Shown: in pieces, positions 1 to 64,000 of the stretch
Position numbering within the stretch: the first letter of the stretch is position 1
Layout: each line of letters opens with the position of its first letter
Assembly: GCA_035458505.1 (NCBI GenBank)
Contig: DATHZS010000024.1
Span: forward strand, 23,296 to 87,295
Origin: Anaerolineales bacterium
Lineage (GTDB): Bacteria > Chloroflexota > Anaerolineae > Anaerolineales > UBA11579
DNA: 64,000 nucleotides
Direction of reading: 5' to 3'
Notes under the pieces: model-generated
Seen by the model: the letters and a program-made list of their open reading frames with translations, nothing else
What the model was told of the DNA's origin: nothing
Databases searched by the model: none
Program-made: the position numbers and the translations under genes

Positions 1-701
1 TAACCGGGTTCGCGCAGTTTGATAAAGTAGGCGTTTTCCGCGAACCGGCAGGCATCAATGAAGAATGGGATCCCAAACTCTTTATATGTGGTTGCTACCT
101 GTCGCAGATTTTCCATTGAAACCGGCTGGCCGCCGCCGGCGTTATTGGTGATCGTAATCATGCCGAGGGGGATATTCTCCGGGCCGTGTTCCTGAATAAA
201 ATTTCTCAGTTTATGGATGTCCATATTCCCTTTGAACGGCACTCGAACCGCAGGGTCGTAAGCTGCATCAATGACCAGGTTGGTTGGCCTGCCTCCACGC
301 GCACGAATGTTCCCTTCAGTTGTGTCAAAATGCATGTTGGAGGGGATATATTGCCCTGGTTTGATCATGATACTGGCGAGGATATTTTCTGCGGCCCTTC
401 CCTGGTGGGTCGGCACAAAGTGTTTGAAACGAAAGATTTCATCCATCACTTCCTTCAAATGGAAGAATGAACGGGCTCCTGCATATGATTCGTCACCCTG
501 CATCAGGGCAGCCCATTGATGATGGCTCATGGCGGAAGTGCCCGAGTCGGTCATCAGATCGATGTAGACATCCTCCGCCCGCAAGCCAAATACATTGTAA
601 CCGGCCGCTTGCAGCGCTTTTTTTCTATCTTCTCTTGATATCAGTTGAATGGGTTCCACCATTTTGATTTTAAATGGTTCGGGAATGTAATTTGCCATCA
701 T
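1..701 (-). CDS. tnaA: Tryptophanase-like PLP-dependent beta-eliminating lyase, N-terminal ~233 codons; the C-terminus lies beyond the left edge
   Basis: The reverse-strand frame is open to the window edge. From the ATG at 701 (or 698), with GGAGG just upstream (703-707), it reads MMANYIPEPFKIKMVEP..YIDLMTDSGTSAMS..VPTHQGRAAE..FDTTEGN..NNAGGGQPVSMENL..FAENAYFIK. This is the conserved N-terminal layout of tryptophanase and tyrosine phenol-lyase. From memory, FDTT(E/Q)G looks more tryptophanase-like. Confidence 0.8.
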   Translation of the reverse strand, partial: MMANYIPEPFKIKMVEPIQLISREDRKKALQAAGYNVFGLRAEDVYIDLMTDSGTSAMSHHQWAALMQGDESYAGARSFFHLKEVMDEIFRFKHFVPTHQGRAAENILASIMIKPGQYIPSNMHFDTTEGNIRARGGRPTNLVIDAAYDPAVRVPFKGNMDIHKLRNFIQEHGPENIPLGMITITNNAGGGQPVSMENLRQVATTYKEFGIPFFIDACRFAENAYFIKLREPG

Positions 702-790
702 GCCTCCTGGAGTGCCTTAGTTTAACACGCTTTTTCTAATGAGACAAAGTATAATGACCTAACGGTTTTATTAGTGATACGAGGTAACCT

Positions 791-1432
791 ATGACGATTG
801 AGATCTATCAATTTCCTTTAGGTATGACGATGACCAATGCATATCTGGTGGCAAACCCGGAGACCGGCAATGCTGTGGTGATCGATCCTGGCTATGATGG
901 GGAAGAAATCCTGGAGGAAGCAAAAAAACTTGGCGTGGAAATCGAGGCGATCTGGTTGACCCACGCTCATTTTGACCATATTGGGGGGGCTGGTGCGGTC
1001 GCTTCCGGTCTGACTCCTGAACCACCCGTAGCATTGCACCCGGAGGACATGTGGCTGTGGGAGATGCAAGGGGGGGCGCCTTTGTTTGGCCTGACCGGAG
1101 TGGATGCGGGACCGAGGCCGACGATTTTGTTAGAGCATGGCATGATTCTCAGCCTCGGAGAAGTTCAATTTGAGGTGTTTCATGCGCCCGGTCATACTCC
1201 CGGGCATGTTATGTTTTACTGCAAGGAAGCAGCAGCGTTGTTTTGCGGAGACGTGATCTTCCAAAGCAGTATTGGGAGGACTGACCTGCCGCGCGGCAGC
1301 TACGCGGTCCTGCTCCAGAGTATTCGCGAGCATGTCCTGACCCTGCCTGATGAGACACGCCTGCTAAACGGACATGGACCGGAAACCACCGTGGGGCGAG
1401 AACGGGTTTATAATCCATTTATCAACATGTGA
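791..1432 (+). CDS. MBL-fold metallo-hydrolase (glyoxalase II / hydroxyacylglutathione hydrolase-like)
   Basis: 213-aa ORF. GAGGT RBS at 781-785. Metallo-beta-lactamase motif THAHFDHIGG, later HAPGHTPGH and a C-terminal GH. Confidence 0.85.
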   Translation: MTIEIYQFPLGMTMTNAYLVANPETGNAVVIDPGYDGEEILEEAKKLGVEIEAIWLTHAHFDHIGGAGAVASGLTPEPPVALHPEDMWLWEMQGGAPLFGLTGVDAGPRPTILLEHGMILSLGEVQFEVFHAPGHTPGHVMFYCKEAAALFCGDVIFQSSIGRTDLPRGSYAVLLQSIREHVLTLPDETRLLNGHGPETTVGRERVYNPFINM

Positions 1433-1439
1433 GGTGTTT

Positions 1440-1940
1440 ATGAAAGCATATACTGAACAACTGATGGAGTATAACTATTGGGCGAACGGCCTGATCGTGA
1501 AGCAGGTCGAAAAGTGTACTGCAGATCAGTTCCTGGAACAGATTCCATTACTTGAGACAAGTTTGCGGGACATATTGGGCCATACCTTATTCGCTGAATG
1601 GAGTTGGCTGAAGCGATTTGAAGGGATTGAGATGACACGTGAGGAAAGACGTGAGTTTTTCCTCACGGAAAAATATACCACCCTGCAGCAGCTGGTGGGT
1701 GACTGGTTGGATGTTGAACTGCGGCTGCGAGCGTTTCTGGGCAAGATGGATGAGGAACAGATTGGAAGTCTTTTTCGCTTCACCGTCCATGATGGCCGGG
1801 TGTTTGAATACCGCTATGTTGACATTTTTACCCAACTGGCGTTTCATGGCATGCAGCACCGTTCAGAGTGTGCGGCGATTTTGACCGAGATGGGACATTC
1901 CCCAGGGAATATTGATTACATCATTTTTACCCAGAGATAA
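1440..1940 (+). CDS. DinB-family four-helix-bundle protein (PF05163-like; not DNA polymerase IV)
   Basis: I chose the internal ATG at 1440 (GAGGTG RBS at 1431-1436) over the track start at 1374, which overlaps the upstream gene. MKAYTEQLMEYNYWANGLI.. and the C-terminal FHGMQHRSE are typical DinB-family signatures. Confidence 0.75.
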   Translation: MKAYTEQLMEYNYWANGLIVKQVEKCTADQFLEQIPLLETSLRDILGHTLFAEWSWLKRFEGIEMTREERREFFLTEKYTTLQQLVGDWLDVELRLRAFLGKMDEEQIGSLFRFTVHDGRVFEYRYVDIFTQLAFHGMQHRSECAAILTEMGHSPGNIDYIIFTQR

Positions 1941-1943
1941 CCG

Positions 1944-2411
1944 ATGGAACCATTTTTTCATGATCTGCTGAACCGGTTTGATGCGTTGCACGAGGATATT
2001 AAAAAATCCATTCATGGGTTGAGTCCGGAGGCCCTGGATTGGATGCCTGCAGGTGAAACGAACTCGATCAACGTGCTTGTCACCCATCTGGCTGCGGCGG
2101 AGAAGTTTTGGGCTGTGGATATCCCATTGGGAAAAGACTCGGACAGGGAACGGCCAAAAGAGTTTTTGGTCAGCGGGTTGCAGGAATCGGAATTAATTCA
2201 AATCCTGGACACCACCCTTGAAGAGCTTGTTTTCGCGTTTGAGAAAATGACGGTAGCCGACCTGGAGCAGATGCGTCATTCCAAACAGCATCAGAAGGAT
2301 ATGACCGCGGGTTGGGCAATCCTGCATGCCCTGGAACATACGGCAATCCATGTTGGACAGATCCAGCTCACGGTACAGATTTTGGAGAGAACCACCCAGG
2401 ACGAAACGTGA
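1944..2411 (+). CDS. DinB_2 / YfiT-like putative metal-dependent hydrolase or thiol transferase
   Basis: 155-aa ORF starting 3 nt after the previous stop. NSINVLVTHLAAAEKFW and LEHTAIHVGQI fit the conserved His-triad pattern of DinB_2 proteins. Confidence 0.7.
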   Translation: MEPFFHDLLNRFDALHEDIKKSIHGLSPEALDWMPAGETNSINVLVTHLAAAEKFWAVDIPLGKDSDRERPKEFLVSGLQESELIQILDTTLEELVFAFEKMTVADLEQMRHSKQHQKDMTAGWAILHALEHTAIHVGQIQLTVQILERTTQDET

Positions 2412-2451
2412 TACTATCCTCAATGGTGGGGTGAATAAGGGAGACATTGCA

Positions 2452-2492
2452 AAAAATAAAAAACAGGGAACGGCTGTTCCCTGTTTTCCTTT
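2452..2492. terminator. Bidirectional intrinsic terminator between convergent genes
   Basis: Perfect 10-bp stem aacagggaac (2462-2471) / gttccctgtt (2476-2485) with loop ggct. An A-run lies upstream and a T-rich tract downstream. It sits between the stop at 2411 (+) and the stop at 2511 (-). Confidence 0.6.
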
Positions 2493-2510
2493 TGTTATTT
2501 GGCTTTCAGC

Positions 2511-4034
2511 TTATTTCGCATAATCCACTGCCCGTGTTTCGCGCAGGACAGTGACTTTGATCTGACCGGGATACTGCATGGTTTCTTCGATCTGTTTGGC
2601 GATGTCTCTTGCCAGGCGGGTGGCGTCGAGGTCATCGATGTCCTCAGGACGGACAATAATGCGCACCTCTCGGCCGGCTTGCAGGGCGTAGCTCTGGGTG
2701 ACACCCTTGTAGGAATTGGCGAGTTCTTCCAGGCCGCGAACGCGCTTCAGGTATTGGTCCAGGCTCTCACGCCTTGCGCCAGGCCGGGCACCTGAAATTG
2801 CATCAGCAGCCTCGACTATCACTGCTTCAACGGATTCCTGTTCAACTTCGTGGTGGTGAGAGGCCATGGCATTCAAAACCAGATTGGGCACTTTGTACCG
2901 GGCAGCAAACTCGGCACCGATCTGCGCGTGGGTACCTTCCAGATTGTGATCCATCGCCTTCCCAAGGTCGTGGAGCAATCCGCCCATCTTGGCGATCTCT
3001 ACATCTGCCCCGAGTTCTGCGGCAATCACGGCGGCCAGCTTGGCTGTTTCAACGGCGTGGTCGAGTTGGTTCTGACCATAGGAGGTGCGGAATTTTAGCC
3101 GCCCCAACATTTTTGTAATCTCTTTGTGCAGGCTGGGAACTCCGGCTTCGAAGGCGGCCTCTTCTCCAGCCTCCTCGATGACCCGTTCGACTTCGCTGGT
3201 CTCCTTTTTCATGGTTTTTTCAATGCTGGCAGGATGGATGCGGCCATCGTTGACCAGTTTTTGCAGCGTGCGCCGGGCGATCTCTCTCCGGACAGGATCA
3301 AAACAGGAGATTGTGACTGCTTCGGGAGTGTCATCCACGATCACATCCACTCCAGCAGTGGCTTCAAAGGCACGGATGTTACGACCATTTCGGCCAATGA
3401 TCCGGCCTTTCATTTCATCCGATGGCAGGGATACCACCGAGGTGGTGATTTCGGATACGTGTTCCGAGGCGACACGCTGGATGGCAAGAGAGATCAGGTT
3501 TCGGGCGCGTTTTTCACCCTCTTCTCTGGCTTCTGCTTCTATCTGGCGCATCACACGGGCCATATCACCACGGGCTTCTTTTTCAACTTCTTCCAGGAGC
3601 ACTGTCCGGGCTTCATCGGTGGTCATATTTGACACTGTTTGTAATTTTTCCAACGCCTCGTTGTGAAAGGTGTCGATTTCATTCGCCCGGCGGTCCATCG
3701 AGCTCTGGCGTTTGTTGAGGCGCTGCTCTCTTTTCTCAATCCGATCGGTGAGGGAATCGAGTTCCGATCGTCTGCGCTGGAGGCGATCATCTTCCTTATT
3801 CAGCTCCTGTCGTCTGCGGTCTAGTTCCTCATCTACATTCTCTCGGATTTCAATCGCTCTGTTTTTTGCTTCTAGTTCGATTTCTCGGGCAGATTCCTTA
3901 GCAGCATTTACGATATGTCCTGCTTGGAGCTCTTCATTTTTAATTCTTTGCATGAGCATGTAATGCCGTATAAAATACCCGGCTGCTGCTCCAACTAAAG
4001 CAGCAATTCCAGCGATTAACATTGGGTTGTCCAT
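2511..4034 (-). CDS. rny: Ribonuclease Y
   Basis: 507 aa. N-terminal membrane helix, long charged coiled coil, KH motif GRIIGRNGRNIRAFE, and an HD domain (LLHDLGKA..HH). Confidence 0.95.
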   Translation of the reverse strand: MDNPMLIAGIAALVGAAAGYFIRHYMLMQRIKNEELQAGHIVNAAKESAREIELEAKNRAIEIRENVDEELDRRRQELNKEDDRLQRRRSELDSLTDRIEKREQRLNKRQSSMDRRANEIDTFHNEALEKLQTVSNMTTDEARTVLLEEVEKEARGDMARVMRQIEAEAREEGEKRARNLISLAIQRVASEHVSEITTSVVSLPSDEMKGRIIGRNGRNIRAFEATAGVDVIVDDTPEAVTISCFDPVRREIARRTLQKLVNDGRIHPASIEKTMKKETSEVERVIEEAGEEAAFEAGVPSLHKEITKMLGRLKFRTSYGQNQLDHAVETAKLAAVIAAELGADVEIAKMGGLLHDLGKAMDHNLEGTHAQIGAEFAARYKVPNLVLNAMASHHHEVEQESVEAVIVEAADAISGARPGARRESLDQYLKRVRGLEELANSYKGVTQSYALQAGREVRIIVRPEDIDDLDATRLARDIAKQIEETMQYPGQIKVTVLRETRAVDYAK

Positions 4035-4058
4035 GGTTCTACCTCTTTCATGTCGTTT

Positions 4059-4694
4059 TTATTGATCGGTCTGGGAATTGATCTCATCCCAAACCTTGGG
4101 CAGCACTTCGGATATGATCCCGTAGTGAAACCCGCGCCTGGCGAGGAAGCCATTCATTTTTTTTCTAAATTCCTGCCATTCCAGGCTTTGATAGCGGCGT
4201 GCTTTTTTTCGGGCAGCTTTGAGTGCCAGCGAATGATCGTCAATCTCATTTAGGACATTCGCAATCACCTGGTCTGGGATGCCCTTTTGCCGCAGCTCCA
4301 TTCGGAGAAGCTGCCCTCCCCGCGGGCGGAATTCAGAGCGGTTTTCTACCCACAGTTCGGCAAAATTTGCATCATCCACCAAGCCGCCTCTTTTCAAGCG
4401 GTCGATGATTTCATCGATCACCTGATCCGTATGGCCGTGTTTTGTAAGGTTCTGTCGCACTTCTTGTTCTGAGCGAACCCGGTAGCTCAGAAAATTCATC
4501 GCTCTCTGCAGCGCAATCTCGACATTGTCTTTTGAGAGCAGTTCGGCGATTTTCTCGTCACTCAGTTCTTGCCCGGTATGCAGCCAGGCTGCAACAATTT
4601 TGGACAAGCCGAAAGCGAATTCACCATCAAGATACACATTGACCCGGTTTTTGTTTCGTTTTTGTAGCTTCAATCCGGTGATCTTCTTCGCCAT
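4059..4694 (-). CDS. recX: RecA regulator RecX
   Basis: I chose the internal ATG at 4694 (MAKKITGLKLQKRNKNRVNVYLDGEFAFGLSK..), a typical RecX N-terminus; the track start at 4754 is a TTG. The helical-repeat C-terminus fits, and the gene lies directly downstream of recA. Confidence 0.85.
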   Translation of the reverse strand: MAKKITGLKLQKRNKNRVNVYLDGEFAFGLSKIVAAWLHTGQELSDEKIAELLSKDNVEIALQRAMNFLSYRVRSEQEVRQNLTKHGHTDQVIDEIIDRLKRGGLVDDANFAELWVENRSEFRPRGGQLLRMELRQKGIPDQVIANVLNEIDDHSLALKAARKKARRYQSLEWQEFRKKMNGFLARRGFHYGIISEVLPKVWDEINSQTDQ

Positions 4695-4714
4695 AGCTAT
4701 TATTAAATCAAATG

Positions 4715-4737
4715 CCGTGACACACATGCTGTCACGG
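4715..4737 (-). promoter_or_regulatory. Hairpin / inverted repeat about 20 nt upstream of the recX start
   Basis: Perfect 8-bp arms ccgtgaca (4715-4722) / tgtcacgg (4730-4737) with a 7-nt loop. On the minus strand it is followed by catttgatttaataat. Function unknown (attenuator, processing site or operator). Confidence 0.3.
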
Positions 4738-5031
4738 CTGGATACGATAACCAAAACTATAATCTGGTTCGATTGAATAACAGGTATTTACCTATGGCAA
4801 ACGAGACTCTTTACTGAGCTGCTGTAGCTATATTTTTTGTATTTGTTTGTCCCAGATAGTATCCCGAGTGAAATCTAGTTGCCTCTGGATGTTAGCTAAT
4901 TTGCCTTACTAAGGTTTTTAGTCAAGAAGCACTGTATGCTTCTCCTGGTAATTTCCTGAATATCTTATAATCGTATCAGTCGTGGCCGCGCTGTGGTCAA
5001 GAATGGATTGCGGCCGCTGGCTGGGAGTGGG

Positions 5032-6042
5032 CTAATCGTCTAAGGGCATGATGCCATCAGAGAGTGCTTTTTCTCGGATCGAGATCTCGATCTCCTCAGC
5101 CAATTCAGGGGTCTGGCGCAAATATTCTTTGGTGTTCTCGCGCCCTTGCCCTAATCTTATCTCGCCGTAATTGTAAAAAGAACCGCGTTTGTCAACGATC
5201 TGGAATTCTACGGCGAGGTCCAATATATCTCCATACTTGGAGATACCTTCATTATACATTATATCAAATTCTGCTGCACGAAATGGTGGAGCGACTTTGT
5301 TTTTCACAACTCGCACCCTTGTTCGGCTGCCGATGATATCGCTGCCGGCTTTGATGGATTGGATCCGGCGCACATCCAGTCGAATTGATGAATAGAATTT
5401 GAGCGCCATCCCACCAGTGGTTGTCTCCGGGTTGCCAAACATGACTCCGATTTTTTGCCGCAACTGGTTGGTGAAAATCACCGCGGTGTTGGTCTGTTTG
5501 ATCGCCCCTGAGAGCTTACGCAAGGCCTGGGACATCAGCCTGGCCTGTACGCCCATGGTGGCATCCCCCATATTGCCCTCCAATTCTGAACGCGGGACCA
5601 GGGCAGCCACAGAGTCGATTACCACGATATCTACTGCACCTGACCGGACCAGTGTTTCGGTGATTTCGAGGGCTTGTTCGCCCATATCCGGTTGAGAGAT
5701 GAGCAGATTGTCCACGTCCACCCCACAGCGTGCCGCGTAAGCAGGATCCAGGGCGTGCTCCATGTCGATGAAGGCCGCCTGGCCGCCCATTTTCTGTGCT
5801 TCGGCAACGATATGCTGGCAGATTGTTGTCTTACCGGAGGATTCCGGACCAAAAATTTCAGTGACACGGCCCCGCGGGATCCCTCCGATCCCAAGGGCTA
5901 AGTCTAACGATAATGAACCTGTAGGGATGGCAGCAACATGGAGGCTGTGGGCTTCTCCCAGCCGCATGATGGATCCATCTCCATACCGTTTGGTAATTTC
6001 CTTCAAAGCATTATCCAGTGCTTTGTGCTTTGCGTCATTCAT
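5032..6042 (-). CDS. recA: Recombinase RecA (paralog 1, short weakly acidic C-terminus)
   Basis: 336 aa. Walker [10 protein letters not shown], plus [50 protein letters not shown]. Followed by recX and rny on the same strand. Confidence 0.97.
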
Positions 6043-6331
6043 GTGCTGCGTTCCTTTCCATGCACAAATTCCTTCATGATTCTAATCGATTCTGAAAAAT
6101 TGTGGAGAATCTACCGAAGAACAAAATTGATCCACCATCTATTTGCGAACCCAAAGTGTCGTATTTTGATCGAACAAATCAACCCATTTTGTTGGTAGGG
6201 AAAATGGGCATTTCTTCCTTCCAGTTTATAGCCTGGCGAGAGCAAATCGTTTATAGTTAAGCGGTTTGAACCGATCTACATCTTTGTGCTAGATGTCCAG
6301 TTATCTGAAGGATTTGTTACGGAGGTAGCAG

Positions 6332-8581
6332 GTGAATTTACGAAATGAAGCATTAGAATATCATCGGCGAGGTGGGAAGCCCGGAAAAATATCTGTCCAG
6401 CCGACCAAACCACTGGAAACGCAACGTGACCTTGCGCTGGCGTATTCTCCCGGAGTGGCAGAGCCTGTGATGGAAATCTATCGGGATCCGGCGAATGCTT
6501 TTGAATATACTTCTCGCGGCAACCTGATTGGGGTAATTTCTAACGGCACCGCGATCCTGGGGCTAGGCGACCTGGGAGCCCTAGCCTCAAAGCCTGTGAT
6601 GGAGGGGAAAGGCGTGCTTTTTAAGAAGTTTGCCGATATTGACGTGTTTGATATCGAGGTAGACAGCACGGACCCTGACGAGTTTATCCGGGTGGTCCGG
6701 GCGATTGCTCCAACCTTTGGTGGAATTAATCTGGAAGATATCAAAGCCCCGGAGTGTTTTTACATCGAACAAGCTCTCAAAGAGATGCTGGATATCCCTG
6801 TCTTTCACGATGACCAGCACGGCACTGCGATTATTACCGCCGCCGGGTTAATGAATGCCCTGGAGATTGTCGGTAAGAAAATTGAGGAGATCAAGCTGGT
6901 TGTGTCCGGGGCAGGTGCGGCAGGTCTGTCCTGTGTCCGCATGGCGATGATGATTGGGGTCCGGCGAGAAAACATTACCCTGAGTGATTACTATGGCGTG
7001 GTGTACAAGGGACGCACAGAGGGGATGAACCCATTTCTGGAAGAGTTTGCCCAGGATACCGACGCCAGAACGCTGGCCGAGATCATCCCGGGGGCGGATG
7101 TGTTTTATGGCCTCTCGGTGGGGGGTATCCTCAAACCGGAGATGGTCAAGCAGATGGCGAAAGACCCGATCATTTTTGCCATGGCGAACCCGGCCCCGGA
7201 AATTGATTACGACCTGGCAAAACAGGCCCGGCCGGATGCGATTGTTGCTACAGGACGTTCAGATTTTCCCAATCAGGTGAATAACGTGTTGGGGTTCCCC
7301 TTTATCTTCCGGGGTGCACTGGATGTCAATGCCAGTGCGATCAATGATGAAATGAAATTGGCCGCGGCCCGGTCGCTGGCTGCTCTGGCAAAAGAAGATG
7401 TGCCGGACAGTGTGCTCAAGGCGTATGGGGTTAATTCGCTGATCTTTGGGCGGGAATATATTATCCCGAAACCGCTTGATCCGCGGGTGCTGCTGTGGGA
7501 ATCTCCGGCCGTGGCGGAAGCCGCGATGAGGACCGGGGTTGCCCGCCGGACGATTGACCTGGAGGGATATCGGGAACAGCTCGCGATGCGCCAGGGCAAA
7601 GGTCAGCAGGTGCGGCACTATCTTCTCAACCAGGCAAAAGCGATTGAGAAAAAGAAAAGGATCGTGTTTGCGGAAGGCGAGGAGGATAAGATCATCCGGG
7701 CCGCGGAGCGGGTATTTTTGGAAGGAATCGGGCAGCCGATCTTGCTGGGACGCCCCGATGTGATCCGGGAACGGTCGGAAATGCTGGGGATCTCCTGTCA
7801 TTCCGAACTGGTAGACCCGCGTTCCAGCGAGCACCTGGAGAGATATATTGAAAGCTTCTACACTCTCCGGCAGCGGAAAGGGGTCACTCCCGGGCTGGCG
7901 CGAAAATTTTTGCGGGATCCTAACGTGTTCGGAAGTATGATGGTTGCGGAGGGCAATGCTGATGCTTTTATCTCTGGCTTAACCTATGAATATCCCGAGG
8001 TGATCCGGCCATCGCTGCAAATTCACCATACTTCTGAAGGGAACCGGATTGCTGCCGGGGTGTATCTGATGATTGTGAATGATCGCGTCTACCTGTTTAC
8101 AGATGCAACGGTCAATATTGATCCATCGGCAGAAGACCTGGCAGAGATTGCCTGCCTGGCAGCGCAATTTGCCACCAAACTTGGGCTGACCCCGCGGGTG
8201 GCAATGCTGTCTTTCTCTAATTTTGGCAGCACAAATCATCCCTTCACCGAGAAGGTGCGCCAGGCAACTGCATTGGTCAAGCAGCGCAACCCTGACCTGA
8301 TCGTGGACGGTGAGATGCAGGCTGATACGGCACTTGTTACGGAGATCATCGATGAGCGCTATCCATTCTCCCAGGTACGGGATGCCAACGTGCTGGTTTT
8401 CCCGTCACTCGAGGCCGCCAATATTGCCTATAAGCTGTTAGATCGTCTTGGCCAGGCCCAGCGTATTGGCCCGATCCTCCTGGGGATGGGTGCTCCCGTG
8501 CACGTGCTGCAAACTGGCGACGAGGTGCGCGATATTGTGAATATCTCTGCCGTGGCGGTTATGGATGCTGCCGGGCGATAA
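6332..8581 (+). CDS. maeB: NADP-dependent malic enzyme, MaeB type (malic enzyme domain plus PTA-like C-terminal domain), copy 1
   Basis: 749 aa. GTG start with [27 protein letters not shown] and SGAGAAG (NAD(P) fold), then a C-terminal phosphate-acetyltransferase-like domain ([21 protein letters not shown]). Confidence 0.93.
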
Positions 8582-8602
8582 GCGGTAAGGAAGACCGTTT
8601 TG

Positions 8603-8636
8603 AACAGGGAACACAAACTGTGTTCCCTGTTTTTTG
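8603..8636 (+). terminator. Intrinsic terminator after maeB copy 1
   Basis: Perfect 13-bp stem aacagggaacaca (8603-8615) / tgtgttccctgtt (8619-8631) with a 3-nt loop, followed by a T-run. Confidence 0.8.
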
Positions 8637-8769
8637 TCGCGCTCGACCGCAGATTAAAGTTTTTCCAGAGAAGATAGATAGAGAATAAAAACGGTTTCCT
8701 TATTTGGGGGTTCTTTCTTTTGAATTATAATTACCAAAAATTGGCACAAAATTCTTCAGGAGAGATGAT

Positions 8770-11025
8770 ATGAGCACATTACGCAGAGATGCACTAGAAT
8801 ATCATAAATTGGATGGCAAGCCGGGGAAGATTTCAATTCTGCCCACCAAGCCTCTGGAAACCCAGAGGGACCTTGCATTGGCGTATTCGCCTGGGGTTGC
8901 CGAGCCGGTATTGGAGATTTCCAAAGATCCGGCTAAAGCTTTTGAGTATACATCACGGGGGAACCTGGTAGCGGTGGTTTCGAATGGAACCGCGATCCTG
9001 GGCCTTGGCAACCATGGCGGTTTGGCTTCAAAGCCTGTGATGGAGGGAAAGGGGGTCTTGTTCAAAAAATTTGCAGATATCGATGTTTTTGACATTGAGC
9101 TGGATTCCATGGATCCGGATGAGATCATTAACGTGGTGAGAGTTTTCTCGCCCACTTTTGGGGGCATCAACCTGGAAGATATCAAAGCGCCGGAATGTTT
9201 CTATATTGAGGAAAAACTCAAGGAAATGCTGGATATCCCTGTTTTTCATGATGACCAGCATGGCACTGCGATCATTTCCAGCGCGGGGTTGCTGAATGCC
9301 CTGGAAATTGTTGGAAAAGACATTTCTGAGATCAAAGTGGCAATCTCTGGAGCAGGAGCTTCAGCGATCTCTTGCGCCAACATGGCGATCCTCCTTGGTG
9401 TGAAAAGAGAAAACGTCCGCATGGTAGACAGCCGGGGAGTGCTGTACAAGGGCCGTACGGAAGGCATGAATAAATATAAGGATGCTTTTGCTGTGGATAC
9501 CGATGATCGAGTCCTGGCTGATGCTGTACGGGATTCGGATGTGTTTTATGGCTTATCTGTCGCGGACATCCTGACCCCTGAGATGATCCTGACAATGAAG
9601 AAAGACCCGATTATCTTCGCTATGGCCAATCCAGACCCCGAAATTAAATACGACCTTGCCAAACAGCACCGCCCGGATGCGATTGTGGCGACTGGCCGCT
9701 CAGATTTTCCTAACCAGGTGAATAATGTGTTGGGTTTCCCCTTCATCTTCCGCGGCGCCCTGGATGTGAACGCCAGTGCAATCAACGATGAAATGAAGCT
9801 GGCGGCTACCTATGCGTTAGCCGCACTCACCAAAGAAGATGTCCCGGACAGTGTGCTGCGGGCGTATGGTGTGGAATCCTTGAAGTTTGGGCGGGATTAT
9901 ATTATCCCGAAGCCGCTCGATCCGCGTGTGCTGCTCTGGGAATCCCCTGCCGTGGCAGAAGCCGCCATGAAGACCGGTGTTGCCCGCAAACAAATCGATA
10001 TCGAAGAATATCGGGAAGCGCTCGCTCTCCGGCAGGGCAAAGGGCAGCAAGTCCGTCACTTTGTTCTCAACCAGGCGAAAGCTGTTGCACCAAAGAAACG
10101 GTTGGTATTCGCAGAAGGCGAAGAACCCAAAATCATTCGTGCTGCTGTACAGGTAGATGCTGAAGGGATTGGCTATCCAATTTTGCTGGGTAACCCGGAC
10201 GTGATTTGCAAAAGGCTGGAAGAACTGGGCCTGGATTGCGAATTGACGATTGTAGACCCCCAAGATTTCGAGCGGATGGAAGAGTATGTAAAAGCCTATC
10301 ATGAACTGCGGCAAAGAAAAGGTGTCTCGGAACGTGAAGCGCGTAAGCGGCTTGTGAATGACCGGAATGTGTTTGGCAATTTGATGGTCAAGATGGGCGA
10401 TGCAGATGCATTTGTATCTGGGCTGACTTATGAATACCCCGAGGTGATCCGGCCTTCTCTCCAAATTCACCACACCGCAGACGGTGTAGAACGGGCGGCG
10501 GGTGTGTATATCATGATCGTCAATGACAAGGTGTATCTCTTTACCGATGCGACGGTCAATATTGAGCCTGGTGCAGAAGATTTGGTCGAGATTGCCTGCC
10601 TGGCGGCTAATTTTGCGGAAAGGCTTGGTTTGGATCCACGCGTGGCAATGCTGTCTTTCTCCAATTTTGGCAGCACGCCGCATCCTCTTTCTTATAAGGT
10701 GAGCAAAGCGGTGGATATGATCAAGATGAAGCGCCCTGACCTGATTGTGGATGGCGAAATGCAGGCCGATACGGCGGTGGTTGCCGAGATTATCGAGCGA
10801 CGTTACCCATTTAGCCAGGTAAAGGATGCCAACGTGCTGGTCTTCCCATCCCTGGAATCAGCGAACATTGCTTATAAGCTGCTTCACAGACTTGGCAATG
10901 CCCAAACGATTGGGCCGATCCTGTTGGGGCTTGGAGCACCAGTCCATGTGCTGCAGACAGGTGATGAAGTACGGGACATTGTCAATATTGCGGCCGTGGC
11001 CGTGATGGATGCTGGCAGCCGCTAA
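8770..11025 (+). CDS. maeB: NADP-dependent malic enzyme, MaeB type, copy 2 (tandem paralog)
   Basis: 751 aa. AGGAGA RBS. Collinear with copy 1 along its full length, with the same motifs. By eye the two are roughly three-quarters or more identical. Confidence 0.93.
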
Positions 11026-11045
11026 ATTTTATTTCATGTCTAATG

Positions 11046-11078
11046 AAAAAAGGAACTGGAGCTCCAGTTCCTTTTTTT
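11046..11078. terminator. Bidirectional intrinsic terminator (maeB copy 2 / ybaK convergent)
   Basis: Palindrome aaaaaaggaactggag|ctccagttcctttttt, with A-run and T-run flanks on both strands. Confidence 0.75.
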
Positions 11079-11115
11079 ACATCATTCAGGGCATTCTCAA
11101 TCCAAATTCTAATGC

Positions 11116-11586
11116 TTAGCTGATTGCGGCTGTTCGGGCATTTGTAATCTTGATCAGGTCTTTGGGCGAGAGTTCGATGTTCAACCCGCGCTGGCCTCCA
11201 GAGATGAATATAATGGGATGGGTCTTGGCGCTCTGGTCGATCACGATCTGGAAGCCTTTATTGATCAGAGACAGGGGAGAAATACCTCCGGTTTGCAGCC
11301 TGGTGAGGCCTTCAGCCTGTTGGTGCGTGGCCACCCGCACTTTTTTCTCATTGATCGCTTTGGCGAGCAGTTTCAGGTCTAGCTCTTTATTTCCTGGAAC
11401 CACTGCCAGAATTGGTTTACCGGGAGTTGTTCGGATTGCCACGATGGTCTTAAACACCAGTTCAGGGGATACTCCCAGGTGTTCGGCAGCCTCGGTTGCT
11501 CCGAGTTTTTCCGGGGGGAGTTCATGGGCGGTATAGGGTATTTTTTTCGCATCCAGCAACCGGGTTACATTATTGATGGTTGTCAT
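11116..11586 (-). CDS. ybaK: Cys-tRNA(Pro)/Cys-tRNA(Cys) deacylase YbaK
   Basis: 156 aa. YbaK/EbsC-family pattern (KTIVAIR.., LAVVPGNKELDLKLLAK, GGISPL, ISGGQRGLNIEL). The start ATG overlaps the kinase stop (ATGA at 11583-11586). Confidence 0.85.
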   Translation of the reverse strand: MTTINNVTRLLDAKKIPYTAHELPPEKLGATEAAEHLGVSPELVFKTIVAIRTTPGKPILAVVPGNKELDLKLLAKAINEKKVRVATHQQAEGLTRLQTGGISPLSLINKGFQIVIDQSAKTHPIIFISGGQRGLNIELSPKDLIKITNARTAAIS

Positions 11587-13019
11587 GCGTATGCTCCAAA
11601 GGGAAGTGTCAGGGTGAAAACAGCGCCACCTTCGGGGTGGTTGGCAGCCGTCAGGGAGCCTTGATGGGCTTCGACCAGGCGGCGGGCAATCGTCAGTCCT
11701 AATCCGGTCCCTCCCTTATCGCGCGCTCGGGACTGGTCGGCACGGAAGAACCGTTCAAAAATCATCGGCAGCAGCTCTTCCGGGATACCGTCTCCAGTAT
11801 CACGGATTTCCAAAATTGCGTGGTTTTCACTGCATTTCAGGCTGAGCTCGACCATTCCATCTGGGGGTGTATGGCGCAGGCTGTTCTGGAGCAAATTGTA
11901 GACAACCTGGTTAATCCGGCCAGGGTCGAGAAATATTTTTGGACATTCAGCTGGGTGTTCGAAACGAAGCTGTAGTTCACCTGCATCAAACTGCGGTTGA
12001 ACATTCTCACAAATTTTTTGTACGAATGAGATGAAATCGACATGAGTTCTTTCGAGGGCCAGGGAGTTGGTGTCCGCCAGGGCGAGTGTCCGCAGGTCTT
12101 CCACCAATTTATTTAAAAGGATGTTTTGTTGAATGATCGGCTGGAGCGTTTCCAGGGTCAGGGGATAGACCCCATCCTGGATGGCTTCCAGGTTTGCTTT
12201 CTGGACTGAAAGGGGGTTCCTAAGCTCATGGGCGATGTCTGCGGTCATTGCCTTGCGAACCTGGTGAGATTCTTCGAGGGATTCCGCCATCCGGTTGAAG
12301 GTGCTGGCTAATTTTTCCAGTTCTGCACCGCCGCTCTCGGGTACTCGTTGTGAGAGATCGCCGCGGGATACCTGATCGGCGGCGCTGGTCAGCCGGCTAA
12401 CCGGGCGAATCAAAAATTGAGCCAGGACCACCGCCAATGCCAGGGCAATCCCGCCGGAGATCAGGACCGTGATCAGCAGCGATTCGTTGAGTGCCAGGGA
12501 CAGGTTGTTGCTGATCACATCGGTCAGGTCGAGGATATTATTTTCCGTGACTAGAAAGCCTGCGATATGACCATCAACCTTAATCGGCAGGGCATTTTCC
12601 AGGATGTCGTTGGGGAGATTTTCTGGCAAGCTGGTGTTTTCAGTCACCAGGACAACCCCGTCTGCATCAGCCAGGGTGAATTCACCTAACATGCCTTGCC
12701 CTCCCATCAACATGTATCCGCTGCGGTATCCACCGCGCCCTTGCCCCATTCCCATACCTTGACCCTGAGAATTTTCAGATTTTTGTCCATTAAAATTTTG
12801 CCCGGAACCCAGGGTGAGCTGGGACGAAACGTCATCCCAGGAACCGTTTTCCTGGTAATAGGCAGCCAATTGGTTCACGATTCGATCGGCACCCAAAAAA
12901 CCGCCACTTTTGGCAAAGGAGGTAATTGTGGTTTGGGTATTGTTCTGGATGACAACGGCCAGAACCACCAATGTGATGATCGTAATCAGGGCAAAGGAAA
13001 GAAACAATCGCAGGCGCAT
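11583..13019 (-). CDS. Sensor histidine kinase (2 TM, extracytoplasmic loop, HAMP, HisKA, HATPase_c)
   Basis: 478 aa. H-box ADIAHELRNPLS, N-box LLQNSLRHT, G-boxes DTGDGIP and GGTGLGLTIA. Two hydrophobic helices flank a ~150-aa loop that contains a G/M/Q-rich tract. Confidence 0.9.
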   Translation of the reverse strand: MRLRLFLSFALITIITLVVLAVVIQNNTQTTITSFAKSGGFLGADRIVNQLAAYYQENGSWDDVSSQLTLGSGQNFNGQKSENSQGQGMGMGQGRGGYRSGYMLMGGQGMLGEFTLADADGVVLVTENTSLPENLPNDILENALPIKVDGHIAGFLVTENNILDLTDVISNNLSLALNESLLITVLISGGIALALAVVLAQFLIRPVSRLTSAADQVSRGDLSQRVPESGGAELEKLASTFNRMAESLEESHQVRKAMTADIAHELRNPLSVQKANLEAIQDGVYPLTLETLQPIIQQNILLNKLVEDLRTLALADTNSLALERTHVDFISFVQKICENVQPQFDAGELQLRFEHPAECPKIFLDPGRINQVVYNLLQNSLRHTPPDGMVELSLKCSENHAILEIRDTGDGIPEELLPMIFERFFRADQSRARDKGGTGLGLTIARRLVEAHQGSLTAANHPEGGAVFTLTLPFGAYA

Positions 13020-13022
13020 GAA

Positions 13023-13715
13023 TTATTCCTTTCTAAAACGGTAGCCGACACCAAAAACAGTTTCAACATAGATAGGCGATTTCGGGACAGGTTCGATCTT
13101 TGCCCGCAGGTTTTTGATGTGAGCGTCAATTGTTCTCTCATAGCCTTCGTAGGCTGTCCCTTCCTGGGTGGCTTCCAACAGCTGAAGGCGCGACTGCACC
13201 CGGCCGGGTTGTTGGGCCAGGGCAGCCAAAAGGTTGAATTCTGTGGGAGTCAGTTCAATCGGGCTTCCATTCCTGGTGACGGAATGTGAGTCCAGATCGA
13301 TCTCGAGGTCTGCAGCGCGCAAGATCTTGCTGGAAGGCAGCCGGCTTGCACTGCCTCCGGCGCGGCGGAGCACGGTACGCACGCGTGCGACAACCTCTCT
13401 TGGGGAATAAGGTTTGGTCACATAATCATCTGCACCAAGCTCCAACCCGATTAACCGGTCAGTTTCTTCAACCCGGGCTGTGACCATGATAATCGGGGTA
13501 TCATCCTGACGCCGGATGGTCCGGGCAACGTCCAGGCCATCCATTCCGGGTAAATTCAGGTCCAAAATCACCAGGTCGGGATGGATGGAGAGCCAGGTTT
13601 CCAGCCCTGTATCTCCCCGATAGGAGCTGATGACCTCAAAACCAGCCTGTTCGAGATAGGACCGGAGGACTTTAACCAATTCAGCTTCATCTTCAATGAT
13701 CAGGATTTTTTTCAT
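13023..13715 (-). CDS. OmpR/PhoB-family response regulator
   Basis: 230 aa. Receiver domain (DLVILDLNLPGMDG) and a winged-helix output domain (..VETVFGVGYRF). Confidence 0.93.
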   Translation of the reverse strand: MKKILIIEDEAELVKVLRSYLEQAGFEVISSYRGDTGLETWLSIHPDLVILDLNLPGMDGLDVARTIRRQDDTPIIMVTARVEETDRLIGLELGADDYVTKPYSPREVVARVRTVLRRAGGSASRLPSSKILRAADLEIDLDSHSVTRNGSPIELTPTEFNLLAALAQQPGRVQSRLQLLEATQEGTAYEGYERTIDAHIKNLRAKIEPVPKSPIYVETVFGVGYRFRKE

Positions 13716-13841
13716 GATTAAATTATAGCCCAGGTTGTGGGTGATGAGTGATGCGGTTGCGTTGTGTTTGGAGTTGAGCAGATAAAAGAATGGCAGGGTT
13801 GTATTCCTGCCATTCCTTCGTTCGCCTTTCCGTGATGATGA

Positions 13842-14360
13842 CTAGCTGTCTGAAGAAAGGCCGTTGGGGCAATTCTGGTAGCCGTATCCACCACCACCAC
13901 CTTTGCCCTGTCCAAAGTTACCCCCCTGATGCCGTCCAAAGCCGCCACCATTTCCCATTCCACCGCCAAAACGACCCCCACCAACTCCAGCGTGTTGCAG
14001 CATATACTCGTACTGCTCCTGGGTGAGCACACCATCAGCGAAAGCGTGCTCAATGGCTTCCGTCCGAATTTCGGTCATCGAAGCGGAAAGGGATTCGAGG
14101 TCTAAATTAAGTTGGCTGGCGATCCCGAAAAAGGTAAGCCCCTCTTCACGGTAAGCGTAGAATTCTTCAACAGTGATTCCAAGGGCATTGGCGAATGCTT
14201 CACTCATATACTCATGAAGCGGATGTTCGCCATCAGCGAATGGGCAGTTTGGGCAACCCCTGGCTTGTGGGCCTTGCCCGCCCTCTTGTGCCATCACCAC
14301 ACCAAATCCCAACAGGCTGATGACACCGACAAGTGATAACGCGATGATTATTTTTTTCAT
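13842..14360 (-). CDS. Secreted hypothetical protein: helical LTxEQ-type core, CPNCP motif, Gly-rich C-terminal tail
   Basis: 172 aa. Signal peptide MKKIIIALSLVGVISLLGFGVVMA. GCPNCPF and a terminal NCPNG. Tail GVGGGRFGGGMGNGGGFGRHQGGNFGQGKGGGGGYGY. I do not recognise the family with confidence. Confidence 0.6.
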   Translation of the reverse strand: MKKIIIALSLVGVISLLGFGVVMAQEGGQGPQARGCPNCPFADGEHPLHEYMSEAFANALGITVEEFYAYREEGLTFFGIASQLNLDLESLSASMTEIRTEAIEHAFADGVLTQEQYEYMLQHAGVGGGRFGGGMGNGGGFGRHQGGNFGQGKGGGGGYGYQNCPNGLSSDS

Positions 14361-14588
14361 TTGTTTACCTCACAGTGTGTAGTTTATGTACTTATTTGTC
14401 TTTAGTGTATCTGCCAGTTATGAAGAAATTGTGAAGGAGATATAAAGATCTGATGGATGTTGAGATCAGCGTTATGAATTAGTTTTATGCAAATAAAATC
14501 AGGTGTAAGATTAAATAGTGCTTTTTTACTATAACCATACAGGTCAAGTGATGTAGAATAAGACATACGTTCGTTTGGAGGTTTCTGA

Positions 14589-14849
14589 GTGAAATTATCT
14601 GGTTTTGAAGAGGCTTCACGCTACAAAGCACTCTCTTCCAGTCAGGTCATCCCTGACCCATTCCGTTGTGTGCAGTGTGGAATCTGTTCATATAACTGCC
14701 CGATTGGAATTGATGTGCGCAGGTTTGCCTGGGAGGGGAAATCGGTTGTAGATAGCCACTGCATCACTTGTGGAGAGTGTATTGCACGCTGTCCGCGCGG
14801 TGTTTTGCGGTTTGGACGTACGGCGATCCTTGAAAGTGGGAACGGATGA
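14589..14849 (+). CDS. Dicluster 2x[4Fe-4S] ferredoxin-domain protein
   Basis: 86 aa. GTG start with GGAGG RBS. Two CxxCxxCxxxCP motifs: CVQCGICSYNCP and CITCGECIARCP. Confidence 0.85.
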   Translation: MKLSGFEEASRYKALSSSQVIPDPFRCVQCGICSYNCPIGIDVRRFAWEGKSVVDSHCITCGECIARCPRGVLRFGRTAILESGNG

Positions 14850-16162
14850 CCAGGTATGTGATTTTGGGGGCAGGCGCGGCTGGAATGAGCGCTGCAGAGA
14901 CGATCCGCGGGGTTGATGACAAAGGGGAAATCGTGTGCGTTACCGCAGAAACAGCCGGGTATTATTCCCGTCCGGGTCTAGCGTATTATCTGAGTAAAGA
15001 ACTCGGTGAGAAATCCCTGTATCCATTTACGAAAAAAGATTTCCAAAATAAGCAACTTATTCTTTACCAAAACGCAGCTGTCCATATCGATACTGCAAAT
15101 CAAGAGGTTTTTTTCAAAGATCGAAAACGGATGACATATGACCGGCTTTTAATTGCGCTTGGGGCGAGGGCGGTTCGGCCGGAAATCCCGGGAAATGGGC
15201 TGGAAGGCGTCGTGTACCTGGATTCGATGGAACAGACCCAATATATGATCAAGAAAGCCCGCTGGGCGAAAACCGCAGTCGTAATAGGGGGAGGGATCAC
15301 TGCGCTGGAAATGGTGGAAGGGCTGCATGCGCGCGGTGTCCATGTGCATTTCTTCCTGAGAGGGCGCACTTATTGGGGACGAGTTTTGGATTCGATCGAA
15401 TCGAAAATCATTCTTGAACGTCTTATAAAAGAGGGCGTTTCTGTTCATTTCAATACAGAGTTGGATCAGATCCTTGGAAAGCGCGGTAAAGTGAAAGCCG
15501 TGGTCACCAAGGATGGACGAACCATCAAATCATCGATGGTCGGATTTGCCATCGGCGTTCGTCCCAGAATTCGTTTAGCGGAGTTGAGCGGATTGGAAGT
15601 CAATCGTGGCGTAATGGTCAATGAATACATGGAAACGAGCGTCCCTGGAGTGTTCTCCGCGGGAGACGTGGCTGAGGTGTATGACCCAGAAGCAGGCAAA
15701 TACGTGATAGACAGTCTCTGGCATATTGCGCGCAGTCAGGGGATTGTGGCGGGACTTAACATGGCCGGGCAGCAGCAGCCCTACATCCGGCGAAGCCCGT
15801 TGAACGTCACCCGCCTGGCAGGGATTACCACGACAATTATTGGAACTTTGGGGAGTGGGGAAAAAGAAGAAGAGGAGTATTCGATCGTACGTGGTGAGAG
15901 TGAGACCTGGCAGCAGATGCCGGATGCGGTCGTTTGCCAGAACAATTTTGAGATTAACCGTTTGCGATTGATGTTAGGCGAAAACAGGATCCTGGGTGCT
16001 CTGCTGATGGGGGATCAGTCCCTCTCGCAGGCCCTTGAAGAATTGGTCGCCAATCAGGTAGATATTACCCCTGTACGGGATTCCCTGGTTAAGAATCGGG
16101 AAACTCTGGGGCCGACGGTGATGAAGTTTTGGGATCAATGGAGGCAGCAGCATGCAGATTAA
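14846..16162 (+). CDS. FAD-dependent NAD(P)H oxidoreductase (pyridine nucleotide-disulfide oxidoreductase fold, ferredoxin/rubredoxin-reductase-like)
   Basis: 438 aa. The start overlaps the ferredoxin stop by 4 nt. VILGAGAAGMSAAE (FAD fold), VVIGGGITALE (NAD(P) fold), FSAGDVAE. No CxxxxC redox disulfide seen. Confidence 0.88.
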   Translation: MTRYVILGAGAAGMSAAETIRGVDDKGEIVCVTAETAGYYSRPGLAYYLSKELGEKSLYPFTKKDFQNKQLILYQNAAVHIDTANQEVFFKDRKRMTYDRLLIALGARAVRPEIPGNGLEGVVYLDSMEQTQYMIKKARWAKTAVVIGGGITALEMVEGLHARGVHVHFFLRGRTYWGRVLDSIESKIILERLIKEGVSVHFNTELDQILGKRGKVKAVVTKDGRTIKSSMVGFAIGVRPRIRLAELSGLEVNRGVMVNEYMETSVPGVFSAGDVAEVYDPEAGKYVIDSLWHIARSQGIVAGLNMAGQQQPYIRRSPLNVTRLAGITTTIIGTLGSGEKEEEEYSIVRGESETWQQMPDAVVCQNNFEINRLRLMLGENRILGALLMGDQSLSQALEELVANQVDITPVRDSLVKNRETLGPTVMKFWDQWRQQHAD

Positions 16163-16943
16163 AAACCTGGAACTGTGGCTGGCGTTCTTTTCGATCGGGC
16201 TGATTACCATTGGGTACCTTGTGGTCGTTTTTTTGTTTGGCGTTCCAGGGGCCAGCGACTTCCTGGGGCATTCACTGGGGATTATCGGGTTTGTGTTGAT
16301 GCTGATGACAGAGATTTTATACAGTATCCGGAAAAGGTATTCCTTGGCCCGCTGGGGCAAGTTGCAGCACTGGCTGTCTTTCCATGTCTACACAGGGCTG
16401 GTCGGCCCGTACCTGGTTTTGCTGCATACTTCGTGGAAATTTAACGGGCTTGCCGGGATCCTGATGTTGATGACGGTGATTATTGTGATCAGCGGTTTTG
16501 TCGGCCGATATTTTTATACGGCGATTCCACGCTCGGCGGATGGAACCCTGATGGAAGCAGACCATCTGCAAAATTTAATCAATCAAAACCAACGTCAATT
16601 GGAGCGTTGGCGAAAATCGAACCCTGAACTCGTCCAACAGGTCGATGATTTGTTTGGTCTGCTCTCCGTTAAAAATAAAAGACTGGGAGGACAATCTGCC
16701 ATTAGAAACCGTTGGCGCAAGGTGGATCGGGAAGCCCTGCCCGAAAACCGCCAGTTTGTCCGGAACCTGCGGTTGCTTTGGGAGCGGCAGGTCATCCTTT
16801 CCCGCCAGCTTGAGTCAATGGCAGGAGCCCGGCGGTTATTGGCCATCTGGCATGCTGTGCATATTCCACTGGGGGTGGCCGTGTTTACGGTTGCGTTTAT
16901 CCATATTGGGGCGGCACTGTATTATGCAACCCTGTTACGTTAA
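16152..16943 (+). CDS. Five-helix membrane protein with two H-x13-H pairs; candidate dihaem-b transmembrane electron carrier (ferric-reductase/NOX-like)
   Basis: 263 aa, overlapping the upstream gene by 11 nt. Four N-terminal hydrophobic helices, a ~100-aa charged soluble insert, then a fifth helix. H78/H92 (FHVYTGLVGPYLVLLH) and H237/H251 (HIPLGVAVFTVAFIH) are each spaced by 13 residues inside predicted helices. The gene is confident; the function is inferred. Confidence 0.6.
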   Translation: MQIKNLELWLAFFSIGLITIGYLVVVFLFGVPGASDFLGHSLGIIGFVLMLMTEILYSIRKRYSLARWGKLQHWLSFHVYTGLVGPYLVLLHTSWKFNGLAGILMLMTVIIVISGFVGRYFYTAIPRSADGTLMEADHLQNLINQNQRQLERWRKSNPELVQQVDDLFGLLSVKNKRLGGQSAIRNRWRKVDREALPENRQFVRNLRLLWERQVILSRQLESMAGARRLLAIWHAVHIPLGVAVFTVAFIHIGAALYYATLLR

Positions 16944-17019
16944 CCATCATACCACTATTGCATTTGGCGGGAAATCTCCAGAATAATTTATAACCGAGCA
17001 GCAGCATGAGGAGATCGGG

Positions 17020-18627
17020 ATGAAACGGAGACCATTAGGATGCCTAACAACCGGGGGACTGATTGCATTTGTCGTCACACTGATCGTGGTTGGGACAAGT
17101 TTTGCCATAACTCGCAGTAGACTCTTCAGCCCGGGGCGGTTGAATGCGCAGGCATCTGGCCGGGAAATTGGCGGTGTGAGTTCCCACGCTGATCTTGAAA
17201 TGGATTGTGCTGCCTGCCATCCTGCACCCTGGGATGCTGCCAGGATGGCTGATCTCTGTGCAGACTGCCACCAGGAAGTTTTGGCTGAATTGGCTAACTT
17301 AAATTCACTCCATGGGGCCGTGATGGCTGAGATGGATGAGTTGAATTGCCGTCAGTGCCATACCGAGCATCATGGCGAGACAGCCAGCCTGACCAGATTT
17401 TTGGAGGGAGATTTCCCCCATGAATTGTTGGGGTATTCACTTCAGGCCCACAGCCGGGTAACCTGGGAACGGGAAATTGTTTGTAAAGATTGCCACCAAT
17501 CCGGGTTCACCAGCTTTGAGGTTGCAAATTGCACATCCTGCCATGAACAGTTGAGCCCTGAATTTATGACCGATCACATTTCCTTGTTCGGGAATGCCTG
17601 TCTGGATTGCCATGATGGAATAGAAACCTACGGGACCGATTTTGACCACAATCGTCTGGCCTTCAAGCTGGAATATCTGCACGCTTTCCTTAACTGTGCT
17701 GAGTGCCATGCCGGGGCTACTTCCATACAAATGCTCAAAGACACTCCGCAGGCATGCGAATCTTGTCATCAGAAAGACGATGTACATAGCGACCAGATGG
17801 GGAACCAATGTGGCGTTTGCCATACACCTAAAGGTTGGGAATTTGGCATTTTTGATCATGGAGCAACCGGATTCCTGTTGATCGGCGGACATGATAAGCT
17901 GGAATGTCTCAACTGCCACCAGGATACCACCTACCAAGGAATTGACCCGGCGTGTGTTACCTGCCATGCACAGGACGAACCGCATAATGGCCAGTTCGGT
18001 TTTGAATGCGGGGCCTGCCATACGATTGAAAGGTGGGACCAGATTGTCTTCGATCATTCAGGTACAATTGCAGAGAATTGCAACAGCTGTCACCTGGTAG
18101 ACCAGCCAGCGAACCATTATTCGGGGCAGTGTTCGGCTTGCCACAGCACGAATGCCTGGCTGCCTGCGACATTTGATCATAATGCGGCCGGGGCGACGGA
18201 CTGTATTTCCTGCCATAACGGCAACAAGCCTGCGAACCATTATTCGGGACAGTGTTCGGCCTGTCACAGCACGAGTGCCTGGCTGCCGGCGACCTTTGAT
18301 CACAGCGCGGCAGGGGCAACGGACTGCATTTCCTGCCACAGCGGGAACAAGCCAGCGAACCATTTCAGCGGCCAGTGTTCTACCTGCCATAATACGAATG
18401 CCTGGAAACCAGCGAGTTTTAGTCACTCTTTCCCGTTGAATCACGGCGGGGCCAACCAGCAGTGCCAGCTCTGTCATACCAACAATAACTACAACGCATA
18501 CACCTGCTATGACTGCCATGAGCATAACCAGGCCAAGATGCAGGAAGAGCATAGAGAAGTCAATAATTTCAGTAATAACTGCATTGCGTGCCATCCCGGT
18601 GGCCGAGAGGCCGAAGGGGATGATTAG
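17020..18627 (+). CDS. Membrane-anchored multihaem cytochrome c with 21 CxxCH motifs (paired-CXXCH repeat architecture)
   Basis: 535 aa. N-terminal hydrophobic anchor GGLIAFVVTLIVVGTSFAI. I counted 21 CxxCH motifs and 23 further His residues. The pattern CxxCH-x12-CxxCH..W..FDH recurs. Confidence 0.95.
   Translation: MKRRPLGCLTTGGLIAFVVTLIVVGTSFAITRSRLFSPGRLNAQASGREIGGVSSHADLEMDCAACHPAPWDAARMADLCADCHQEVLAELANLNSLHGAVMAEMDELNCRQCHTEHHGETASLTRFLEGDFPHELLGYSLQAHSRVTWEREIVCKDCHQSGFTSFEVANCTSCHEQLSPEFMTDHISLFGNACLDCHDGIETYGTDFDHNRLAFKLEYLHAFLNCAECHAGATSIQMLKDTPQACESCHQKDDVHSDQMGNQCGVCHTPKGWEFGIFDHGATGFLLIGGHDKLECLNCHQDTTYQGIDPACVTCHAQDEPHNGQFGFECGACHTIERWDQIVFDHSGTIAENCNSCHLVDQPANHYSGQCSACHSTNAWLPATFDHNAAGATDCISCHNGNKPANHYSGQCSACHSTSAWLPATFDHSAAGATDCISCHSGNKPANHFSGQCSTCHNTNAWKPASFSHSFPLNHGGANQQCQLCHTNNNYNAYTCYDCHEHNQAKMQEEHREVNNFSNNCIACHPGGREAEGDD
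18079..18432 (+). repeat. Three tandem ~123-bp (41-codon) repeat units inside the cytochrome gene
   Basis: Units start at 18079, 18202 and 18325. Each encodes C(N/I)SCH..(Q/K)PANH(Y/F)SGQCS(A/T)CH(S/N)T(N/S)AW(L/K)PA(T/S)F(D/S)H... Units 1 and 2 are near-identical at the nucleotide level; unit 3 is more diverged. Confidence 0.85.
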
Positions 18628-18660
18628 GATTAGGATTTGATGATTGGTTGCGAACAAAGT

Positions 18661-18689
18661 AAAGGAGCTGAAGTTTCAGCTCCTTTTTG
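18661..18689. terminator. Bidirectional intrinsic terminator (cytochrome gene / uvrB convergent)
   Basis: Stem aaaggagctgaa (18661-18672) / ttcagctccttt (18675-18686), followed by a T-run and preceded by A's. Confidence 0.7.
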
Positions 18690-18706
18690 GCTATAAGTTG
18701 TGGTGC

Positions 18707-20746
18707 TTAGTTGTGCCCGGCAAGGATTTTGATCTTCTCCCACGGTTTGAGCGACTCGTCTTCCGCCAGGATCGAGCGCAGTTCGTAGATCTGGTCCCGC
18801 AGCATGGCCGCCTGCTCAAACTCAAGGGCTTTGGCAGCCTCTTTCATGCGTGCCTCGAGAGTTTCAATCATGTGTTCAAGTTCTGATTTGGGCATCTGGT
18901 GTGGTTTACCGGTTGTGTAAGCCGCGCCTTCCTCGGCAACGGCTGGCATTGTCACCCGGTCGGTCAGATCGCGGATCGCTTTGACAATGCTGACAGGTTC
19001 GATCCCGTGCTGCTGGTTGTATGCCACCTGTTTTTCGCGGCGGCGGTTAGTTTCCTCAATGGCCGCGTGCATCGCGTCGGTGACCTTATCGGCGTACATG
19101 ATCACTCTCCCACTGACATGTCGGGCGGCACGCCCAATCGTCTGGATCAGGGCGGTTTGGGAACGCAGGAAGCCTTGCTTGTCGGCATCCAGGATCGCCA
19201 CCAGGGAGACTTCCGGCAGATCCAAGCCTTCTCTCAGCAGGTTGATCCCCACGACTACATCGAAGACGCCCATGCGCAGGTCGCGTAAGATTCCGATCCG
19301 TTCCAGGGTATCGACTTCGGAGTGCAGGTAGTGGACTTTGATCCCCATTTCCATCAGGTAATCGGCGAGGTCCTCAGCCATGCGTTTGGTCAGGGTGGTG
19401 ACCAGGGTGCGTTCACCGATCTCAATGCGGGACCGGATCTCTCCAATCAGGTCATCGATCTGTCCTTCAACAGGGCGCACTTCCACCTGTGGATCAACCA
19501 GCCCGGTGGGGCGAATGACCTGATCGACCACCTGACTGGCGTGTTCCAGTTCATAGGGGCCGGGGGTGGCGGTAGTGTAGATCACCTGGCCGATGTATTG
19601 CTCAAACTCATCGAACTTGAGCGGGCGGTTGTCCATCGCGGAGGGCAGCCGGAATCCGTACTCCACCAGGGTAGATTTGCGCGACTGGTCGCCGTTATAC
19701 ATGCCGCGGATCTGGGGGACGGTCATGTGGGATTCGTCGATGAAGAGCAGGAAGTTTGGCGGGAAGTAGTCAATCAAGGTCCAGGGGTGCGTCCCGGCTG
19801 GGCGCTGGTCGAGATGGCGGGAATAGTTCTCCACCCCAGCACACGAACCGGTCTCGCGCAGCATTTCAAGGTCGTAGCGGGTGCGCTGCTCAAGCCGTTG
19901 CGCTTCCAGGTACATTTCGTTCTGTTTGAAGAAAGCCAGTTGCTCCTCCATTTCAGCCTCGATGGAGTTGAGGGCAGCCTGGAGTTTGTCCTCTTCTGTG
20001 ATGAAGTGTTTCGCCGGGAAGATGGAAACTTCGTCCAATTCTTCCTTGATCTCGCCTGTGAGCATGTTCATCACGACGATCCGCTCAACCTCATCACCGA
20101 AAAATGTAATGCGGTAGCCAGTTTTATCCTGGTATGCAGGGACAAGGTCCAGCGTATCACCGCGTACCCTGAAGCTGCCTGGAGCAAGGTCGATATCGTT
20201 CCGTGAGTAATGGATTTCAACCAGCCGCCGGAGTAAAAAGTTGCGCCGGATGGTCTCGCCGATCTTCAGGTTGATGACGACTTTTCCGTAGGCTTCCGGG
20301 TTTCCCAGGCCGTAGATGCAGGAAACTGAGGCAATGATGATCACATCTTTGCGGGACATGAGCGAGGTGGTGGCAGCCAGCCGGAGACGTTCGATCTCTT
20401 CGTTGATGTCGGTCTCTTTTTCAATGTACAGATCGCGGCGGGGGACGTAGGCCTCGGGTTGGTAATAATCATAGTACGAGGTGAAATATTCAACCGCGTT
20501 ATCCGGGAAGAACTCTTTGAACTCAGCATACAGCTGGGCGACGAGAGTCTTATTGTGGGCAATCACCAGGGCCGAGCGCTGGGTTTTCTGGATAATGTTC
20601 GCCATGGTAAAGGTTTTCCCTGTACCGGTTGCCCCGAGCAGCACCTGGTGCCGGTACCCTTGTTCCAAACCATCGACCAGGTGGGTGATTGCTTCTGGCT
20701 GGTCGCCAGTTGGTTTGTAAGGCGCTTGTAGGATAAATTCTTTCAT
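18707..20746 (-). CDS. uvrB: Excinuclease ABC subunit B
   Basis: 679 aa. [10 protein letters not shown] Walker A, helicase motifs, and the C-terminal UVR domain ([11 protein letters not shown]). Confidence 0.97.
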
Positions 20747-20819
20747 GGGTAAATCACTTTTTTATTTCGTGGTGGATGAGGGTGAATAAGCGGGTAGCAT
20801 TGCCGAACCAGGTTATTAT

Positions 20820-20833
20820 AGAACAAATGTCAT
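20820..20833. promoter_or_regulatory. Weak SOS-box-like element upstream of uvrB, abutting a TATAAT
   Basis: AGAACAAATGTCAT versus the Gram-positive/Dehalococcoides-type LexA consensus GAAC-N4-GTTC: the left half is perfect and the right half matches 2 of 4. A minus-strand TATAAT (20815-20820) is directly adjacent. The element lies 74-87 nt upstream of the uvrB ATG. Confidence 0.25.
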
Positions 20834-20887
20834 AATTCGGGAAGAGAATCCGGGTAATTAGGTTTGTGGCAGCAAAGGGAGTCGACT

Positions 20888-21949
20888 TTAGCGTACATAA
20901 ATCGGGTTGCTGAAGATCCAGCCTCGCCGCTTACCTTTGTACTCGATATAAGCTTCAATCCGGTATACGCCTGGTTCTTTCACCCTGTGGATGATCGACA
21001 CCCTTTTTCTTGAAGACTGAACCACTTCACCATCCTTGAGCAGTAAACACTCCACTGCCTGCGGGAGTTTGATCTGGAATGTGATCGGCTCGCTGCCATC
21101 AATGGTATCGCCCATGATGTGAGTTTTATTGGCGGTGTGGGCAGAAAAGCGGAATCCTTTTGTTGGTGCAGGGAGGTCGTATCCCACAAATGCGTGACCC
21201 GCAGCAAGGGCCTGGTAGATGGCTTGTTTATCGGGTTCAACACTCCCCTGAAGCGGTTCTGCCAGCAAAAGGTGGGTATTGACTGCCTGAAAATGCTGCT
21301 CGTAGGGAAACAGGTCGCGGTTGATCGGCCCTAAGGACCCCTTCATTTTATGGGCGTCTGAGCCACCCACGGCCACGACCGGCTTTCCCTTCGAGAGTAG
21401 TTTGTCCCACAGCTTCAGGGTATCCGGGAAAGGACCATGTGCCACCTGGTCAAAGTTGAAGGCATATTTTATCGCCGGGCCATAACCAGTGAGCAGTGAT
21501 TTGAATTCGGTCATCGCGTTCCACAATTCGATCCCGGTAAACCCATCGATATCCCAGCTCACCCAGGAAAGGTCCGCCTGCCCGAACCTGGGTGCTTCTG
21601 GATCGACGGGGTGCGCCAAGAAGGATAGCCCACCCGCATCTGATATTTGATTGAGCAGGCTTTGTGGATTCGGTGCATATTGAGACATTTCCCTTTCCGC
21701 GCCAAAAACGAGCAGGTGATTTTTTTGTGGGTCCCGGGTCTGGTCGTGCACTTCTTCACCGACTAAGAGCAGCACCTTCTGATCTTCGTGCTGGTAGTAT
21801 TTTTCAACACCCCGTACCCAGATATTGTGGTCTGTGACGATGATCGCATCCAATCCTGCCTGGATGGCGGCCTGGGCGAGTTCTGCATGCGTGCCAGTAC
21901 CGTCGGAATAAGTGGTGTGCATGTGTAAATTTACGAGGATTTCTTCCAT
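20888..21949 (-). CDS. PHP-domain (CehA/McbA-like) metal-dependent phosphoesterase
   Basis: 353 aa. N-terminal LHMHTTYSDG..IIVTDHN PHP signature, later GGSDAH. Confidence 0.8.
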   Translation of the reverse strand: MEEILVNLHMHTTYSDGTGTHAELAQAAIQAGLDAIIVTDHNIWVRGVEKYYQHEDQKVLLLVGEEVHDQTRDPQKNHLLVFGAEREMSQYAPNPQSLLNQISDAGGLSFLAHPVDPEAPRFGQADLSWVSWDIDGFTGIELWNAMTEFKSLLTGYGPAIKYAFNFDQVAHGPFPDTLKLWDKLLSKGKPVVAVGGSDAHKMKGSLGPINRDLFPYEQHFQAVNTHLLLAEPLQGSVEPDKQAIYQALAAGHAFVGYDLPAPTKGFRFSAHTANKTHIMGDTIDGSEPITFQIKLPQAVECLLLKDGEVVQSSRKRVSIIHRVKEPGVYRIEAYIEYKGKRRGWIFSNPIYVR

Positions 21950-21976
21950 AAGTATTTTATTTGATCTATGTATAGT

Positions 21977-22006
21977 TTGACAAAATAGAGTGGTAAAAGG
22001 TATAAT
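21977..22006 (+). promoter_or_regulatory. Sigma-70-type promoter for secG
   Basis: TTGACA (21977-21982), an 18-nt spacer, then TATAAT (22001-22006). An AAAGGAG RBS precedes the ATG at 22039. Confidence 0.5.
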
Positions 22007-22038
22007 CCGCCTGTTTGATTATGTAAAAGGAGCAACGA

Positions 22039-22263
22039 ATGGAAACCTTTTTAGACATTGCATTGATTATAACGTCAATTGCTTTGATTATCAGTGTAGT
22101 TTTGCAAAGCAAAGGCGGTGGGCTTGGCGGTTTGGTCGGTTCCGATACTGGTGGAGTTTTCTCTGCGCGGCGTGGGATTGAAAAAACCCTCTTTAACGCA
22201 ACCATTGTGCTGAGCGTGATCTTCTTCGTGCTGGCAATCATCACCGTTGGCGTTACTGGATAA
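22039..22263 (+). CDS. secG: Preprotein translocase subunit SecG
   Basis: 74 aa. Two hydrophobic helices flank the Gly-rich loop QSKGGGLGGLVG. Confidence 0.9.
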   Translation: METFLDIALIITSIALIISVVLQSKGGGLGGLVGSDTGGVFSARRGIEKTLFNATIVLSVIFFVLAIITVGVTG

Positions 22264-22286
22264 ACAAAACCAAGCGAGACAAAAAT

Positions 22287-22329
22287 AAAAAAGGGTTGCT
22301 TGCAGAAATGTCTGTGGGCGCCCTTTTTA
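22287..22329 (+). terminator. Possible terminator after secG
   Basis: aaaaaaggg..(irregular interior)..cccttttt. The outer stem is short and the loop large, so support is weak. Confidence 0.35.
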
Positions 22330-22332
22330 CTA

Positions 22333-22361
22333 TTTCAAAACATACACAAGCGCGGTAAGAT
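22333..22361 (+). promoter_or_regulatory. Candidate promoter placed for a leaderless transcript of the binding-protein gene
   Basis: TTTCAA (22333-22338), a 17-nt spacer, then TAAGAT (22356-22361). The -10 ends 6 nt before the ATG at 22368, and no Shine-Dalgarno sequence is visible. Confidence 0.3.
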
Positions 22362-22367
22362 TGAGTT

Positions 22368-24065
22368 ATGAAAAATCTACGATGGCAGATATTGATTGCG
22401 ATCCTTGCCCTTGCGGCCGTAGTTTTGCTGCTGCTGAACCAGACACAGGTAGGGGAGACCCTATCCCAGGTGATTGAACCTGCCACCGCTGGTGGTGTGT
22501 ACGTTGAGGGCTTGGTCGGAAAACCCATTCGATTTAACCCCCTGCTGGACGACTTCAATCAAGTGGATCAGGATGTTGATCGCCTCGTCTTCAGCCGGAT
22601 GATCCGCTTTGATTCGTGGGGAAATCCCCAGCCGGAACTGGCAGAATCCTTCGGGGTTTCGGTGATCGGGGATATCTTTAATATAGAACTGCGCGAAAAT
22701 GCCGTCTGGCATGATGGAGAGGCCGTCACCACCCAGGATGTACTTTTCACGATTGAGTTAATGCGAAACGGTGAAATGCCGGTCTCCGATGATGTTCGGG
22801 CTTTGTGGAATACGGTTGAAGTCATCGCATTTGATGCCCTCAACCTGCAATTCCGGCTGGCAGAACCTTATGCTCCCTTTATGGATTATCTCTCTTTCGG
22901 TATCCTTCCCCGCCATTTGCTTGAAGGGAAATCCCCCCAGGAAATCATCAATGATCCATTTAACTTACTCCCAATCGGATCTGGACCATACAAGGTGGTT
23001 GATCTTCAGTCCGTCGATGGGCAGGTAACCAGTGTGGTACTGGAAGCCTTTGAGGATTATTACATGGGAGCCCCATTGATTGAACAGGTGGTTTTCCAAT
23101 ACTTTGACACAACCGAAGACGCTCTGGATGCGTATCGCCAGGGAGAGATCCTGGGAATAGGCTCGGTTTCCCCGGATGTGCTTGATTCTGTTCTGGCAGA
23201 GAAGAATTTAAATATTCATTCCGTTCGAATCCCTGAGATGACGATGGTGCTGCTGAATTTGGGAGAAAGCGGTCCAACGTATTTCCAGGATGTCGCCGTC
23301 CGAAAAGCATTGATGACAGCCCTTAACCGGAACTGGATGATCGACCAGGTCATGGACGGCCAGGCAATCATGGCCCATACGCCAATCATGCTGGGTTCGT
23401 GGGCCTATTTTCCGGAAGTTGAAAAATATGAATACAACCCGGAAGATGCAGTAAAGCTGTTGAGAGCCAACGGGTATGGGTTGGCCTCTGAAAACAGCCT
23501 GGTACGTGAGAAAGACGGCGAAAGCCTGAGTTTCGATTTGATCTATCCCGATGATGAGAGATATTCGCAGCTCGCGGAGATGATCAGAGAATACTGGTCA
23601 GAAATTGGTGTGCAGGCAAATCTGCTCCCTGTTCAGCCGGATGTGATGGTACGGGAGTATCTGGTGCCGCGTAATTACCAGGCAGCTCTGGTTGATCTGT
23701 CTCTGTATGATTCTCCAGATCCGGATCCTTATCCATTCTGGCATCAGGCGATGATCACCAATGGGCAAAATTATTCACAATGGGATGACCGGCGAGCCAG
23801 TGAGTACCTGGAAAGGGCACGGGTGACCCCAGACCATTTTGAACGGTCACGGCTGTATCGAAATTTCCAGATTCATTTCACGCGTGAACTGCCAGCCCTG
23901 CCGCTATTCTTTGAGGTGTTTAATTACCCGATCGACCAGCAGGTGCGCGGGGTACAGTTGGGGTCTCTCTATAATCCCGCGGATCGCTTTGACAACATTT
24001 ACTTGTGGTCGTTGGAAACTGGTCCTCAGATAGAGGAAGCCCCCGAAGTCAGTGGTGAGGAGTGA
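22368..24065 (+). CDS. ABC transporter substrate-binding protein, family 5 (peptide/nickel type), membrane-anchored
   Basis: 565 aa. N-terminal anchor ILIAILALAAVVLLLL. The overall SBP_bac_5 layout is present (..GSGPYKVV.., ..WSEIGV..). No permease or ATPase gene is adjacent. Confidence 0.88.
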   Translation: MKNLRWQILIAILALAAVVLLLLNQTQVGETLSQVIEPATAGGVYVEGLVGKPIRFNPLLDDFNQVDQDVDRLVFSRMIRFDSWGNPQPELAESFGVSVIGDIFNIELRENAVWHDGEAVTTQDVLFTIELMRNGEMPVSDDVRALWNTVEVIAFDALNLQFRLAEPYAPFMDYLSFGILPRHLLEGKSPQEIINDPFNLLPIGSGPYKVVDLQSVDGQVTSVVLEAFEDYYMGAPLIEQVVFQYFDTTEDALDAYRQGEILGIGSVSPDVLDSVLAEKNLNIHSVRIPEMTMVLLNLGESGPTYFQDVAVRKALMTALNRNWMIDQVMDGQAIMAHTPIMLGSWAYFPEVEKYEYNPEDAVKLLRANGYGLASENSLVREKDGESLSFDLIYPDDERYSQLAEMIREYWSEIGVQANLLPVQPDVMVREYLVPRNYQAALVDLSLYDSPDPDPYPFWHQAMITNGQNYSQWDDRRASEYLERARVTPDHFERSRLYRNFQIHFTRELPALPLFFEVFNYPIDQQVRGVQLGSLYNPADRFDNIYLWSLETGPQIEEAPEVSGEE

Positions 24066-24083
24066 CTTGATTAAGAATGAACA

Positions 24084-24113
24084 AAGCCTGGAGCACTCTC
24101 CAGGCTTTTTTTA
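24084..24113 (+). terminator. Intrinsic terminator after the binding-protein gene
   Basis: Perfect 11-bp stem aaagcctggag / ctccaggcttt with loop cact, followed by a T-run. Confidence 0.75.
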
Positions 24114-24140
24114 TGCAGTATAGGGGGGCTATTCAGGCGG

Positions 24141-26552
24141 CTACTGTGTCCCATATAAGTCCCGGTAAATATCAAAAATTTCGTAGATATAGCGGATGTA
24201 ATTGCGTGTTTCAGCGAAACGGATGACCTCAACAAACAAATCCGGATCACCATTAGAGAGCTGAATCCATTTGAGGGCATTACCGGGCCCGCCGTTGTAG
24301 GCGGCCAGAGCCTGGTACAGATCCCCGCCAAATGCGTCCCGCTGACGGTCCAGGTAGTGGGCTCCGAACCGAATATTGACATATGGGCGGTACAGGTCTT
24401 GTGCTGTATAGTTTGGTGGCCATCCAATCTGTCGGGCAATCTCTTCACCGGTGGATGGGATGATCTGCATCAACCCTCGCGCTCCAGCAGTTGACATGAC
24501 AAACCCTTCAAACAGGCTTTCCTGGCGGAGAACACTGTAGAGGAACAGAGGATCAAGGCCATTTTCAGCCGCACTGATCCCCACGAGGTCTTCGTAGTAC
24601 GCGCCAAAGCGAATGTGATTGAAATAGATGGGTGCGGTAAAGGTAGTGGCATCATCCAGACCAGCCAGGTCAAGCACCTGCCTTGCGGCCAGCACAGCTG
24701 ATCGGTATAATCCCAGATCCGTGAGGTAATTTGCCAGGCGGAATGTCTTTCCCGGGTCCAGGCTAATGTCATTGCGGTAGCTTTCGAATTCCTGCCGAGC
24801 CGCTTCGTATAGTCCAAGATTCCATAGTTCTGAGCCTCGCACCATGCGTGGATCAGAGAATAGTGGGGTGACATCATTCAGATTTTCTTCTTGCGGGATA
24901 TTGAAAATGTTGTGCATCCAGGCGATGGCTTCGGCGCGCTCGAGATCCAGGTTGTAGATCAAGGTGTATTGGGCAGGGGGCGTGAATGGCGGTCGGTTTT
25001 CCAGGATGTCTTTGGCGCGCTCGCTGTAATAGCCGGTCGGATCGCTGGTGCTGGCTTGCCGCCAGGAATCTTCTGCTGCTCCGGTGTTCCCAATCATCTG
25101 GTAGCATTTACCGATCCATAAATAAGCTGCAGCCTGATTCCCGGGATTGGCAGATACCCCCAAGGAACTCTGAAATGCGCTGATGCTGTTCTGATACTCT
25201 CCCAGCCGGTAGCGGGTGATCCCAGCCTGAAACAAACCATCGAACGCCCATGAGCTGGTTGAAAATTGGGATCCCAAACGTTCCCACAGCCTGGCTGCGG
25301 TTTTCAGATCAAAATCCCGTTCAGCAAACCGGGCAGCATAATACAAATACTCGGGAGCTTTCTCGTCCAGCGGGGAACGGTCTACAAAATCCAGATAGAC
25401 CTGGATGGCAGCTTCGGGTTTTTCCTGGTACACAAACATGGCAAATGCGATTTCATCAAAAGCAGTCGCCCAATACCGTTCGTTGATGTGATCATCAATG
25501 ATCTCCTGCCATGCCTCGATGGATTTGGCATGCTCCCCCAGCTTTTGATAAGAAAGCCCGAGGTAATAGTGAGCCGTATCAGCGTGGTTGTCTGGGAACG
25601 CTCGCAAATAGCGTACAAATGCATCGACGGCGAATCCATATTGACCAACGAAGTAATTAATTAACCCGCGGTCCAGTTCGCTGACGGTTTGTTCTGCATC
25701 CAGGAGTGCAACCAGGGAGAGGTAGGCATCGTAGGCAAGCGGATAGTTTTGCACCACCTCTTGGTAGGCAAGATAGCCTTCTTCTGTATTTCCAAAACTC
25801 ACCAGAATATCGCCGATCTTTCGTTTGGCTTCGGCTTTGAGATAATCGTTGACGGTGCGGCTGTAAATATCCTCATAAGTGACCAGGGCTGTGGTCAAAT
25901 CTCCCAGATCGTAATACGAGTCTGCGATCCGAAGATTGAGATAAAAACTATCCACCGTTGAAGGCGCATCGATGGCCTGGATATAGGCATCAATCGCCAG
26001 CTGGTAGTTTTGTGTTTCCAGGTAGCTGTCACCGATCGATTCGTAGATATAACGATCGATCAAGCCGGGGCGCAGTTTGAGATATTCCTGATACGCGCTG
26101 ACAGCTTCCAACGGTTTACCCTGTGCTTCGTAGACTTGTGCCAGGGTGAAGAACATCAATGCCCGATGGGGCGAATCCGGATAGTTGAAAATCCCGTTGT
26201 TGAGGGCATCGAGGGCAGCGTCAAAGCGGCTCGACTGGAGATAGGTCCGGCCTAATCCGAGCAGGGCTGCCGATTTGATCTCATTTTCTGAGGTGCTTTC
26301 CAGGGCGATGACATATTCCTGAATTGCCAGCTCCCAGTCTCCGTAAAACAATGCCTGGTCTCCGGTGTGAATGCGGGCTCCCGGTATGGGGGTGGGAATT
26401 GGGGTAGGGGTGGGAATTGGGGTAGGTGTTGGGGGAACCAAGGCTGTTTCGGTTGGTTGCGGTTGGTCTGGATTGAGCACCCGATTCAGACTGCAGCCAA
26501 GGGTGGAAAGCAGGAGAAAGATTAATAATAGGGAGATCCGTTTGGTCTTCAT
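24141..26552 (-). CDS. Lipoprotein with a long TPR array and a C-terminal soluble lytic transglycosylase (SLT) domain
   Basis: 803 aa. Lipobox LLSTLGCS, Pro/Thr/Ile linker PTPTPIPTPTPIPTPIP, many TPR-like repeats, and SLT catalytic region LRQESLFEG..AGARGLMQIIPSTG. Confidence 0.88.
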   Translation of the reverse strand: MKTKRISLLLIFLLLSTLGCSLNRVLNPDQPQPTETALVPPTPTPIPTPTPIPTPIPGARIHTGDQALFYGDWELAIQEYVIALESTSENEIKSAALLGLGRTYLQSSRFDAALDALNNGIFNYPDSPHRALMFFTLAQVYEAQGKPLEAVSAYQEYLKLRPGLIDRYIYESIGDSYLETQNYQLAIDAYIQAIDAPSTVDSFYLNLRIADSYYDLGDLTTALVTYEDIYSRTVNDYLKAEAKRKIGDILVSFGNTEEGYLAYQEVVQNYPLAYDAYLSLVALLDAEQTVSELDRGLINYFVGQYGFAVDAFVRYLRAFPDNHADTAHYYLGLSYQKLGEHAKSIEAWQEIIDDHINERYWATAFDEIAFAMFVYQEKPEAAIQVYLDFVDRSPLDEKAPEYLYYAARFAERDFDLKTAARLWERLGSQFSTSSWAFDGLFQAGITRYRLGEYQNSISAFQSSLGVSANPGNQAAAYLWIGKCYQMIGNTGAAEDSWRQASTSDPTGYYSERAKDILENRPPFTPPAQYTLIYNLDLERAEAIAWMHNIFNIPQEENLNDVTPLFSDPRMVRGSELWNLGLYEAARQEFESYRNDISLDPGKTFRLANYLTDLGLYRSAVLAARQVLDLAGLDDATTFTAPIYFNHIRFGAYYEDLVGISAAENGLDPLFLYSVLRQESLFEGFVMSTAGARGLMQIIPSTGEEIARQIGWPPNYTAQDLYRPYVNIRFGAHYLDRQRDAFGGDLYQALAAYNGGPGNALKWIQLSNGDPDLFVEVIRFAETRNYIRYIYEIFDIYRDLYGTQ

Positions 26553-26721
26553 ATTCAGGCACTATAACGCGGGAAGATGGGGGTGTCAATACGCACTTCT
26601 TCCTGCTGGGATGGGGTATTCGAAGGAATTTGAGAGGGATGTTTGCATTTTGATTTGGTCTGCGCAATGAAAGAAAATCATGTATAGTGGGAATACTGAT
26701 CAAACTGTGGAGACACAACGG

Positions 26722-27420
26722 ATGAAAGAAGAAAGACTCAGCTACAGGATCATGGATTTGGACGAATCTGAGCGCCCCCGGGAGCGGCTGGCTCGCCTGG
26801 GTCCGTCTGCACTGACCAACGCTGAACTGATTGCGATTTTGCTGCGAGTAGGTGTTGAGGGTGAGAATGCGGTGCAGGTTGGGCAGCGCTTGCTGCAAAC
26901 CTTTGGCGGGATCAGGGGTCTGCACAAGGCTGATTTCTCTGAGGTTGTCCGTCAGCGCGGGGTAGGCAAGGCAAAGGTCGCAACGATCAAAGCAGCGATT
27001 GAATTGGGCAGGCGGTTGACCTTAGAATCCCCCGAAGAGCGGCCTTCGATCAACAGCCCGCAGGATGCTGCAAGTCTGGTTCAATTTGAAATGCAAGCCC
27101 TCGAAAAAGAACATCTGAGAGTGATCTTGCTCGATACCCGCAATCATGTGATCGAGGTGGCCGAGGTTTATCGAGGAACTCTGAATTCCTCTGTTGTGCG
27201 GGTTGGAGAGGTGTTTACCCCAGCGGTAAGGCGCAACGCGGCGAGTGTTTTGGTGGTTCACAATCATCCCAGCGGTGATCCATCACCAAGCCCGGAAGAT
27301 ATACGGATCACAAAAGAAATGGTGAGTGCAGGAAAATTGCTGCAGATTGAAGTTCTCGACCACCTTATTATTGGGCAGGGAAAATATGTTTCGCTCAAGG
27401 AACGTGGTCTGGGATTTTGA
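26722..27420 (+). CDS. radC: RadC-family JAB/MPN-domain protein
   Basis: I preferred the ATG at 26722 (MKEERLSYRIMDLDESERPRERL..), a typical RadC N-terminus; the track start is 26680. JAMM motif HNHPSGDPSPSPED. Confidence 0.88.
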   Translation: MKEERLSYRIMDLDESERPRERLARLGPSALTNAELIAILLRVGVEGENAVQVGQRLLQTFGGIRGLHKADFSEVVRQRGVGKAKVATIKAAIELGRRLTLESPEERPSINSPQDAASLVQFEMQALEKEHLRVILLDTRNHVIEVAEVYRGTLNSSVVRVGEVFTPAVRRNAASVLVVHNHPSGDPSPSPEDIRITKEMVSAGKLLQIEVLDHLIIGQGKYVSLKERGLGF

Positions 27421-27432
27421 TCTTTTGGAGTG

Positions 27433-29121
27433 ATGATGGCTGAAAATCAGATTGTACTGCTTCCGAGAATCGATTATTACAAATGGGTCAGATCTGTTCA
27501 ACAGTACGCGCTCCATTTTGGAGTTGGCATCACCCAGGACCCTGCGAAGGTGGCTGGCTTTTCGATCGTGACGGTGGTGATTGGGAGAAACAGCTACCCC
27601 CACGAAGGAGATATTGTTGAATGGCTCAAGGTGCGCTATTCTGGGGTTAATATCGACCCGATTGTGGTGGAGTCTGCGGAGGCATTATCCAAGCTGCTCG
27701 ACACCCGGATTGAAAAAGGGCAGCAGTATGGGAAACTGGTCGGCGAAAAAACCGGACCTGATCCTCTTCCCCGGTATCCAAAAAATCGACTTTACCTGTT
27801 TTGGCCAACTGATTATCCCACTCTACTGCAGCCGTTTGGTGCAAACCCTGAGATCTACAGCCAATATGGGCTGCCTGGCCATGAAGGTGTGGATATCCGG
27901 GCTCCTCTTGGGGCGAATGTGTATGCGTGCGCAGCGGGGGAAGTGGCCTTCGTCAGCGAAGATCCAGCCGCGCCTAAATACGGAAAGCATATTCGAATTG
28001 TGCATGCAGGCGGGTACCAAACGATTTATGCTCATTTGGAGCGAATCCTGGTGAGCAAAGGCGATCGGGTCAAGCCGAGGCAGTTGATTGCCCGGGCAGA
28101 TTCCACTCGAAATGCTTCCAGCCACCATTTGCACCTAACCCTGACCAAAGATCAGGCCACCGCGAGAGGGGAGACGGATTATCCTGGGGATATCATCGAC
28201 CCAACACCATTTCTCGTCTACCCACACCAGCAACCTGATGTGCTTGAAGCAATGGGAATGAATGGCGGGGAACCAGTTCAGAGGTATCCATGGGCGCGTC
28301 CTTGTCTGGTTGGATTGGCTTCCAGGTGGGGTGGGTCGATGCAGGAAGTGGATTATTCAGTGATTGACAAGGCGCGCATTGAAGCGGTCAGGATCCATGC
28401 AAAAACGACCTCGAATACGTTGATCCGAATGCAAGAACTGTTTCCGGAAATATTTTTCCTTGCACGCATGACGATTGAAGATGGCTCCAAACCGCTCTCG
28501 CCGAGAAAATGGCTGGAAGGGATGCGGCTGGATATTGAACGATTATATAAGCACGGAGTGCGCTATTTTGAGATTCAGCAGTCTCCTAATTTGCTGCAAT
28601 TTGGGTGGCGTACTACCTGGTCTTCCGGAGAACAATTCGCTGCCTGGTGGCTGGCAGTCGCGGAGAAACTTTGGGTGGAATTTTCCGGGATCAAGTTAGG
28701 GTTCCCGGGTGTATCACCTGGGGGACAAGTCCCCGGTTTGCGGATGGATTCGACCGTTTTCCTGGATGGTGCCGATCCAGCCATGGTCAAAGCCGATTGG
28801 ATCGGGGTCAATGGCTATTGGGTGAATGAGGTTGAGCGGGTATCGAAAGACAAAGGCCGTTTTTATCAGAAAATGCGCGAACGATTTCCTGAAAAGCTGT
28901 TGTTTATCATGGAGTTTGGCAACCTGAACAGGCATACTCACCCAACGCAAAAAGGACTGGAATATGTCCGATTTTTCCAGGAACTGCGCGACACCCCAGG
29001 CTTGGGGGCCGCATTTGCTCAGGTGGTTTCTTCGGCACGGGGGTATGAGTCTTTGGCTTGGCGAAGCGAAGCGGGAGAATTATCTCAAATTGTGGAATTT
29101 GTTGGCGCGCGGCAGTTTTAG
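27433..29121 (+). CDS. Cytoplasm-predicted M23 metallopeptidase fused to a C-terminal TIM-barrel glycosidase-like (clan GH-A-like) domain
   Basis: ~562 aa. Possible starts are GTG 27430 and ATG 27433 or 27436, with GGAG at 27427-27430. M23 motifs HEGVD and SHHLHL. The C-terminal half has YFEIQQSPNL and FIMEFG, which resemble the NEP and TEFG strands of clan GH-A enzymes. No signal peptide seen. Confidence 0.8.
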   Translation: MMAENQIVLLPRIDYYKWVRSVQQYALHFGVGITQDPAKVAGFSIVTVVIGRNSYPHEGDIVEWLKVRYSGVNIDPIVVESAEALSKLLDTRIEKGQQYGKLVGEKTGPDPLPRYPKNRLYLFWPTDYPTLLQPFGANPEIYSQYGLPGHEGVDIRAPLGANVYACAAGEVAFVSEDPAAPKYGKHIRIVHAGGYQTIYAHLERILVSKGDRVKPRQLIARADSTRNASSHHLHLTLTKDQATARGETDYPGDIIDPTPFLVYPHQQPDVLEAMGMNGGEPVQRYPWARPCLVGLASRWGGSMQEVDYSVIDKARIEAVRIHAKTTSNTLIRMQELFPEIFFLARMTIEDGSKPLSPRKWLEGMRLDIERLYKHGVRYFEIQQSPNLLQFGWRTTWSSGEQFAAWWLAVAEKLWVEFSGIKLGFPGVSPGGQVPGLRMDSTVFLDGADPAMVKADWIGVNGYWVNEVERVSKDKGRFYQKMRERFPEKLLFIMEFGNLNRHTHPTQKGLEYVRFFQELRDTPGLGAAFAQVVSSARGYESLAWRSEAGELSQIVEFVGARQF

Positions 29122-29186
29122 CGGGGATAAAGCTTTGAAGCAGTATTGATCTCAATAACGCGTATCAGGCCAAATTTACAAGCCGA

Positions 29187-29480
29187 CTATCCGGTCATTC
29201 GAACCTTAAATTGAACGAATTCCATCGTTCCAGGCTCCCAATCAGCATCGACCTGGCTAACATTGGATGGACCGGGTCCGCGATGAAGGTCTCGAAGATA
29301 TTGCTCCAGCTGGGAGCGTTCACCTTCAGCAATTGTCTCCACGGTTCCGTTAAAACGGTTCCGCACCCAGCCAGTCAGCCCGATCTGCCTGGCACTGCGG
29401 GCCGCAAAGGCACGGTAGCCAACACCCTGAACACGACCGTGAACAACGGCATGCAGTCTGTGTTGTGTCTGTGTACTCAT
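29187..29480 (-). CDS. acyP: Acylphosphatase
   Basis: 97 aa. VHGRVQGVGYR..GWVRN..GTVE signature. Confidence 0.92.
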   Translation of the reverse strand: MSTQTQHRLHAVVHGRVQGVGYRAFAARSARQIGLTGWVRNRFNGTVETIAEGERSQLEQYLRDLHRGPGPSNVSQVDADWEPGTMEFVQFKVRMTG

Positions 29481-29493
29481 GATCCACTCCTGA

Positions 29494-30693
29494 CTAACTT
29501 CTTTTCCGGGAACTGAACAGGATCAGGCCCAATGGGGTGGCGAACAGCAGCAGCAGCAGGATCACCCAGGTGAGGGCAGTGTTGAGCGATTGGGGCAGGA
29601 TTGAGCTGTTGAAGGTCTCCTGATACCAGTCTTTTTCTAAAGCCTCTAAATCGAGGTCAAAGGCTTCCTGGATTCCGCTTTCGCAGGAGTAGCCTTGTTT
29701 GTAGGCATCCAGCAAATCTTCTAAACCAATTTCGCCATATTCATTGTACAGGAAACGAATGAAAGAGTCTGCCTGGGCATATGCCAGGCCGGCACGCTCC
29801 TCGTTAGCGGGGAAGCTGCGGCACAATTGGCTGAAGGGGATCATGTCGTTATTCCGCCAGGCCGCCTGGAGCATGTCCCAATATTCCGGAAGGGTAGACA
29901 ACTCGGATAACGAAGCCAATCCTTCGTCGTACCAGGCTGGCAGGTTAGCATAATTCTCTCCCATTTTCATATAGAGGCGGACATGGGTCAGTTCATGAGG
30001 AATCTGCCGTTGAATTGCCAGGCTTTTTTCATAGCTGTTGGGAATCGAGACCATGATGATGTTTTCAGCAGGATTGGTATGGCCTGCAACCCAACGCGCA
30101 TTGGTAAGTTCCAGGGCAGATTGGAGGCGTGAAGGTGTATCGTAAACATACACCCTGAGTGAGTCTGGCGATGGCAGGTTGATCAATTGGTTTTGATCAA
30201 GGGATTGAAGTAAAACATCTTCTATCTCTTGCCCAAATGCCAGGTCGCCATCAATCCAATAAACTTCATATGGTCCATTTGTGCCTAATGTCTGCCAGTC
30301 ATAGCGGTTATCCATGTAAATGAAGCTTTCGGTGTCGCTTTGGGTGACTGTGCCGTTCTCAAGTGTGAGGATAAACCAATATTCAATGGTAGAAAAAGCA
30401 GCAATCGAGTCTTGCGGTCGAATACTGTAGGCTGCCTGAATGGATGAAAATCCATCGAATTCAGCGGGTACGACCGTGCTTTTCCCGGTTGACAGGACCT
30501 TGAACACCAGGTCGATGGAGTCGAAATCGGTTCCCGTTTCTATTTCCGCTGAGAAGGTCATCGAGACTCCAAATTCAGCCTCGGCTTGCAACTCACTTAA
30601 CCAGGAGGATGACTGAGCTGAACCTGTTCCGGCTAATGAAAAAGATACCGCGAGCAAGGCCAAGGCCCAGAGGATGGATTTCCCTAGTTTCAT
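29494..30693 (-). CDS. Secreted, C-terminally anchored HExxH zinc metalloprotease-like protein (peptidase MA-like)
   Basis: 399 aa. Signal peptide, HELTH motif (IPHELTHVRLY), and a C-terminal hydrophobic helix WVILLLLLFATPLGLILF. Confidence 0.65.
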   Translation of the reverse strand: MKLGKSILWALALLAVSFSLAGTGSAQSSSWLSELQAEAEFGVSMTFSAEIETGTDFDSIDLVFKVLSTGKSTVVPAEFDGFSSIQAAYSIRPQDSIAAFSTIEYWFILTLENGTVTQSDTESFIYMDNRYDWQTLGTNGPYEVYWIDGDLAFGQEIEDVLLQSLDQNQLINLPSPDSLRVYVYDTPSRLQSALELTNARWVAGHTNPAENIIMVSIPNSYEKSLAIQRQIPHELTHVRLYMKMGENYANLPAWYDEGLASLSELSTLPEYWDMLQAAWRNNDMIPFSQLCRSFPANEERAGLAYAQADSFIRFLYNEYGEIGLEDLLDAYKQGYSCESGIQEAFDLDLEALEKDWYQETFNSSILPQSLNTALTWVILLLLLFATPLGLILFSSRKRS

Positions 30694-30696
30694 TGC

Positions 30697-31611
30697 CTAT
30701 GCCCCTCCAATCAGGGCCAGAAGTGGGGTTAGTGTCAATGGGCTTAGAATGGTTGTAGCGGTCACAATGGTGGATACCAACGCGGGGACGACATCAAATT
30801 CAGTTGCCAGGATGGTTGTCATGACTGCAGTAGGCATGGATGATTCCATCACGCCTGCCTGGAAAGCCGGCCCCTCAAGGTTGAAGGGTACGCTGAAGGC
30901 CAGTGCTACAATCGGCCCCACCACCATGCGGACAGTGGTGGCCATCGCCAGTGCGCCTCTGTTCTCGCGCAGATTGGCTTCGCCCAGCTGCATCCCGAGC
31001 AATAACAGCATGGAAGGAATCGCAGCCCCTCCCAGCAGTTCAACAGAGCGGTCCACGGGAGTGGGGAGGGTTAACTGATAAATATTGAAAATGATGGCTA
31101 TGATGACCGCGTAAAGGGTCGGTAATTTTAGCAGGTTGATCAAGGAATCCTTGAAAGAGGCCCTTCCCATGGAAGCAATCGCGACACCAATCGTATACAC
31201 CATGATGCTGGAGCAAACAAAGTAGATGCTGGCATAAGCCAGGGCGGCTTCTCCGAAGGCGAACTTGGTCAGTGAAAGGCCAAAATTACCCGCATTGGTG
31301 ATAAATGTTGTCAGGATGATGGCAATGGTGACCTTTTTATCAAACCCAACCAGCTTGGACAGCAGGAAAGCAAGAGCTCCCACAGTCAGGTTTGATGCAA
31401 AGGCAAACCCAACTATGATAAAAACATCATTTGAATTCAGGCTGCTGGCGGAGAGGATCTGGAAGACCAGAGCCGGGCTGAATAAATAGAACGTGATCCT
31501 GGACACGGTTTTGGGGTCCAGTTTCAGGGTTTTGTTGACCAGGAATCCCAGTCCAGCAGTGATGAGGATGGGCAGCAAGTTGGCACTGAACAATTGGAAC
31601 AAATTTGTCAC
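30697..31611 (-). CDS. AEC (auxin efflux carrier) family transporter
   Basis: Polytopic membrane protein. I preferred the GTG at 31611 (VTNLFQLFSANLLPILITAGLGF..), immediately after the upstream stop. The track ATG at 31632 would overlap the upstream gene. Confidence 0.85.
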   Translation of the reverse strand: MTNLFQLFSANLLPILITAGLGFLVNKTLKLDPKTVSRITFYLFSPALVFQILSASSLNSNDVFIIVGFAFASNLTVGALAFLLSKLVGFDKKVTIAIILTTFITNAGNFGLSLTKFAFGEAALAYASIYFVCSSIMVYTIGVAIASMGRASFKDSLINLLKLPTLYAVIIAIIFNIYQLTLPTPVDRSVELLGGAAIPSMLLLLGMQLGEANLRENRGALAMATTVRMVVGPIVALAFSVPFNLEGPAFQAGVMESSMPTAVMTTILATEFDVVPALVSTIVTATTILSPLTLTPLLALIGGA

Positions 31612-31613
31612 GC

Positions 31614-32633
31614 TTAATCTTCCTCGTCCCAATCATCCTCATCGTTCAACTCATCAGGGTCTTCACCTTTGATGTCAAACATCTCAAAATCGATGTTCAG
31701 TTCGTTGAAATCCAGGTTTTCTAGCGCATCTTCAAGGAAATCGACTTCATTTTCATCCTGAGATTTTTTGAGCAAGCCTTCCAGTGCAGCGCGTGAATCT
31801 AACCCGCCTACCTCCGATAATGCCCAAATCGCGGCGAGCCGGACATCTTCTTCCGGGTCGTCAATTCGCTGGAGTAAATGGGGTACCGATTCCTGGGCTC
31901 CGAGCAGACCGGCAGATTGAGCGGCCTCAATCCGGACCTGTGCTTCTTCATGGGATAAATTTTCAATAATCTGAGGGATCCACTGCGTATTTGCAGACCG
32001 GCCCATCGCGATCAAAGCGCTGATGGTCCAATCCTCTCGTTGCTTGTTGTGGGCTGATTCAATTAGCTCAGTCACTTTTGGATTGCTCGAAAAGCCAAGC
32101 GATTCAAGCGCCCGGCGGCGAACGCTCTCTGGCTTATTGCTGGAAAGGATGTCGATCAAGTGTTGGGTCATGCGATTGGAAATGGTTTGATCGATTTCCT
32201 CCAGTTCACCGAGATAAATAAATTTGCCAAATCCGCTGGCTGCCTGTGCGCAGACCTCCGGATTTGGATCATTTTGAAGAATGTGGATCAGTTTGAGGCC
32301 AACTGCGGGTTCCTCGTTTTCCCATAATCCCCGGATCGCAGTTTGCTTCACCTGTGGATTCTCGTCGTCCAATCCGAGTTTGAAAACCTCGTCAAACTCC
32401 ATCAGGAAAGAACCGTCTGTCAGTGATTCTATATCCTCAAGCAAGCGCTGGCGGCGAAGGGGAGAGACCTGGGGCCAGGTTTCTACGAGCTGCTCTAATT
32501 CCACACCTTCCAATCCGGACATTCGTGAGAGGTATTTGGCTGGAAACGAAAGAGAGGCATCCAGCAAGGCATCGATCACCTCATTGAAGTCAATCTGTTC
32601 TTCAAATTCGTCCTCGTAATATTCTTCTTCCAT
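31614..32633 (-). CDS. HEAT-repeat protein with extremely acidic termini
   Basis: 339 aa. Repeated helical HEAT-like units (..D.N..VR..A...L..). N- and C-termini are runs of D/E. Confidence 0.7.
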   Translation of the reverse strand: MEEEYYEDEFEEQIDFNEVIDALLDASLSFPAKYLSRMSGLEGVELEQLVETWPQVSPLRRQRLLEDIESLTDGSFLMEFDEVFKLGLDDENPQVKQTAIRGLWENEEPAVGLKLIHILQNDPNPEVCAQAASGFGKFIYLGELEEIDQTISNRMTQHLIDILSSNKPESVRRRALESLGFSSNPKVTELIESAHNKQREDWTISALIAMGRSANTQWIPQIIENLSHEEAQVRIEAAQSAGLLGAQESVPHLLQRIDDPEEDVRLAAIWALSEVGGLDSRAALEGLLKKSQDENEVDFLEDALENLDFNELNIDFEMFDIKGEDPDELNDEDDWDEED

Positions 32634-32649
32634 TTCAGAAGTAAGCCTC

Positions 32650-33687
32650 CTACGGCGTTGGTGTGAGGTCGGTAAAGTCGATTGACGGGTTCACAAAGTC
32701 CTGCACATTGACATACACCATCAGCAAGAGCACCAGTCCCAGGCTGACAAGGTTGAGCATGTAGTACAAATTTAGAGGGACGCGCTTTTTGAATAAAAGT
32801 TCAGGGAGAGCGAGCAGGATTTTTCCGCCATCAAAAAGTGGGATGGGCAGCAGGTTGATCAGGCCGAGTGAAAATGAGATGGAGGCGATGAACCAGATTG
32901 TGTTGGTCCCGGCAGCAATGCTGGTTTCAGAGGCATCCATATCCTGTGCCAGTTGGAAGCCATCGAACATTCCTTTCAGTCCCACCAGACGGAAAGGAAT
33001 GCTGGTGATCTGCTGGACTTGAAAGACAAGGAAATTAACACTCTCTGCCACTGCTCCGGGGAAGTTAAGTGGAGTGAAAAGTCCCACTCCAATCGGTCCC
33101 TCATTGAGCGCATTGTATTCGGTCCGCGGGGTGATTGTGACCGTGTTTGTCTGCTCACCGCGCAGGTAAGTGAGTTCGATTGGGCCCCCATTTTTCTCGC
33201 TGATCGCGAGCTGGAGTTCATCAATACTCTCGATCTCAATTCCGTCAATTGCTGTGATTAAGTCCTCAGACAGGAGGCCGGCGGCTTCTGCGGGTGAGTC
33301 TGGATCGACTCTTGTGATCAGGACATGATCGAGTTTGTTGCCGATCTGGTAGTAGGCAAAGGATAGCAGCAGCACAGCGGCCACAAGGTTGGTGATTGAG
33401 CCAGCCAGGAGCATGAAAATTCGCTTCCAGGGAGCCGCGGCCATTAATTCGTCCGGGATTTGTTCGTCTCCTTCCCGTTCTCTTGGCCGGACAAAACCAC
33501 CAAATGGAAGCCAGTTAAGTGTGAACTCGGTTTCACCGGATCTGAATAAGGTGATGATCCGGGGAGGGAACCCAATTCCGAATTCCTGAATTGGAATCCC
33601 AACAATTTTTGCCGCGATAAAATGTCCTAATTCATGGATCAGGATCAGGAAGGCGAGGGCAAATATAAAATAAAGGGTTGTTAGCAT
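32650..33687 (-). CDS. rseP: Site-2 (RIP) zinc metalloprotease RseP
   Basis: 345 aa. HELGHF in the first TM helix, a central PDZ-like segment, and a C-terminal LINLLPIPLFDGG motif. Confidence 0.9.
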   Translation of the reverse strand: MLTTLYFIFALAFLILIHELGHFIAAKIVGIPIQEFGIGFPPRIITLFRSGETEFTLNWLPFGGFVRPREREGDEQIPDELMAAAPWKRIFMLLAGSITNLVAAVLLLSFAYYQIGNKLDHVLITRVDPDSPAEAAGLLSEDLITAIDGIEIESIDELQLAISEKNGGPIELTYLRGEQTNTVTITPRTEYNALNEGPIGVGLFTPLNFPGAVAESVNFLVFQVQQITSIPFRLVGLKGMFDGFQLAQDMDASETSIAAGTNTIWFIASISFSLGLINLLPIPLFDGGKILLALPELLFKKRVPLNLYYMLNLVSLGLVLLLMVYVNVQDFVNPSIDFTDLTPTP

Positions 33688-33978
33688 GAAAATCTCCGAA
33701 ATTTTTACCGGTAATTTATTGAAATCATAATATTAGCAACGATGAACATTAGGGTTTCCATTATGTTCGTATTGGTCAAAATGACAATTGACCACCAGTG
33801 ATTATAACCTGTTCTGAAGCGGTCGGCATAGTTAAATTCACCTTATTCTTCATTCGTTCGTTCAGGATGAAAACGCTCATCGTATAGATTTCAGGAAGGA
33901 AGTTTACCATTGATTTGTTCAACGAACACAATTAGCATTGAACGGATAGAAAATATCCAAAATTGTATGGGTGGTTGT

Positions 33979-34008
33979 TTTGACAACTCATCCCCCGCAT
34001 GATACACT
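33979..34008 (+). promoter_or_regulatory. Candidate promoter for the pfkB-like/ahcY pair
   Basis: TTGACA (33979-33984), an 18-nt spacer, then TACACT (34003-34008), about 65 nt upstream of the ATG at 34075. Confidence 0.4.
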
Positions 34009-34074
34009 TGTTCGGCAATTTACCATGGCGCACTCATTCCGAGGGCGTCATTTGTGTGTGGAAATGGAATATTC

Positions 34075-35034
34075 ATGGATATCGTTATCACTGGTTCAGT
34101 AGCATATGATTATTTGATGACCTTCCCAGGAAGGTTTAAAGAACATATCATCCCGGATAAATTAGAGGCGATCAGCCTCTCTTTTTTGGTGGATTCCCTG
34201 GTGCGGCGGCGCGGCGGCATTGCGCCCAATATTGCCTATAACCTGGCTTTGCTCGGGGGAAGGCCAAAAGTGTTTGCCACGGTTGGGACGGACTTTGAAG
34301 AGTACCGGCAGTGGCTTGAGGCCCAAGGCGTGGATACCACATACGCCAGGGTCATCGACGGCGAACTGACCGGATCTTTTTTTGCCACGACTGACCAGGA
34401 AAACGCCCAGATGGCGAGTTTTTATCCGGGTGCGATGGCTCATGCTGCGGAACTTTCTCTCAGCGAACTGGAACAAAGGCCCGACCTGGTCGTGATCTCA
34501 CCCACTGACCCCCTGGCGATGGATAAATATGTTGCCGAATGCAAAGACCTGGGATTGGCGTATCTCTATGATCCCAGCCAGCAGATCGTTCGGGTGGATG
34601 GGGAGACCCTGCGGAATGGGATTGAAGGCGCCCTGGCATTATTCGTTAATGAATATGAGTTTGAACTTGTGCGAAAAATGACCGGCATGAACCAAGAAGA
34701 GATTATGGATCATGTTGAATTCATGGTGGTGACACTGGGTGAGAAAGGTGCGATGGTTAATTTTGGCGACCAAAGCATCGAGGTGGCCCCGGTCAGGCCG
34801 AATCAGATCGTGGATCCGACAGGTGCTGGAGATGCATTCCGCGGCGGTTTCCTGACTGGATACAGCCATGGATGGGACTTTCAGGTATGTGCCCAGATGG
34901 GTGCGCTTTCTGCCACTTATTGCCTTGAAAGTGACGGCCCCCAGGGCCAGGAGTACCTGATTGAAGACTACGTTTCCCGCTACCGTGAGCACTACGCTGA
35001 ACACGGATCAATTGAACAACTGCTTAAGAAATAA
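34075..35034 (+). CDS. PfkB/ribokinase-family carbohydrate or nucleoside kinase (adenosine-kinase-like by context)
   Basis: I preferred the internal ATG at 34075 (MDIVITGSVAYDYLM..). Ribokinase-family motif DPTGAGDAFRGGF. Immediately upstream of ahcY. Confidence 0.85.
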   Translation: MDIVITGSVAYDYLMTFPGRFKEHIIPDKLEAISLSFLVDSLVRRRGGIAPNIAYNLALLGGRPKVFATVGTDFEEYRQWLEAQGVDTTYARVIDGELTGSFFATTDQENAQMASFYPGAMAHAAELSLSELEQRPDLVVISPTDPLAMDKYVAECKDLGLAYLYDPSQQIVRVDGETLRNGIEGALALFVNEYEFELVRKMTGMNQEEIMDHVEFMVVTLGEKGAMVNFGDQSIEVAPVRPNQIVDPTGAGDAFRGGFLTGYSHGWDFQVCAQMGALSATYCLESDGPQGQEYLIEDYVSRYREHYAEHGSIEQLLKK

Positions 35035-35053
35035 GTTTATTTTTAGATGATGA

Positions 35054-36322
<1,269 letters not shown>

Positions 36323-36348
36323 TCCGTTATCAGTTACTGATCGAATTG

Positions 36349-36384
36349 AGAGAGGCGCGTCTTCCCGGATGCGTCTCTTTTTTT
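36349..36384 (+). terminator. Probable intrinsic terminator after ahcY
   Basis: Imperfect GC-rich hairpin gagaggcgcgtc..gatgcgtctc, followed by T7. Confidence 0.5.
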
Positions 36385-36387
36385 GGG

Positions 36388-37005
36388 CTAACGGGATTTG
36401 AGGTACTCTTGCAGCACCTTCATCCATTTGTCCTGTGGCGGAATCAGTTTGGGGAGGGCGTCGAGGGGAGCCCAGAATAGGGTGAAGGTGTGGTAGTCCG
36501 AATTAACTTTCCAGGTGGGAGGAGTGCGGCCGGGGAAGGAAAACAGAAAAAAGTAGCGCCTCTGCTGTTGCGATAGGACCTCTTCGGGCACCCAGCCGGT
36601 AAACTGGTAGGTGTTGTAGGAAGGGTTAGGGAGCTGATCTGGTTCTTTATAAGTGATTTGCGCATAGCCATTTTGTCGGCGGTGGACTTCCAGCCACAAA
36701 CCTGGCGAGACATCAATCCAATCGAAACTGCTGGGGTCGGGCCGGCTGAATACCTTTGTCGGATGGGTCAGTACAGCTTTGTCCGGCGGCAGGATCGTAT
36801 CCCGGTAACCCAGTTCGGCTGTGATTGGGAGGTCTTTCAGCCCGGTTTCTTCTGCCACTTCCCGGACGACGGCGTGCTGTGGAGACTCACCCAGTGTAAC
36901 CGTACCCGCGGGGAGCTGGTTCCCGGCAAAGGGGTGTTTCAGCAGGAGCAGTTCTGGCCCAGTGGGCAGGGTTCGGAGGACAAATGCGGTTACTTTTTCG
37001 AGCAT
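36388..37005 (-). CDS. NUDIX hydrolase
   Basis: 205 aa. Nudix box GTVTLGESPQHAVVREVAEETGL. Confidence 0.85.
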   Translation of the reverse strand: MLEKVTAFVLRTLPTGPELLLLKHPFAGNQLPAGTVTLGESPQHAVVREVAEETGLKDLPITAELGYRDTILPPDKAVLTHPTKVFSRPDPSSFDWIDVSPGLWLEVHRRQNGYAQITYKEPDQLPNPSYNTYQFTGWVPEEVLSQQQRRYFFLFSFPGRTPPTWKVNSDYHTFTLFWAPLDALPKLIPPQDKWMKVLQEYLKSR

Positions 37006-37021
37006 GGGATTGGTCAGCGGG

Positions 37022-37501
37022 TTATTTGATCGGGATGACCCGGCCTGCGGTCATTGTTTTTAGTTCCTGGGGAGTTAATGGGAACACGGCATTCGGCGTT
37101 CCGGCGGCAGACCAGATTTCATCATACTGAAAGAGATCCTCATCGATGAGCGTGGTGACCGGATTTGGATGACCGACAGGCGGAACACCGCCGATGGCGA
37201 ACCCAGTGCTTTCCCTGACGAAATCGGCATCTGCCTTTTTGATCCGCTCACCGAGTTCCCGGGCGATGGTTTTCTCATCCACACGGTTGGACCCGCTGGC
37301 AATGATCAGGACCGGTTTCTGGCTCACGGCAGTTTTAAAGACCAGGGTTTTGGCAATTTGTCCAAGGGTGCATCCAATCGCAGCCGCAGCATCCGCCGAA
37401 GTGCGGGTAGTGTTATCAAACTCGACAATGGTAAAGTCAAACCCCAAAGCAAGCACGGCTTGCTGAACTTTTTCTGCACTGGGTTTGAGGGGTTTGCTCA
37501 T
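37022..37501 (-). CDS. YbaK/EbsC/ProX-type aminoacyl-tRNA editing domain protein (second, divergent family member in the window)
   Basis: I preferred the ATG at 37501 (MSKPLKPSAEKVQQAV..); the track start at 37546 overlaps the upstream gene. KTLVFK, LIIASGSNRVDEKTIA, GGVPPVGH. Confidence 0.82.
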   Translation of the reverse strand: MSKPLKPSAEKVQQAVLALGFDFTIVEFDNTTRTSADAAAAIGCTLGQIAKTLVFKTAVSQKPVLIIASGSNRVDEKTIARELGERIKKADADFVRESTGFAIGGVPPVGHPNPVTTLIDEDLFQYDEIWSAAGTPNAVFPLTPQELKTMTAGRVIPIK

Positions 37502-37517
37502 TAAATCAATTACCCCG

Positions 37518-38114
37518 TTAGTTCTCTGGCTCAAAGTTTGGATCAACGATCACCTGGACAAAGAATTCATTCCCGAAGGGGTTTCCGTCCGGATCATGCG
37601 CCTGCCAGCTGCTGAAGGCCCGTCCGGCATCCGTGGGGGCTGTGAACAAAATCGAAATCTCGATTTGTTTGCCTGATACTGTTGGGCGCAGGGCGAGGAT
37701 GGTTGAGACTCCCATCGGCAGCCCATCTACGAGGCGCAGGGTGTAGTCGATCTCCCAATTGCAGGAGCCGCTGTTTTCCACCAGCCAGACCTTTTCGATC
37801 TCCTGGGCCGGAGCGACCACTGTATCGTCCGGGATGGTGATGTCATCCAGGAATGACAGGTCGTTTTCGCAGGCAGGCTCGTTGGTCGGTTCAGGTGTGA
37901 ATGTGGGCGTCGCGGCGGGGGTTGGCGTGGAGAGCTGTGGGCTCAGGGTTGGCGGAACAAAAAATTCCGGGGTGGAACGCGCATCTTGCTCTCCACAAGC
38001 GGAGAGCAAGATGGTCAGGGTCAATAAAATCAGGGTGGCGAAATGAATATTTGAGGTAGGTTTATTCCTCAAAATCCTCGTCCGTGAACTCCTCATCAAG
38101 TAAATCTTCTTCAT
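37518..38114 (-). CDS. Lipoprotein with a Pro/Thr linker and an NBR1-FW/Ig-like domain
   Basis: The track ORF (to 38342) runs far into recA. The plausible start is the ATG at 38114 (GGAGAA RBS 7 nt upstream), or alternatively 38096. Signal peptide with lipobox LTILLSAC. The domain [45 protein letters not shown] resembles bacterial NBR1-like domains, from memory. Confidence 0.7.
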
Positions 38115-39171
38115 TGATCTTCTCCACCATCGGTGGGGGAGCCTGGCCGTCCAGCAGTTCCTGCCGGATGATGCTCTCGACCTCAAAGGCGAGGTCGGGG
38201 TTGGCACGCAGGTAGTCTTTGGCGTTCTCACGTCCCTGGGCCAGGTTCTCTTCTCCGTAATAGTAGTACGAACCTCGTTTGTTAATGATATCCATCTCGA
38301 CGGCCAGGTCAAGCAAATCCCCGGCTCTTGAGATGCCTTCATTATACATGATGTCGAATTCTACCTGGCGGAATGGCGGTGCGACTTTGTTCTTGACCAC
38401 GCGGGCTTTGGTGCGGTTACCAACAATATCTCCGCCAACCTTGATCGACTGCATCCGGCGGATGTCAATGCGCACCGAGGAATAGAATTTCAGGGCCATG
38501 CCGCCGGTTGTGGTCTCCGGGTTGCCGAACATGATCCCGATCTTCTGGCGCAGCTGGTTGGTAAAGATAACGGCGGTATTGGTTTGCTTGATTGCACCGG
38601 AGAGCTTGCGCAGGGCCTGGGACATCAGGCGGGCCTGGACGCCCATCGTGGCATCACCCATATCGCCTTCAAGCTCGGAGCGGGGGACCAGGGCGGCTAC
38701 CGAGTCGATCACTACAATATCCACTGCACCTGAGCGCACCAGGGTTTCGGTGATCTCAAGTGCCTGTTCGCCCATATCGGGTTGGGAGATGAGCAGGTTG
38801 TCCACATCTACGCCGAGTCGGTTGGCATAGGCCGGGTCAAGCGCGTGTTCCATATCCACAAAAGCGGCTGTTCCGCCCATCTTTTGGGCTTCAGCGATAA
38901 TGTGCAAACATAGGGTGGTCTTTCCGGACGATTCCGGGCCGTAAATTTCGGTGACCCGCCCGCGCGGGATGCCGCCGACCCCTAATGCGATATCGAGGGA
39001 TAAACAACCTGTGGGGATCGCTTCGACCATCAGGCTGTGAGCTTCTCCCAGCTTCATGATGGCACCATCGCCAAACCGTTTGGTAATATCCCCGAGGGCT
39101 TTGTCCAGAGAGGCCTGACGTGCTTTGTCTATACCGTTCTCTGGAGGAGCAGAAGTCTTCTTTCGAGCCAT
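38062..39171 (-). CDS. recA: Recombinase RecA (paralog 2, N-terminal extension and long acidic C-terminal tail)
   Basis: ATG at 39171 with GGAGGT RBS 9 nt upstream. 369 aa. It has the same core motifs as paralog 1 ([42 protein letters not shown]). The tail reads ..[18 protein letters not shown]. Confidence 0.96.
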
Positions 39172-39217
39172 GTGATTAGTACCTCCAAATGTCAAGTTTT
39201 TTAATTTTCTATAGTTT

Positions 39218-39231
39218 AGCACAAGTGTTCT
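39218..39231. promoter_or_regulatory. SOS-box-like element upstream of recA paralog 2
   Basis: The minus strand reads AGAACACTTGTGCT, which is GAAC-N4-GTGC: one mismatch to GAAC-N4-GTTC. It lies 47-60 nt upstream of the ATG at 39171. Confidence 0.3.
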
Positions 39232-39361
39232 GATAGGGCAAGCAATTAATCAGGGAATTGTAAGGGCAATTTCCCTGATCTTTGTGGAAATCCTATCATC
39301 TTTTCATGATTGGTATGAAAGCTCATTTTCCACTTCACCAACCCTGTGAATTTGAACTAAA

Positions 39362-40429
39362 TCAATCGCTGTCCAGAAAGCTTTCAATGCTGGAGGGCGG
39401 CCCGGCGTTAGGTGTGAAATCGCTGAAACCCATCAGGCCGCGATAGCGGAAGTACGAGATCCTACCAGGGTGCACTTCCACGAACTGTTCGTACATATAG
39501 CCAAAATACGGGATCTGGATACGGTAATTTCCGGCTGGCAGGTCGCTGATGGCGAAGTTTTCGTTGTAATGCGGGTCTCCATTCACGGTTAAAATGGAGC
39601 CGTAGGATTTGCCACGCCATTCTTGTCCCGTATCCATGTTTGTGAGGATGACTTCCTGTTTCAGGAGCGGCTCCCCGATACCATCGGTCAGCCGGCCAAC
39701 AATCACGCCCCATCCCTGCGGCGGGGCGAGCCATAACTCCGGATTGAGCGTTTCATAAAAATTATTGGTGCCAACCCTCACCTCAAAATGCAAATGGGGA
39801 GCAGTGACCATCCCGGTACCTCCGGAGAGGGCGATCAGGTCCCCGGTTTCTACAAAGGCGCCTTTATCCACCAGGGTCTCAGAGAGGTGGGCATACAGTG
39901 TGTACAGGGGTTCATTGTTCCAGCCAAAGTCGTGTTCAATGGCGACGGCGAATCCATATGGGTCGTTTTGATTGTTATCTCCAAACAGCAGCCCTTTTCC
40001 AGACCAAATGACCTGGCCTGGTCCGGCAGCATACACCGGAGTGCCTTCACCAACCACGATGTCCACACCGGTATGGGGTGCATCAGGTGCAAAGAAGATC
40101 CCGCCGTAGCGGTAGGAAGATAGAGGCCAATTGACTTCGTCTGCTTTGACCGGTCGGACGAAATAAAAATGGTCATTCTCGCTCAATGCCCATGGTACGG
40201 GGTACAACGGTGGGCGCCAGGCTGATTTAGGATTGTTGGAGGCCTCGGGCAACGGGCTGCTCAATGGGTCGGGGAGCAGGGTGGGGGTTGACTCTGGCTC
40301 CTGGGCAGACCGGATTCCTGCCTGCGCAGGCTGGATGTTGATGCCAATAGCTGCGATGACGAGTGCGGCCACTGCGAAATAGCTCAGAATGAGGAGCAGC
40401 TGGGTACGATTTTTCATTCGAAACCTCAA
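39362..40429 (-). CDS. Membrane-anchored M23 metallopeptidase with a C-terminal carboxypeptidase-regulatory-like beta domain
   Basis: 355 aa. N-terminal anchor, HTGVDI and APHLHFEV M23 motifs, and a C-terminal GVIVGRLTD..GEPL.. beta-sandwich-like segment. The start overlaps the upstream stop (40426-40429). Confidence 0.88.
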   Translation of the reverse strand: MRFRMKNRTQLLLILSYFAVAALVIAAIGINIQPAQAGIRSAQEPESTPTLLPDPLSSPLPEASNNPKSAWRPPLYPVPWALSENDHFYFVRPVKADEVNWPLSSYRYGGIFFAPDAPHTGVDIVVGEGTPVYAAGPGQVIWSGKGLLFGDNNQNDPYGFAVAIEHDFGWNNEPLYTLYAHLSETLVDKGAFVETGDLIALSGGTGMVTAPHLHFEVRVGTNNFYETLNPELWLAPPQGWGVIVGRLTDGIGEPLLKQEVILTNMDTGQEWRGKSYGSILTVNGDPHYNENFAISDLPAGNYRIQIPYFGYMYEQFVEVHPGRISYFRYRGLMGFSDFTPNAGPPSSIESFLDSD

Positions 40430-42270
40430 GGCGTTCCCTGGCTTTGAAAAACTTCCGGCGGCCAGATCTGAAGCATAGCATCTTCCCAGGTGAGGCCAGA
40501 AGTGATCGCGAACACATTAAAACGCGCCGCCTGATAGTAGCTCTGCCAGTTGGACAGCGCAGATTGGCGTTCCCAGCCATATTCCAGCGCCAGGGTGGTG
40601 AAATCTACCCAATAACCGGTTGGAATTTCTGAGAGCTGCTCACCGCCCGACTCGTAGGCAGATGGCGACCCTGAATAACGGGCGTCAAAATCCCACAGGA
40701 ACTGGCTCAGCGGCCTCCCTTGATTTCCCGATTGATCCAGCGGTTTTAGATATACACGCCAATAGATTTCTGAACCATACTCCTCCCGCACAACAGCCAT
40801 GTATTCGTAATCTATCAGCACCGGGTTGAGCGCAAATGCCCGACCGGTGTACAGCCAGTCATTGGACCGGCCGGGGGGCAGAGGTTCGGAGATCGACACG
40901 AACATATTCTCCAGGTCGGATAGAACATCCCAACCCAGCGCGAGGATCAACCGATCTTTTAGCGCAAAGAACGGCTCAATAGCCAGAGCGCTGAGTGCCG
41001 GATGAGGCGCTTTGATGTCCGGAAGGTCGATTATGTTTTGCCTGCCGTACAGTGCACCCGTGCTGGGGACGAGCTGATTTTTCCAGGGGGTCTGGGGCTG
41101 AGCCTGAGCAGCCTGTTTAAGTTCGCCGGGCAGAACACTGGGAAGCAGATTTTGCCCCCAACTGACCTCCTCAATCATCCCCGGGAACAGGGTGGGCAGA
41201 ATGATGTAGTGATAATCCCGGCTGTCCCGGATAGAGAGGTAATATCGGTCAAGCGTATTCTGAACGGATACGATGTAGTTCCCAAAAGGATCGTAGTCAA
41301 ACAGGTTGGCGTTGATCGAAGGTGTGGACAGGGCAGCTTCCTGAGTACTCTCCGAAGAGAATAAAGTCGGGTATCCTGACACCGGTTCAGTCCAGACGAT
41401 CCGGCTGCCGTCAGGTGTCCAGGCAGGGAGGGTTTGGTTGACAGTACGGTTGATGGTGTAATTTTGATCCGATCCGGGTTGGTTGGTATCGAGGAGATAA
41501 ATATCCTGACTGCCGGTTCGGGTAGACGTAAAGGCGATCGTCGTGCTGCCTGGTTGCCAGGCAGGCTGGAAATCCTGTGCAGGATGGGTCGTCATCCGGG
41601 TTTCCGGGATGTCTGCCACCACCGGTTTGATGAAGATATCCAGATTGCTGTCCTGATACTTGTCATATGCCAGCCAGAGACCATCAGAAGACCAGGCTGG
41701 ATGTCCGTTGTAATCCAGATCATCGGTGAATTGAGTGGTTTCTCCGGTGGTTAGATCAAGGAGGTAGAGATCCCAGTGACCAGAACGGTTGGAGGTGAAG
41801 GCGATCTGAGTACCATCGGGGCTGATTGCCGGTTGCAGGTCATCCCACTCACCGTAGGTCAGCCGGGTGATGGGGAGAGTTTCCGGGTGGTAGGCAAACA
41901 GGTGGAAGTATCCGGCTTCGCTCATCGAAAATACGATCAGACCCGGAAGAGTGCCATTGGTAGCAGGTGGGAGGGTCGGGATCTCAGGCTGCGTAACGAC
42001 CATTTGGGTGGGCGTAGGAGTTGAAATGGGCAGGGCGGAAGGTGTGGGTTCTTCGGTAACGGCCTGGGTGCTGACCTGGGTAGGGTTGGCCGCCCCTGGC
42101 AATAGAGCATCCAGGTATCCGGCCTGCCAGCTCAGAAAACCGAAACCAGCCATGATGAAAAGTAAAAATACAGAGAATCCAAGTGGAGAGAATGACACTC
42201 TCCGGCGTTTTTTGTTATTTTTTTCAGATTGTTGTGTCGCAGCCATTGTTTGGATTAAACCATAAAACAT
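40426..42270 (-). CDS. Membrane-anchored TolB-like PD40 beta-propeller protein with an uncharacterised C-terminal domain
   Basis: 614 aa (an alternative start is the ATG at 42246). TM anchor, Pro/Thr linker, PD40 repeats (ISPDGTQIAFTSNRSGHWDLYLLD, PAWSSDGLWLAY, PAWQPGSTTIAFTS, PAWTPDGSRIVW), then ~250 aa of unknown domain. Confidence 0.8.
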   Translation of the reverse strand: MFYGLIQTMAATQQSEKNNKKRRRVSFSPLGFSVFLLFIMAGFGFLSWQAGYLDALLPGAANPTQVSTQAVTEEPTPSALPISTPTPTQMVVTQPEIPTLPPATNGTLPGLIVFSMSEAGYFHLFAYHPETLPITRLTYGEWDDLQPAISPDGTQIAFTSNRSGHWDLYLLDLTTGETTQFTDDLDYNGHPAWSSDGLWLAYDKYQDSNLDIFIKPVVADIPETRMTTHPAQDFQPAWQPGSTTIAFTSTRTGSQDIYLLDTNQPGSDQNYTINRTVNQTLPAWTPDGSRIVWTEPVSGYPTLFSSESTQEAALSTPSINANLFDYDPFGNYIVSVQNTLDRYYLSIRDSRDYHYIILPTLFPGMIEEVSWGQNLLPSVLPGELKQAAQAQPQTPWKNQLVPSTGALYGRQNIIDLPDIKAPHPALSALAIEPFFALKDRLILALGWDVLSDLENMFVSISEPLPPGRSNDWLYTGRAFALNPVLIDYEYMAVVREEYGSEIYWRVYLKPLDQSGNQGRPLSQFLWDFDARYSGSPSAYESGGEQLSEIPTGYWVDFTTLALEYGWERQSALSNWQSYYQAARFNVFAITSGLTWEDAMLQIWPPEVFQSQGTP

Positions 42271-42335
42271 CGAATCAGGCTGGTTTGGGAGCGGGTCAAC
42301 TCTTCGCGCTTGGGAGCGAGGTTTTTTTTCAATGG

Positions 42336-42372
42336 GAAGAAAAAACGGGGTTTACCTTGGTAAACCCCGTTT
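42336..42372 (-). terminator. Intrinsic terminator after the DUF333 lipoprotein gene
   Basis: Perfect 13-bp stem aacggggtttacc / ggtaaaccccgtt (42344-42371). On the minus strand it is followed by a T-run. Confidence 0.7.
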
Positions 42373-42395
42373 GGGCTGTGGGAGGTGGGTGATGC

Positions 42396-43259
42396 TTACC
42401 AGCCGGGTGCAGCAGGGATCTGTGAAGGATCTGCATCGATCGGTTCGACCGAGGTCACGATGATTTGGGCAGCATTCCAATCCAATCGGCCGGCAAAGAT
42501 TTCCCCAAAGATCTTCACAGCTTGCTTTGTATCCCTCAGGCTTTCGATCTGCTGGCGGATCGTTTCATCCGCACCATCAATCCCAAACTGGAAAGGCATC
42601 GGGCCGAGCAGGGCAAAATAGTCATCGCCACCGGAGCGTGGGCCAGGAGGGCCGCTGTAGATCACACCTTCCCAACCATCCACTACATCTGCAGGCGGCA
42701 ATTCGCCCGGTCCGTCCACCCTCATCTTTGAAACTGTCAGCAGGCAGTTGTCCATGCTAGGGCAGTCCAGTTGTCCCCAAAAGTTGGCTTTGTTGGCAGG
42801 CATTGCTTTGTCACGGATTGCGAGGATTTGTTCTTCGAGGTCAGCAGTGTCCCCGGTGATGTATACACTGCCAAAACCCTCTGGGGTCAGGATCAGTTTG
42901 CTTGGCGCTGGCAGGTCTGTGCCTGAGGAAATCACCGAACCATAGATGGCGGTGACTTGCAGCGAGAAGGGTTCAATGCCTTGGCCTTCAGCCTGCTCGG
43001 TTTCGCCTGGCTGGCACTCACCACGGAAATATGCCCATTCCTCGCATTCTGTCCCATCAGGGAATATGCAGAAACCGCTGGTGCCGTTTGGATCTTCCCG
43101 CATTTCAAGGCGGCTGCCCATTTCCTCGCAGTAAACTGAGGCGGGGTTCGCCATATTCAGCGGTTGGTCTTGCCGGTCAGCATTTTGTACTCCACACGCG
43201 GAGAGGACTGTAGCAGATAAAAGGGTTACGATCAGGATTATTCTCAGTTTAGGTTGCAT
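42396..43259 (-). CDS. Lipoprotein with an N-terminal DUF333 (putative hemolysin-like) domain
   Basis: 287 aa. Lipobox LLSATVLSACG. The segment NPASVYCEEMG..GFCIFPDGTECEEWAYFRGEC matches the DUF333 Cys pattern, from memory. Confidence 0.75.
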   Translation of the reverse strand: MQPKLRIILIVTLLSATVLSACGVQNADRQDQPLNMANPASVYCEEMGSRLEMREDPNGTSGFCIFPDGTECEEWAYFRGECQPGETEQAEGQGIEPFSLQVTAIYGSVISSGTDLPAPSKLILTPEGFGSVYITGDTADLEEQILAIRDKAMPANKANFWGQLDCPSMDNCLLTVSKMRVDGPGELPPADVVDGWEGVIYSGPPGPRSGGDDYFALLGPMPFQFGIDGADETIRQQIESLRDTKQAVKIFGEIFAGRLDWNAAQIIVTSVEPIDADPSQIPAAPGW

Positions 43260-43413
43260 TTCATTCTCCTTATCTGGTCGAATAAAGTGTCGGCTTACTC
43301 GTTTCTATTCCAAATCTAAAACGATGAGGGAAATGAAATTGTTCCAAATTTCACATATGGAAAAGTTAACCAAAAATGAGATACAGAGGGGGGATTCTTA
43401 ATCGCCGAAAAAA

Positions 43414-45228
43414 TTACCGGTCTGCTTTCTGTTCCTGGAAGCCGATGTTGTACAGGTTGAAATAAACGCCTTCTTTTTTCAGCAGGTCTTCATGGACCCC
43501 TTGTTCAATGATCTTTCCCTGATCCATGACGATTATCCAATCGGCATTGACAATCGTCGAGAGACGGTGTGCGATGACAAAAGATGTGCGCTCTTTGAGC
43601 AAGGTTGACAATGCTCGCTGGATGATCTGTTCTGTCTGGGTGTCAATGCTCGAGGTTGCCTCGTCCAGGATCAGGATGCGAGGGTTTGCCAGCAGGGCGC
43701 GGGCAAAAGAGATTAATTGCCTCTGACCGACGGAGAGCAGTGCTCCGCCTTCTTCCACGGGTGTATGGTAGCCGTTGGTCAGCCCTGAGATAAATTCATC
43801 TGCCCCAACCGCGATTGCCGCAGCCTGGACATCTTCCAGCATCGCATCCAGGCGGCCAAATTGGATATTCTCAAATACCGTCCCTCCGAAAAGGAAGGGT
43901 TCCTGGAGAACGATCCCCATTTGTCCCCGCAAGCTGGCTTGTGTAACCTGATCAATGTTATGCCCGTCGATCAAGATCTTCCCTTGGGTAGGATCATAGA
44001 AACGGCCCAAGAGTTTTATCAGGGTGGATTTCCCCGCTCCGGTTTCACCAACGAGGGCAATCGTTTTTCCTGGAGTGATTTGAAGGTTGATCGACTCCAG
44101 CACCATCGTACTCGGATCATCCTGGTAGTAAAAGGATACATCCCTAAACTCGACATTCCCCTCGATTGGTGGGATGGGTTGCGCGCCGGGTTTATCCTGT
44201 ACTTCGATGGGGGAATTGAGTAATTCGAGGATCCTCTCCCCTGCGATCATCGAAGACTGGAACTGGTCATAGCGGCGGCTCAGGTCCTGGATGGGCCTGA
44301 AGAACTGCTCGATGTACAGCACGAAGGCCACCAATACTCCCGCGGTGACTTGCTCCCCAATCACGGCGGTACCTCCCAACCAGATCACGAAGAAAATCGC
44401 AATGGTTCCGATCATGTCGATCGTCGGAAAGAAAGCTGAAACCAATTTGGCCGCCTGGAGATTGTTCTCGAGATGATATCGGTTCACCTGGTCTTTGAAC
44501 TGGTTGTAGTTATGGTCCTGCCGGCTGAAGGCCTGGATGACTCGCACCCCGTTGATATTCTCTGCCAGGACGGAATTTACCCAGCTCATCCCTGCCCGCA
44601 CACGGCGGTAGATGTCCCGGATATGTTTGCGGAAGACGAAGGTCGCAATCACAATCAATGGCAGGACAGAAATGGTCAGCAAGGAAAGCCTCAGGTTCAG
44701 ACTCAGCATGGCGATGACAATCCCAAAGACGGTCAGGATATCACGGAAGGAGGCAATGATGGCCCAGGTCACGAACTGGCGCAGAACGGTGACATCGTTA
44801 ATCACGCGAGAAACCAGCCTGCCGGCACTGAAGTGCGAGAAAAAGCTGAGGGAGAGTTGTTGGATATGGTGGAACAACCGGGCACGCATATCATAAATCG
44901 CAGATTGGCCGGCTTTTGCCATGATGTTCACGCGTACAAAGGTGACCGCCCACTGGAGTATCGCGGTCAATAAGTAAAGGAGGATCGAATTGCGGAGAAC
45001 CAGCGGGTTCCGGTTGACGATTCCTTCATCGAGTGCGATTTTTGTAAAGTACGGCCCAGCCACTGACGCGATCGATCCAACCAGCATCAATCCTAGCGAG
45101 ATCAGCATCGGGTTTTTGTATGGAGAAATGAAGCTGAGGATTCCTTTTAGAACCTCGGGTTTGTATCCCTGTGGTTTCTCATGTTCCTGCCGGAAGTGTT
45201 CAGGAAGGGAAATGTTCGACTTACTCAC
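43414..45228 (-). CDS. ABC exporter, fused permease/ATPase (heterodimer partner B)
   Basis: 604 aa. Six-helix TMD, Walker A GETGAGKST, signature LSVGQRQL, Walker B ILILDEAT. Confidence 0.92.
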   Translation of the reverse strand: MSKSNISLPEHFRQEHEKPQGYKPEVLKGILSFISPYKNPMLISLGLMLVGSIASVAGPYFTKIALDEGIVNRNPLVLRNSILLYLLTAILQWAVTFVRVNIMAKAGQSAIYDMRARLFHHIQQLSLSFFSHFSAGRLVSRVINDVTVLRQFVTWAIIASFRDILTVFGIVIAMLSLNLRLSLLTISVLPLIVIATFVFRKHIRDIYRRVRAGMSWVNSVLAENINGVRVIQAFSRQDHNYNQFKDQVNRYHLENNLQAAKLVSAFFPTIDMIGTIAIFFVIWLGGTAVIGEQVTAGVLVAFVLYIEQFFRPIQDLSRRYDQFQSSMIAGERILELLNSPIEVQDKPGAQPIPPIEGNVEFRDVSFYYQDDPSTMVLESINLQITPGKTIALVGETGAGKSTLIKLLGRFYDPTQGKILIDGHNIDQVTQASLRGQMGIVLQEPFLFGGTVFENIQFGRLDAMLEDVQAAAIAVGADEFISGLTNGYHTPVEEGGALLSVGQRQLISFARALLANPRILILDEATSSIDTQTEQIIQRALSTLLKERTSFVIAHRLSTIVNADWIIVMDQGKIIEQGVHEDLLKKEGVYFNLYNIGFQEQKADR

Positions 45229-47011
45229 CGGATGCCTCCCCGAATGAGTTTTTGGCCTTTTTGATCTCGCTCAGGGCTTGCTTCTGCTGTGTGAGCTGAA
45301 GGTTGTAGATTTCAGTATAGTATCCATTCCTGGCAACCAGTTCCTCGTGCACTCCCTGCTCCACAATTCTGCCCTGCTCAAAGACCAGAATCTGGTCAGC
45401 ATTCCTGATGGATGCGATCCGTTGAGCGATAATGAAGGTTGTGCGGTTGGCCATCAGCTCTCTTAATGCCTGCTGGATGAGGTGTTCTGTCTCTGTATCC
45501 ACGCTGGAGGTAGAATCATCCAGGATCAGGATTCGGGGGTTGATCAGAAGTGCCCTGGCAACCGCTACTCGTTGTCGCTGTCCGCCAGACAGGGTGATTC
45601 CCCTTTCCCCGACAATCGTCTGATAGCCATTGGGGAATTTCAGTATGAACTCATGGGCCCTGGCTGCCTTTGCCGCGGCGATGATTTCTTCCTGGCTGGC
45701 CTGTGGTTGCCCGAAGGCGATGTTCTCGCTGATGCTTGAGGAGAACAGCAAGGTGGTTTGTAAAACATACCCAATCTGACGCCGGAGAGAATCAAGATCG
45801 TAATCAGAGACTCTGATTCCGTCAACGAGCACTTCCCCTGATTGCGGTTCGTAAAATCTTGGAATCAGGTTGACCATGGTTGTTTTTCCTGACCCTGTCT
45901 GGCCGATCAATCCGATAATTTTATTGGGGGGTGTGTAAAAATCGATATTCTCGATCGCAGGAGCTGATTCATCCTTATAGGCGAAGTTGACATTTTTGAA
46001 GGCCACTTCACCAGTGATATTATCCGCACTGACCGAACCCGGAAGTGTTTGGATGCTTGGGGTATGGTCGAGCACTTCCGTGATACGCTGCACACCGGCG
46101 GCTGCTTCTCCTGCCATATTGACGTACCAGGTAAGCTGGCGGGCAGGAAGGGCGATCAGGAGCATGTAGCTGTTGAATTGAACCACCTGACCGACACTCA
46201 GCGTGCCTTCGAGTACCATATTCCCACCAAACCATAGCAAGGTGATTGTACTGAGGGAGACCAAAAACATTGTCGTCGGCATGATCTTTGCCCATTCGGA
46301 GATGACATGCACACGGGCATCGTATAGTTCCCGGTTGGATTGGTCGAAACGATCAATTTCATACCCTTCCTGAGAAAATGCTCTGACGACCTGAACGCCA
46401 ATAACGTTTTCCTGCAAACGGGCAGAGAGCGCTCCTAAGGCCCGATCGATGTCATAAAACATCTTGCTCACGCGGTTTCCAAAATTGGCGGTCAGGATCA
46501 GCAGCGGGATGAGGGGCAGTACCGCGATCAGGGTCAATCGTGGGCTCTCGTTAATCATCAGGATCAAAGAACCAATGATCAGCAGCAGCACCTGCAGAAG
46601 TTCGATTGCACCACTTCCAATAAAAGCCTGCATCGAGCGGATATCTTCAGTACACCTGCTCATTAATTGGCCGGTCTGGGCATGGTCGTGGTAGCTGAAT
46701 GAGAGGTTCTGGATGTGTCGGAAGATGCGGTTTCGCAGGTTGTACGCGAAACGCATGGAAACCGTTTCGCTGAGGTATCGTTGCCCGGCAGAGAGTAAGG
46801 ATCGCAAAACACCAAACCCAAGAATGATCAGCCCAGATCTGAGCATATGGCTAACCTCCCCTCGCAGCAATCCAGTATCGATGACACTCCGGATGATGGA
46901 CGGGACAACTAATTGGGCAGCGGTTACCCCAATTAATGCAACAAAGGCCCCAAGCAAAGGCAGGGCATACGGGCGGATCAGATGGGTAATTTTTAGTAAT
47001 GATCGCATCAA
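45221..47011 (-). CDS. ABC exporter, fused permease/ATPase (heterodimer partner A)
   Basis: 596 aa. Walker A GQTGSGKTT, signature LSGGQRQR, Walker B ILILDDST. Overlaps the downstream partner by 8 nt. Confidence 0.92.
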   Translation of the reverse strand: MMRSLLKITHLIRPYALPLLGAFVALIGVTAAQLVVPSIIRSVIDTGLLRGEVSHMLRSGLIILGFGVLRSLLSAGQRYLSETVSMRFAYNLRNRIFRHIQNLSFSYHDHAQTGQLMSRCTEDIRSMQAFIGSGAIELLQVLLLIIGSLILMINESPRLTLIAVLPLIPLLILTANFGNRVSKMFYDIDRALGALSARLQENVIGVQVVRAFSQEGYEIDRFDQSNRELYDARVHVISEWAKIMPTTMFLVSLSTITLLWFGGNMVLEGTLSVGQVVQFNSYMLLIALPARQLTWYVNMAGEAAAGVQRITEVLDHTPSIQTLPGSVSADNITGEVAFKNVNFAYKDESAPAIENIDFYTPPNKIIGLIGQTGSGKTTMVNLIPRFYEPQSGEVLVDGIRVSDYDLDSLRRQIGYVLQTTLLFSSSISENIAFGQPQASQEEIIAAAKAARAHEFILKFPNGYQTIVGERGITLSGGQRQRVAVARALLINPRILILDDSTSSVDTETEHLIQQALRELMANRTTFIIAQRIASIRNADQILVFEQGRIVEQGVHEELVARNGYYTEIYNLQLTQQKQALSEIKKAKNSFGEASGE

Positions 47012-47079
47012 ATTTTTACTGCATTGGAAAAATCATGGTTTGCCGGGATCAGACCTTGCCCAATCTGATTTTCCCTTGG

Positions 47080-47487
47080 TTAATCGTTGTGTGGGATCTC
47101 GAAACTCGTTTCTGTCGTCGCAATGATTTTTTTGCTTTGGAGAACGATATCCTTGATCAATGAGTCTTCATCTTCATCAATCTTGTCAAGTTCAGCGTAG
47201 AACAACTCCATCGCAACCTGGTAATGACCGGTCGGCTTGGGTTCTTTCAGGTGCAGGGTAAATGTCATTTTATTTTCGATCGCTTCCACAACACTTAGAG
47301 AAGACACGATCCGGTTTTCCTGGTTGAAAACGGTAATCTCAAGGTTTGGCCTTTGCTGGAACGGTGTGATCTCAAATTCAACAGACACGCGTTTACCATC
47401 TTCAAAAGGAACTGCACTGAGTTCTCTGATTTCCATTTTCTCAGGTGGAAGAGGGACATCATCAGGGTTTGTAAAAAAAATATCCAT
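47080..47487 (-). CDS. Hypothetical protein (135 aa, acidic, beta-rich N-terminal half)
   Basis: ORF with no competing frame. I recognise no motif. A TATAAT (47572-47577, minus strand) lies upstream. Confidence 0.55.
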   Translation of the reverse strand: MDIFFTNPDDVPLPPEKMEIRELSAVPFEDGKRVSVEFEITPFQQRPNLEITVFNQENRIVSSLSVVEAIENKMTFTLHLKEPKPTGHYQVAMELFYAELDKIDEDEDSLIKDIVLQSKKIIATTETSFEIPHND

Positions 47488-47691
47488 TACTTGTTGTTTT
47501 CCTAATCACACAAAATAATTTTGAACCAGGTAATCCAAAAACGAGTGTTTGAGGTTGATTGGCAGAAGAGTATTATACCTTATGCTCGGTGTTGAGATTA
47601 AGACCTCTCCCCGTTCAGGGTGATAACCTTAAAAAATTGTCGGTCAATGGAGTTCGAGAGGTGGTCAAGCCGCAGGTCACCGCGGCTGTGA

Positions 47692-48528
47692 TTATTCATC
47701 GTAGAGAACGGTCGTTTCGGTGTAAATCCGGACGCCTTTTTTGTCCAAGCGTTCCTGAATGAAGGCGCGCAGAAGATTCCTTTTTTCTTCGAGGGAAACG
47801 TCTCTGGTTAAGTATTCCAGGGGGTAATTGACGCGTAAAGCCCTGGGAGAAACCGCGAAACGCGTGATTCCGGCGGGGAGAAGTTTTTCCTCCCGGCAAA
47901 ACTGGATCACTTCTGCTACCTGGAAGGGAGGGTAGATAATCAATCCGGCCAATTGTTGATAATAACCATCAAGATAATTGATCTGATCGATCATTGTGCG
48001 GTCAAAACGGGCGTGGCTGGTATACATCTCAACGAGCCGGGTAATCACCTCTGACCGCATACGTGGGGAGTGGGTCTTCAGGGACAATAGAGGTTGCTCG
48101 GGGATTTCGAGTATCCCAAGTGTCTGAGGGTCAAAACCGGGTTGATCAATGGGAGCAAGGGAGATCTCATCCATCGCTTTGATTTTATCAAGCAACATTT
48201 CAGGGTCGATCTTCCATAAGACATGGTTCCAGGTATGCAGCTGCAAGCCTGTGGATTGAGGATCAACGATCTGGACCAGGATGTGGGAAAGCCCAAGTTC
48301 TTTCATGGACGTAACCCGGTTAGCGCCATCCAGCACCATGAAGCGATCCCCGCTCTCGCTGACAGGGATCACCAGGGGCGGGTTGTACAGGATTTGCGAC
48401 TCGCGGATTCGCTCCATGAGCGGCAGAGTGCGTTGAGGATCATGGTGTTCATGCAGGCAAATTTTTTCAGCTGGCAGGATTTCCAGATTAGGGTAGATTG
48501 GTTCTTTACTCATAAGTTTTTTTATCAA
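47692..48528 (-). CDS. ParB/sulfiredoxin-fold (ParB N-terminal domain-like) protein with an unknown C-terminal domain
   Basis: 278 aa. The N-terminal segment ..ICLHEHHDPQRTLPLMERIRESQILYNPPLVIPV..DRFMVLDGANRVTSMKELGLSHILVQIV follows the ParBc pattern (..I..he...l..L..SI...G...P..V......y.viDGhHR..A....G). GANR replaces the usual G(H/E)(H/R)R. Confidence 0.6.
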   Translation of the reverse strand: MIKKLMSKEPIYPNLEILPAEKICLHEHHDPQRTLPLMERIRESQILYNPPLVIPVSESGDRFMVLDGANRVTSMKELGLSHILVQIVDPQSTGLQLHTWNHVLWKIDPEMLLDKIKAMDEISLAPIDQPGFDPQTLGILEIPEQPLLSLKTHSPRMRSEVITRLVEMYTSHARFDRTMIDQINYLDGYYQQLAGLIIYPPFQVAEVIQFCREEKLLPAGITRFAVSPRALRVNYPLEYLTRDVSLEEKRNLLRAFIQERLDKKGVRIYTETTVLYDE

Positions 48529-48542
48529 TCACGTGCTCTGCC

Positions 48543-49682
48543 TCAGGGGCAGGCAAAATTCAGGTGCTGCTCGAAAGTTTCAGAAAAATTGTGTCTGCCG
48601 GATCCATCACAAGCAGCCCGAAAGAAGTAATAAGGGGTTTGAGCAGGGAAAGCAACCGCCTGTAGGGCAGCCAGGCTTGGGTTGGAGATCGGGGCAGGCG
48701 GCAGGCCGTTATATAAGTAAGTATTGTATGGAGAAACCACTTCTAAATCAGCATAGGTGAGTGGATTGGTCCACCATGAATTTTGCGCGGTATTATAACC
48801 CAATGCATATTGTACAGTGGGGTCTGTCTCCAGTTTCATCGCAATTTCCAGCCGGTTGAAGAATACCGAAGCGATGACTGGCATCTCTTCCTGAGTGACC
48901 GCTTCCCGCTGGATAATGGAGGCCAGGACAAGGCCCTGATGGAGGGTCAGCCCCTGGTCCGCGATACCCTGGCGCGTTTTTGGCGGGAGGCTTTGTTCGA
49001 ACTTTTCCAGCAGGAATGGGACGAGTTGTTCCGCGCGGATCGTGCGTTCAACTTCATACATTCCTGGAGGGAAGAACCCTTCCATCGAGGCACCCAATGG
49101 GATTTCCTCGGTGATCGGGAGGGATGGGTACCGCTGGTAGGCTGCCTGGATGAACTCATCGGGAGTAATCTCGACACCTGTTGTGGGCAGGCTTTCTGCA
49201 ATTTCCTCCAGCCGCCATCCAGGGAGAATGGAAATCGTTATAAAGAGCGGCGTTGAATCCAATAGTGTCTGAGCAATCTCCACAGCAGACATTCCCCTGG
49301 AAAGCTGGTAGCTGCCTGCCTGGAGCTGCGTATCCAGCCCGGAATAAACCAGGTAATCCCGGAAGAGGGATGCATCGGCGATCAGCCCACTCGCATCCAG
49401 GTTAGAGATGATCACATCAGTAGGCTGGTTGAACTCGATAGAGAACAGGACACTTTCGTCAGGGGTGCCGATTGGTTCCAGGAGGAGTTCCTGACTACTG
49501 ATCAAACGGTATGAGATCAGGAATTTCTGCCAAGTGGTCAGGTGGATAGACGGCTGTCCAAATTTTTGTTCTGCCTGGCTGGGATACTGGTTAATGAAAC
49601 TCGCACCAAAGACGACAACCAGGAGAACGATGAAAAGAGGGATCAGTAAACATGCAGAAAAATTAAACTTTTTTTGTTTCAT
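48543..49682 (-). CDS. mltG: Endolytic murein transglycosylase MltG (YceG-like)
   Basis: 379 aa. N-terminal anchor. C-terminal YNTYLYNGLPPAPISNPS..AL.AV..P signature. Confidence 0.9.
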   Translation of the reverse strand: MKQKKFNFSACLLIPLFIVLLVVVFGASFINQYPSQAEQKFGQPSIHLTTWQKFLISYRLISSQELLLEPIGTPDESVLFSIEFNQPTDVIISNLDASGLIADASLFRDYLVYSGLDTQLQAGSYQLSRGMSAVEIAQTLLDSTPLFITISILPGWRLEEIAESLPTTGVEITPDEFIQAAYQRYPSLPITEEIPLGASMEGFFPPGMYEVERTIRAEQLVPFLLEKFEQSLPPKTRQGIADQGLTLHQGLVLASIIQREAVTQEEMPVIASVFFNRLEIAMKLETDPTVQYALGYNTAQNSWWTNPLTYADLEVVSPYNTYLYNGLPPAPISNPSLAALQAVAFPAQTPYYFFRAACDGSGRHNFSETFEQHLNFACP

Positions 49683-49686
49683 GAGG

Positions 49687-50103
49687 TTAGGGAGTGGGGT
49701 TCATGTCAAGGTAAGATTGAAGGATGACCGCTGCGGCCGTGTCATCCAGGTGCCCCATCCGGCGGCTCCGGCTGGCACCGGACTTGATTTTTCCCTGGCG
49801 CGCTTGCTGGGTGCTGAAGCTTTCATCCCATAATTCAACAGGAAGGTCTGACAATGATCTGATCTCGGCTGCCAGGCGGGCGGCTTTGCGGCCGGAAAAA
49901 TTCGGTTTCCCATCCAGATCTGTGGCTTGCCCGATGACGATTTTCTCTGCTTCTTCTGCCTGGGCAAGATCCAGGATTTTTTCAGCATCTTTACGGCGTT
50001 GGGTATGGGCGATGACAGATAAAGGCCGCGCCAGGGTGCCTGTTGGATCGCTGATCGCGATGCCGATATTTTTTTCGCCGGGATCAATTCCTAAAATGCG
50101 CAA
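49687..50103 (-). CDS. ruvX: Putative pre-16S rRNA nuclease / Holliday junction resolvase-like YqgF
   Basis: 138 aa. TTG start. MRILGIDPGEKNIGIAISD signature. Confidence 0.92.
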   Translation of the reverse strand: MRILGIDPGEKNIGIAISDPTGTLARPLSVIAHTQRRKDAEKILDLAQAEEAEKIVIGQATDLDGKPNFSGRKAARLAAEIRSLSDLPVELWDESFSTQQARQGKIKSGASRSRRMGHLDDTAAAVILQSYLDMNPTP

Positions 50104-50104
50104 T

Positions 50105-51619
50105 TTAGCCGTCCTGGTGGAGGTCGATGGCCTGTATTCTGAACTCGAGCAGGGGCAAGATCGGCCACCACTCTGGGAACGTGGAGATGTCCGGTCTGGA
50201 TGACAGGTTCATCTCTGTTTGGAGGATTTTTGCAGCCTCTTCAGGTGACTGGCCCCGGATCTGTTTCACAGCCTGGGGCAGTTTTTCTACCGTGAAGATT
50301 TGTCTGGTAAGTTCAACTTCCCAGGCAACCTGTTCCTCATCGTCTATCACTGGTTTTGAGAGAGATACGATCTCGAAGGTTTGGGGTTGAGCATTGTAGC
50401 CAGGCGATAAACTCACATCCAGGATGGCATTCCCCATGGCTTGCAGTTCGTTCCACTCCAGGTACATGATCTCGTACTCGACGCGCAGGATCAGGGTCAG
50501 TGTTGAGCTGGGTTGAGGTTCTGCAGGTGAAAAATTCTCCTCCAGAATGACCACTTTCCGGGGGCTGGAATCCAGGATAACATCTTTCTCTTCCAGAGTG
50601 GAGGCGGCTTCATCCAGGGCAGTTTGCCACAAAGATGCTAGCAGGTCTTCGGAGAGGGTCTGGTAATCTTCCAAAGCCGGAGCTGGGCTCAGGCGCTGGC
50701 TGCCACCCCGGGTGGGGTCAGGGTTAGTAACAGTCAGAGTGCGCGCCAGATCTCCTTCAATGATCGCCAAAGAGTTGGCAGGGAGGTTTCCCAGAGGGCC
50801 CGGGTTGGCAGCCTCGACTGGCACATTGGTGGATGCCCCTGATTCTGGGCTTAGAGTGGCTTCACTGGTAGTGGTAAAACGGATCGACGAGGTAGAATCA
50901 GCCGTTCGGACGACAGTCCCGGTCGGAACGGTGACCTCCTGGTTGGTTAAGTTAGTAAAAATGACGATCCCGGTTGCCGGGCTATCAGGAATGCCGGTTT
51001 CGCCAGAAGACTCAATCTCCCCGCGTCCTTCCACCGTGACGGATAGGTGGTGGGCCGGAATTGCTCCTGAAAGGTTGAAAGCTGGATACTCTGGATTGGC
51101 AGAAATGCTGAGAGGGAGATTTTGCGTTTCAACTGATGGGAGGTATCTGATCTGGGCACCAGGAACAATGAAAATGACCAGGGCCAGGACAGATAGTATA
51201 CTGACGGCGAAAGCAGAAATCCGGGCAGGTTTGGATTGTGTCCAGGCAGATTCTGGAGTTCCCCTGACAAGTTCGGCCAATTGCTCGCGGGTACGCGTAT
51301 GCTCAGGCTTTTGCGGTAACCGGGAAGGGGATAGGGAGTATTCCCAAGGCACTCGCTGAGCCTGCCGAAGCGAACGGAAAACCGGAATGCCCAGTTCATA
51401 GGCAAAATCGAGAATCTGGCGTTTTTTGCAGACCAGAGCCAACTTAATATCCGCGGCCTGGCAGCGACGGTGAATCAGCTTGAGGTCTAATTTACTCTCG
51501 AGCGGGGTTCCGCGCAACGGCCAGGTGATGATTACCCGATCGGCTTGCCCCCAGTTGAGCTTGTCCAGCACCGAGTGGCGGTCGTCGAAAGATTCCAGAT
51601 GCACAATTTGAGTTTTCAC
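50105..51619 (-). CDS. Single-pass membrane protein: small cytoplasmic N-domain plus an external region resembling baseplate J / gp47-like proteins
   Basis: 504 aa. GTG start 5 nt after the alaS stop. TM helix ISAFAVSILSVLALVIFIV. The segment GIVIFTNLTNQEVTVPTGTVV..VPVEAANPGPLGNLPANSLAIIEGDL..VTNPDPTRGG resembles the Baseplate_J core, from memory. The family call is tentative. Confidence 0.5.
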   Translation of the reverse strand: MKTQIVHLESFDDRHSVLDKLNWGQADRVIITWPLRGTPLESKLDLKLIHRRCQAADIKLALVCKKRQILDFAYELGIPVFRSLRQAQRVPWEYSLSPSRLPQKPEHTRTREQLAELVRGTPESAWTQSKPARISAFAVSILSVLALVIFIVPGAQIRYLPSVETQNLPLSISANPEYPAFNLSGAIPAHHLSVTVEGRGEIESSGETGIPDSPATGIVIFTNLTNQEVTVPTGTVVRTADSTSSIRFTTTSEATLSPESGASTNVPVEAANPGPLGNLPANSLAIIEGDLARTLTVTNPDPTRGGSQRLSPAPALEDYQTLSEDLLASLWQTALDEAASTLEEKDVILDSSPRKVVILEENFSPAEPQPSSTLTLILRVEYEIMYLEWNELQAMGNAILDVSLSPGYNAQPQTFEIVSLSKPVIDDEEQVAWEVELTRQIFTVEKLPQAVKQIRGQSPEEAAKILQTEMNLSSRPDISTFPEWWPILPLLEFRIQAIDLHQDG

Positions 51620-51624
51620 GGTTC

Positions 51625-54354
51625 CTAGGCCAGATTCTCCTCAACCCAAGCGGGTACTTTTTCAAGTGCTTCCTCTAACTTCGATGCGTCTCGCCCCCCA
51701 GCCTGTGCCAAGTTGGGACGTCCTCCACCGGAGCCTCCCACAACCTCAGATACGACCTGGATTAAATCTCCTGCTTTCAGACCTTTATCCACCAGGTCAT
51801 CTGTAATCGCGGCGATCAGGGCTGGTTTTTCATCTATCACAGCAGCCAGAACAGCAACTCCGGTGGTAAATTTCTGGCGGAAGCGATCGGTCATCTCTCT
51901 GAGGGTGTTGCGGTCTGCCTCGGGCAAGATTCCAGTCAGCACCCGGACGCCCTTGATGTCCCGGGCGTTCTCCATCTGGTCCATGAAGGACTCTCCAGCC
52001 ATTTCCCTACGGAGCGAAGCGATTTCTTTTTGTGCATTGGCCAAACTTGTCAGCATACTCTCTGCTTTTTCGACCATCTGGTCAGGAGGTGTTTTGAATA
52101 AGTCGGCGAGTTGATCGATTTCCTTGAAACGCTGCTGAACGATCTGATATGCCCTGGAACCAGTCACCGCTTCTATCCGGCGGATACCAGAGGCGACGCT
52201 TCCCTCGCTGGTGATCAAAAAGGTGCCGATTTCCCCGGTGGACCCGACATGGGTTCCACCACATAATTCGTAGGAGAAGGGCTGCTCTCCTCCAATCTGG
52301 ATTGTGCGCACAATATCCCCGTATTTCTCTCCAAAGAGGGCCCTTGCACCTTCGGATTTTGCCTGATCCAGGGGTTTGTGTTCAATTTTCAGAGCAAAGT
52401 TATTGAGGATATGTCGATTAACCCCGGCTTCGATCTCTGCCAGCTGTTCTTTTGTCAGGGCTTCTGGATGAGTGAAATCGAACCGCAGGCGGTCCGGGGC
52501 AACAAGCGACCCAGCTTGCTGCGCATGGCTGCCAAGTACGCGTTCCAGTTCGGCATGCAGTAAATGAGTGGCGGTGTGGTTGCGCATAATATCCTGCCGT
52601 CGCTGGAGATCAACCAGCGCGGTGGCAGCATCGCCGACCTTTGGATTGCCGCGCACCACGGACCCGCGGTGTGCGACCATCCCGGCTGAAGGTCGTCGGG
52701 TATCCGTAACAGACACTTCCCAATTGTTTTGATGGGAAACGATAGAACCCGTGTCGGACACCTGGCCGCCAGCGGCGACATAAAAGCCCGTTTCTGGGAG
52801 GATGATCTCAACTTGATCACCGGGAGCGACTGAGTCGACTCCTTCACCATTTTTCATGATGGAGAGTACGGTTCCATCCACCTGGAGCATAGAATAAGGA
52901 TCGTACTTGACTCCGGACGTCGGCAGCTTGTCGTGCGATTGCAATTCGGTAAAGATATTCTGAAAGACTTCCGCATCCTCTCCGCCAAGTTCTCCCATTG
53001 CTTTACCTCCGCCGGAGGCAAGGCGGTGTGCTTCCATCGCATCCTGGAAGCCCTGTTCGTCCACCTTGAGATCGTTCTCCAACGCGATATCCCGGGAGAT
53101 TTCAAGCGGAAGCCCATGGGTTGCGTAGAGCTCAAAGGTGAGTTTGCCGGGAATTGTGGAGAGCCCTTTTGTTTTGGTATCCCGGATGATCGTTTCTAAT
53201 TGAGCAATCCCGCCCTCAACGGTTTTTTGGAACCGCTCTTCTTCCCGGGTCAGTTGTGAAAGGATAATCTCTCGATTTTTCTTCAACTCCGGATAAGCGT
53301 CACCATATCGATCGATCACCACCTCGGCGATATGAGACATGAAAGGATCATTCAGGTTAATCTTGGTGGCAAATCTCGCAGCCCGGCGAATGATCATGCG
53401 GGTGACATAATTGCGGCCAATGTTTCCCGGGATGACTCCATCTGCGATCAGGAAAGTGGCCGCACGGGCATGGTCGGCAACCACACGATAAGGGGTGAAA
53501 TTGTCTTCGCGTTCTTCGTCTGTCTGCCCCGAGAGCTGCTGAATCTTTTGGATCACCGGCCAGAATAGATCCGTCCGGTAATTCGAATTTTTTCCCTGAA
53601 GAACGGTGACAATGCGGTCGAAGCCCATGCCGGTATCCACATGCATGGCGGGAAGCAATTCCAGGCTGTTAGGGCCGGTGCGATTGTATTGCATGAAAAC
53701 CAGATTCCATAATTCCAGGAAACGCGGGCCATCCAGGTCTGGCCGACCATCTTGAAGGTAGGTGATCTCACCGTGATCCGGACCTAAATCAATATGGATT
53801 TCTGAATTTGGTCCGCATGGTCCTGTATTGGCCATTTCCCAAAAATTGTCTTTACGTCCAAAATAGAGAATGTGATCCGGATTCAAACCAGGTTGTTCTT
53901 TCCAATATGCCGCTGCCTCGTCATCTGTGGGAATTTCGCCTAATTCATCTTTGAAAACGGTGACATATAAGTTCTCTTTGGGTAAATTCCAGACCCCGGT
54001 CAGCAGTTCCCAGGCCCATTCGATCGCTTCTTTCTTGTAGTAATCTCCAAACGACCAGTTCCCCAACATCTCGAAGAAGGTATGGTGGGTGTCATCCAAA
54101 CCTACGTCTTCAAGGTCATTGTGCTTTCCAGCCACACGCATACATTTCTGAGAATTTACTGCCCGGTTGTAATCCCTTTTATCGGTCCCCAGAAATACAT
54201 CCTTGAACTGGACCATCCCCGAGTTGGCAAACAGCAGGGTGGCATCCCCGGCGGGAACCAGGGAAGATGAAGGGACATAGGCATGTCCTTTTTTTTCAAC
54301 GAAGAAATCGATAAATTGTTGTCTGATTTCGTTTCCGGATAAATTAACAGTCAT
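51625..54354 (-). CDS. alaS: Alanine--tRNA ligase
   Basis: 909 aa. Class II core (HHTFFEMLGNWSFGDYYK), editing-domain HxxxH (HTATHLLH) and CGGTH, and a C-terminal DHHA1-like domain. Confidence 0.97.
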   Translation of the reverse strand: MTVNLSGNEIRQQFIDFFVEKKGHAYVPSSSLVPAGDATLLFANSGMVQFKDVFLGTDKRDYNRAVNSQKCMRVAGKHNDLEDVGLDDTHHTFFEMLGNWSFGDYYKKEAIEWAWELLTGVWNLPKENLYVTVFKDELGEIPTDDEAAAYWKEQPGLNPDHILYFGRKDNFWEMANTGPCGPNSEIHIDLGPDHGEITYLQDGRPDLDGPRFLELWNLVFMQYNRTGPNSLELLPAMHVDTGMGFDRIVTVLQGKNSNYRTDLFWPVIQKIQQLSGQTDEEREDNFTPYRVVADHARAATFLIADGVIPGNIGRNYVTRMIIRRAARFATKINLNDPFMSHIAEVVIDRYGDAYPELKKNREIILSQLTREEERFQKTVEGGIAQLETIIRDTKTKGLSTIPGKLTFELYATHGLPLEISRDIALENDLKVDEQGFQDAMEAHRLASGGGKAMGELGGEDAEVFQNIFTELQSHDKLPTSGVKYDPYSMLQVDGTVLSIMKNGEGVDSVAPGDQVEIILPETGFYVAAGGQVSDTGSIVSHQNNWEVSVTDTRRPSAGMVAHRGSVVRGNPKVGDAATALVDLQRRQDIMRNHTATHLLHAELERVLGSHAQQAGSLVAPDRLRFDFTHPEALTKEQLAEIEAGVNRHILNNFALKIEHKPLDQAKSEGARALFGEKYGDIVRTIQIGGEQPFSYELCGGTHVGSTGEIGTFLITSEGSVASGIRRIEAVTGSRAYQIVQQRFKEIDQLADLFKTPPDQMVEKAESMLTSLANAQKEIASLRREMAGESFMDQMENARDIKGVRVLTGILPEADRNTLREMTDRFRQKFTTGVAVLAAVIDEKPALIAAITDDLVDKGLKAGDLIQVVSEVVGGSGGGRPNLAQAGGRDASKLEEALEKVPAWVEENLA

Positions 54355-54395
54355 TTGTACTCCATAAAAATTGTGGTATGTATTCCTCTATTTTA

Positions 54396-55610
54396 TCATT
54401 CGAGGGATGAAGAAAGCTTGGAAAAATCGAGACCAGTTGGCTGTTGGTACAACCGCAGATCGAAGGATTGGGCTGCTGCGATCAGGTGATCAAAAATTTC
54501 TGCCTGGATCATTTCAAATTTTGCCCATTCAGTTGTCTTGGTGAAAGCATACACTTCGATTGGAAGGCCCTTATCTGAGGGTGAAAGGGACCGTACGAGA
54601 AGGGTTAAATTCTCCTGGTGGATATCCTGGCGGGTTCGAAGGTACTTGTCGATGTAGGTTCGAAAAACTTCAGCGTTGGTCAAGTTAGGGCCATCCAGTG
54701 GTGGGTCATAGTCTATGGGTTGATTGGCCAGGTAGGTTTCAATCGCCGAGTTTTTTTCCTGGATATACTTTTTGATCAGGTCAATCCTGGCGAACTGTTC
54801 GAGCATTTCGGAGTTACAGAATTTGATACTGTTAATGTCCAGGTAAATTGAACGCATGATGCGCCTCCCTCCGCTTTCCTGCATCCCACGCCAGTTTCTG
54901 TAAGCCACATCCAGGATCTTATTTGTGGGGATCACTGTGATGGAATTATCGAAATTTTTTATTTTAATTGTATGCAGGCTGATATTTTCCACATCTCCAT
55001 CCGCGTCATAGCTGGGGATCTCCACCCAATCTCCTTCCTTCAGCAGGTCATTGGCAGCTATTTGGATGCTGGCAACAATGGACAGGATCGTATTTTGAAA
55101 GATCAGCAGCAGCACTGCTGTCGCGGCGCCGATCCCGGTAAGGAGCACGATCGGTGATTCTCCGGTCATTAATGAGATCGAAATGATCAATGTAATGATT
55201 AAGACCAGTAATTTGACCAGGTCAAGGTATCCTTGAATGGCAACTCCATTATAGGATGGACTGCTCTCGTAGATTGTATTGACTGCATTGAGAAGGGAAT
55301 TTAACGTTAATGCAGAGATCCAAAGAATCAGCAGCAATGTGATTTTTTCGATCACTAGCTGGTAAGCGGGAACCAGATCGGCAAAGGCATAAACCAATAC
55401 CAATGGGGCTACCCAAGCCACGCGGAAGGGTTTGAGGTATTCGAGAATGATGTCATCGTATTTTGTTTGTGTACGTTTTGCCAGATAGCCCAGGCCGCGC
55501 CCTATTACCAGACGCCCGATGAAATAAATCAGGATGCTGAGAAGAACAGCGGCGAGTAATGCCAGTTCAGGGCTGGTTTCAATAAAGTTTTGGATTTCTT
55601 CGCTGGTCAT
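54396..55610 (-). CDS. Mechanosensitive ion channel (MscS family)
   Basis: I preferred the ATG at 55610 (GGAGAAAAAG RBS) over the track start at 55646. Several TM helices, then the MscS beta domain (GDWVEI..GDVENISLHTIKIKNFDN..VIPN). Confidence 0.88.
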   Translation of the reverse strand: MTSEEIQNFIETSPELALLAAVLLSILIYFIGRLVIGRGLGYLAKRTQTKYDDIILEYLKPFRVAWVAPLVLVYAFADLVPAYQLVIEKITLLLILWISALTLNSLLNAVNTIYESSPSYNGVAIQGYLDLVKLLVLIITLIISISLMTGESPIVLLTGIGAATAVLLLIFQNTILSIVASIQIAANDLLKEGDWVEIPSYDADGDVENISLHTIKIKNFDNSITVIPTNKILDVAYRNWRGMQESGGRRIMRSIYLDINSIKFCNSEMLEQFARIDLIKKYIQEKNSAIETYLANQPIDYDPPLDGPNLTNAEVFRTYIDKYLRTRQDIHQENLTLLVRSLSPSDKGLPIEVYAFTKTTEWAKFEMIQAEIFDHLIAAAQSFDLRLYQQPTGLDFSKLSSSLE

Positions 55611-55697
55611 CTTTTTCTCCACGAAATCAATAAATTTCAAAAGCACATAATTATATTTAAAGAAGGGTGTCTTACAAAACTCTTTCCAGGTTGCGGC

Positions 55698-56249
55698 TCA
55701 GGCCAGAATGATACTTTCGTGTTTGAGCAGGGCGATTTTGCGCTCACTGCCCATGACACCACCGTAGCCTCCGAGTGTACCATCTGCATTCAGCACGCGA
55801 TGACATGGAATTATAATCGGAATTGGGTTCCTGCGCAGCACCTGGCCGATAGCTCTTGAGGCGTTTGGTTTGTCGATCGCTTCTGCAATCTCACCATAGG
55901 TCGTGGTGGCTCCGAAAGGGATGTTGCGTACGAAGTATAAGATCTGCTGTTGAAATTCTGTCAGCGCTGACAGGTCCAGGCTGAGGTCTCCCGGGATCGG
56001 TTTTTTCTTTTCACAGTATTCTTTCAGGGCAGTCAGGTAAGGAGTTGTTTTCTGTGGGTTGTGGATGATGTTTGGTTGGTGCTGCCGGTCCAAGGATTTA
56101 GCCAGGCTGGTGATAAATCTGACCACATCTTCATCAAAACGAAGGGTGGAAAGGCCGTCATCCGTTGCGGCCAGCCAAATTGGTCCCAAAACCTCAGTTT
56201 CAAATTCCGAATAATATAGCGTTAATCCCTGGTTTTTGTTTTGATCCAT
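55698..56249 (-). CDS. ogt: Methylated-DNA--protein-cysteine methyltransferase
   Basis: I preferred the ATG at 56249 (MDQNKNQGLT..). Active site IPCHRV, with YGEIA and RAIGQVLRRNP. Confidence 0.9.
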   Translation of the reverse strand: MDQNKNQGLTLYYSEFETEVLGPIWLAATDDGLSTLRFDEDVVRFITSLAKSLDRQHQPNIIHNPQKTTPYLTALKEYCEKKKPIPGDLSLDLSALTEFQQQILYFVRNIPFGATTTYGEIAEAIDKPNASRAIGQVLRRNPIPIIIPCHRVLNADGTLGGYGGVMGSERKIALLKHESIILA

Positions 56250-56350
56250 TTTCAAATCCTTTCCCGGGTTGTCATAATCACTGCCGGGGTCGAACCAGCT
56301 TGGAATCAATCGATTTTATTTTTTTTTCTATGAACAGTGTACTCTCTATC

Positions 56351-56379
56351 ATTATAGCTGAGGTTTGCTCCACTGAAAA
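56351..56379 (-). promoter_or_regulatory. Candidate promoter for ogt
   Basis: On the minus strand: TTTTCA (56374-56379), a 17-nt spacer, then TATAAT (56351-56356). Confidence 0.35.
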
Positions 56380-56581
56380 AAAAGAAGGTGAGTGGAACCT
56401 TCACAGCCAGCGGGTCGAGCAGGGGCTCATGGGAAATCTTCCACGATCAAGATTCTGAATTTTAACGGGCATAGGATATAATTTTGGACAGAAAATATCA
56501 TGTAAATCGAGTTGATCCATCGGACTGAAGAACACAATCACTTTCTGGACATGGGATCATCTAAAAAAAGGAGAAGCGGAA

Positions 56582-58132
56582 TTGAGGCGTTACCTGTATT
56601 TCTCAGTCTTTTCGTCTGGCCTTGTCACCCTGACAGTTGAGCTGACTGCATCCAGGCTGCTTGGCAATGTGTTTGGGACGAGCAATCTGGTATGGGCGAG
56701 CATTATCGGGTTGATCCTGATCTATCTCACCGCAGGATACTTTTTAGGGGGGAAACTGGCGGATAAAAATCCAGAACCCAGAATGTTTTTTATGGTCTTG
56801 CTATGGGGTGCTTTCACGGCGGGAGTGGTCCCGGTGGTTTCCCGTCCCGTGCTAAGGGCTGCTGCCCAGGCCTTCGATGAACTCCAGATGGGCGACCTGG
56901 TGGGTTCTTTTGTGGTGGTGATGGTCTTATTCATCGTCCCAATTACCCTGCTCGGTATGGTATCGCCGTTCGCCATCCGGTTGGCGATTACCAAACCGGA
57001 AGAGGCTGGGGCGATTTCAGGAAGAATCTATGCTATTTCAACCCTGGGATCATTCATCGGGACGTTTTTGCCCGTCCTGCTGTTGATCCCATTGCTGGGA
57101 ACCACCAACACATTTGTTTCCGCCAGCGTGTACCTGATGGCAGTTGCGCTTATCGGTCTTGCCAGGAGCACGGGATGGAAAAAAGCAGCGGTCTGGCTGT
57201 GGATGCCAGTGCTGCTGGCTCTTTTCGCTGTGCTTTGGGCAAGAGGAACTTTCAAGAATACTCCCGGCCAGGTTTTTGAGAGTGAATCACCGTACAATTA
57301 TATTGAAGTCGTCCAGAAAAACGGTTTTACCATGCTGCGCCTGAATGATGGGCAGGGTGTCCATTCGATGTACCATCCCGATGAACTGGATTACCTCGGG
57401 CCGTGGAAGCAATTCCTCGCGGGGCCGTTTTACTATCCCGGTCAGCAGGTTTCGGAAGTGGAACGGATTGCCATCATTGGTCTGGCAGCAGGAACCACTG
57501 CCCGGCAGGCAACCGAGGTTTTTGGCAGCATCCCGATTGATGGGTATGAGATCGACCCTGCCATCATAGAGGTTGGGGAGCAGTATTTTGGGATGACGAT
57601 GCCAAATCTGAATGCCTATGCCAAGGATGGCCGTTGGGGCTTGTTTACCAGTGAGGAGAAATATACCCTGATCGGGGTGGACGCATACCGCCCCCCGTAT
57701 ATCCCATGGCACCTGACCACCCAGGAATTCTTCCAAATCACCAAAGAACATTTAACCGGCCATGGAACCCTGGTGATCAATGTCGGCCGTTCACCCACAG
57801 ACCGCAGCCTGATCGATGCTTTGGTGACGACTTTGAGAACTGTTTTCCCAAGCGTGCATGTGATGGATATCCCCAACTCCTTCAATTCGATGGTGTATGC
57901 CACCGTTTTACCGACGACATTCGAAGATCTTGTCAGGAACTATGCGGCAATGCGGGAAGACCCACAGGTGCACCCACTTCTGTTGTCGTCAATAGAAAGA
58001 GTTATTCTTTATACCCAGCCGTTGCCAGAACCGACGGTGGTCTTTACGGATGATCAAGCCCCGGTGGAGTGGGTCGTCAACAAGATGGTCCTGGATTTTA
58101 TATTCTCAGGTGATTTCGAGGTGCTGCAATGA
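56582..58132 (+). CDS. Fused polytopic membrane domain plus spermidine-synthase-like (SpeE-fold) methyltransferase-type domain
   Basis: 516 aa. TTG start with AGGAGAAG RBS. ~7 N-terminal TM helices. The C-terminal half has IGLAAGTTARQ (nucleotide-binding loop), GYEIDP, and IGVDAYRPPYIPWHLTTQEFF. Confidence 0.8.
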   Translation: MRRYLYFSVFSSGLVTLTVELTASRLLGNVFGTSNLVWASIIGLILIYLTAGYFLGGKLADKNPEPRMFFMVLLWGAFTAGVVPVVSRPVLRAAAQAFDELQMGDLVGSFVVVMVLFIVPITLLGMVSPFAIRLAITKPEEAGAISGRIYAISTLGSFIGTFLPVLLLIPLLGTTNTFVSASVYLMAVALIGLARSTGWKKAAVWLWMPVLLALFAVLWARGTFKNTPGQVFESESPYNYIEVVQKNGFTMLRLNDGQGVHSMYHPDELDYLGPWKQFLAGPFYYPGQQVSEVERIAIIGLAAGTTARQATEVFGSIPIDGYEIDPAIIEVGEQYFGMTMPNLNAYAKDGRWGLFTSEEKYTLIGVDAYRPPYIPWHLTTQEFFQITKEHLTGHGTLVINVGRSPTDRSLIDALVTTLRTVFPSVHVMDIPNSFNSMVYATVLPTTFEDLVRNYAAMREDPQVHPLLLSSIERVILYTQPLPEPTVVFTDDQAPVEWVVNKMVLDFIFSGDFEVLQ

Positions 58133-58803
58133 TTAAAAACCCCGCATTAATGAGGACACTTCAGGTATTGGTTTCAGTTTTAGTCCTGTTGATCTTGATC
58201 CTGACCGGTGTCCGGCTGTTGCTGACAGAAACCTTCGTCCGCTTCGAGTATCAACAGAAAAGTTTTCCGCCGGATACTTACGGCATGACCAAAGATGAGC
58301 GCCTGACCTATGCGCCAGTTGCCCTGGAATTTCTGCTGAAAGATGTGCCGCCATCGTTTTTGGGAGACCTTCGTTTTGATGATGGAGCCGTAATGTTCAA
58401 TGAGCGGGAACTCCAGCACATGGTCGACGTGCAGACGCTTACTCAGTTGTTCCTCAAAGTGTGGTATGGCAGTCTGGTGCTGTTCTTGGTTCTCGGGCTG
58501 GTGGCCTGGAGGGGGGATTGGCTGGGTGAGTTTCGGAAAATGGTTTCGACGGCAGGGCTGAGCACGATTATTGTGCTGGGAACATTGGTGCTGCTCCTGC
58601 TGCTGTCCTTCGATGTTGTGTTTGTCGGTTTCCACCGGATCTTCTTCGAGGGTGACAGCTGGCTGTTCCTGTATTCTGATACGCTGATCCGGTTGTTTCC
58701 GGAAAAATTTTGGCAGGACGCGTTTCTCCTTGTCGGTGCTTTCTCCTTCCTGGGCGGAGTCCTCTTGTGGCTTGGGTTGAGGAGAAAACAAAATCAGGAA
58801 TAA
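58129..58803 (+). CDS. TIGR01906/DUF1461-family integral membrane protein (family of lipoprotein intramolecular transacylase Lit)
   Basis: 224 aa. ATGA overlap with the upstream gene. The topology and the motifs NERELQHMVDV and FHRIFFEGDSWLF fit DUF1461, from memory. Confidence 0.65.
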   Translation: MIKNPALMRTLQVLVSVLVLLILILTGVRLLLTETFVRFEYQQKSFPPDTYGMTKDERLTYAPVALEFLLKDVPPSFLGDLRFDDGAVMFNERELQHMVDVQTLTQLFLKVWYGSLVLFLVLGLVAWRGDWLGEFRKMVSTAGLSTIIVLGTLVLLLLLSFDVVFVGFHRIFFEGDSWLFLYSDTLIRLFPEKFWQDAFLLVGAFSFLGGVLLWLGLRRKQNQE

Positions 58804-58882
58804 CCAGCGATTGGTTCAATGAGACCTGCGGACAAACTGGAACCTGTTTTTTTGGCTTGAAAATTTGATCATCCTGTAAAAT

Positions 58883-58920
58883 AAAACCACCAACTGGAGG
58901 CGACAGCTGGTGGTTTTTTT
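58883..58920. terminator. Bidirectional intrinsic terminator
   Basis: Stem aaaaccacca(a)ctg / cag(c)tggtggtttt with a 7-nt loop. T7 on the plus strand and a T-rich flank on the minus strand. It lies between the convergent stops at 58803 (+) and 58981 (-). Confidence 0.7.
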
Positions 58921-58980
58921 ACTGGAGTGACCTCCAGCGCCTGCCAAGGGCAGGCCAAGTAAAAGGATGCACTGATCGGA

Positions 58981-59421
58981 TCAGTCATCCTTTTCTTGCA
59001 TATTTGGATGATCTCTGAGTTGATCCTGGATGATAAGGGTTGGGACCTCTTCGAGTTTGAAATTTTTGAGGGGTCCCGTTCGTTCCATAGATTTAGAGAT
59101 CATGCGTGGGGTATCCTGTACAAATTTGATCTCCAGTCCGGCCAGAGAGATCGTGTCTCCGGAATAAAGAACGCTTTTGCTCACCTTTTTCCCATTGACC
59201 ATTGTCCCCCCGGTGGAGTTTAAATCGAGAAGGATGTAGTGATGGTCCACTTCCCGAATCTGGGCGTGGTTTCTTGATACCCTCGGATCATTCAAGACGA
59301 TATGGTTGTCCATCTTCCGGCCCATATTAGTGAGAGCCCCATTGATCTGGTAGACTTCGCTGTTAACGATCAGATAGGCGTTGGATGAGCTTCCTAAGTT
59401 CGTTGAGTTTTGATCAGCCAT
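58981..59421 (-). CDS. Stand-alone FHA-domain protein
   Basis: I preferred the ATG at 59421 (AGGAA RBS). FHA core GRKMDNHIVLNDPRVSRNHAQI..LLDLNSTGGTMVNG..L..GD.I. Confidence 0.85.
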   Translation of the reverse strand: MADQNSTNLGSSSNAYLIVNSEVYQINGALTNMGRKMDNHIVLNDPRVSRNHAQIREVDHHYILLDLNSTGGTMVNGKKVSKSVLYSGDTISLAGLEIKFVQDTPRMISKSMERTGPLKNFKLEEVPTLIIQDQLRDHPNMQEKDD

Positions 59422-59452
59422 GGCTATGTTCCTGTAGTATTTTGAAGCAATA

Positions 59453-59475
59453 ATGGCACACTTATAGTGTGCCAT
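59453..59475. promoter_or_regulatory. Perfect 9-bp inverted repeat upstream of the FHA gene
   Basis: atggcacac (59453-59461), ttata, gtgtgccat (59467-59475). It lies 32-54 nt upstream of the ATG at 59421 and ~100 nt downstream of the apgM stop. Confidence 0.35.
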
Positions 59476-59577
59476 AACACTCTCCAGGTGACGTATTAAT
59501 AACGTAACAAGATTGTGACGTCTTAACTCGGTTGTGTTTGCCAGGTTTCCCCTGAAATTTGTTGGAATCCGGACTCC

Positions 59578-60786
59578 TCATGCACCATACTTGGCGAGCT
59601 TCCCGGCATGGCCTAATGCCAGTGGCAGAGTTTGGGTCGCATGGAAAGTACCCAGGCCACCGACAGCACAGAAGCGTTCACCAAACCGGTTTTGCGCATC
59701 CGCAAGCCCCGAATGGGGTGACCACAGCAGGAATGGGACCGGATGCCAGGAATGGGATTTTAATCTGGCGGGTGTGGAGTGGTCCCCGGTGATAATCAGG
59801 ACATCCGGGTTGAGGGCCAGCAGCTCCGGCAAAGCCTGGTCGACACTCTCGATCACTTTAACCTTGCCATCAAAATTACCGTCTTCCCCCATGCTGTCGG
59901 TCTTTTTGATATGGATGAAAAAGAAATTGTAATCCCGCCAAACTTGTTTGGCCGCCGCAAATTCATCCTGAGGAGTTTCCCCATCAAACTCGATAATTTC
60001 CATCCCAACGAGATCCGAAACGCCGCGATACATCGGATAAACAGCGATGCAGCACGCAACCAGCCCGAAAGTATCTTTGAATTGGGGTAAGCCAGGGTTG
60101 GTGGCAAATCCGCGCATCGTAAATGAGTTTGCCTTTGGTTCATCTGCCAGGATTTTTTGGGCTTCAGCCGCCCAGTAGCGAAATTTCTCTGCGGTCTTCT
60201 CTGCTTTCGGGTCGTGTGCCTCGATCGGTAATGCTGGAACCCCGGTTGCCTGGGGATCGGTATCACCGATTTCGGGAGACAGCCCTTCGCCTTGCATCAG
60301 GATCGCGAAGCGGTGTTCCTTGACATGCTTGACCAAGACATTCACTCCGGGAACGGCGATCGACTGTAATTTTTCCACAATCGGTTTGGCCTCATCATTC
60401 GAGATGCGGCCTGCCCTGCGGTCGGTGATGTTGCCTTGTGCATCCACGCTGGCAAAATTGCACCTGACAGCGATATCGCCTTTATTTAGGGTCAGGCCAA
60501 TGCCGCAAGCCTCCAGAGCACCACGGCCAACCACATATTCGATTGGATCGTACCCGAACAATGAGAGGTGCGCCGGACCAGAGCCGGGAGTAATTCCCGG
60601 GCGGATTGGGATGGTTTGTCCCAGAGTCCCTTCGGCGGCCAGCCTGTCCATAGTAGGTGTTGTCGCAGCTTCGAGTTCTGTGGGCCCGCCGGGTTTTCCT
60701 GGCAGCCCACCCAATCCATCCAATACCAGCAAAACGATTTTTTTCTCATTTTGCTCAATCAATTCTTGTAGGAAGTCAAATGGCAT
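59578..60786 (-). CDS. apgM: Cofactor-independent phosphoglycerate mutase, archaeal ApgM type (alkaline-phosphatase superfamily)
   Basis: 402 aa. KIVLLVLDGLGG, ..NFASVD..GNITDRRAGR.., and GDHSTP metal-ligand motifs. Confidence 0.85.
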   Translation of the reverse strand: MPFDFLQELIEQNEKKIVLLVLDGLGGLPGKPGGPTELEAATTPTMDRLAAEGTLGQTIPIRPGITPGSGPAHLSLFGYDPIEYVVGRGALEACGIGLTLNKGDIAVRCNFASVDAQGNITDRRAGRISNDEAKPIVEKLQSIAVPGVNVLVKHVKEHRFAILMQGEGLSPEIGDTDPQATGVPALPIEAHDPKAEKTAEKFRYWAAEAQKILADEPKANSFTMRGFATNPGLPQFKDTFGLVACCIAVYPMYRGVSDLVGMEIIEFDGETPQDEFAAAKQVWRDYNFFFIHIKKTDSMGEDGNFDGKVKVIESVDQALPELLALNPDVLIITGDHSTPARLKSHSWHPVPFLLWSPHSGLADAQNRFGERFCAVGGLGTFHATQTLPLALGHAGKLAKYGA

Positions 60787-60803
60787 AAGGTTTCCTTCTT
60801 TCT

Positions 60804-60840
60804 TATAAAAAAATATCCCTGCAACATGTTGCAGGGATAT
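60804..60840 (-). terminator. Intrinsic terminator after the ABC ATPase gene, only ~18 nt upstream of the apgM start
   Basis: Perfect 13-bp stem atatccctgcaac / gttgcagggatat (60813-60840). On the minus strand it is followed by T7. Confidence 0.65.
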
Positions 60841-60860
60841 TATAAATCTCTTTTTCAGTG

Positions 60861-61964
60861 TTAGCGGATCGCTTGCTCTGTTTCGTTATCAAAGACGTGG
60901 AAGTTCTCCATATTGAAGGTAACTTCGATCTCTTCACCCATTTTGTAATGAGAGCGGGGGTCTACCCGGGCAATATAGCTGGCATGCGAGCCGGAGTTGA
61001 GGAAAACATTAATTTCATTCCCCATCAACTCGGTGACCTCTACCTTGCACTCCACCTTAGCAGGCAAGATATCCTGAGGTTGGTAGTTGGGGTTATGGAT
61101 GTCTTCTGGGCGAATTCCGAAGGTGACGTCCTTGCCAACATAGCTTTCGAAGGTGGCTCGTTTTTCATCCGGGAAAGCCAGTGAGAAGGTTCCGCCATCA
61201 AAGAACAGCTTTCCATCCCCTTTTGTGATTTTTCCATTGAAAAAGTTCATCGATGGAGAGCCAATGAATCCGGCAACAAACTTGTTGTCGGGATGGTCGT
61301 ACAGGTTTTGCGGGGTGTTTACCTGCTGGAGGATGCCAAATCTAATCACAGCGATCCGGTCGGCCATGGTCATGGCTTCGGTCTGGTCGTGGGTCACGTA
61401 GATGAAGGTGGTCTCGAGTTGTTTGTGAAGTTTGCTGATCTCCGCACGCGTCTGGACACGTAACTTCGCATCCAGGTTGGAGAGGGGTTCGTCGAGCAGG
61501 AAGACGTTCGGTTCCCGGACGATGGCCCGCCCAAGAGCGACCCGCTGGCGCTGACCGCCAGAGAGCTGGCGCGGTTTCCGGTCAAGCAGTTCTTCGATCC
61601 CGAGGATCTGTGCCGCATCGCTCACCCGGCGTTTGATCTCGGCTTTGTCCATCTTCCGAAGTTTCAGGCCGAAGGCCATATTGTCGAAGACTGACATGTG
61701 AGGATAGAGAGCATAGGATTGAAAGACCATGGCAATATCCCGGTCTTTCGGGGGAACATCGTTGACAACCCGGTCGCCGATCTTAATCGTGCCTTCGGAT
61801 ATCTCTTCCAACCCAGCCAGACATCGGAGGGCGGTGGACTTTCCACAACCTGATGGACCCACCAGAACAAGGAATTCTTTATCCTCAATTTCGATGTTCA
61901 GGTCGTTTACAGCGATAACATCGCCAAACCTTTTGTACACATGATCATACGTTACACTTGCCAT
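60861..61964 (-). CDS. Carbohydrate-type ABC transporter ATP-binding protein (MalK/UgpC/MsmX-like), orphan
   Basis: 367 aa. Walker [10 protein letters not shown], signature [14 protein letters not shown], Walker [12 protein letters not shown], and a C-terminal TOBE/regulatory domain. No permease or binding-protein gene is adjacent. Confidence 0.93.
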
Positions 61965-62118
61965 AATCTTTTACCTCGCTTTCGTCGCATATATAGTGGC
62001 TTGATTATACCTCAATCGAGCTTGAGCAACAATTTTTTGCCACTTAAAAAATGATGACAAAAATTACGGGTCTAACAGGCTTTGAGGAATTGAAACATCC
62101 TTTTCATCAGGTAAATCC

Positions 62119-62147
62119 TTGCTCAAATCCAAACGACATCTTAGAAT
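62119..62147 (+). promoter_or_regulatory. Candidate promoter placed for a leaderless mutS transcript
   Basis: TTGCTC (62119-62124), a 17-nt spacer, then TAGAAT (62142-62147). The -10 ends 6 nt before the ATG at 62154, and no Shine-Dalgarno sequence is visible. Confidence 0.4.
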
Positions 62148-62153
62148 GGTGTT

Positions 62154-64000
62154 ATGTCTAATTCTTCAGCTTCAAAAATCAGTCCGGTTCGGCAGCAATA
62201 CCTTGACATCAAAGCAAAGCATCAGGAGGCGATCCTGTTCTTCAGGCTGGGTGATTTTTACGAAACCTTTGATGATGATGCTGAGCTGGTTGCGCGGGAA
62301 TTGGATATTGTCCTGACATCCAGGAATGTTGCCAAAGGAGTCCGGGTGCCGATGGCTGGAATCCCTCATCATGCGATGGAAAACTACCTTTCCCGGTTGA
62401 TCGAGAAAGGGTACCATGCCGCGATCTGCGAGCAGATCGGGGATGAGCCGGTCAATGGGCTGATGCCCAGAGAAGTGGTGCGGATCGTCACCCCCGGAAC
62501 GATTGTCGAGCCCGGCTTGCTGCCAGGAGACCGGAATAATTACCTGGCAGCCCTGGTTTTTGATGACCATCAGGCGGGTGTGGCGTATGTGGATATCACT
62601 ACCGGGGAATATGGGACTACTGAATTATCCAGCCGCGATATCCTGAATGCAGTGCGGGCGGAGATCAACCGCCTGCGGCCGGCAGAGATCCTGGTCCCGG
62701 ATTCTGTGGATGAAGCGGAACTGGGCAACGGGCTCCCGGGTTTCCAGACCGCCTGGCCAGCCTGGCGCTTTGAACCAGGCCGGTGTGAGGAAAGCCTCCG
62801 TTCTCATTTTCAGGTCGCAGCGCTGGATGGGTTCGGGTTGAGAGGACATTCGCTGGCAATCCGGGCTGCAGGAGGGATCTTGCAGTACCTGCGTGAGACA
62901 CAACCCGCAGCGCTCAACCTGCTCAAAAATTTAAGTTTTTACAGCCTGAATGATTTTATGGTGCTGGATGCCAACACGCGCCGCAACCTTGAGCTAATTG
63001 AGACGCTCAGGGATGGCCGGGTGAAGGGCTCGTTGCTGGGCGTGCTGGAAAAAACGGTCACACCCATGGGGGCCAGGTTGATGGGACAATGGGTCAGCCG
63101 GCCGCTGTTGGATGTCCACATGATTGCCACCAGGCAAGCGGGTGTAACCTATTTCTATGATGATGGACTCGGCCGAGGGGAAGTCAGGTCGGTATTGAAA
63201 CCACTGAACGATCTGGAACGGCTGACAAACCGGGTGGTTGGAGGAACAGCCCAGCCCCGAGACCTGGTAGCAATTCGCCAGACCCTTGCCCAACTTCCAA
63301 CGGTGTATGGACTCATCAGGGAGAACGAAGGCCCCCTGAACGAACTGCTCTCCCGGTTTTCGCCATGCGAGGAAGAACTGATCTTGCTGAACACCGCCCT
63401 GGCTGATGAACCTCCGGCTACGCTCCAGAATACCGGCATCTTTCGGCCGGGTTATTCCGATGAGCTGGATGCTGTCCTGGAAAGTTCTGAGTTTGCCCGG
63501 GAATGGATTGCCGGGCTGGAAAAGGTGGAACGCGAACGTTTGGGAATTAAATCCCTAAAAGTGGGTTACAACAAGGTTCACGGTTATTACATTGAGGTGA
63601 CTAAATCGAACACGGATGCTGTGCCCGAAAATTATATCCGTAAGCAAACCCTGGTGAATGCTGAGCGGTATATCACCCCTGAAATGAAGGATTACGAATC
63701 ACAGGTCCTGAACGCTGAGGAACGGATCCATGAGATCGAACTGCGGCTGTTCAAAGAGGTGTGTGCGGCCATCAGCCAGTCTGCTCCCCGCTTGTTAGAA
63801 ACTGCGAGGGTGATTGCAGAAATTGATGTCCTGAGTACTTTGGCAGAAGTCGCCGCGGTTCGCGGCTATACCTGCCCGCAGGTGGTTGAGGAGGATGTGC
63901 TCGATATCAGGGACAGCCGCCATCCGGTTGTGGAGAACTCCCTGCGAAGCGGAGAGCGATTTGTCCCGAACGATGTGATCTTTGAAGCGGGCGAACGGAT
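62154..64000 (+). CDS. mutS: DNA mismatch repair protein MutS, N-terminal ~615 codons; continues past the right edge
   Basis: MSNSSASKISPVRQQYLDIKAKHQEAILFFRLGDFYETFDDDAE..MAGIPHHA.. is the canonical MutS mismatch-binding domain. The frame is open to position 64000. Confidence 0.95.
   Translation, partial: MSNSSASKISPVRQQYLDIKAKHQEAILFFRLGDFYETFDDDAELVARELDIVLTSRNVAKGVRVPMAGIPHHAMENYLSRLIEKGYHAAICEQIGDEPVNGLMPREVVRIVTPGTIVEPGLLPGDRNNYLAALVFDDHQAGVAYVDITTGEYGTTELSSRDILNAVRAEINRLRPAEILVPDSVDEAELGNGLPGFQTAWPAWRFEPGRCEESLRSHFQVAALDGFGLRGHSLAIRAAGGILQYLRETQPAALNLLKNLSFYSLNDFMVLDANTRRNLELIETLRDGRVKGSLLGVLEKTVTPMGARLMGQWVSRPLLDVHMIATRQAGVTYFYDDGLGRGEVRSVLKPLNDLERLTNRVVGGTAQPRDLVAIRQTLAQLPTVYGLIRENEGPLNELLSRFSPCEEELILLNTALADEPPATLQNTGIFRPGYSDELDAVLESSEFAREWIAGLEKVERERLGIKSLKVGYNKVHGYYIEVTKSNTDAVPENYIRKQTLVNAERYITPEMKDYESQVLNAEERIHEIELRLFKEVCAAISQSAPRLLETARVIAEIDVLSTLAEVAAVRGYTCPQVVEEDVLDIRDSRHPVVENSLRSGERFVPNDVIFEAGER

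Follow-up and report, generated by a model that had tools for sequence, protein, structure and literature searches.

A 21-haem cytochrome of Anaerolineales and its operon partners: a putative cytoplasm-to-outside redox module

Introduction

HmcA and the nine-haem cytochromes of Desulfovibrio are periplasmic subunits of transmembrane redox complexes, and the Hmc complex is built from an outward multihaem subunit, a b-type membrane subunit, and a cytoplasmic Fe-S protein. In Geobacter, CbcL and CbcBA combine a dihaem b domain with a multihaem c domain and stand at the beginning of an extracellular electron transfer (EET) chain. The characterised members of the families PF01292 and DUF4405, e.g. 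FdnI, HyaC, and CybB, interact with quinones. In MsrQ/Fre and in the eukaryotic FRE/NOX enzymes, a cytoplasmic NAD(P)H flavoprotein is combined with a dihaem membrane protein, and in NOX/FRE and MsrQ two helices each carry a pair of His residues about 13 residues apart. The nanowire cytochrome GSU1996 contains one His/Met-ligated haem per domain. In the Gram-positive Thermincola, electrons have to cross an envelope of 20–80 nm, and inner-membrane, periplasmic, and wall-associated hexahaem cytochromes as well as the surface nonahaem cytochrome OcwA have been described.

Anaerolineales are among the most abundant bacteria of anoxic sediments, aquifers, anaerobic digesters, and electrode biofilms, and they are usually modelled as fermenters. 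We know of no described route that links their large cytochromes to metabolism. The parts of two accounts of Anaerolineales genomes that are cited here report many large multihaem cytochromes and no porin-cytochrome complexes, and EET is suspected (PMC7399161; 10.1101/2021.08.23.457424). As large Anaerolineales cytochromes of variable haem number have already been reported, the protein analyzed in this study is not new by itself. The main result is its gene context: the operon partners recast the long cytochrome as the putative outer terminus of a cytoplasm-to-outside redox module. A literature search for the four-gene operon yielded only general statements on Anaerolineales cytochromes, and a review on Chloroflexota biotechnology did not mention cytochromes.

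Results and Discussion

The cytochrome gene is the last gene of a four-gene operon

The window, i.e. the whole stretch of 64,000 nt that was analyzed, stems from a metagenome-assembled genome of an Anaerolineales bacterium (Chloroflexota; GCA_035458505.1, contig DATHZS010000024.1, positions 23,296 to 87,295). The gene for the 21-haem cytochrome is the only ORF of at least 80 aa in the window that encodes CxxCH motifs. It is preceded, in this order, by genes for a 2x[4Fe-4S] ferredoxin, an FAD/NAD(P)H oxidoreductase, and a membrane protein with five predicted transmembrane (TM) helices (Table 1). The organization as an operon is indicated by ATGA and 11-nt gene overlaps, by GGAGG sites, and by a single terminator. 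The ferredoxin gene has a GTG start with an upstream GGAGG, and its stop codon overlaps the next start codon (ATGA). The cytochrome ORF starts with its most upstream start codon, an ATG, and GAGGAG is located 8 nt upstream. A hairpin between the cytochrome gene and the convergent uvrB gene, a candidate terminator, would mark the operon end. At the other end, an intergenic region separates the operon from a divergent gene; a sigma-70 promoter scan of this region yielded weak matches only, which were no more numerous than in shuffled sequences. The operon does not contain a porin gene. A divergently transcribed two-component system, which scores as BaeSR-like, adjoins the operon, and this synteny was also found at a second locus (L002).

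Table 1. Positions of the operon genes, of regions within their products, and of the flanking elements (window numbering)
Feature	Position	Strand	Remarks
Intergenic region, presumed promoter	14361..14588	.	AT-rich, 228 bp; between a divergent 172-aa gene and the operon
Ferredoxin, 2x[4Fe-4S]	14589..14849	+	86 aa; two CxxCxxCxxxCP motifs, C27-P38 and C58-P69
Cytoplasmic FAD/NAD(P)H oxidoreductase	14846..16162	+	438 aa; ferredoxin/rubredoxin-reductase type; 11-nt overlap with next gene
Membrane protein	16152..16943	+	263 aa; 5 predicted TM helices (N-in, C-out) from topology and charge bias; NCBI: hypothetical protein
Proposed haem b ligands H78/H92	16383-16385, 16425-16427	+	TM3 of the membrane protein
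Cytoplasmic helical insert, about 100 aa	16524-16835	+	between TM4 and TM5 of the membrane protein, residues about 125-228
Proposed haem b ligands H237/H251	16860-16862, 16902-16904	+	TM5 of the membrane protein
21-haem c-type cytochrome	17020..18627	+	535 aa; strongly acidic ectodomain, D+E 63 vs K+R 21
Cytochrome N-terminal region	17035..17109	+	L6-G7-C8-L9-T10, hydrophobic segment, candidate site S27-F28-A29
F-S-P-G-x-L motif	17125..17142	+	invariant; start of the haem domain
Three tandem 41-aa dihaem modules	18079..18447	+	cytochrome residues 354-476
Hairpin, candidate bidirectional terminator	18661..18686	.	11 bp, flanked by an A-run and a T-run

The haems of the cytochrome are probably all bis-His ligated

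A previous reading of the sequence alone, which had considered the protein without its operon partners, had counted 21 CxxCH motifs in 535 residues, about one haem per 25 aa, and 23 additional His residues. All three counts were reproduced; the exact ratio is 25.5 residues per haem, in line with the about 25-35 residues per haem of c3 superfamily chains, and 2000 shuffles of the same residues yielded a mean of 0.29 motifs and a maximum of 4. The recurring FDH and ANH(Y/F) contexts were recovered as (F/I/V)FDH at H210, H280, H346, H387, and H428, and as PANH(Y/F) at H366, H407, and H448. The variants CxxCK, CX3CH, and CX4CH do not occur in the 535-aa sequence, and 42 of the 43 Cys residues reside in CxxCH motifs, the lone exception being C8. 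Assignment to the c3/c7-type cytochromes was corroborated by Pfam, with the c3 superfamily profiles PF14522, PF14537, and PF02085 at 79.7 bits (cut-off 24.8), 63.4 bits (cut-off 25), and 58.7 bits (cut-off 22.9), respectively. The Pfam family Cytochrome_C7 matched in three stretches. The F-S-P-G-x-L motif is shared with other Chloroflexota multihaem paralogues and with a homologue from Ignavibacteria.

The same reading had proposed that the haems are probably all bis-His ligated, and all-bis-His ligation is well supported by an alignment of 34 orthologues. In this alignment, 22 of the 23 non-motif His residues are invariant or at least 90% conserved and only H118 varies; H387 and H407 lie in repeat columns that are prone to indels. 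Residues 56-245 harbor 7 haems and 8 conserved His residues, residues 246-535 harbor 14 haems and 14 His residues, and the number of spare His residues equals or exceeds the haem number in every orthologue. Because 22 extra His residues are conserved and a Met residue (besides M1) never is, all haems are probably bis-His ligated. None appears to be catalytic. His/Met ligation was rejected, as Met is nowhere conserved. A catalytic haem of the nitrite, sulfite, or hydroxylamine reductase type was rejected as well, as a CxxCK or extended motif is absent and the spare His residues suffice.

A count of haems across relatives, which had been suggested as a check, showed that the orthologues carry 19, 21, 22, 23, or 24 haems, and the numbers mostly differ by two (19, 21, 23). 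The dihaem modules follow the pattern CxxCH-x7-H-x4-CxxCH-x4-W-x6-(D/S)H, and they are also visible at the DNA level as a tandem repeat with a unit of 123 nt (18104-18405, 2.5 copies, 83% matches). The copy number of the module differs among relatives, and P0518, which falls into the same 90% cluster as the window protein, has one module more. The 495-aa members of this cluster had been considered as further repeat-number variants, but turned out to be N-terminally truncated gene calls. The tandem modules and the steps of two haems lend indirect support to the proposal of the sequence-only reading that an extended chain could span the wall layers of a monoderm-type envelope. The variable repeat offers a natural system in which the length of a haem wire could be compared with envelope thickness between close relatives. 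The AF2 models were mediocre, with pLDDT values of 64 for the cytochrome (pTM 0.38; residues 345-468 below 50) and 67. A Foldseek search of the PDB with this low-confidence cytochrome model yielded nothing.

The N-terminus may either anchor the cytochrome or serve as a Sec signal peptide

A single N-terminal hydrophobic anchor, without an obvious signal-peptidase site or a lipobox, had been described in the sequence-only reading. The single segment was confirmed (residues about 6-30, no other), and the AF2 model contains a helix at residues 11-36. The lipobox is indeed missing: the conserved L6-G7-C8 starts 5 residues from Met1 and is not preceded by a hydrophobic region, and lipoprotein export was rejected on this ground. 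The statement about the signal-peptidase site was too strong, since S27-F28-A29 fits the -3/-1 rule and an S-[YF]-A equivalent is present in 26 of the 34 orthologues. Export via the Tat pathway was rejected because an RR pair is not conserved and its position is occupied by a mixture of K, R, and N.

Judged from the residues, two roles are conceivable for the N-terminal region, that of a signal anchor and that of a long signal peptide of the Sec type. The near-invariant LGCLT on the cytoplasmic side and a hydrophobic stretch of 22 residues speak for retention. Cleavage is suggested by the conserved c-region G-x-S-[YF]-A, which resembles that of a Gram-positive-type Sec signal peptide, and by the cleavable signal peptide of the Ignavibacteria homologue. 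If cleavage occurred after S-F-A29, the result would be a mature protein of 506 aa without a membrane tether, which would move freely within the wall space, leave the cell as a soluble shuttle, or polymerise into a wire. We regard this as a serious possibility that nevertheless falls somewhat short of being probable. It would be in line with a positive n-region followed by a hydrophobic core that is about 11 residues long and bounded by G12/G13 and G25, a layout of the Gram-positive type, with the small residues at -3/-1 in those 26 orthologues, and with the end of the classical signal peptide of the Ignavibacteria homologue right before its version of the shared SPGxL motif (SPGDL). However, there is hardly any variation at L6, G7, C8, and T10 on the cytoplasmic side, which would be odd for a discarded n-region, eight of the 34 orthologues break the -3/-1 rule, and the segment 9-30 is sufficiently hydrophobic to span the bilayer. 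In addition, the PDB matches of the 34-sequence profile at E<=1 did not include the filament subunits of the nanowire cytochromes OmcS, OmcE, and OmcZ, the structures of which we take to be present in the PDB. The question of release concerns localisation, and a released cytochrome would be compatible with the operon model.

More speculatively, the near-invariant LG-(C/F)-(L/I)-T ahead of the hydrophobic helix, with a boundary after LG, might be a processing or assembly signal and not a passive anchor. The invariant G7, followed by C/F and then by a hydrophobic helix, had prompted the idea of a type IV pilin-like (class III) signal. This idea was rejected because S/T at +2 and E at +5, which presumably represent the bacterial pilin consensus, are absent.

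The first two genes encode a ferredoxin and a flavoprotein

The small ferredoxin is expected to bind two [4Fe-4S] clusters because it contains two CxxCxxCxxxCP motifs. Its relatives in the PDB are polyferredoxin domains (FwdF, 9e-15; MvhB), and there is a weak match to AorA (8c0z_C). The flavoprotein is matched by Pyr_redox_2 (PF07992; 5.9e-55, 187 bits) and contains GAGAAG at residues 8-13 (FAD) and GGGITA in the second Rossmann domain. A signal peptide and a redox-active Cys at the CoADR/Nox position are absent from the 438-aa protein, and it did not reach any NCBIfam equivalog cut-off. The best solved relative is AorC, the FAD subunit of a tungsten aldehyde oxidoreductase (8c0z_E, 4.7e-37), which is described in the entry as resembling ferredoxin:NADH oxidoreductases; rubredoxin, putidaredoxin, and ferredoxin reductases follow. 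The same entry also contains the iron-sulfur subunit that weakly matches the operon ferredoxin. Orthologues of the ferredoxin were detected in 59 of the 67 loci that could be evaluated.

The membrane protein may be a cytochrome b with two haems

H78, H92, H237, and H251 are the only His residues that are invariant across the membrane-protein family, down to 22% identity. Both pairs are spaced i, i+14 (H-x13-H), as in two-haem b cytochromes, and according to the charge bias, each pair has one His close to the inner and one close to the outer membrane face. These features led us to regard the protein as a putative dihaem cytochrome b. PF01292 (prokaryotic cytochrome b561) matched 30 of 33 orthologues at E<=1, all in all weakly (best 3e-6), and DUF4405 matched 4 of the 33; we take the two families to share the two-haem cytochrome clan. 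The window protein itself scored 12.9 bits against PF01292 (E 0.098), which is below the cut-off of 30.1 bits. PF01794 (ferric reductase domain) was not among the families that matched at least two of the 33 orthologues. Comparison of a trimmed family profile with E. coli CybB, MsrQ, and FdnI using hhalign was not significant (probability 0.9% for MsrQ and 0.6% for FdnI); in the FdnI alignment, the His pair of TM5 superposes on His155/His169, which are presumably a haem-ligand pair. PDB sequence searches with the full-length protein and without the coiled-coil insert yielded only spurious coiled-coil and GPCR matches, and Foldseek did not find a significant match. A 548-aa protein (P0336) that looked like a fusion of the membrane protein and the cytochrome was discarded as a frameshifted gene call, because the sequence between the two parts is garbled. 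The family comprises 3711 clusters at 50% identity, and the present reading, with its four specific His residues, provides a first functional hypothesis for this large unannotated family.

These similarities bear on the source of the electrons. The membrane protein could oxidize menaquinol in the manner of Cbc/CbcL/FdnI and pass electrons from the quinone pool to the cytochrome, and the flavoprotein and the ferredoxin would then reduce quinone via the same b haems, as an alternative NAD(P)H:quinone reductase, or be regulatory or accessory. We consider such a quinol-dependent conduit unlikely, in both parts. PF01292 and DUF4405 are the sole detectable similarities of the membrane protein, well-studied cytochrome EET chains all begin at quinol oxidases (CymA, ImcH, CbcL, and the inner-membrane cytochrome of Thermincola), and H40 at the outer end of TM2, which is invariant in close orthologues, could form part of a quinol site. 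However, H40 and H234 vary in distant members while the four haem-type His residues stay. Moreover, the ferredoxin and flavoprotein genes are tightly and translationally coupled to the membrane-protein gene, and the flavoprotein gene is located immediately 5' of it in 64 of 67 loci, which would not be expected if electrons came from the quinone pool.

The four parts are linked in more than 40 species and in two phyla

The order ferredoxin, flavoprotein, membrane protein, cytochrome is repeated beside orthologues with 56%, 43%, and 34% identity. Synteny was quantified for 46 GTDB species-level loci that are flanked by 5 kb or more in either direction. All four parts were found in 44 of the 46 loci and a cytochrome with at least 10 haems in 45; at one full-length locus (L068), the membrane protein is present and its partners are absent. 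The number of c-type haems per locus ranges from 15 to 80.

A sister family of the membrane protein, 26% identical, occurs in Ignavibacteria/Bacteroidota. In Ignavibacteria, the gene that comes after it encodes a TM helix, a Fer4 dicluster domain, and a Pyr_redox flavoprotein in a single fused polypeptide, and next in order is a 20-haem cytochrome that is homologous to the window cytochrome (E 2e-33). This independent recurrence and the fusion of two of the parts argue for a joint function. The fused and membrane-tethered flavoprotein and ferredoxin would also be hard to explain if the conduit started at the quinone pool. The Ignavibacteria flavoprotein is distant from the window flavoprotein (23% identity) and belongs to a different Pyr_redox subfamily, and therefore, the module is a parallel and not a strict orthologue. 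Its presence in the diderm Ignavibacteria also shows that such modules are not specific to monoderm walls.

The size of the haem complement is relevant for a non-respiratory envelope role, in which the operon would encode an assimilatory ferric reductase, an electron buffer (capacitor), or a supply for repair or detoxification like that from MsrQ to MsrP. The operon logic matches that of MsrQ/Fre and FRE/NOX, and the neighbouring two-component system, with its synteny in L002, resembles envelope-stress regulators. In contrast, 15–80 haems would be a very large outlay for assimilation or repair, and a partner enzyme such as MsrP is not encoded in the loci. Of all the roles considered, this appears to be the most improbable.

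A proposed path from NAD(P)H to the outside

On balance, and with modest confidence, we favor the interpretation that the cytochrome is an extracytoplasmic subunit, restricted to electron transfer, of a transmembrane redox module that Anaerolineales build from four proteins. Cytoplasmic NAD(P)H would reduce the FAD of the flavoprotein, from which electrons would pass to the two clusters of the ferredoxin. Next in line would be the membrane protein, first with an inner haem b (H78/H237) and then with an outer one (H92/H251). Its cytoplasmic insert is the probable docking site of the flavoprotein and the ferredoxin. The outer haem b would reduce the 21-haem chain, which would be kept at the outer face of the membrane either by its own N-terminal helix or because it binds the membrane subunit. 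If its shape is extended, as we infer, this chain would take the electrons across the envelope, where Fe(III)/Mn(IV) minerals, humics, shuttles, electrodes, or a partner cell would accept them. Since both the drop in redox potential and the membrane potential would favor a net outward flow, we see the module as a vent for electrons, by which a fermenter would regain NAD(P)+, and not as a coupling site. It probably passes surplus cytoplasmic electrons of fermentative Anaerolineales to acceptors outside the cell.

Alternatively, Fe(II), a cathode, or a syntrophic partner could supply the chain with electrons, which would travel via the b haems, the ferredoxin, and the flavoprotein to NAD(P)+. 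All cofactors are reversible, low-potential bis-His haems are near the NAD(P)+/NAD(P)H couple, and the Chloroflexota isolate Ardenticatena maritima gives cathodic as well as anodic current. However, established bioenergetics implies that inward flow would oppose the inside-negative membrane potential and, from Fe(II), would also be redox-uphill, and the operon lacks an energy-input module. The cytochromes of A. maritima have at most 7 haems, unlike the window cytochrome, and represent a different set. We therefore judge inward uptake to be very improbable.

The outward path can be extended to a bolder proposal, which we put forward as tentative and think rather doubtful: a quinone-independent supercomplex of 26 cofactors (FAD, 2x[4Fe-4S], 2 haem b, 21 haem c) that wires NAD(P)H outward, with a hitherto uncharacterised family of dihaem membrane proteins (about 3700 clusters) as its basis. 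If true, it would be a split bacterial functional counterpart of the eukaryotic NOX/FRE enzymes, equipped with a length-adjustable haem rod, and it would explain EET by nominally fermentative Anaerolineales (and, in the fused form, Ignavibacteria) in sediments, aquifers, and digesters.

The conserved operon provides a concrete and testable pathway from an NAD(P)H flavoprotein and a ferredoxin via a two-haem membrane protein to the cytochromes. With such a pathway, electrons could be disposed of on Fe/Mn minerals, humics, or partner cells even if a classical respiratory chain based on quinones is lacking, and the assignment of carbon and iron cycling and of interspecies electron transfer in these habitats would be affected.

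Comparison with known systems

The closest solved relatives of the cytochrome are the 16-haem HmcA (1z1n, 2e84; profile search E 2e-6), followed by nine-haem cytochromes. The operon resembles the Hmc/Tmc/Nhc systems of Desulfovibrio (HmcA 16-haem, NhcA 9-haem) in that the cytochromes belong to the c3 superfamily with mostly bis-His haems, and in the proposed combination of an outward multihaem subunit, a b-type membrane subunit, and a cytoplasmic Fe-S protein. However, with 21.1 bits against the HmcA equivalog cut-off of 400 bits (NCBIfam NF045713), the window cytochrome is not an orthologue of HmcA, and it bears its own N-terminal hydrophobic helix. Its gene is accompanied by the ferredoxin, flavoprotein, and membrane-protein genes instead of hmcBCDEF. 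The membrane subunit belongs to another family, NarI/HdrE or NrfD-like subunits are absent from the operon, and the HdrD-like CCG protein in the cytoplasm of the Hmc system is replaced by an NAD(P)H flavoprotein and a ferredoxin. The score against the DmsE/MtrA decahaem family (TIGR03508) was also low, 30.2 bits versus a cut-off of 192.2.

CbcL and CbcBA of Geobacter pair a dihaem b-type domain of the PF01292 (HydC/FdnI) kind with a multihaem c domain that starts EET, and the proposed module would resemble them in this arrangement. Yet these complexes oxidize quinols, do not include a cytoplasmic flavoprotein or ferredoxin, and have 7–9 haems instead of 21. CbcL is a fusion of the b and c parts, which are encoded by separate genes here, and orthology at the sequence level was not detected. 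The two helices with spaced His pairs seen in NOX/FRE and MsrQ recur in the operon membrane protein. With NOX/FRE and MsrQ-Fre, the module would share the path from NAD(P)H via flavin and two stacked b haems to an outside acceptor, but homology of these proteins to the operon membrane protein was not detectable (below 1% for MsrQ with hhalign). Instead of an FNR-like domain, the operon encodes a Pyr_redox_2 enzyme with two dinucleotide-binding domains, the ferredoxin is inserted into the path, and the acceptor is a 21-haem cytochrome.

The dodecahaem GSU1996 likewise consists of tandem c7/c3-like units with about 25 residues per haem, and the corresponding profile TIGR04257 (nanowire_3heme) matched the window cytochrome weakly (20 bits, cut-off 40 bits). 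GSU1996 is built of trihaem c7 domains, whereas the window cytochrome contains 41-aa dihaem modules and lacks a conserved Met. The metagenomic cytochromes of Arbour et al. 2020 (PMC7399161) and West-Roberts et al. 2021 (bioRxiv 10.1101/2021.08.23.457424) are from the same taxon and, according to the parts of these accounts cited here, have at least 20 CxxCH motifs, transmembrane segments, and haem numbers that vary among close relatives; the same parts treat the cytochromes alone and do not mention ferredoxin, flavoprotein, or membrane-protein partners. The relay of Thermincola is comparable in that cytochromes transfer electrons across a monoderm-type envelope; OcwA was not among the PDB profile matches of the window cytochrome at E<=1. 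For Thermincola, several small cytochromes fed by menaquinol have been proposed, whereas in the Anaerolineales module one or a few very long cytochromes are apparently fed by a flavoprotein and a ferredoxin.

Haem content and ligation of the cytochrome

The sequence-only reading had claimed 21 CxxCH motifs and 23 additional histidines, many of them in FDH and ANH(Y/F) contexts, and both numbers were reproduced exactly by direct counting. The xFDH contexts were found at His 210, 280, 346, 387 and 428, the PANH(Y/F) contexts at His 366, 407 and 448. The motifs include 42 of the 43 cysteines, with C8 as the sole exception. In 2000 shuffles of the cytochrome residues, the motif occurred 0.29 times on average and four times at most, and none was found in any other open reading frame of at least 80 aa in the 64-kb window.

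The proposed c3/c7-like nature was confirmed by Pfam, which placed the protein in the cytochrome c3/c7 superfamily far over threshold. It did not pass any of three curated models, those of HmcA, of DmsE/MtrA and of the trihaem domain of the Geobacter 'nanowire' cytochrome. A PDB sequence search with the single sequence as query returned no match. When a profile of 34 orthologues was used, the 16-haem HmcA structures 1z1n and 2e84 were at the top (E about 1e-6), followed by nine-haem cytochromes and then by the 333-aa chain of 6r2q, which we take to be MtrA. GenBank contains an identical protein, HSG25120.1 ('cytochrome c3 family protein'), whose source is an Anaerolineales MAG, and there are thousands of relatives of 490–930 aa, labelled almost exclusively Chloroflexota or Anaerolineales.

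In the alignment of the 34 orthologues (45–73% identical), all CxxCH motifs were invariant except within an indel-prone repeat block. Conservation extended to 22 of the 23 non-motif histidines, with H118 alone varying; H387 and H407 fall in repeat columns that are prone to indels, and they recur from one copy of the module to the next. Residues 56–245 contain seven haems and eight conserved histidines, residues 246–535 contain 14 haems and 14 histidines, and in each of the orthologues the spare histidines are at least as numerous as the haems. Besides M1, no methionine was conserved among the 34 orthologues, and no motif pointing to an open coordination site was found in the cytochrome. Because the conserved spare histidines match the haems, methionine is not conserved and an open-site motif is absent, the alignment gives good support to the suggestion that ligation is all bis-His, as would befit a protein that serves electron transfer only.

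Coordinates of the operon genes, the internal repeat and the parallel module loci
Feature	Position	Strand	Remarks
Ferredoxin	14589-14849	+	86 aa; two CxxCxxCxxxCP motifs
Pyr_redox_2 FAD/NAD(P)H oxidoreductase (flavoprotein)	14846-16162	+	438 aa
Membrane protein	16152-16943	+	263 aa; annotated hypothetical, no Pfam hit
21-haem cytochrome ORF	17020..18627	+	535 aa; ATG start, GAGGAG upstream
DNA repeat	18104-18405		unit 123 nt, 83% matches; encodes tandem dihaem units
Parallel module, locus L089	7001-14601		Ignavibacteria/Bacteroidota MAG
Parallel module, locus L090	7001-14879		Ignavibacteria/Bacteroidota MAG

Modular build and chain length

From residue 246 onwards, the cytochrome is a series of dihaem units, each about 41 aa long (CxxCH-x(5-7)-H-x(4-7)-CxxCH-x4-W-x6-(D/S)H), three of which stand in tandem in residues 354–476. 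The count across homologues that the sequence-only reading had suggested gave 19, 21, 22, 23 or 24 haems; therefore, most orthologues differ by whole modules. One extra module was present in a member of the cytochrome's 90% identity cluster. Because dihaem units come and go without loss of the protein, and because 25 residues per haem leave a scant core, this variation would fit a linear chain more readily than a globular cluster. The AF2 model was of low confidence (mean pLDDT 64, pTM 0.38, and pLDDT below 50 in residues 345–468 of the repeat region), and a Foldseek search with it gave no match. The 10 haems of MtrA extend over about 8 nm, and the 12 haems of GSU1996 over about 12 nm. Scaled from these lengths per haem, a fully linear chain of 21 haems would measure roughly 16–21 nm. 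The thickness quoted for Gram-positive walls is 20–80 nm; the sequence-only reading had suggested that the chain could span the wall layers of a monoderm-type envelope.

N-terminal anchor or signal peptide

A single N-terminal hydrophobic anchor had been described, with neither a lipobox nor an obvious signal-peptidase site. There is indeed only one hydrophobic segment (residues about 6–30; helix 11–36 in the AF2 model), and the lipobox is rightly denied, as no hydrophobic region lies ahead of L6-G7-C8. The denial of an obvious signal-peptidase site was too strong, since G25-x-S27-F28-A29 has the make-up of a typical c-region, and 26 of the 34 orthologues have kept S-[YF]-A. In the Ignavibacteria homologue, a classical signal peptide extends to a point just ahead of the common SPGxL motif. 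On the cytoplasmic side, L6, G7, C8 (F in 3 of 34 orthologues) and T10 are nearly invariant, which is unexpected for the n-region of a discarded peptide, and residues 9–30 are hydrophobic enough to cross a bilayer. For these two reasons, the segment is somewhat more probably a retained anchor than a cleaved peptide. A cytochrome that is released or forms filaments is considered less likely.

In the sampled loci, the cytoplasmic L-G-C-L-T motif (nt 17035–17049, residues 6–10) is present in the cytochromes whose genes directly follow the membrane-protein gene and absent from the paralogues whose genes lie upstream of that for the ferredoxin. It was ruled out as a lipobox, and its likeness to a prepilin-type G↓F site is loose at best.

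Conservation of the four-gene operon

The genes for the ferredoxin, the flavoprotein and the membrane protein lie directly upstream of the cytochrome gene on the same strand. The successive junctions are an ATGA overlap, an 11-nt overlap and a 76-nt gap, three of the four genes have GGAGG-type ribosome-binding sites, and a strong hairpin with a T-run is located 3′ of the cytochrome gene, ahead of the convergent uvrB. The identical gene order was found beside orthologues of 56%, 43% and 34% identity.

A locus scan with the membrane protein as query and one genome per GTDB species yielded 503 genomes, the best 80 of which were all from Chloroflexota. These best 80 provided 67 evaluable loci; the flavoprotein gene was directly upstream of the membrane-protein gene in 64 of them, and the ferredoxin gene was present in 59. 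Of the 46 loci flanked by 5 kb or more in both directions, 45 had a cytochrome with at least 10 haems and 44 had all four parts. Many loci encode two or three such cytochromes, and the number of c-haems per locus ranges from 15 to 80. At the N-terminus, the locus cytochromes that were inspected carry a hydrophobic helix and, after it, an (F/R/N)-S/P-P-G motif.

Most related loci (e.g. L004, 10283–11665) encode extra cytochromes upstream of the ferredoxin gene: one is conserved, with 18 haems in about 490 aa, and the other is variable, with 16–51 haems; the window operon has a single cytochrome, the downstream 21-haem protein. Upstream of the operon and divergent from it (11116–14360, −) are genes for YbaK, a BaeS/MtrB-like histidine kinase, an OmpR-type response regulator and a 172-aa Gly-rich secreted protein, and this two-component system may regulate the operon. 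The arrangement YbaK, histidine kinase, response regulator, hypothetical protein / operon / uvrB ... PHP is conserved at L002, the locus of the 43%-identical orthologue.

Elsewhere in the window, two recA genes (5032–6042 and 38062–39222, both −) lie 33 kb apart and encode proteins that are 80% identical; recX (4059–4754) adjoins the first. YbaK-type tRNA-editing genes are likewise duplicated (11116–11586 and 37022–37546). The duplicates could reflect real paralogy or a chimeric MAG contig. A 503-aa protein with a Baseplate_J-like match (50105–51619, −; PF04865, E 3.6e-9) is encoded among housekeeping genes (alaS, mltG/YceG) and may be what is left of a phage or of a contractile-injection system.

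The membrane protein

Hydropathy and charge bias predict five transmembrane helices in an N-in/C-out topology; TM4 and TM5 would be separated by a helical insert of about 100 aa on the cytoplasmic side. Six histidines are invariant among close orthologues, and down to 22% identity only H78 and H92 in TM3 and H237 and H251 in TM5 remain so. Both pairs are spaced i, i+14, each with one histidine near each membrane face, an arrangement used by dihaem b cytochromes, e.g. cytochrome b of bc1 and NOX. PF01292 (prokaryotic cytochrome b561/hydrogenase b subunit) was matched weakly by 30 of 33 orthologues (best 3e-6), and the window protein itself is under the threshold. No significant relative was detected by profile comparison with E. 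coli CybB, MsrQ and FdnI, among PDB sequences or by Foldseek. Since the histidine pattern and the weak PF01292 matches stand without a significant relative, dihaem b binding is a well-motivated but putative assignment. The family comprises 3711 clusters (50% identity, E up to 1e-3). Two distant members, P0254 and P0256, are extended at the N-terminus by about 120 aa that include zinc-ribbon-like (CxxC...CxxC) and GYF_2-like sequence.

A possible path of electrons

The closest solved relative of the flavoprotein is AorC (8c0z_E, E 5e-37), described in the entry text as similar to ferredoxin:NADH oxidoreductases, and the iron-sulfur subunit of the same entry (8c0z_C) matches the window ferredoxin weakly. 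From these two similarities, a path is proposed in which electrons would pass from NAD(P)H to the FAD of the flavoprotein and on to the two [4Fe-4S] clusters of the ferredoxin. They would then reach the inner haem b (H78/H237), the outer haem b (H92/H251) and, via the 21 c-haems, an external acceptor.

The main rival is that menaquinol is the electron source, the wiring being otherwise unchanged. PF01292-type proteins usually take their electrons from menaquinol, but the close linkage here, with translational coupling, to genes for a cytoplasmic flavoprotein and a ferredoxin makes this source less probable. Outward flow from NAD(P)H would be favoured by the redox drop and the membrane potential, and inward electron uptake is less likely, as is an assimilatory or repair role. 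We infer that the module would serve a fermenter as an electron vent for the regeneration of NAD(P)+ and would not be a coupling site.

About 4 kb upstream of the operon, tandem paralogues (6332–8581 and 8770–11025, both +) encode a MaeB-type malic enzyme with a phosphotransacetylase-like domain; the best NCBIfam match of the second copy, NADP-dependent malic enzyme, is below the cut-off. That they supply the operon with NADPH locally is possible, but pure speculation.

A parallel module in Ignavibacteria/Bacteroidota

Ignavibacteria/Bacteroidota have a sister branch of the membrane-protein family, with members of about 291 aa that are 26% identical. In two loci, L089 and L090, the next gene encodes a 444–446-aa fusion of TM helix, Fer4 dicluster domain and Pyr_redox flavoprotein. 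After it come a 20-haem homologue of the window cytochrome (26% identity, E 2e-33) and a larger cytochrome, which has 28 haems in L089 and in L090 is a 1720-aa product that runs off the locus end. Next in L089 is a 545-aa protein (no Pfam hit, C-terminus ...TKRF) that might be an outer-membrane barrel. The flavoprotein is only 23% identical to that of the window and belongs to another Pyr_redox subfamily. The set brings together the same four functions in parallel, and two of them are fused and tethered to the membrane. This independent recurrence argues strongly, on comparative grounds, for joint function of the ferredoxin, the flavoprotein, the membrane protein and the cytochrome, and the presence of the parallel module in Ignavibacteria/Bacteroidota shows that it is not peculiar to monoderm envelopes.

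Comparison with known systems

In PMC7399161 and bioRxiv 10.1101/2021.08.23.457424, Anaerolineales genomes are described as unusually rich in cytochromes with at least 20 haems, with haem numbers that differ between close relatives. Extracellular electron transfer is suspected there, and porin-cytochrome complexes are given as absent, the reason offered being that these bacteria have no Gram-negative envelope. Because the literature already records such cytochromes, the cytochrome alone is of a known kind and expected for the taxon. The literature search found mentions of Anaerolineales cytochromes and no description of the operon, which is not proof of its being unpublished. The noteworthy part is the conserved coupling of the cytochrome to an NAD(P)H/ferredoxin module via an uncharacterised, putative dihaem membrane protein. 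Membership tests were passed only for the c3 superfamily (cytochrome) and the Pyr_redox_2 ferredoxin-reductase class (flavoprotein). In function, the module resembles the Hmc/Tmc complexes, the Cbc complexes of Geobacter and the logic of NOX/FRE and MsrQ-Fre.

Follow-up and report, generated by a model that had tools for sequence, protein, structure and literature searches.

The window analysed here, a 64 kb stretch of DNA from an Anaerolineales metagenome-assembled genome (MAG), carries two recA genes that are both intact, linked on one contig, kept in a second species and equally constrained. The two copies differ in promoter motif, in termini and in operon partners (Table 1). The reading that we regard as likely is that they are two functional, differently wired RecA paralogues, of which RecA-2 would serve as the SOS copy and RecA-1 as a LexA-independent copy accompanied by RecX. 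RecA is normally encoded by a single-copy gene, which is used as a single-copy marker; to our knowledge, retained recA duplicates are few and only two such systems have been studied. The present case is a real example of this rare, already known kind of gene duplication.

Table 1. Features of the two recA loci, with positions given in the 64 kb window
Feature	Coordinates	Strand	Description and basis
rny (RNase Y)	2511..4034	(-)	Last gene of the recA-1/recX/rny block
recX	4059..4694	(-)	211 aa from ATGGCGAAG; start set by alignment; inhibitor of RecA filaments
recA-1/recX spacer	4695..5031	(-)	About 335 nt; terminator-like match; conserved in five R1-clade loci
recA-1	5032..6042	(-)	336 aa, full-length RecA; type B locus; open reading frame at these coordinates
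recA-1 upstream region	6043..6110	(-)	Promoter-like TCCACA-16-TAGAAT (6106-6079)
NBR1-like (PF16158) lipoprotein gene	37518..38114	(-)	Conserved on the downstream side of type A recA; identified by gene calls and Pfam in loci L081-L084
recA-2	38062..39171	(-)	369 aa, full-length RecA; type A locus; open reading frame at these coordinates
recA-2 leader	39172..39212	(-)	Conserved ACTTGACATTTGGAGGTAC element including the ribosome-binding site; alignment of R2-clade upstream regions
Predicted recA-2 promoter with LexA-type (Cheo-like) operator	39213..39241	(-)	Sequence, motif conservation
M23 peptidase gene	39362..40417	(-)	Conserved upstream neighbour of type A recA
PD40/TolB-like gene	40426-42270		With the M23 peptidase gene, upstream of recA-2

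The two genes and their proteins

Both proteins pass the TIGR02012 RecA equivalog model, with scores of 543.8 bits for RecA-2 and 544.3 bits for RecA-1 against a cutoff of 325.3. Searched against solved RecA structures, RecA-2 gives about 1e-132 to 1e-135 with single-chain entries and E = 0 with fused multimers, and the alignment with the E. coli RecA structures spans residues 12-341. The Walker A (GPESSGKT) and Walker B (IVVID) motifs, catalytic E96, the DNA-binding loops L1 and L2, F217 and K248/K250 (E. coli numbering) are kept in both copies, the sole changes between the two at these motifs being N/D in L1 and V/I in L2. Judged from these matches, both copies are true bacterial RecA proteins whose catalytic motifs are whole.

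The termini set the proteins apart in the way that the initial annotation had described. RecA-2 begins with an 18-residue basic extension and ends in a long acidic tail of 31 residues, 13 of them acidic; its ATG start at 39171 follows a conserved GGAGG and agrees with the MARK... starts of homologues. RecA-1 is without the N-terminal extension and ends (..DGIMPLDD) in an 11-residue, weakly acidic tail, after which, as also annotated, sequence and gene neighbours place recX and then rny.

Divergence and selection between the copies

BLASTP aligns RecA-1 and RecA-2 with 266 of 333 residues identical (80%) and one 1-residue gap. The initial annotation had counted about 57 differences over roughly 315 positions by eye; this falls short of the 67 found by BLASTP and lies near the 59 counted over 320 columns when the termini are left aside. 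Its stretch of about 115 residues with two substitutions is found as a conserved core of 113 residues with exactly two (N/D and V/I). At the DNA level the genes are 72% identical, so that 28% of aligned bases differ and not the one in five first estimated. These differences do fall mostly at third codon positions, as had been proposed, with 55, 33 and 196 at positions 1, 2 and 3, respectively (69% at third positions).

Nei-Gojobori estimates for the whole pair give a saturated pS of 0.74, a dN of 0.154 and a dN/dS of about 0.05, and those for the core give a pN of 0.016 and a pS of 0.67. Saturated synonymous sites, the low dN/dS and the presence of orthologues of both genes in a second MAG all agree with the earlier proposal of old paralogues under purifying selection. 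Synonymous divergence is without resolution for dating, because pS is saturated even between orthologues (0.5-0.8), and the age of the pair therefore cannot be dated. Only five clade-diagnostic substitutions in 320 aligned columns separate the clades of RecA-1 (R1) and RecA-2 (R2), with the R2 clade in the derived state at four of the five sites, so the biochemical divergence of the two clades may be small.

Linkage and conservation of the pair

The two recA genes share one contig in three assemblies, namely the window and two others. In NCBI JBFFQJ010000024.1 they lie 33,129 bp apart from start to start, as in the window, compared with 33,042 bp in JGI Ga0451564_012612, a length difference of 87 bp. 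A MAG that is about 10% diverged (GCA_975956415.1) has orthologues of both copies; each shares about 90% identity with the window copy to which it corresponds, and the two are 78.6% identical to each other. Between the window and this MAG, RecA-1 has a dN of 0.065 and RecA-2 one of 0.062, with dS > 1.6, and neither copy is relaxed; the dN of about 0.06 per copy between species compares with 0.15 between the paralogues. A further pair is likely in JGI metagenome 3300038436. RecA-2 orthologues are 87-99% identical and lie in conserved synteny, and RecA-1 orthologues are 82-94% identical and always adjoin recX-rny.

It is extremely improbable that assembly or binning joined the recA genes of two related organisms in one contig, even though the source is a MAG, chimeric joins can start from conserved genes such as recA, and GC3 is unequal between the copies (0.58 vs 0.68). 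The 33.1 kb arrangement recurs in both of the further assemblies, and no mis-join of the kind that the initial annotation had considered was found. In addition, GCA_975956415.1 holds an orthologue of each copy, the copies occupy different contexts that are each conserved by itself, and base composition is even along the window.

The best relatives of both copies are Anaerolineales proteins and neither copy is nested elsewhere; each lies in a syntenic chromosomal context that is common to distant relatives. Within the window no mobile-element genes stand beside either copy. These observations, together with equal constraint between species and saturated synonymous sites between the copies, make it highly improbable that one of the two is a recently acquired horizontal passenger without a host role, a possibility that draws on the fact that extra recA copies can come with mobile elements and on the poor support for the deep phylogeny of the pair.

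A scan of a genome collection with RecA-2 returned, among the matches listed, none above 80% identity and no genome matched twice. On a closed 4.4 Mb contig with a RecA-2 orthologue (P0014), no protein was found among the RecA-1 or RNase Y matches listed. Proteins P0154 and P0036 were rejected as a co-resident pair; they come from different MAGs and so say nothing on co-occurrence. A metagenome scan with a query joining both C-terminal domains gave matches dominated by generic QGRENxK patterns. At one RecA-2 orthologue locus (L091), a Y1 transposase fragment lies about 3 kb upstream.

Two recA locus types in Anaerolineae

Each window copy represents one of two recA locus types found across Anaerolineae, a distinction that is new here. 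Type A loci, such as that of RecA-2, have the order PD40, M23 peptidase, recA and NBR1-like gene, and their proteins carry a basic N-terminal extension (about 18-21 residues) and a long acidic tail (23-36 residues). Type B loci, such as that of RecA-1, have the order maeB, then recA-recX-rny, and their proteins have an N-terminus of about 5-6 residues and a tail of 12-16 residues. Locus context and protein architecture vary together. RecA-2 is not the odd copy, since an extension with an acidic tail is the common Anaerolineales form, and the short form of RecA-1 is the one seen with recX-rny in other Anaerolineae orders. Tails in the R2 clade have a median of 36 residues, 13 of them acidic, compared with 23 residues and 7 acidic in other type A RecAs.

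The start of the NBR1-like gene overlaps the codons of the recA-2 acidic tail by 53 nt; this overlap measures 26-53 nt in R2-clade loci and is absent in locus L099. Because recA in Anaerolineae has two locus types, finding two recA genes in a MAG of this lineage should not count as a sign of contamination.

The recA-2 promoter and its LexA-type box

The predicted recA-2 promoter is composed of a -35 hexamer TTGCCC (39241-39236), the box GAACACTTGTGC (39230-39219) and a -10 hexamer TAAACT (39218-39213). The box has the form GAAC-N4-GTGC, one mismatch from a perfect palindrome, and is identical in two orthologues (L182 and L085). A GAAC-N4-GT(G/A/T)C box lies upstream of recA at 38 of 43 type A loci vs 2 of 25 type B loci (Fisher p = 3e-11), and the type B fraction agrees with our own estimate of the chance rate, about 8% per 200 nt with at most one mismatch. 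The type A box always stands between TTGACA-like and TAnAnT hexamers, in the arrangement TTGACA-N4-GAACAnnTGTGC-TAtAcT. Because the recA-2 box overlaps a TGn extended -10, its conservation could partly reflect promoter rather than operator constraint.

In Firmicutes and Actinobacteria the LexA motif is GAAC-N4-GTTC, of which variants have been reported from Chloroflexi (PMC4951493), and likeness to this motif suggests that the recA-2 box would function as a LexA operator. The occurrence of such a box in its promoter in turn suggests that RecA-2 is probably SOS-inducible. No LexA-type box is found in the recA-1 upstream region (6043..6110). The initial annotation had expected the copies to be regulated differently, and this gains sequence support from a LexA-type box at RecA-2 only and from recX-rny with RecA-1 only.

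Across the whole window, near-matches to GAAC-N4-GTTC occur at chance frequency, and no lexA gene is found in the 64 kb. The promoter of uvrB, a gene also present in the window, carries a half-site beside its -10 but no full box, and lends no independent support to the operator. A perfect GAACGGCTGTTC at 2468-2479 was rejected as an operator, as it is the stem of the rny terminator.

The recA-1, recX and rny block

The recA-1 upstream region has a AATCGATTAGAAT block and a GAAAGGAA ribosome-binding site that are kept in the R1 clade. The recX gene, which lies directly downstream of recA-1 on the same strand, encodes Pfam RecX_N/HTH1-3 domains, and its best match among the NCBIfam RecX models (E = 1.5e-46) is below the curated cutoffs. 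The recA-recX order is kept in all R1-clade loci examined, and a bidirectional terminator follows rny at 2458-2489.

In the window recX adjoins RecA-1 only, with conserved hairpin structure in the spacer between the two genes. Directly after the stop codon of recA-1 comes a conserved GC-rich hairpin, and directly before the recX start lies another conserved hairpin, with a T-run (4714-4738); the spacer also has a possible internal promoter-like block. As a candidate attenuator, the hairpin with the T-run would restrict RecX relative to RecA-1. A search of Rfam found no known RNA family anywhere in the window, the recA-1/recX spacer included.

Origin of the pair

Recent gene conversion is excluded. 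Segmental duplication is rejected because the YbaK-like genes that lie near the two recA copies share only 24% identity. One account, which we put forward tentatively, has both loci ancient, with type B ancestral and type A dating from near the base of Anaerolineales; no duplication would have taken place within the family, and the cores would have been kept alike by old gene conversion or by shared selection such as co-polymerisation. Both contexts are widespread outside the family, from which it follows that the two sites already had occupants when the family arose. R1 and R2 lie 0.089 apart in the core (residues 107-219), which is about the within-clade value of 0.08 and less than the distance of 0.13 to other Anaerolineales; in the regions on the N- and C-terminal sides, R1 and R2 are no closer to each other than either is to other lineages. 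The core of RecA-1 differs from that of the co-resident RecA-2 at 2 residues and from those of its own orthologues at 7, small counts among 113 positions.

The R1 and R2 clades are sisters in the neighbour-joining (NJ) point estimate, but an exclusive R1+R2 clade appears in 3 of 200 bootstrap replicates, with R1 monophyletic in 70% and R2 in 50%. Deep nodes are poorly supported in this analysis, and the sister-group tally is noisy and is not relied on. Since pS in the core equals that between orthologues, no conversion tract is seen or dated.

It is also conceivable, if unlikely, that the two form a co-adapted pair, whose ATPase and DNA-binding cores would be kept nearly identical within each genome by selection for co-polymerisation or by episodic, core-limited gene conversion as termini and promoters diverge, and in which a damage-induced, tail-inhibited RecA-2 would mix into RecA-1 filaments. 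If so, mixed filaments would tune recombination against SOS signalling, a bacterial counterpart of recombinase paralogue partnerships.

Proposed division of labour

With regard to LexA binding, inducibility, tail effects and the division of labour, we infer the following arrangement. RecA-2 would most likely be the damage-inducible, self-inhibited and SOS-signalling copy, because it joins a LexA-type operator to a long acidic tail. The acidic tail of RecA inhibits filament formation, DNA binding and strand exchange and promotes LexA cleavage (PMC13076628), and by analogy with E. coli and Klebsiella RecA the long tail of RecA-2 would restrain filament formation and strand exchange and favour LexA cleavage. 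RecA-1 would most likely be expressed independently of LexA and act as a recombinase with less self-inhibition. The co-encoded RecX would check this activity in trans, and the dose of RecX may itself be trimmed by the spacer hairpin. The acidic tail also enhances the interaction with RecX (PMC13076628), so that the near-tail-less RecA-1 could be less, not more, RecX-sensitive. The same explanation takes the recA-recX-rny block of RecA-1 to be ancestral.

In Myxococcus xanthus the roles of the two copies ran counter to simple expectation, RecA2 having lost strand exchange and LexA cleavage in vitro despite conserved motifs (PMC7029660). By that precedent one window copy may have left recombination and now act mainly as a regulator or stress factor, and the derived state of the R2 clade at four of five diagnostic sites and its exaggerated tail would fit. 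We consider this quite unlikely. The window paralogues are 80% identical vs 64.6% in Myxococcus, their cores are almost the same, and no catalytic or DNA-binding residue has been lost. Furthermore, the RecA-2 architecture is the only form at the type A loci seen, including those of the cultured Anaerolinea and Bellilinea, and if these genomes are single-copy the RecA-2 form must carry out recombination.

Under the preferred reading of two functional, differently wired copies, the pair would constitute a natural experiment in which the SOS-controlled promoter and the autoinhibitory tail, found in one gene in E. coli, are split between near-identical proteins. Because they are split between two proteins, one of them tied to RecX, it would be possible to test separately what the tail, RecX and LexA control each contribute.

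Comparison with known recA systems

One duplicate for comparison is that of M. xanthus, where RecA1 (MXAN_1441) and RecA2 (MXAN_1388) differ in damage induction and function (PMC7029660). As in Myxococcus, the genome has two full-length recA genes that are retained among relatives and whose products share the ATPase core but diverge in their N- and C-terminal parts. The window pair differs in its higher identity with a near-identical 113-residue core, in belonging to the phylum Chloroflexota, and in a split that follows locus types (recX-rny vs M23/NBR1-like) and the presence or absence of a LexA-type box. Bacillus megaterium also has a duplicate recA, and LexA there recognises GAAC-N4-GTTC. 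DNA damage is reported to induce both of its copies (Nahrstedt et al. 2005, cited in PMC7029660), whereas the box is present at one copy only here.

Set beside the RecA of E. coli and Klebsiella, RecA-1 looks like a natural short-tail protein of the kind made by tail deletions (RecA deltaC17 and similar), and RecA-2 resembles the long-tail, self-inhibited protein. The recA-recX operon of these species, with recX downstream and a hairpin between the genes as in many bacteria (PMC13076628), has the same layout as that of RecA-1. In E. coli and Klebsiella one gene fills both roles, whereas separate genes with separate promoters would do so here, the tail effects being extrapolated from those species.

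Within Anaerolineae, Anaerolinea thermolimosa and Bellilinea (type A) match RecA-2 in neighbours, termini and promoter motif, and Caldilineaceae and Promineifilaceae MAGs (type B) match RecA-1 in the same three respects. Those genomes have one type each among the sampled loci, whereas the window lineage combines the two and has a longer type A tail (36 vs 23 residues).

Comparison of the two recA genes

RecA-1 and RecA-2, the products of the two recA copies (Table), both match the NCBIfam RecA equivalog at 544 bits, against a cutoff of 325, and both carry Walker A, Walker B, E96, L1, L2, F217, K248/K250 and K286 (E. coli numbering). Against solved RecA structures, RecA-2 gives E-values of ~1e-132 to 1e-135 with single-chain entries and of 0 with fused multimers. 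Judged by their sequences, both proteins are bona fide RecA.

In an end-to-end BLASTP alignment the two share 80% identity (266/333), with a single 1-residue gap. The initial annotation had described both termini and the recX and rny neighbours of RecA-1 accurately, while its estimates of ~57 differing residues and one different base in five were a little low: 67 residues and 28% of aligned bases differ, the latter divided 55/33/196 among codon positions 1, 2 and 3. Differences cluster towards the ends, affecting 9/26 residues of the N-terminal helix and 23/58 of the C-terminal domain, against 27/236 of the core. The near-identical stretch put at ~115 residues comprises 113, with 2 substitutions; its pN is 0.016, yet its pS is 0.67, indicating that sameness is kept at the protein level and not by recent copying. 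For the whole genes, the pairwise comparison that the annotation proposed gives a saturated pS of 0.74, a dN of 0.154 and a dN/dS of ~0.05 (Nei-Gojobori).

Features of the two recA loci and of other genes in the window
Feature	Position	Strand	Remarks
recA-1	5032-6042	-	ORF, 336 codons
recA-2	38062-39171	-	ORF, 369 codons counted from ATG
recA-2 promoter with putative operator	39241-39213	-	TTGCCC-TATCA-GAACACTTGTGC-TAAACT
Overlap of recA-2 3' end (acidic-tail codons) and NBR1-like lipoprotein gene start	38062-38114	-	53 nt, different frame
recA-1/recX spacer	4695-5031	-	~335 nt, unusually long
Hairpin and T-run	4714-4738		Conserved, directly 5' of recX ATG
Bidirectional terminator, strong	2458-2489		14-bp stem, between rny and convergent DinB_2 gene
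YbaK/tRNA-editing-domain genes	11116-11586, 37022-37501	both -	Each recA has one nearby, at most a few kb away
NADP-malic enzyme genes (malic + PTA_PTB)	6332-8581, 8770-11025	both +	Tandem, 76% identical, divergent from recA-1
Two DinB_2-family genes	1374-2411	+	DNA repair; convergent with rny
Multihaem c-type cytochrome	17020-18627	+	535 aa; Cytochrome_C7/c3, MtrC-like domain
uvrB	18707-20746	-	DNA repair
radC	26680-27420	+	DNA repair
ruvX	49687-50103	-	DNA repair
ORF between alaS and ruvX	50105-51619	-	504 aa; weak Baseplate_J-like domain, E = 3.6e-9
ogt	55698-56309	-	DNA repair (methylguanine methyltransferase)

Occurrence in other assemblies

Proteins identical to RecA-1 and RecA-2 are encoded on NCBI contig JBFFQJ010000024.1 (MAG GCA_041573535.1, 44 kb), where the genes lie 33,129 bp apart, just as they do in the window. 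Both genes also lie on JGI contig Ga0451564_012612 (40.5 kb), where the spacing of 33,042 bp indicates that a slightly different strain was assembled independently. A second MAG, GCA_975956415.1, encodes orthologues of RecA-1 (P0126, 90%) and RecA-2 (P0010, 90%) on two contigs, each with the matching gene context. Co-occurrence on one contig elsewhere, together with this orthologue pair, rules out an assembly artefact. A further probable pair (proteins P0006 and P0125) is present in JGI metagenome 3300038436.

Between the window and GCA_975956415.1, RecA-1 has a dN of 0.065 and RecA-2 one of 0.062 (dS >1.6), so both copies are constrained equally and strongly; the comparison genes rny and M23 peptidase give 0.087 and 0.36. 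The paralogues within that MAG are 78.6% identical, and paralogue divergence is ~2.4x the divergence between the two species.

Locus types and origin of the pair

Comparison of 80 Anaerolineae loci from a species-representative genome collection, plus those looked up individually, reveals two recA settings. Type A, with the order (ABC-ABC-) PD40/TolB-like, M23 peptidase, recA, NBR1-like lipoprotein (-YbaK), is found in Anaerolinea thermolimosa, Bellilinea, the complete genome CP070639.1 and all loci of the RecA-2 clade (R2). Type B, (maeB |) recA-recX-rny, is found in Caldilineaceae and Promineifilaceae MAGs, the complete genome CP075527.1 and all loci of the RecA-1 clade (R1). The protein termini track locus type: the median N-extension and tail are ~5-6 and 12-16 residues (3-4 acidic) in type B including R1, 18 (net +3) and 36 (13 acidic) in R2, and 21 and 23 (7 acidic) in other type A loci. 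RecA-2 thus has the architecture usual for Anaerolineales apart from its exaggerated tail, and RecA-1, by this comparison, is the form accompanying recX-rny elsewhere in the class. The additional tail codons overlap the next gene by 26-53 nt in the R2 clade only, which suggests that the tail was lengthened by growing into its neighbour.

In a neighbour-joining tree of 305 sequences (66 in each clade), R1, with short termini, and R2, with long termini, are sisters within Anaerolineales, with poor bootstrap at deep nodes. Core distances are 0.089 between the clades, 0.08 within them and 0.13 to other lineages, and the RecA-1 core is 2 residues from the co-resident RecA-2 and 7 from its own orthologues. 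The core is the source of this sister signal; by their N- and C-terminal regions, R1 and R2 lie no nearer to one another than to other lineages. Since both contexts are old, a simple within-family duplication is unlikely, and ancient paralogy with a core later homogenised or co-constrained fits better. The event cannot be dated because pS is saturated even between orthologues. The YbaK-like genes near the two copies are only 24% identical and so provide no evidence for segmental duplication, which is excluded as the origin of the pair. Neither copy looks foreign.

Promoters and the recX spacer

A GAAC-N4-GTTC-like box (≤1 mismatch, ≤200 nt upstream of recA) precedes 38/43 type A genes and only 2/25 type B genes (Fisher p = 3e-11), the type B frequency being close to that expected by chance. 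LexA of Firmicutes and Actinobacteria recognises GAAC-N4-GTTC, and variants of this motif have been reported for Chloroflexi (PMC4951493). In the common layout, TTGACA-N4-GAACAnnTGT(G/A)C-TAtAcT, the dyad occupies the spacer and abuts the -10. Box and -10 of recA-2 are unchanged in the orthologue loci L182 and L085; a caveat is the overlap between this box and an extended -10 (TGn). A deeper R2-clade promoter (L095, GCA_024710875.1, ~5960-6000) has a degenerate box GAACAGATGCGC in the spacer and, shortly 3' of the -10, another box in inverted orientation, GCACATCTGTTC; the two may form a tandem operator.

Upstream of recA-1 there is no LexA-type box; a promoter-like match (TCCACA-16-TAGAAT) and a AATCGATTAGAAT block kept in the R1 clade are found there. 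Two further caveats apply to the predicted LexA control: the 64-kb window contains no lexA, and the uvrB promoter holds only a GTTC half-site adjoining TATAAT, the full box being absent. A perfect GAACGGCTGTTC in the rny terminator stem mimics a LexA box but lies outside any promoter. Beyond the recA-1 stop, the recA-1/recX spacer carries a conserved GGCCGC/GCGGCC hairpin; the spacer also has a conserved GTTTGCCATAGGTAAATACCTG block and matches no Rfam family.

Among the other genes, the malic enzyme tandem recurs in R1-clade loci L094 and L183, with a single copy shown in L092 and L097. A related multihaem gene lies near the recA-1 locus of L094. The Baseplate_J-like ORF does not clearly belong to a prophage.

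Proposed roles and known duplicate systems

In published work on the E. coli and Klebsiella proteins, the acidic tail of RecA holds back filament assembly, binding to DNA and strand exchange; it also favours cleavage of LexA and strengthens the interaction with RecX (PMC13076628). Applied to the present pair, this suggests that LexA would repress recA-2 and damage would induce it, and that RecA-2 would inhibit itself and serve well as a co-protease. Expression of recA-1 would not depend on LexA, and its product, with less self-inhibition, would be under the control of the RecX encoded alongside. We consider this model of an SOS-type RecA-2 and a RecX-controlled RecA-1 probable as a whole, and Myxococcus provides a precedent for such predictions failing in detail (PMC7029660).

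Studies of retained recA duplicates are confined to Myxococcus xanthus and Bacillus megaterium (PMC7029660), and full-text searches of a limited literature collection turned up no comparable pair described for Chloroflexota or Anaerolineae. To what is known, the present pair adds a framework of two locus types, a putative operator on one copy only, and a case in which tail length and RecX coupling are separated naturally between the copies.

Follow-up and report, generated by a model that had tools for sequence, protein, structure and literature searches.

Gene X, at positions 50105..51619 on the (-) strand of the window (the whole 64,000-nt stretch of DNA analyzed here), encodes a bitopic membrane protein of 504 aa whose ectodomain is homologous to phage baseplate J/gp47 wedge proteins. 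The gene has a stable place in the alaS-ruvX-mltG cluster across much of Chloroflexota. It is very likely that X is an exapted wedge module of a contractile tail (gpJ/gp47/gp6/Tri2 type), while the complete explanation that we propose, in which this module connects a partner in the cytoplasm with the envelope, MltG being a possible target, is given a probability of roughly 0.5.

The open reading frame listing and the junction sequences define X as a gene with a GTG start and a TAA stop, and the start is supported by the MKTQI N-terminus, which is kept in 37 of 38 aligned homologues. Directly upstream lies alaS (alanyl-tRNA synthetase, 909 aa; 51625..54354, (-) strand) and directly downstream ruvX/yqgF (138 aa; 49687..50103, (-) strand), with mltG (48543..49682, (-) strand) located 4 nt past ruvX and encoding a YceG-like endolytic transglycosylase of 379 aa with an N-terminal TM helix; alaS, ruvX (YqgF) and mltG (YceG) are thus adjacent and co-oriented in the window. 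The Pfam scan identified AlaRS by PF01411 (620.8 bits) together with tRNA_SAD and DHHA1, RuvX was identified by PF03652 (125.5 bits) and TIGR00250 (86.4 bits), and MltG by PF02618 (240.2 bits) and TIGR00247 (182.7 bits). An earlier note on this DNA, made from the sequence by eye, had placed X 5 nt after alaS and 1 nt before ruvX, and the junctions confirm it: 5 nt (gaacc) separate the TAG stop of alaS from the GTG of X, and 1 nt lies between the TAA of X and the TTG start of ruvX. Translational coupling between X and ruvX is likely, and X is, by prediction, co-transcribed with alaS and ruvX-mltG. Scans for promoters and terminators among the four genes returned nothing convincing, a result of limited weight, as the gaps within the cluster are just 1-5 nt. 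Moreover, the GC content of X is similar to that of the neighboring genes, no RNA family was found in the window with Rfam, and the search for tRNA genes found none.

The likeness of the external region to phage baseplate J/gp47 proteins, which the earlier note had pointed out, was verified by Pfam, PHROG_6, PDB, hhalign and Foldseek. Pfam PF04865 (Baseplate_J) matched X at aa 213-306 (50702-50983) with E=3.6e-9 and 36.7 bits, above the gathering score of 21.1, and matched 36 of the 38 family members at E<=1; the match in X covers profile positions 21-109 of 255 only, so that it does not take in the whole model. PHROG_6 (baseplate wedge subunit) was found at E=2.1e-14, and the PDB sequence search retrieved 9g8s_C, named 'Baseplate J family protein', at E=3.5e-5, together with 9euf_C and 8v3w_E. 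Profile-profile alignment widens the homology beyond the Pfam core, reaching neither end of J: hhalign paired X aa 204-410 with residues 80-263 (of 393) of phage J proteins at 98.7% probability and E=4e-16, over 182 aligned columns. This part of X (50390..51010, (-) strand) contains the beta-barrel core, a long helix and the first alpha/beta domain, and its homologues are the wedge proteins P2 gpJ, Mu gp47 (9ki1), phiCD508 gp65 (9g8s/9gb2), phi812 ORF62 (9euf) and diffocin CD1371 (8v3w), as well as a J-like protein of Bacillus phage Sam112.

Foldseek with the AlphaFold2 model of X (mean pLDDT 88.2), which the earlier note had suggested as a check alongside PF04865, likewise returned wedge proteins, with E values down to 1e-7 in the PDB and 2e-9 in BFVD. 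Baseplate wedge proteins account for 10 of the 13 PDB matches at E<=1e-3, and of the 46 matches in BFVD almost all that carry a name are J or wedge proteins of baseplates. The core alignments extend over ~100 residues with an RMSD of 2.3-3.3 Å and a probability of 1.00; TM-scores of the full-length alignments are low (0.17-0.26), as a result of extra domains and a different domain arrangement. If the Baseplate_J similarity were a chance or low-complexity match, and X an unrelated membrane protein, both the partial coverage of the Pfam profile and these low global scores could be accounted for. However, independent methods agree (Pfam, PHROG, hhalign and the Foldseek cores), and an invariant motif, G..F.N...G..GN...N....GG, is common to X and J proteins, which leaves that explanation with a negligible likelihood.

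More than 200 full-length homologues of X were available to define its architecture. On the evidence of conservation, the domain model and Foldseek, aa 1-95 (51335..51619, (-) strand) form a cytoplasmic beta-alpha-beta-alpha-beta-alpha domain, followed by a linker at aa 96-129 (51233..51334, (-) strand) that is poorly conserved (majority-residue frequency of 0.32), modeled at pLDDT 46-67, and basic-rich in most homologues. The N-domain had been described before as cytoplasmic and ~110 aa long; it is indeed cytoplasmic and folded, but its extent has to be revised to 95 folded residues plus the linker. The sole TM helix, at aa 130-152 (51164..51232, (-) strand), has its hydropathy maximum of 2.88 at aa 134-152 and is directly followed by a conserved P153-x-A155 motif. 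Exactly one hydrophobic segment was observed in 37 of 38 homologues, in agreement with the single helix noticed earlier. Within 30 aa of this helix, the family average of K+R is 5.9 on the N-side versus 1.8 on the C-side, and on the basis of this excess the helix is assigned an N-in/C-out topology, which, under the positive-inside rule, indicates that the J-like part of X lies outside the cell. The K+R counts thereby support the external location that the earlier note had given to this region, whereas its size is ~350 aa and not ~330 aa.

The ectodomain begins with a juxtamembrane beta-strand segment at aa 153-203 (51011..51163, (-) strand), seen in the secondary structure of the model, for which no phage-J counterpart was detected by hhalign and which takes the place of the N-terminal ~80 aa of J. 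At the other end, beyond the J-homologous part, aa 411-504 (50108..50389, (-) strand) carry a P-x-W-W-P...P...R motif, conserved in the alignment, in which W484, W485, P486 and P489 are invariant. No sequence-level match to J proteins was found for this C-terminal part, the hhalign alignment ending at aa 410, and its ~95 aa have no sequence match to the J dimerization domain, which in wedge proteins connects adjacent wedges into a ring; it may nevertheless be included in some of the Foldseek alignments, which run over 330-377 columns against J proteins 347-429 aa long.

X is not a canonical wedge protein. Its alignments begin at residue ~80 of J proteins and residue 81 of CD1371, and the helical N-terminal core-bundle segment of wedge proteins has no counterpart in X, where the TM helix and beta strands are found instead. 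In diffocin CD1371, residues 1-76 are a well-ordered N-terminal part, within regions that, together with the gpI/gp7/Tri1 partner, make up the core bundle; the N-terminal regions also bind the sheath initiator (PMC10996793). Furthermore, wedge proteins are soluble and assemble in the cytoplasm, whereas X is membrane-anchored with its J-like part predicted to be outside, carries an unrelated cytoplasmic domain, and is encoded in a housekeeping operon. Canonical phage J genes have gp25/W-like and gpI-like genes on either side and are encoded together with hub/spike, tube and sheath genes; the neighbors of X, in the window and in its relatives, are alaS, ruvX, mltG and other housekeeping genes, and no sheath, tube, hub, gp25-like or gpI-like gene was found among the window genes scanned (about 24-62 kb) or at about 25 related loci for which genes had been called. 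In addition, no relative of X was found in IMG/VR viral contigs with the patterns used, and the repeat search revealed neither flanking repeats nor an att-like or mobile-element signature.

These observations bear on whether X is a remnant, or a working part, of a prophage tail, tailocin or contractile injection system placed beside alaS. Such an origin would fit the Pfam and PHROG matches, which are to baseplate wedge families, and the name "baseplate J/gp47 family protein" already in use at NCBI for members of the family. Nevertheless, it is effectively refuted, and extremely improbable, given the lack of tail genes over the window part and the related loci scanned, the TM anchor with its cytoplasmic domain, the missing J N-terminal segment, the lack of an X relative among the viral contigs searched with those patterns, and the thousands of full-length, constrained members that occupy the same chromosomal site. 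The earlier note had spoken of a domesticated phage-tail fold, and 'domesticated' is a fair term for X, because the protein is membrane-anchored, lacks the J N-terminal segment, has no tail-gene neighbors in the scanned part, and was not found in viral contigs. From the distribution of the family, we infer that the transfer took place from phage to cell.

Clustering at 50% identity gives the X family 1,635 clusters with E<=1e-30. The best 150 are all full-length, and the architecture of X is retained down to ~21% identity. A distant group of ~600-aa proteins, with Limnocylindrales-labeled closest relatives, shows end-to-end homology to X (hhalign 100%, E=1e-63). The taxon labels seen (Anaerolineae, and Limnocylindria-, Caldilineaceae- and Dehalococcoidia-labeled) all belong to Chloroflexota, with the exception of low-GC lineages without a phylum label; for three of these loci (L107-L109), composition and a short AlaRS hint at candidate CPR/Patescibacteria. 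An actinobacterial origin of the high-GC P0300 clade (mltG-pepP-efp order) was rejected, as its NCBI relatives are Candidatus Limnocylindrales (Chloroflexota). The contig scan, carried out with search patterns drawn from an alignment of 10 sequences, yielded 14 GTDB loci, a number that under-samples the taxonomic range, since the patterns are specific to the subclade of the window. No paper on the X family was found in the literature.

Conservation of synteny across Chloroflexota, which the earlier note had named as a test, was borne out. Of 20 loci sampled by X itself, 19 have X directly upstream of ruvX, as do 51 of the 73 loci chosen by RuvX, where the arrangement extends down to ~21% identity, and 35 of the 38 loci with RuvX at least 50% identical; one fairly close relative (L030) has no X at the cluster site. 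X occupies this position at a Dehalococcoidia-labeled locus and at Limnocylindria-type loci too, two loci (L110 and L111) have X and ruvX overlapping by 4 nt, and at another (L006) X is found beside alaS, apart from ruvX-mltG. In nine loci without X, alaS abuts ruvX directly, and where the downstream sequence suffices, mltG follows ruvX in loci without X as well (e.g., L030 and L077), ruvX and mltG staying together with or without X. X entered the cluster between alaS and ruvX-mltG, probably at an early stage of the phylum's history. It was also observed that X evolves faster than its neighbors: at locus L018, for example, it is 34% identical, versus 54-56% for AlaRS, RuvX and MltG.

Within X, the best-conserved portion is the cytoplasmic N-domain, a point that the earlier note had missed: among 72 sequences, conservation reaches at least 97% at D12, P34, R51 and A73, and the domain modeled alone reaches a pLDDT of 90. 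The domain has no Pfam, NCBIfam or PDB sequence match, and a PDB sequence search with its profile gave noise only; for X as a whole there is no NCBIfam model, and the Pfam scan of 38 members detected no consistent second domain, with Pfam STAS in none of the 38. Foldseek returned weak matches of the N-domain to STAS, CheY or ribokinase-like folds, with STAS domains on top (best E=7.8e-3, probability of 0.95-1.00, TMq of 0.53-0.60) and no match at or below E=1e-3. The predicted fold is thus weakly STAS-like, and at fold level only: a four-stranded beta-alpha fold similar to that of SpoIIAA, RsbS/RsbR and the C-terminal domains of SulP proteins (query-normalized TM-scores as above), but no partner-switching kinase or phosphatase is encoded near X. 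A STAS-domain label was not adopted, as the Foldseek matches were weak only.

A strongly conserved cytoplasmic domain would be expected to suit a protein that partners RuvX (or AlaRS), with the N-domain tethering or regulating at the membrane the RuvX/YqgF nuclease, which takes part in the maturation of 16S rRNA, and with the ectodomain serving as a sensor or anchor. The linkage between X and ruvX is also the tightest in the cluster, considering the 1-nt gap, the 4-nt overlaps and the frequency with which the two genes adjoin. However, a family-wide conserved ectodomain of ~350 aa is hard to square with a mere anchor, many relatives have RuvX without X, L006 has X without an adjoining ruvX, and the dedicated cytoplasmic neighbor, where there is one, is an FtsA-like protein. 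We therefore regard a RuvX-directed role as improbable.

The gene for this FtsA-like actin-fold protein lies directly upstream of X in deep-branching members of the family (L086, L104 and L107-L111); it is newly described here, the earlier note having overlooked it. The copies of L104, L107 and L109 are 46-48% mutually identical, and the loci span 38% to 72% GC. The best matches of the encoded protein are to FtsA (TIGR01174 with 98-125 bits; PDB FtsA 7q6f at 5e-14), with weaker ones to PilM (PilM_2 with 21-32 bits; TIGR01175 with 29-49 bits). No FtsA-like gene was found at the X site in the window or in any Anaerolineales-type locus, so that this partner is not universal in cis. The presence of the FtsA-like neighbor points to a connection with the cytoskeleton or divisome at least as much as to one with MltG.

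The weak PilM matches raise a different prospect, in which X and the FtsA-like protein would form a PilM-PilN-like platform for a surface filament, for a pilus or secretion system, or for a junction between cells of filamentous Chloroflexota, any peptidoglycan link being incidental. A pilin-like N_methyl gene lies near the L109 cluster, and canonical J-like proteins are themselves fibre-carrying platforms. Yet the partner is matched best by FtsA, the pilin-like neighbor was seen once only, and PilB, PilC and PilO genes were found in none of the related loci with called genes, for which reasons we attach a low probability to such a platform.

A role of X as a surface protein in phage interactions, be it as receptor mimic, adsorption block or decoy, would draw on the phage-derived ectodomain and on the faster evolution of X relative to its neighbors, but is quite improbable. 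PADLOC gave no match, X has kept one position within a housekeeping operon across deep divergence, unlike defense islands, it is the cytoplasmic part that is best conserved, and baseplates assemble in the cytoplasm, on the opposite side of the membrane from the ectodomain.

X probably serves in the cell envelope, and in our preferred reading it would act as a transmembrane adaptor. In X, the place of the N-terminal ~80 residues of J is taken by the TM helix, the short beta segment and the cytoplasmic alpha/beta domain; the N-domain would engage a cytoplasmic partner, in deep-branching lineages most likely the FtsA-like actin-fold protein encoded upstream, and copies of the J-like ectodomain would associate with one another on the membrane's outer face, where they would dock or position a peptidoglycan enzyme; the most plausible candidate is MltG, the lytic transglycosylase encoded with X. 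The logic would be akin to that of the MreB-RodZ, FtsA-FtsN or PilM-PilN pairs. In RodZ (which binds MreB), FtsN (which binds FtsA) and PilN (which binds PilM), an N-terminal element in the cytoplasm is joined through a single TM helix to a domain outside it, and these proteins are encoded beside, or act together with, an actin-fold ATPase and cell-wall enzymes. X has the same topology and, in deep-branching relatives, an adjoining FtsA-like gene, but it has no sequence or fold relationship with these proteins, its N-domain is alpha/beta rather than an HTH or a short peptide, and the window has no FtsA-like gene.

Another parallel is the diffocin triplex with its hub-hydrolase (CD1371/CD1372 with CD1368), where a J-like protein is also paired with a lytic transglycosylase: the J-like Tri2 holds the lytic-transglycosylase domain via its wing and dimerization domains and releases it on conformational change (PMC10996793). 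X is likewise a J-like protein, and it is co-encoded with MltG. This parallel is loose, since the diffocin hydrolase has no homology to MltG (YceG fold), the CD1368 transglycosylase belonging to a different family. The diffocin contact also uses the core bundle, which X lacks, and the parallel is an analogy only. The evidence for the function of X consists of synteny and analogy, the putative links to MltG, which the earlier note had tied to peptidoglycan strand termination, and to the FtsA-like protein being instances of guilt by association. Because ruvX and mltG stay together regardless of X, the location of X next to mltG may be a by-product of its insertion beside ruvX. The adaptor/MltG mechanism is accordingly put forward tentatively, as possible rather than probable. 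A broader version, in which X and the FtsA-like protein would be the core of an unrecognized cytoskeleton-to-cell-wall module in Chloroflexota and some low-GC lineages, and in which the exapted wedge would serve a divisome- or elongasome-type adaptor as its self-assembling extracellular arm, docking or gating MltG in much the way that tailocin wedges hold their wall hydrolase and let it go, appears doubtful.

Cells reuse whole phage tails as machines, as in the T6SS, tailocins and eCIS, and the T6SS TssF and eCIS Afp11/PVC11 proteins, relatives of gp6/J, are phage-wedge-derived proteins used by cells. These are kept in a complete contractile machine with their TssG/Afp12 partner, whereas X, as described here, is an orphan wedge module on a membrane anchor: a single wedge protein out of the machine that lacks the pre-core segment, is fused to a membrane anchor and to a cytoplasmic domain, and has apparently kept its place in a core housekeeping operon through much of the phylum's history. 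One practical consequence is that, under the label "baseplate J/gp47 family protein", finders of prophages and contractile injection systems would score this housekeeping gene as a sign of phage in Chloroflexota genomes. The cell biology of this phylum is poorly known, and if X acts with MltG, with the FtsA-like protein or with both, it would offer a handle on wall growth and division in Chloroflexota. If true, the explanation proposed here would make X a clear case of a viral structural protein turned into a component of the cellular envelope.

The gene under study, hereafter X, is a 504-aa open reading frame on the minus strand of the window (50105-51619) with a GTG start, and its neighbours were verified with Pfam and NCBIfam as AlaRS, RuvX and MltG. 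The junction sequences agree with the spacing described in the earlier note, as 5 nt separate the alaS stop codon from the GTG of X and a single nucleotide separates its TAA from the TTG start of ruvX. Downstream, 4 nt lie between the end of ruvX and the start of mltG, and 14 nt between the end of mltG and a 278-aa SbnI/ParB-like gene. A promoter and terminator scan between alaS, X, ruvX and mltG returned nothing convincing and, as the gaps are too short to hold one, X is very likely co-transcribed with these genes. The GTG start is backed by the N-terminus MKTQI, conserved in 37 of 38 aligned homologues. The GC content of X resembles that of its neighbours, and a repeat search of the window found no repeats flanking it.

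An AlphaFold2 model derived from 38 homologues (mean pLDDT 88.2) supports the layout proposed earlier, namely an N-terminal domain, a single transmembrane helix and an external region, with slightly shifted boundaries. Residues 1-95 form a compact beta-alpha-beta-alpha-beta-alpha cytoplasmic domain, followed by a poorly conserved, low-confidence linker (aa 96-129), which is Arg/Lys-rich in most homologues, by the sole strongly hydrophobic segment (aa 130-152, the transmembrane helix), and by a well-predicted beta-rich and alpha/beta ectodomain (aa 153-504), beginning with a juxtamembrane beta segment (aa 153-203). X is thus bitopic, and its N-in/C-out topology follows from the family-wide count of Lys and Arg beside the helix (5.9 on the N-side versus 1.8 on the C-side). 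The cytoplasmic domain is the best-conserved part (majority-residue frequency 0.64, versus 0.58 in the J-like core and 0.49 in the C-terminal half). Among 72 sequences, residues D12, P34, R51 and A73 of this domain are at least 97% conserved, as are G217, N223, G274, N278, N299, G306 and D318 of the ectodomain, the latter being mostly those common with phage J proteins. Modelled by itself, the cytoplasmic domain was predicted confidently (pLDDT 90, pTM 0.81), and its closest structures were STAS domains (stressosome, RsfB, SulP STAS and SpoIIAA), with query-normalised TM-scores of 0.53-0.60 and none at E<=1e-3. Sequence searches with this domain (Pfam scan of 38 members, PDB profile search) gave no match, and the model would at most indicate an alpha/beta domain of STAS-like fold.

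The resemblance to baseplate J/gp47 proteins, previously suggested from the sequence, is real and partial, and both Pfam and Foldseek on the AlphaFold model matched Baseplate_J or wedge proteins. Pfam PF04865 scored 36.7 bits against aa 213-306 (gathering score 21.1), spanning just profile positions 21-109 of 255, and matched 36 of 38 family members, while PHROG_6 ("baseplate wedge subunit") matched at 2.1e-14. Sequence searches of the PDB matched phiCD508 (9g8s_C), phage 812 (9euf_C) and diffocin (CD1371, 8v3w_E), in each case the J-like "triplex" protein, and tblastn against phage genomes picked up proteins annotated as J-like baseplate components from phages of Bacillus and Aeribacillus and from haloarchaeal viruses. 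In hhalign, the X profile aligned with three phage or viral J proteins at 98.7% probability (E=4e-16), with X 204-410 against J 80-263 of 393, so that homology runs from the beta-barrel core through the long helix and includes the alpha/beta domain after it. Wedge proteins made up 10 of the 13 Foldseek PDB matches at E<=1e-3, from A-1(L), phi812, phiCD508, diffocin, Pa193 and Mu (gp47), with T4 gp6 weak and lower in the list; BFVD gave 46 matches at this threshold, the named ones nearly all "Baseplate J-like" or wedge. A chance match is effectively excluded. Superposition of the core alone covered about 100 residues at 2.3-3.3 A, and longer alignments (330-377 columns) had high RMSD, which suggests that the further modelled domains may correspond in a different arrangement.

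Nevertheless, X falls outside the canonical wedge proteins. All alignments start just past the N-terminal segment of J proteins (CD1371 residue 81, J residue ~80), in place of which X carries the transmembrane helix and the juxtamembrane beta segment; in diffocin, residues 1-76 of CD1371 are the N-terminal, well-ordered part (PMC10996793). Phage J genes neighbour gp25/W-like, gpI-like, hub, spike and fibre genes, unlike X. The window genes scanned (~24-62 kb) are ordinary chromosomal ones, among them MscS, Ogt, Lit, an FHA protein, phosphoglycerate mutase, ABC transporters, RecA, RseP, M23 peptidases and an SLT transglycosylase, and a prophage remnant is effectively excluded. With the patterns used, no relative of X was found in IMG/VR viral contigs. 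A role in phage interaction, to which the baseplate similarity might point, is improbable. The window contains several further envelope genes, which encode an 803-aa TPR-SLT lytic transglycosylase, a pair of M23 peptidases and an M50 protease of RseP type that carries a PDZ domain (24141-26552, minus; 27430-29121, plus; 32650-33687, minus; 39362-40429, minus), and cell-wall functions are generally frequent in the region.

Synteny was evaluated in two samples of loci. Where loci were sampled by X itself (identities 34-66%), it lay directly upstream of ruvX in 19 of 20 (18 distinct), with mltG next wherever the recovered sequence sufficed and alaS upstream in most; alaS is inverted away in L002/L003 with X-ruvX-mltG still joined, L004 has X-ruvX-mltG without alaS, and L006 has alaS-X without ruvX-mltG. 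To avoid ascertainment bias, 80 metagenomic loci were then sampled by RuvX and searched with the X profile. X was directly upstream of ruvX in 51 of the 73 with enough upstream sequence: 35/38 where RuvX shared at least 50% identity with that of the window, 10/16 at 45-49% and 6/19 at 38-44%. Nine loci lacking X had alaS directly against ruvX, the canonical arrangement. Such a pattern would be expected if X had been inserted into alaS-ruvX-mltG in a particular lineage and kept from then on. In L030 (1437 bp), a fairly close relative (RuvX 55% identical), alaS ends at 436 and ruvX (440-868) directly abuts it, so at least one lineage close to that of the window has lost X or relocated it. A RuvX-related role for X, which its position beside ruvX would accommodate, is unlikely.

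Other genes accompany the cluster. The SbnI/SerK/ParB-like protein after mltG (47692-48528, minus; NF033589 at 93 bits, far under cut-off) and a 135-aa protein weakly matching DUF3244 (PF11589; 47080-47487, minus) are kept as a pair in L001, L008-L011, L014 and L020; L007 has sbnI alone at its truncated end, and in L002/L003 the pair is on the strand opposite to X and upstream of it. A 516-aa open reading frame (56582-58132, plus), with no Pfam match at 1e-5, shares 4 nt with the start of the gene for Lit, the lipoprotein intramolecular transacylase (58129-58803, plus); in relatives the same pair, called Spermine_synth (mostly weak) and Lit, lies near alaS in L001, L002/L003, L005 and L006.

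Searched with a profile, 1.84 billion representative proteins gave 1,635 clusters (50% identity) at E<=1e-30, the best 150 of which are all full-length (~500 aa). Named members come from Anaerolineales, Anaerolineae or Chloroflexota MAGs and carry the NCBI name "baseplate J/gp47 family protein" (e.g., HSG25148.1). Seeding with the divergent member from L086 added Caldilineaceae-labelled and Dehalococcoidia-labelled proteins and a 540-620-aa group, whose profile found at least 2,021 proteins, the named ones being Candidatus Limnocylindrales. Homology between this group and the window's family extends over the whole length and takes in the cytoplasmic domain (hhalign 100%, E=1.2e-63), and the architecture is retained to ~21% identity. 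X occupies the same slot in the Limnocylindria-type L104, L110 and L111, in L105 and, as a candidate, in the Dehalococcoidia-labelled L106. The 600-aa protein of L106 (P0304, 6001-7803, between alaS and ruvX-mltG) has a low-complexity N-terminal extension of ~190 aa, matches the L086 seed weakly (41 bits), lacks a Pfam Baseplate_J match, and may be a highly diverged X. In the MAG contigs of L104 (1861-4658) and L105 (3108-5845), alaS falls into two or three open reading frames, likely from assembly frameshift errors rather than as real pseudogenes.

In deep branches X has a further neighbour. L104, L110 and L111 share the order alaS, a 420-aa actin-fold gene (4694-5956, 4734-5996 and 4639-5901, respectively), X, ruvX, mltG, M24 peptidase and efp, and several of these genes overlap by 4 nt. 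The same gene precedes X in the low-GC loci (38-47% GC) L107/L108 and L109 (L107:4611-5864, L109:4733-5998), and L086 has a more divergent copy (1034-2389) between its alaS and X. The copies of L104, L107 and L109 share 46-48% identity, though their loci span 38%-72% GC. FtsA is the best match (TIGR01174 at 98-125 bits, under the equivalog cut-off of 175.85; PDB 7q6f at 5e-14), no Pfam match to SHS2_FTSA was reported, and matches to MreB, PilM and EutJ were weaker; that X is part of a PilM/PilN-like platform is accordingly a doubtful reading of this actin-fold neighbour. The FtsA-like gene is absent at this site from the window and all Anaerolineales-type loci, and the cytoplasmic domain of X is conserved both with and without it. 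In L107 (38% GC), a 640-aa open reading frame with no Pfam match (2577-4499) separates the FtsA-like gene from a short alaS (627 aa, no DHHA1 domain).

X is therefore an exapted wedge module, devoid of the J N-terminal segment and fixed in a housekeeping operon, which upholds the earlier interpretation of a domesticated phage-tail fold; the proposed link to MltG is a matter of inference. It is also strongly conserved and, in deep branches, has an FtsA-like neighbour. X is probably a transmembrane adaptor, following a logic akin to that of MreB-RodZ, FtsA-FtsN and PilM-PilN. On the inner side, the cytoplasmic domain would bind a partner protein, FtsA-like where encoded in cis, and the ectodomain may still be able, as in a wedge, to associate laterally with itself and to hold a further protein, for which MltG is the most plausible candidate. 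As ruvX and mltG are joined with or without X, its closeness to mltG could be incidental. Diffocin offers a published precedent for a J-like protein holding another: the wing and dimerisation domains of its Tri2 enclose the lytic-transglycosylase and endopeptidase domains of the hub-hydrolase, which are let go when the wedge changes conformation, and C-terminal dimerisation domains connect adjacent wedges into an iris ring (PMC10996793).

At the domain level, X is a Baseplate_J superfamily member, already so named by automatic annotation; no paper describing the family was found among open-access papers and bioRxiv. What is new is an orphan wedge module that is anchored in the membrane, lies outside the cytoplasm, is joined to a conserved cytoplasmic domain and sits within alaS-ruvX-mltG in several groups that carry the labels of Chloroflexota classes. 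The structural and evolutionary side of this finding is firm and somewhat unexpected, but the function is inferred. Prophage or contractile injection system finders relying on Baseplate_J markers would, in Chloroflexota, probably take this housekeeping gene for a sign of phage, and the FtsA-like link turns the cell-biology hypothesis on X into a concrete, testable one.
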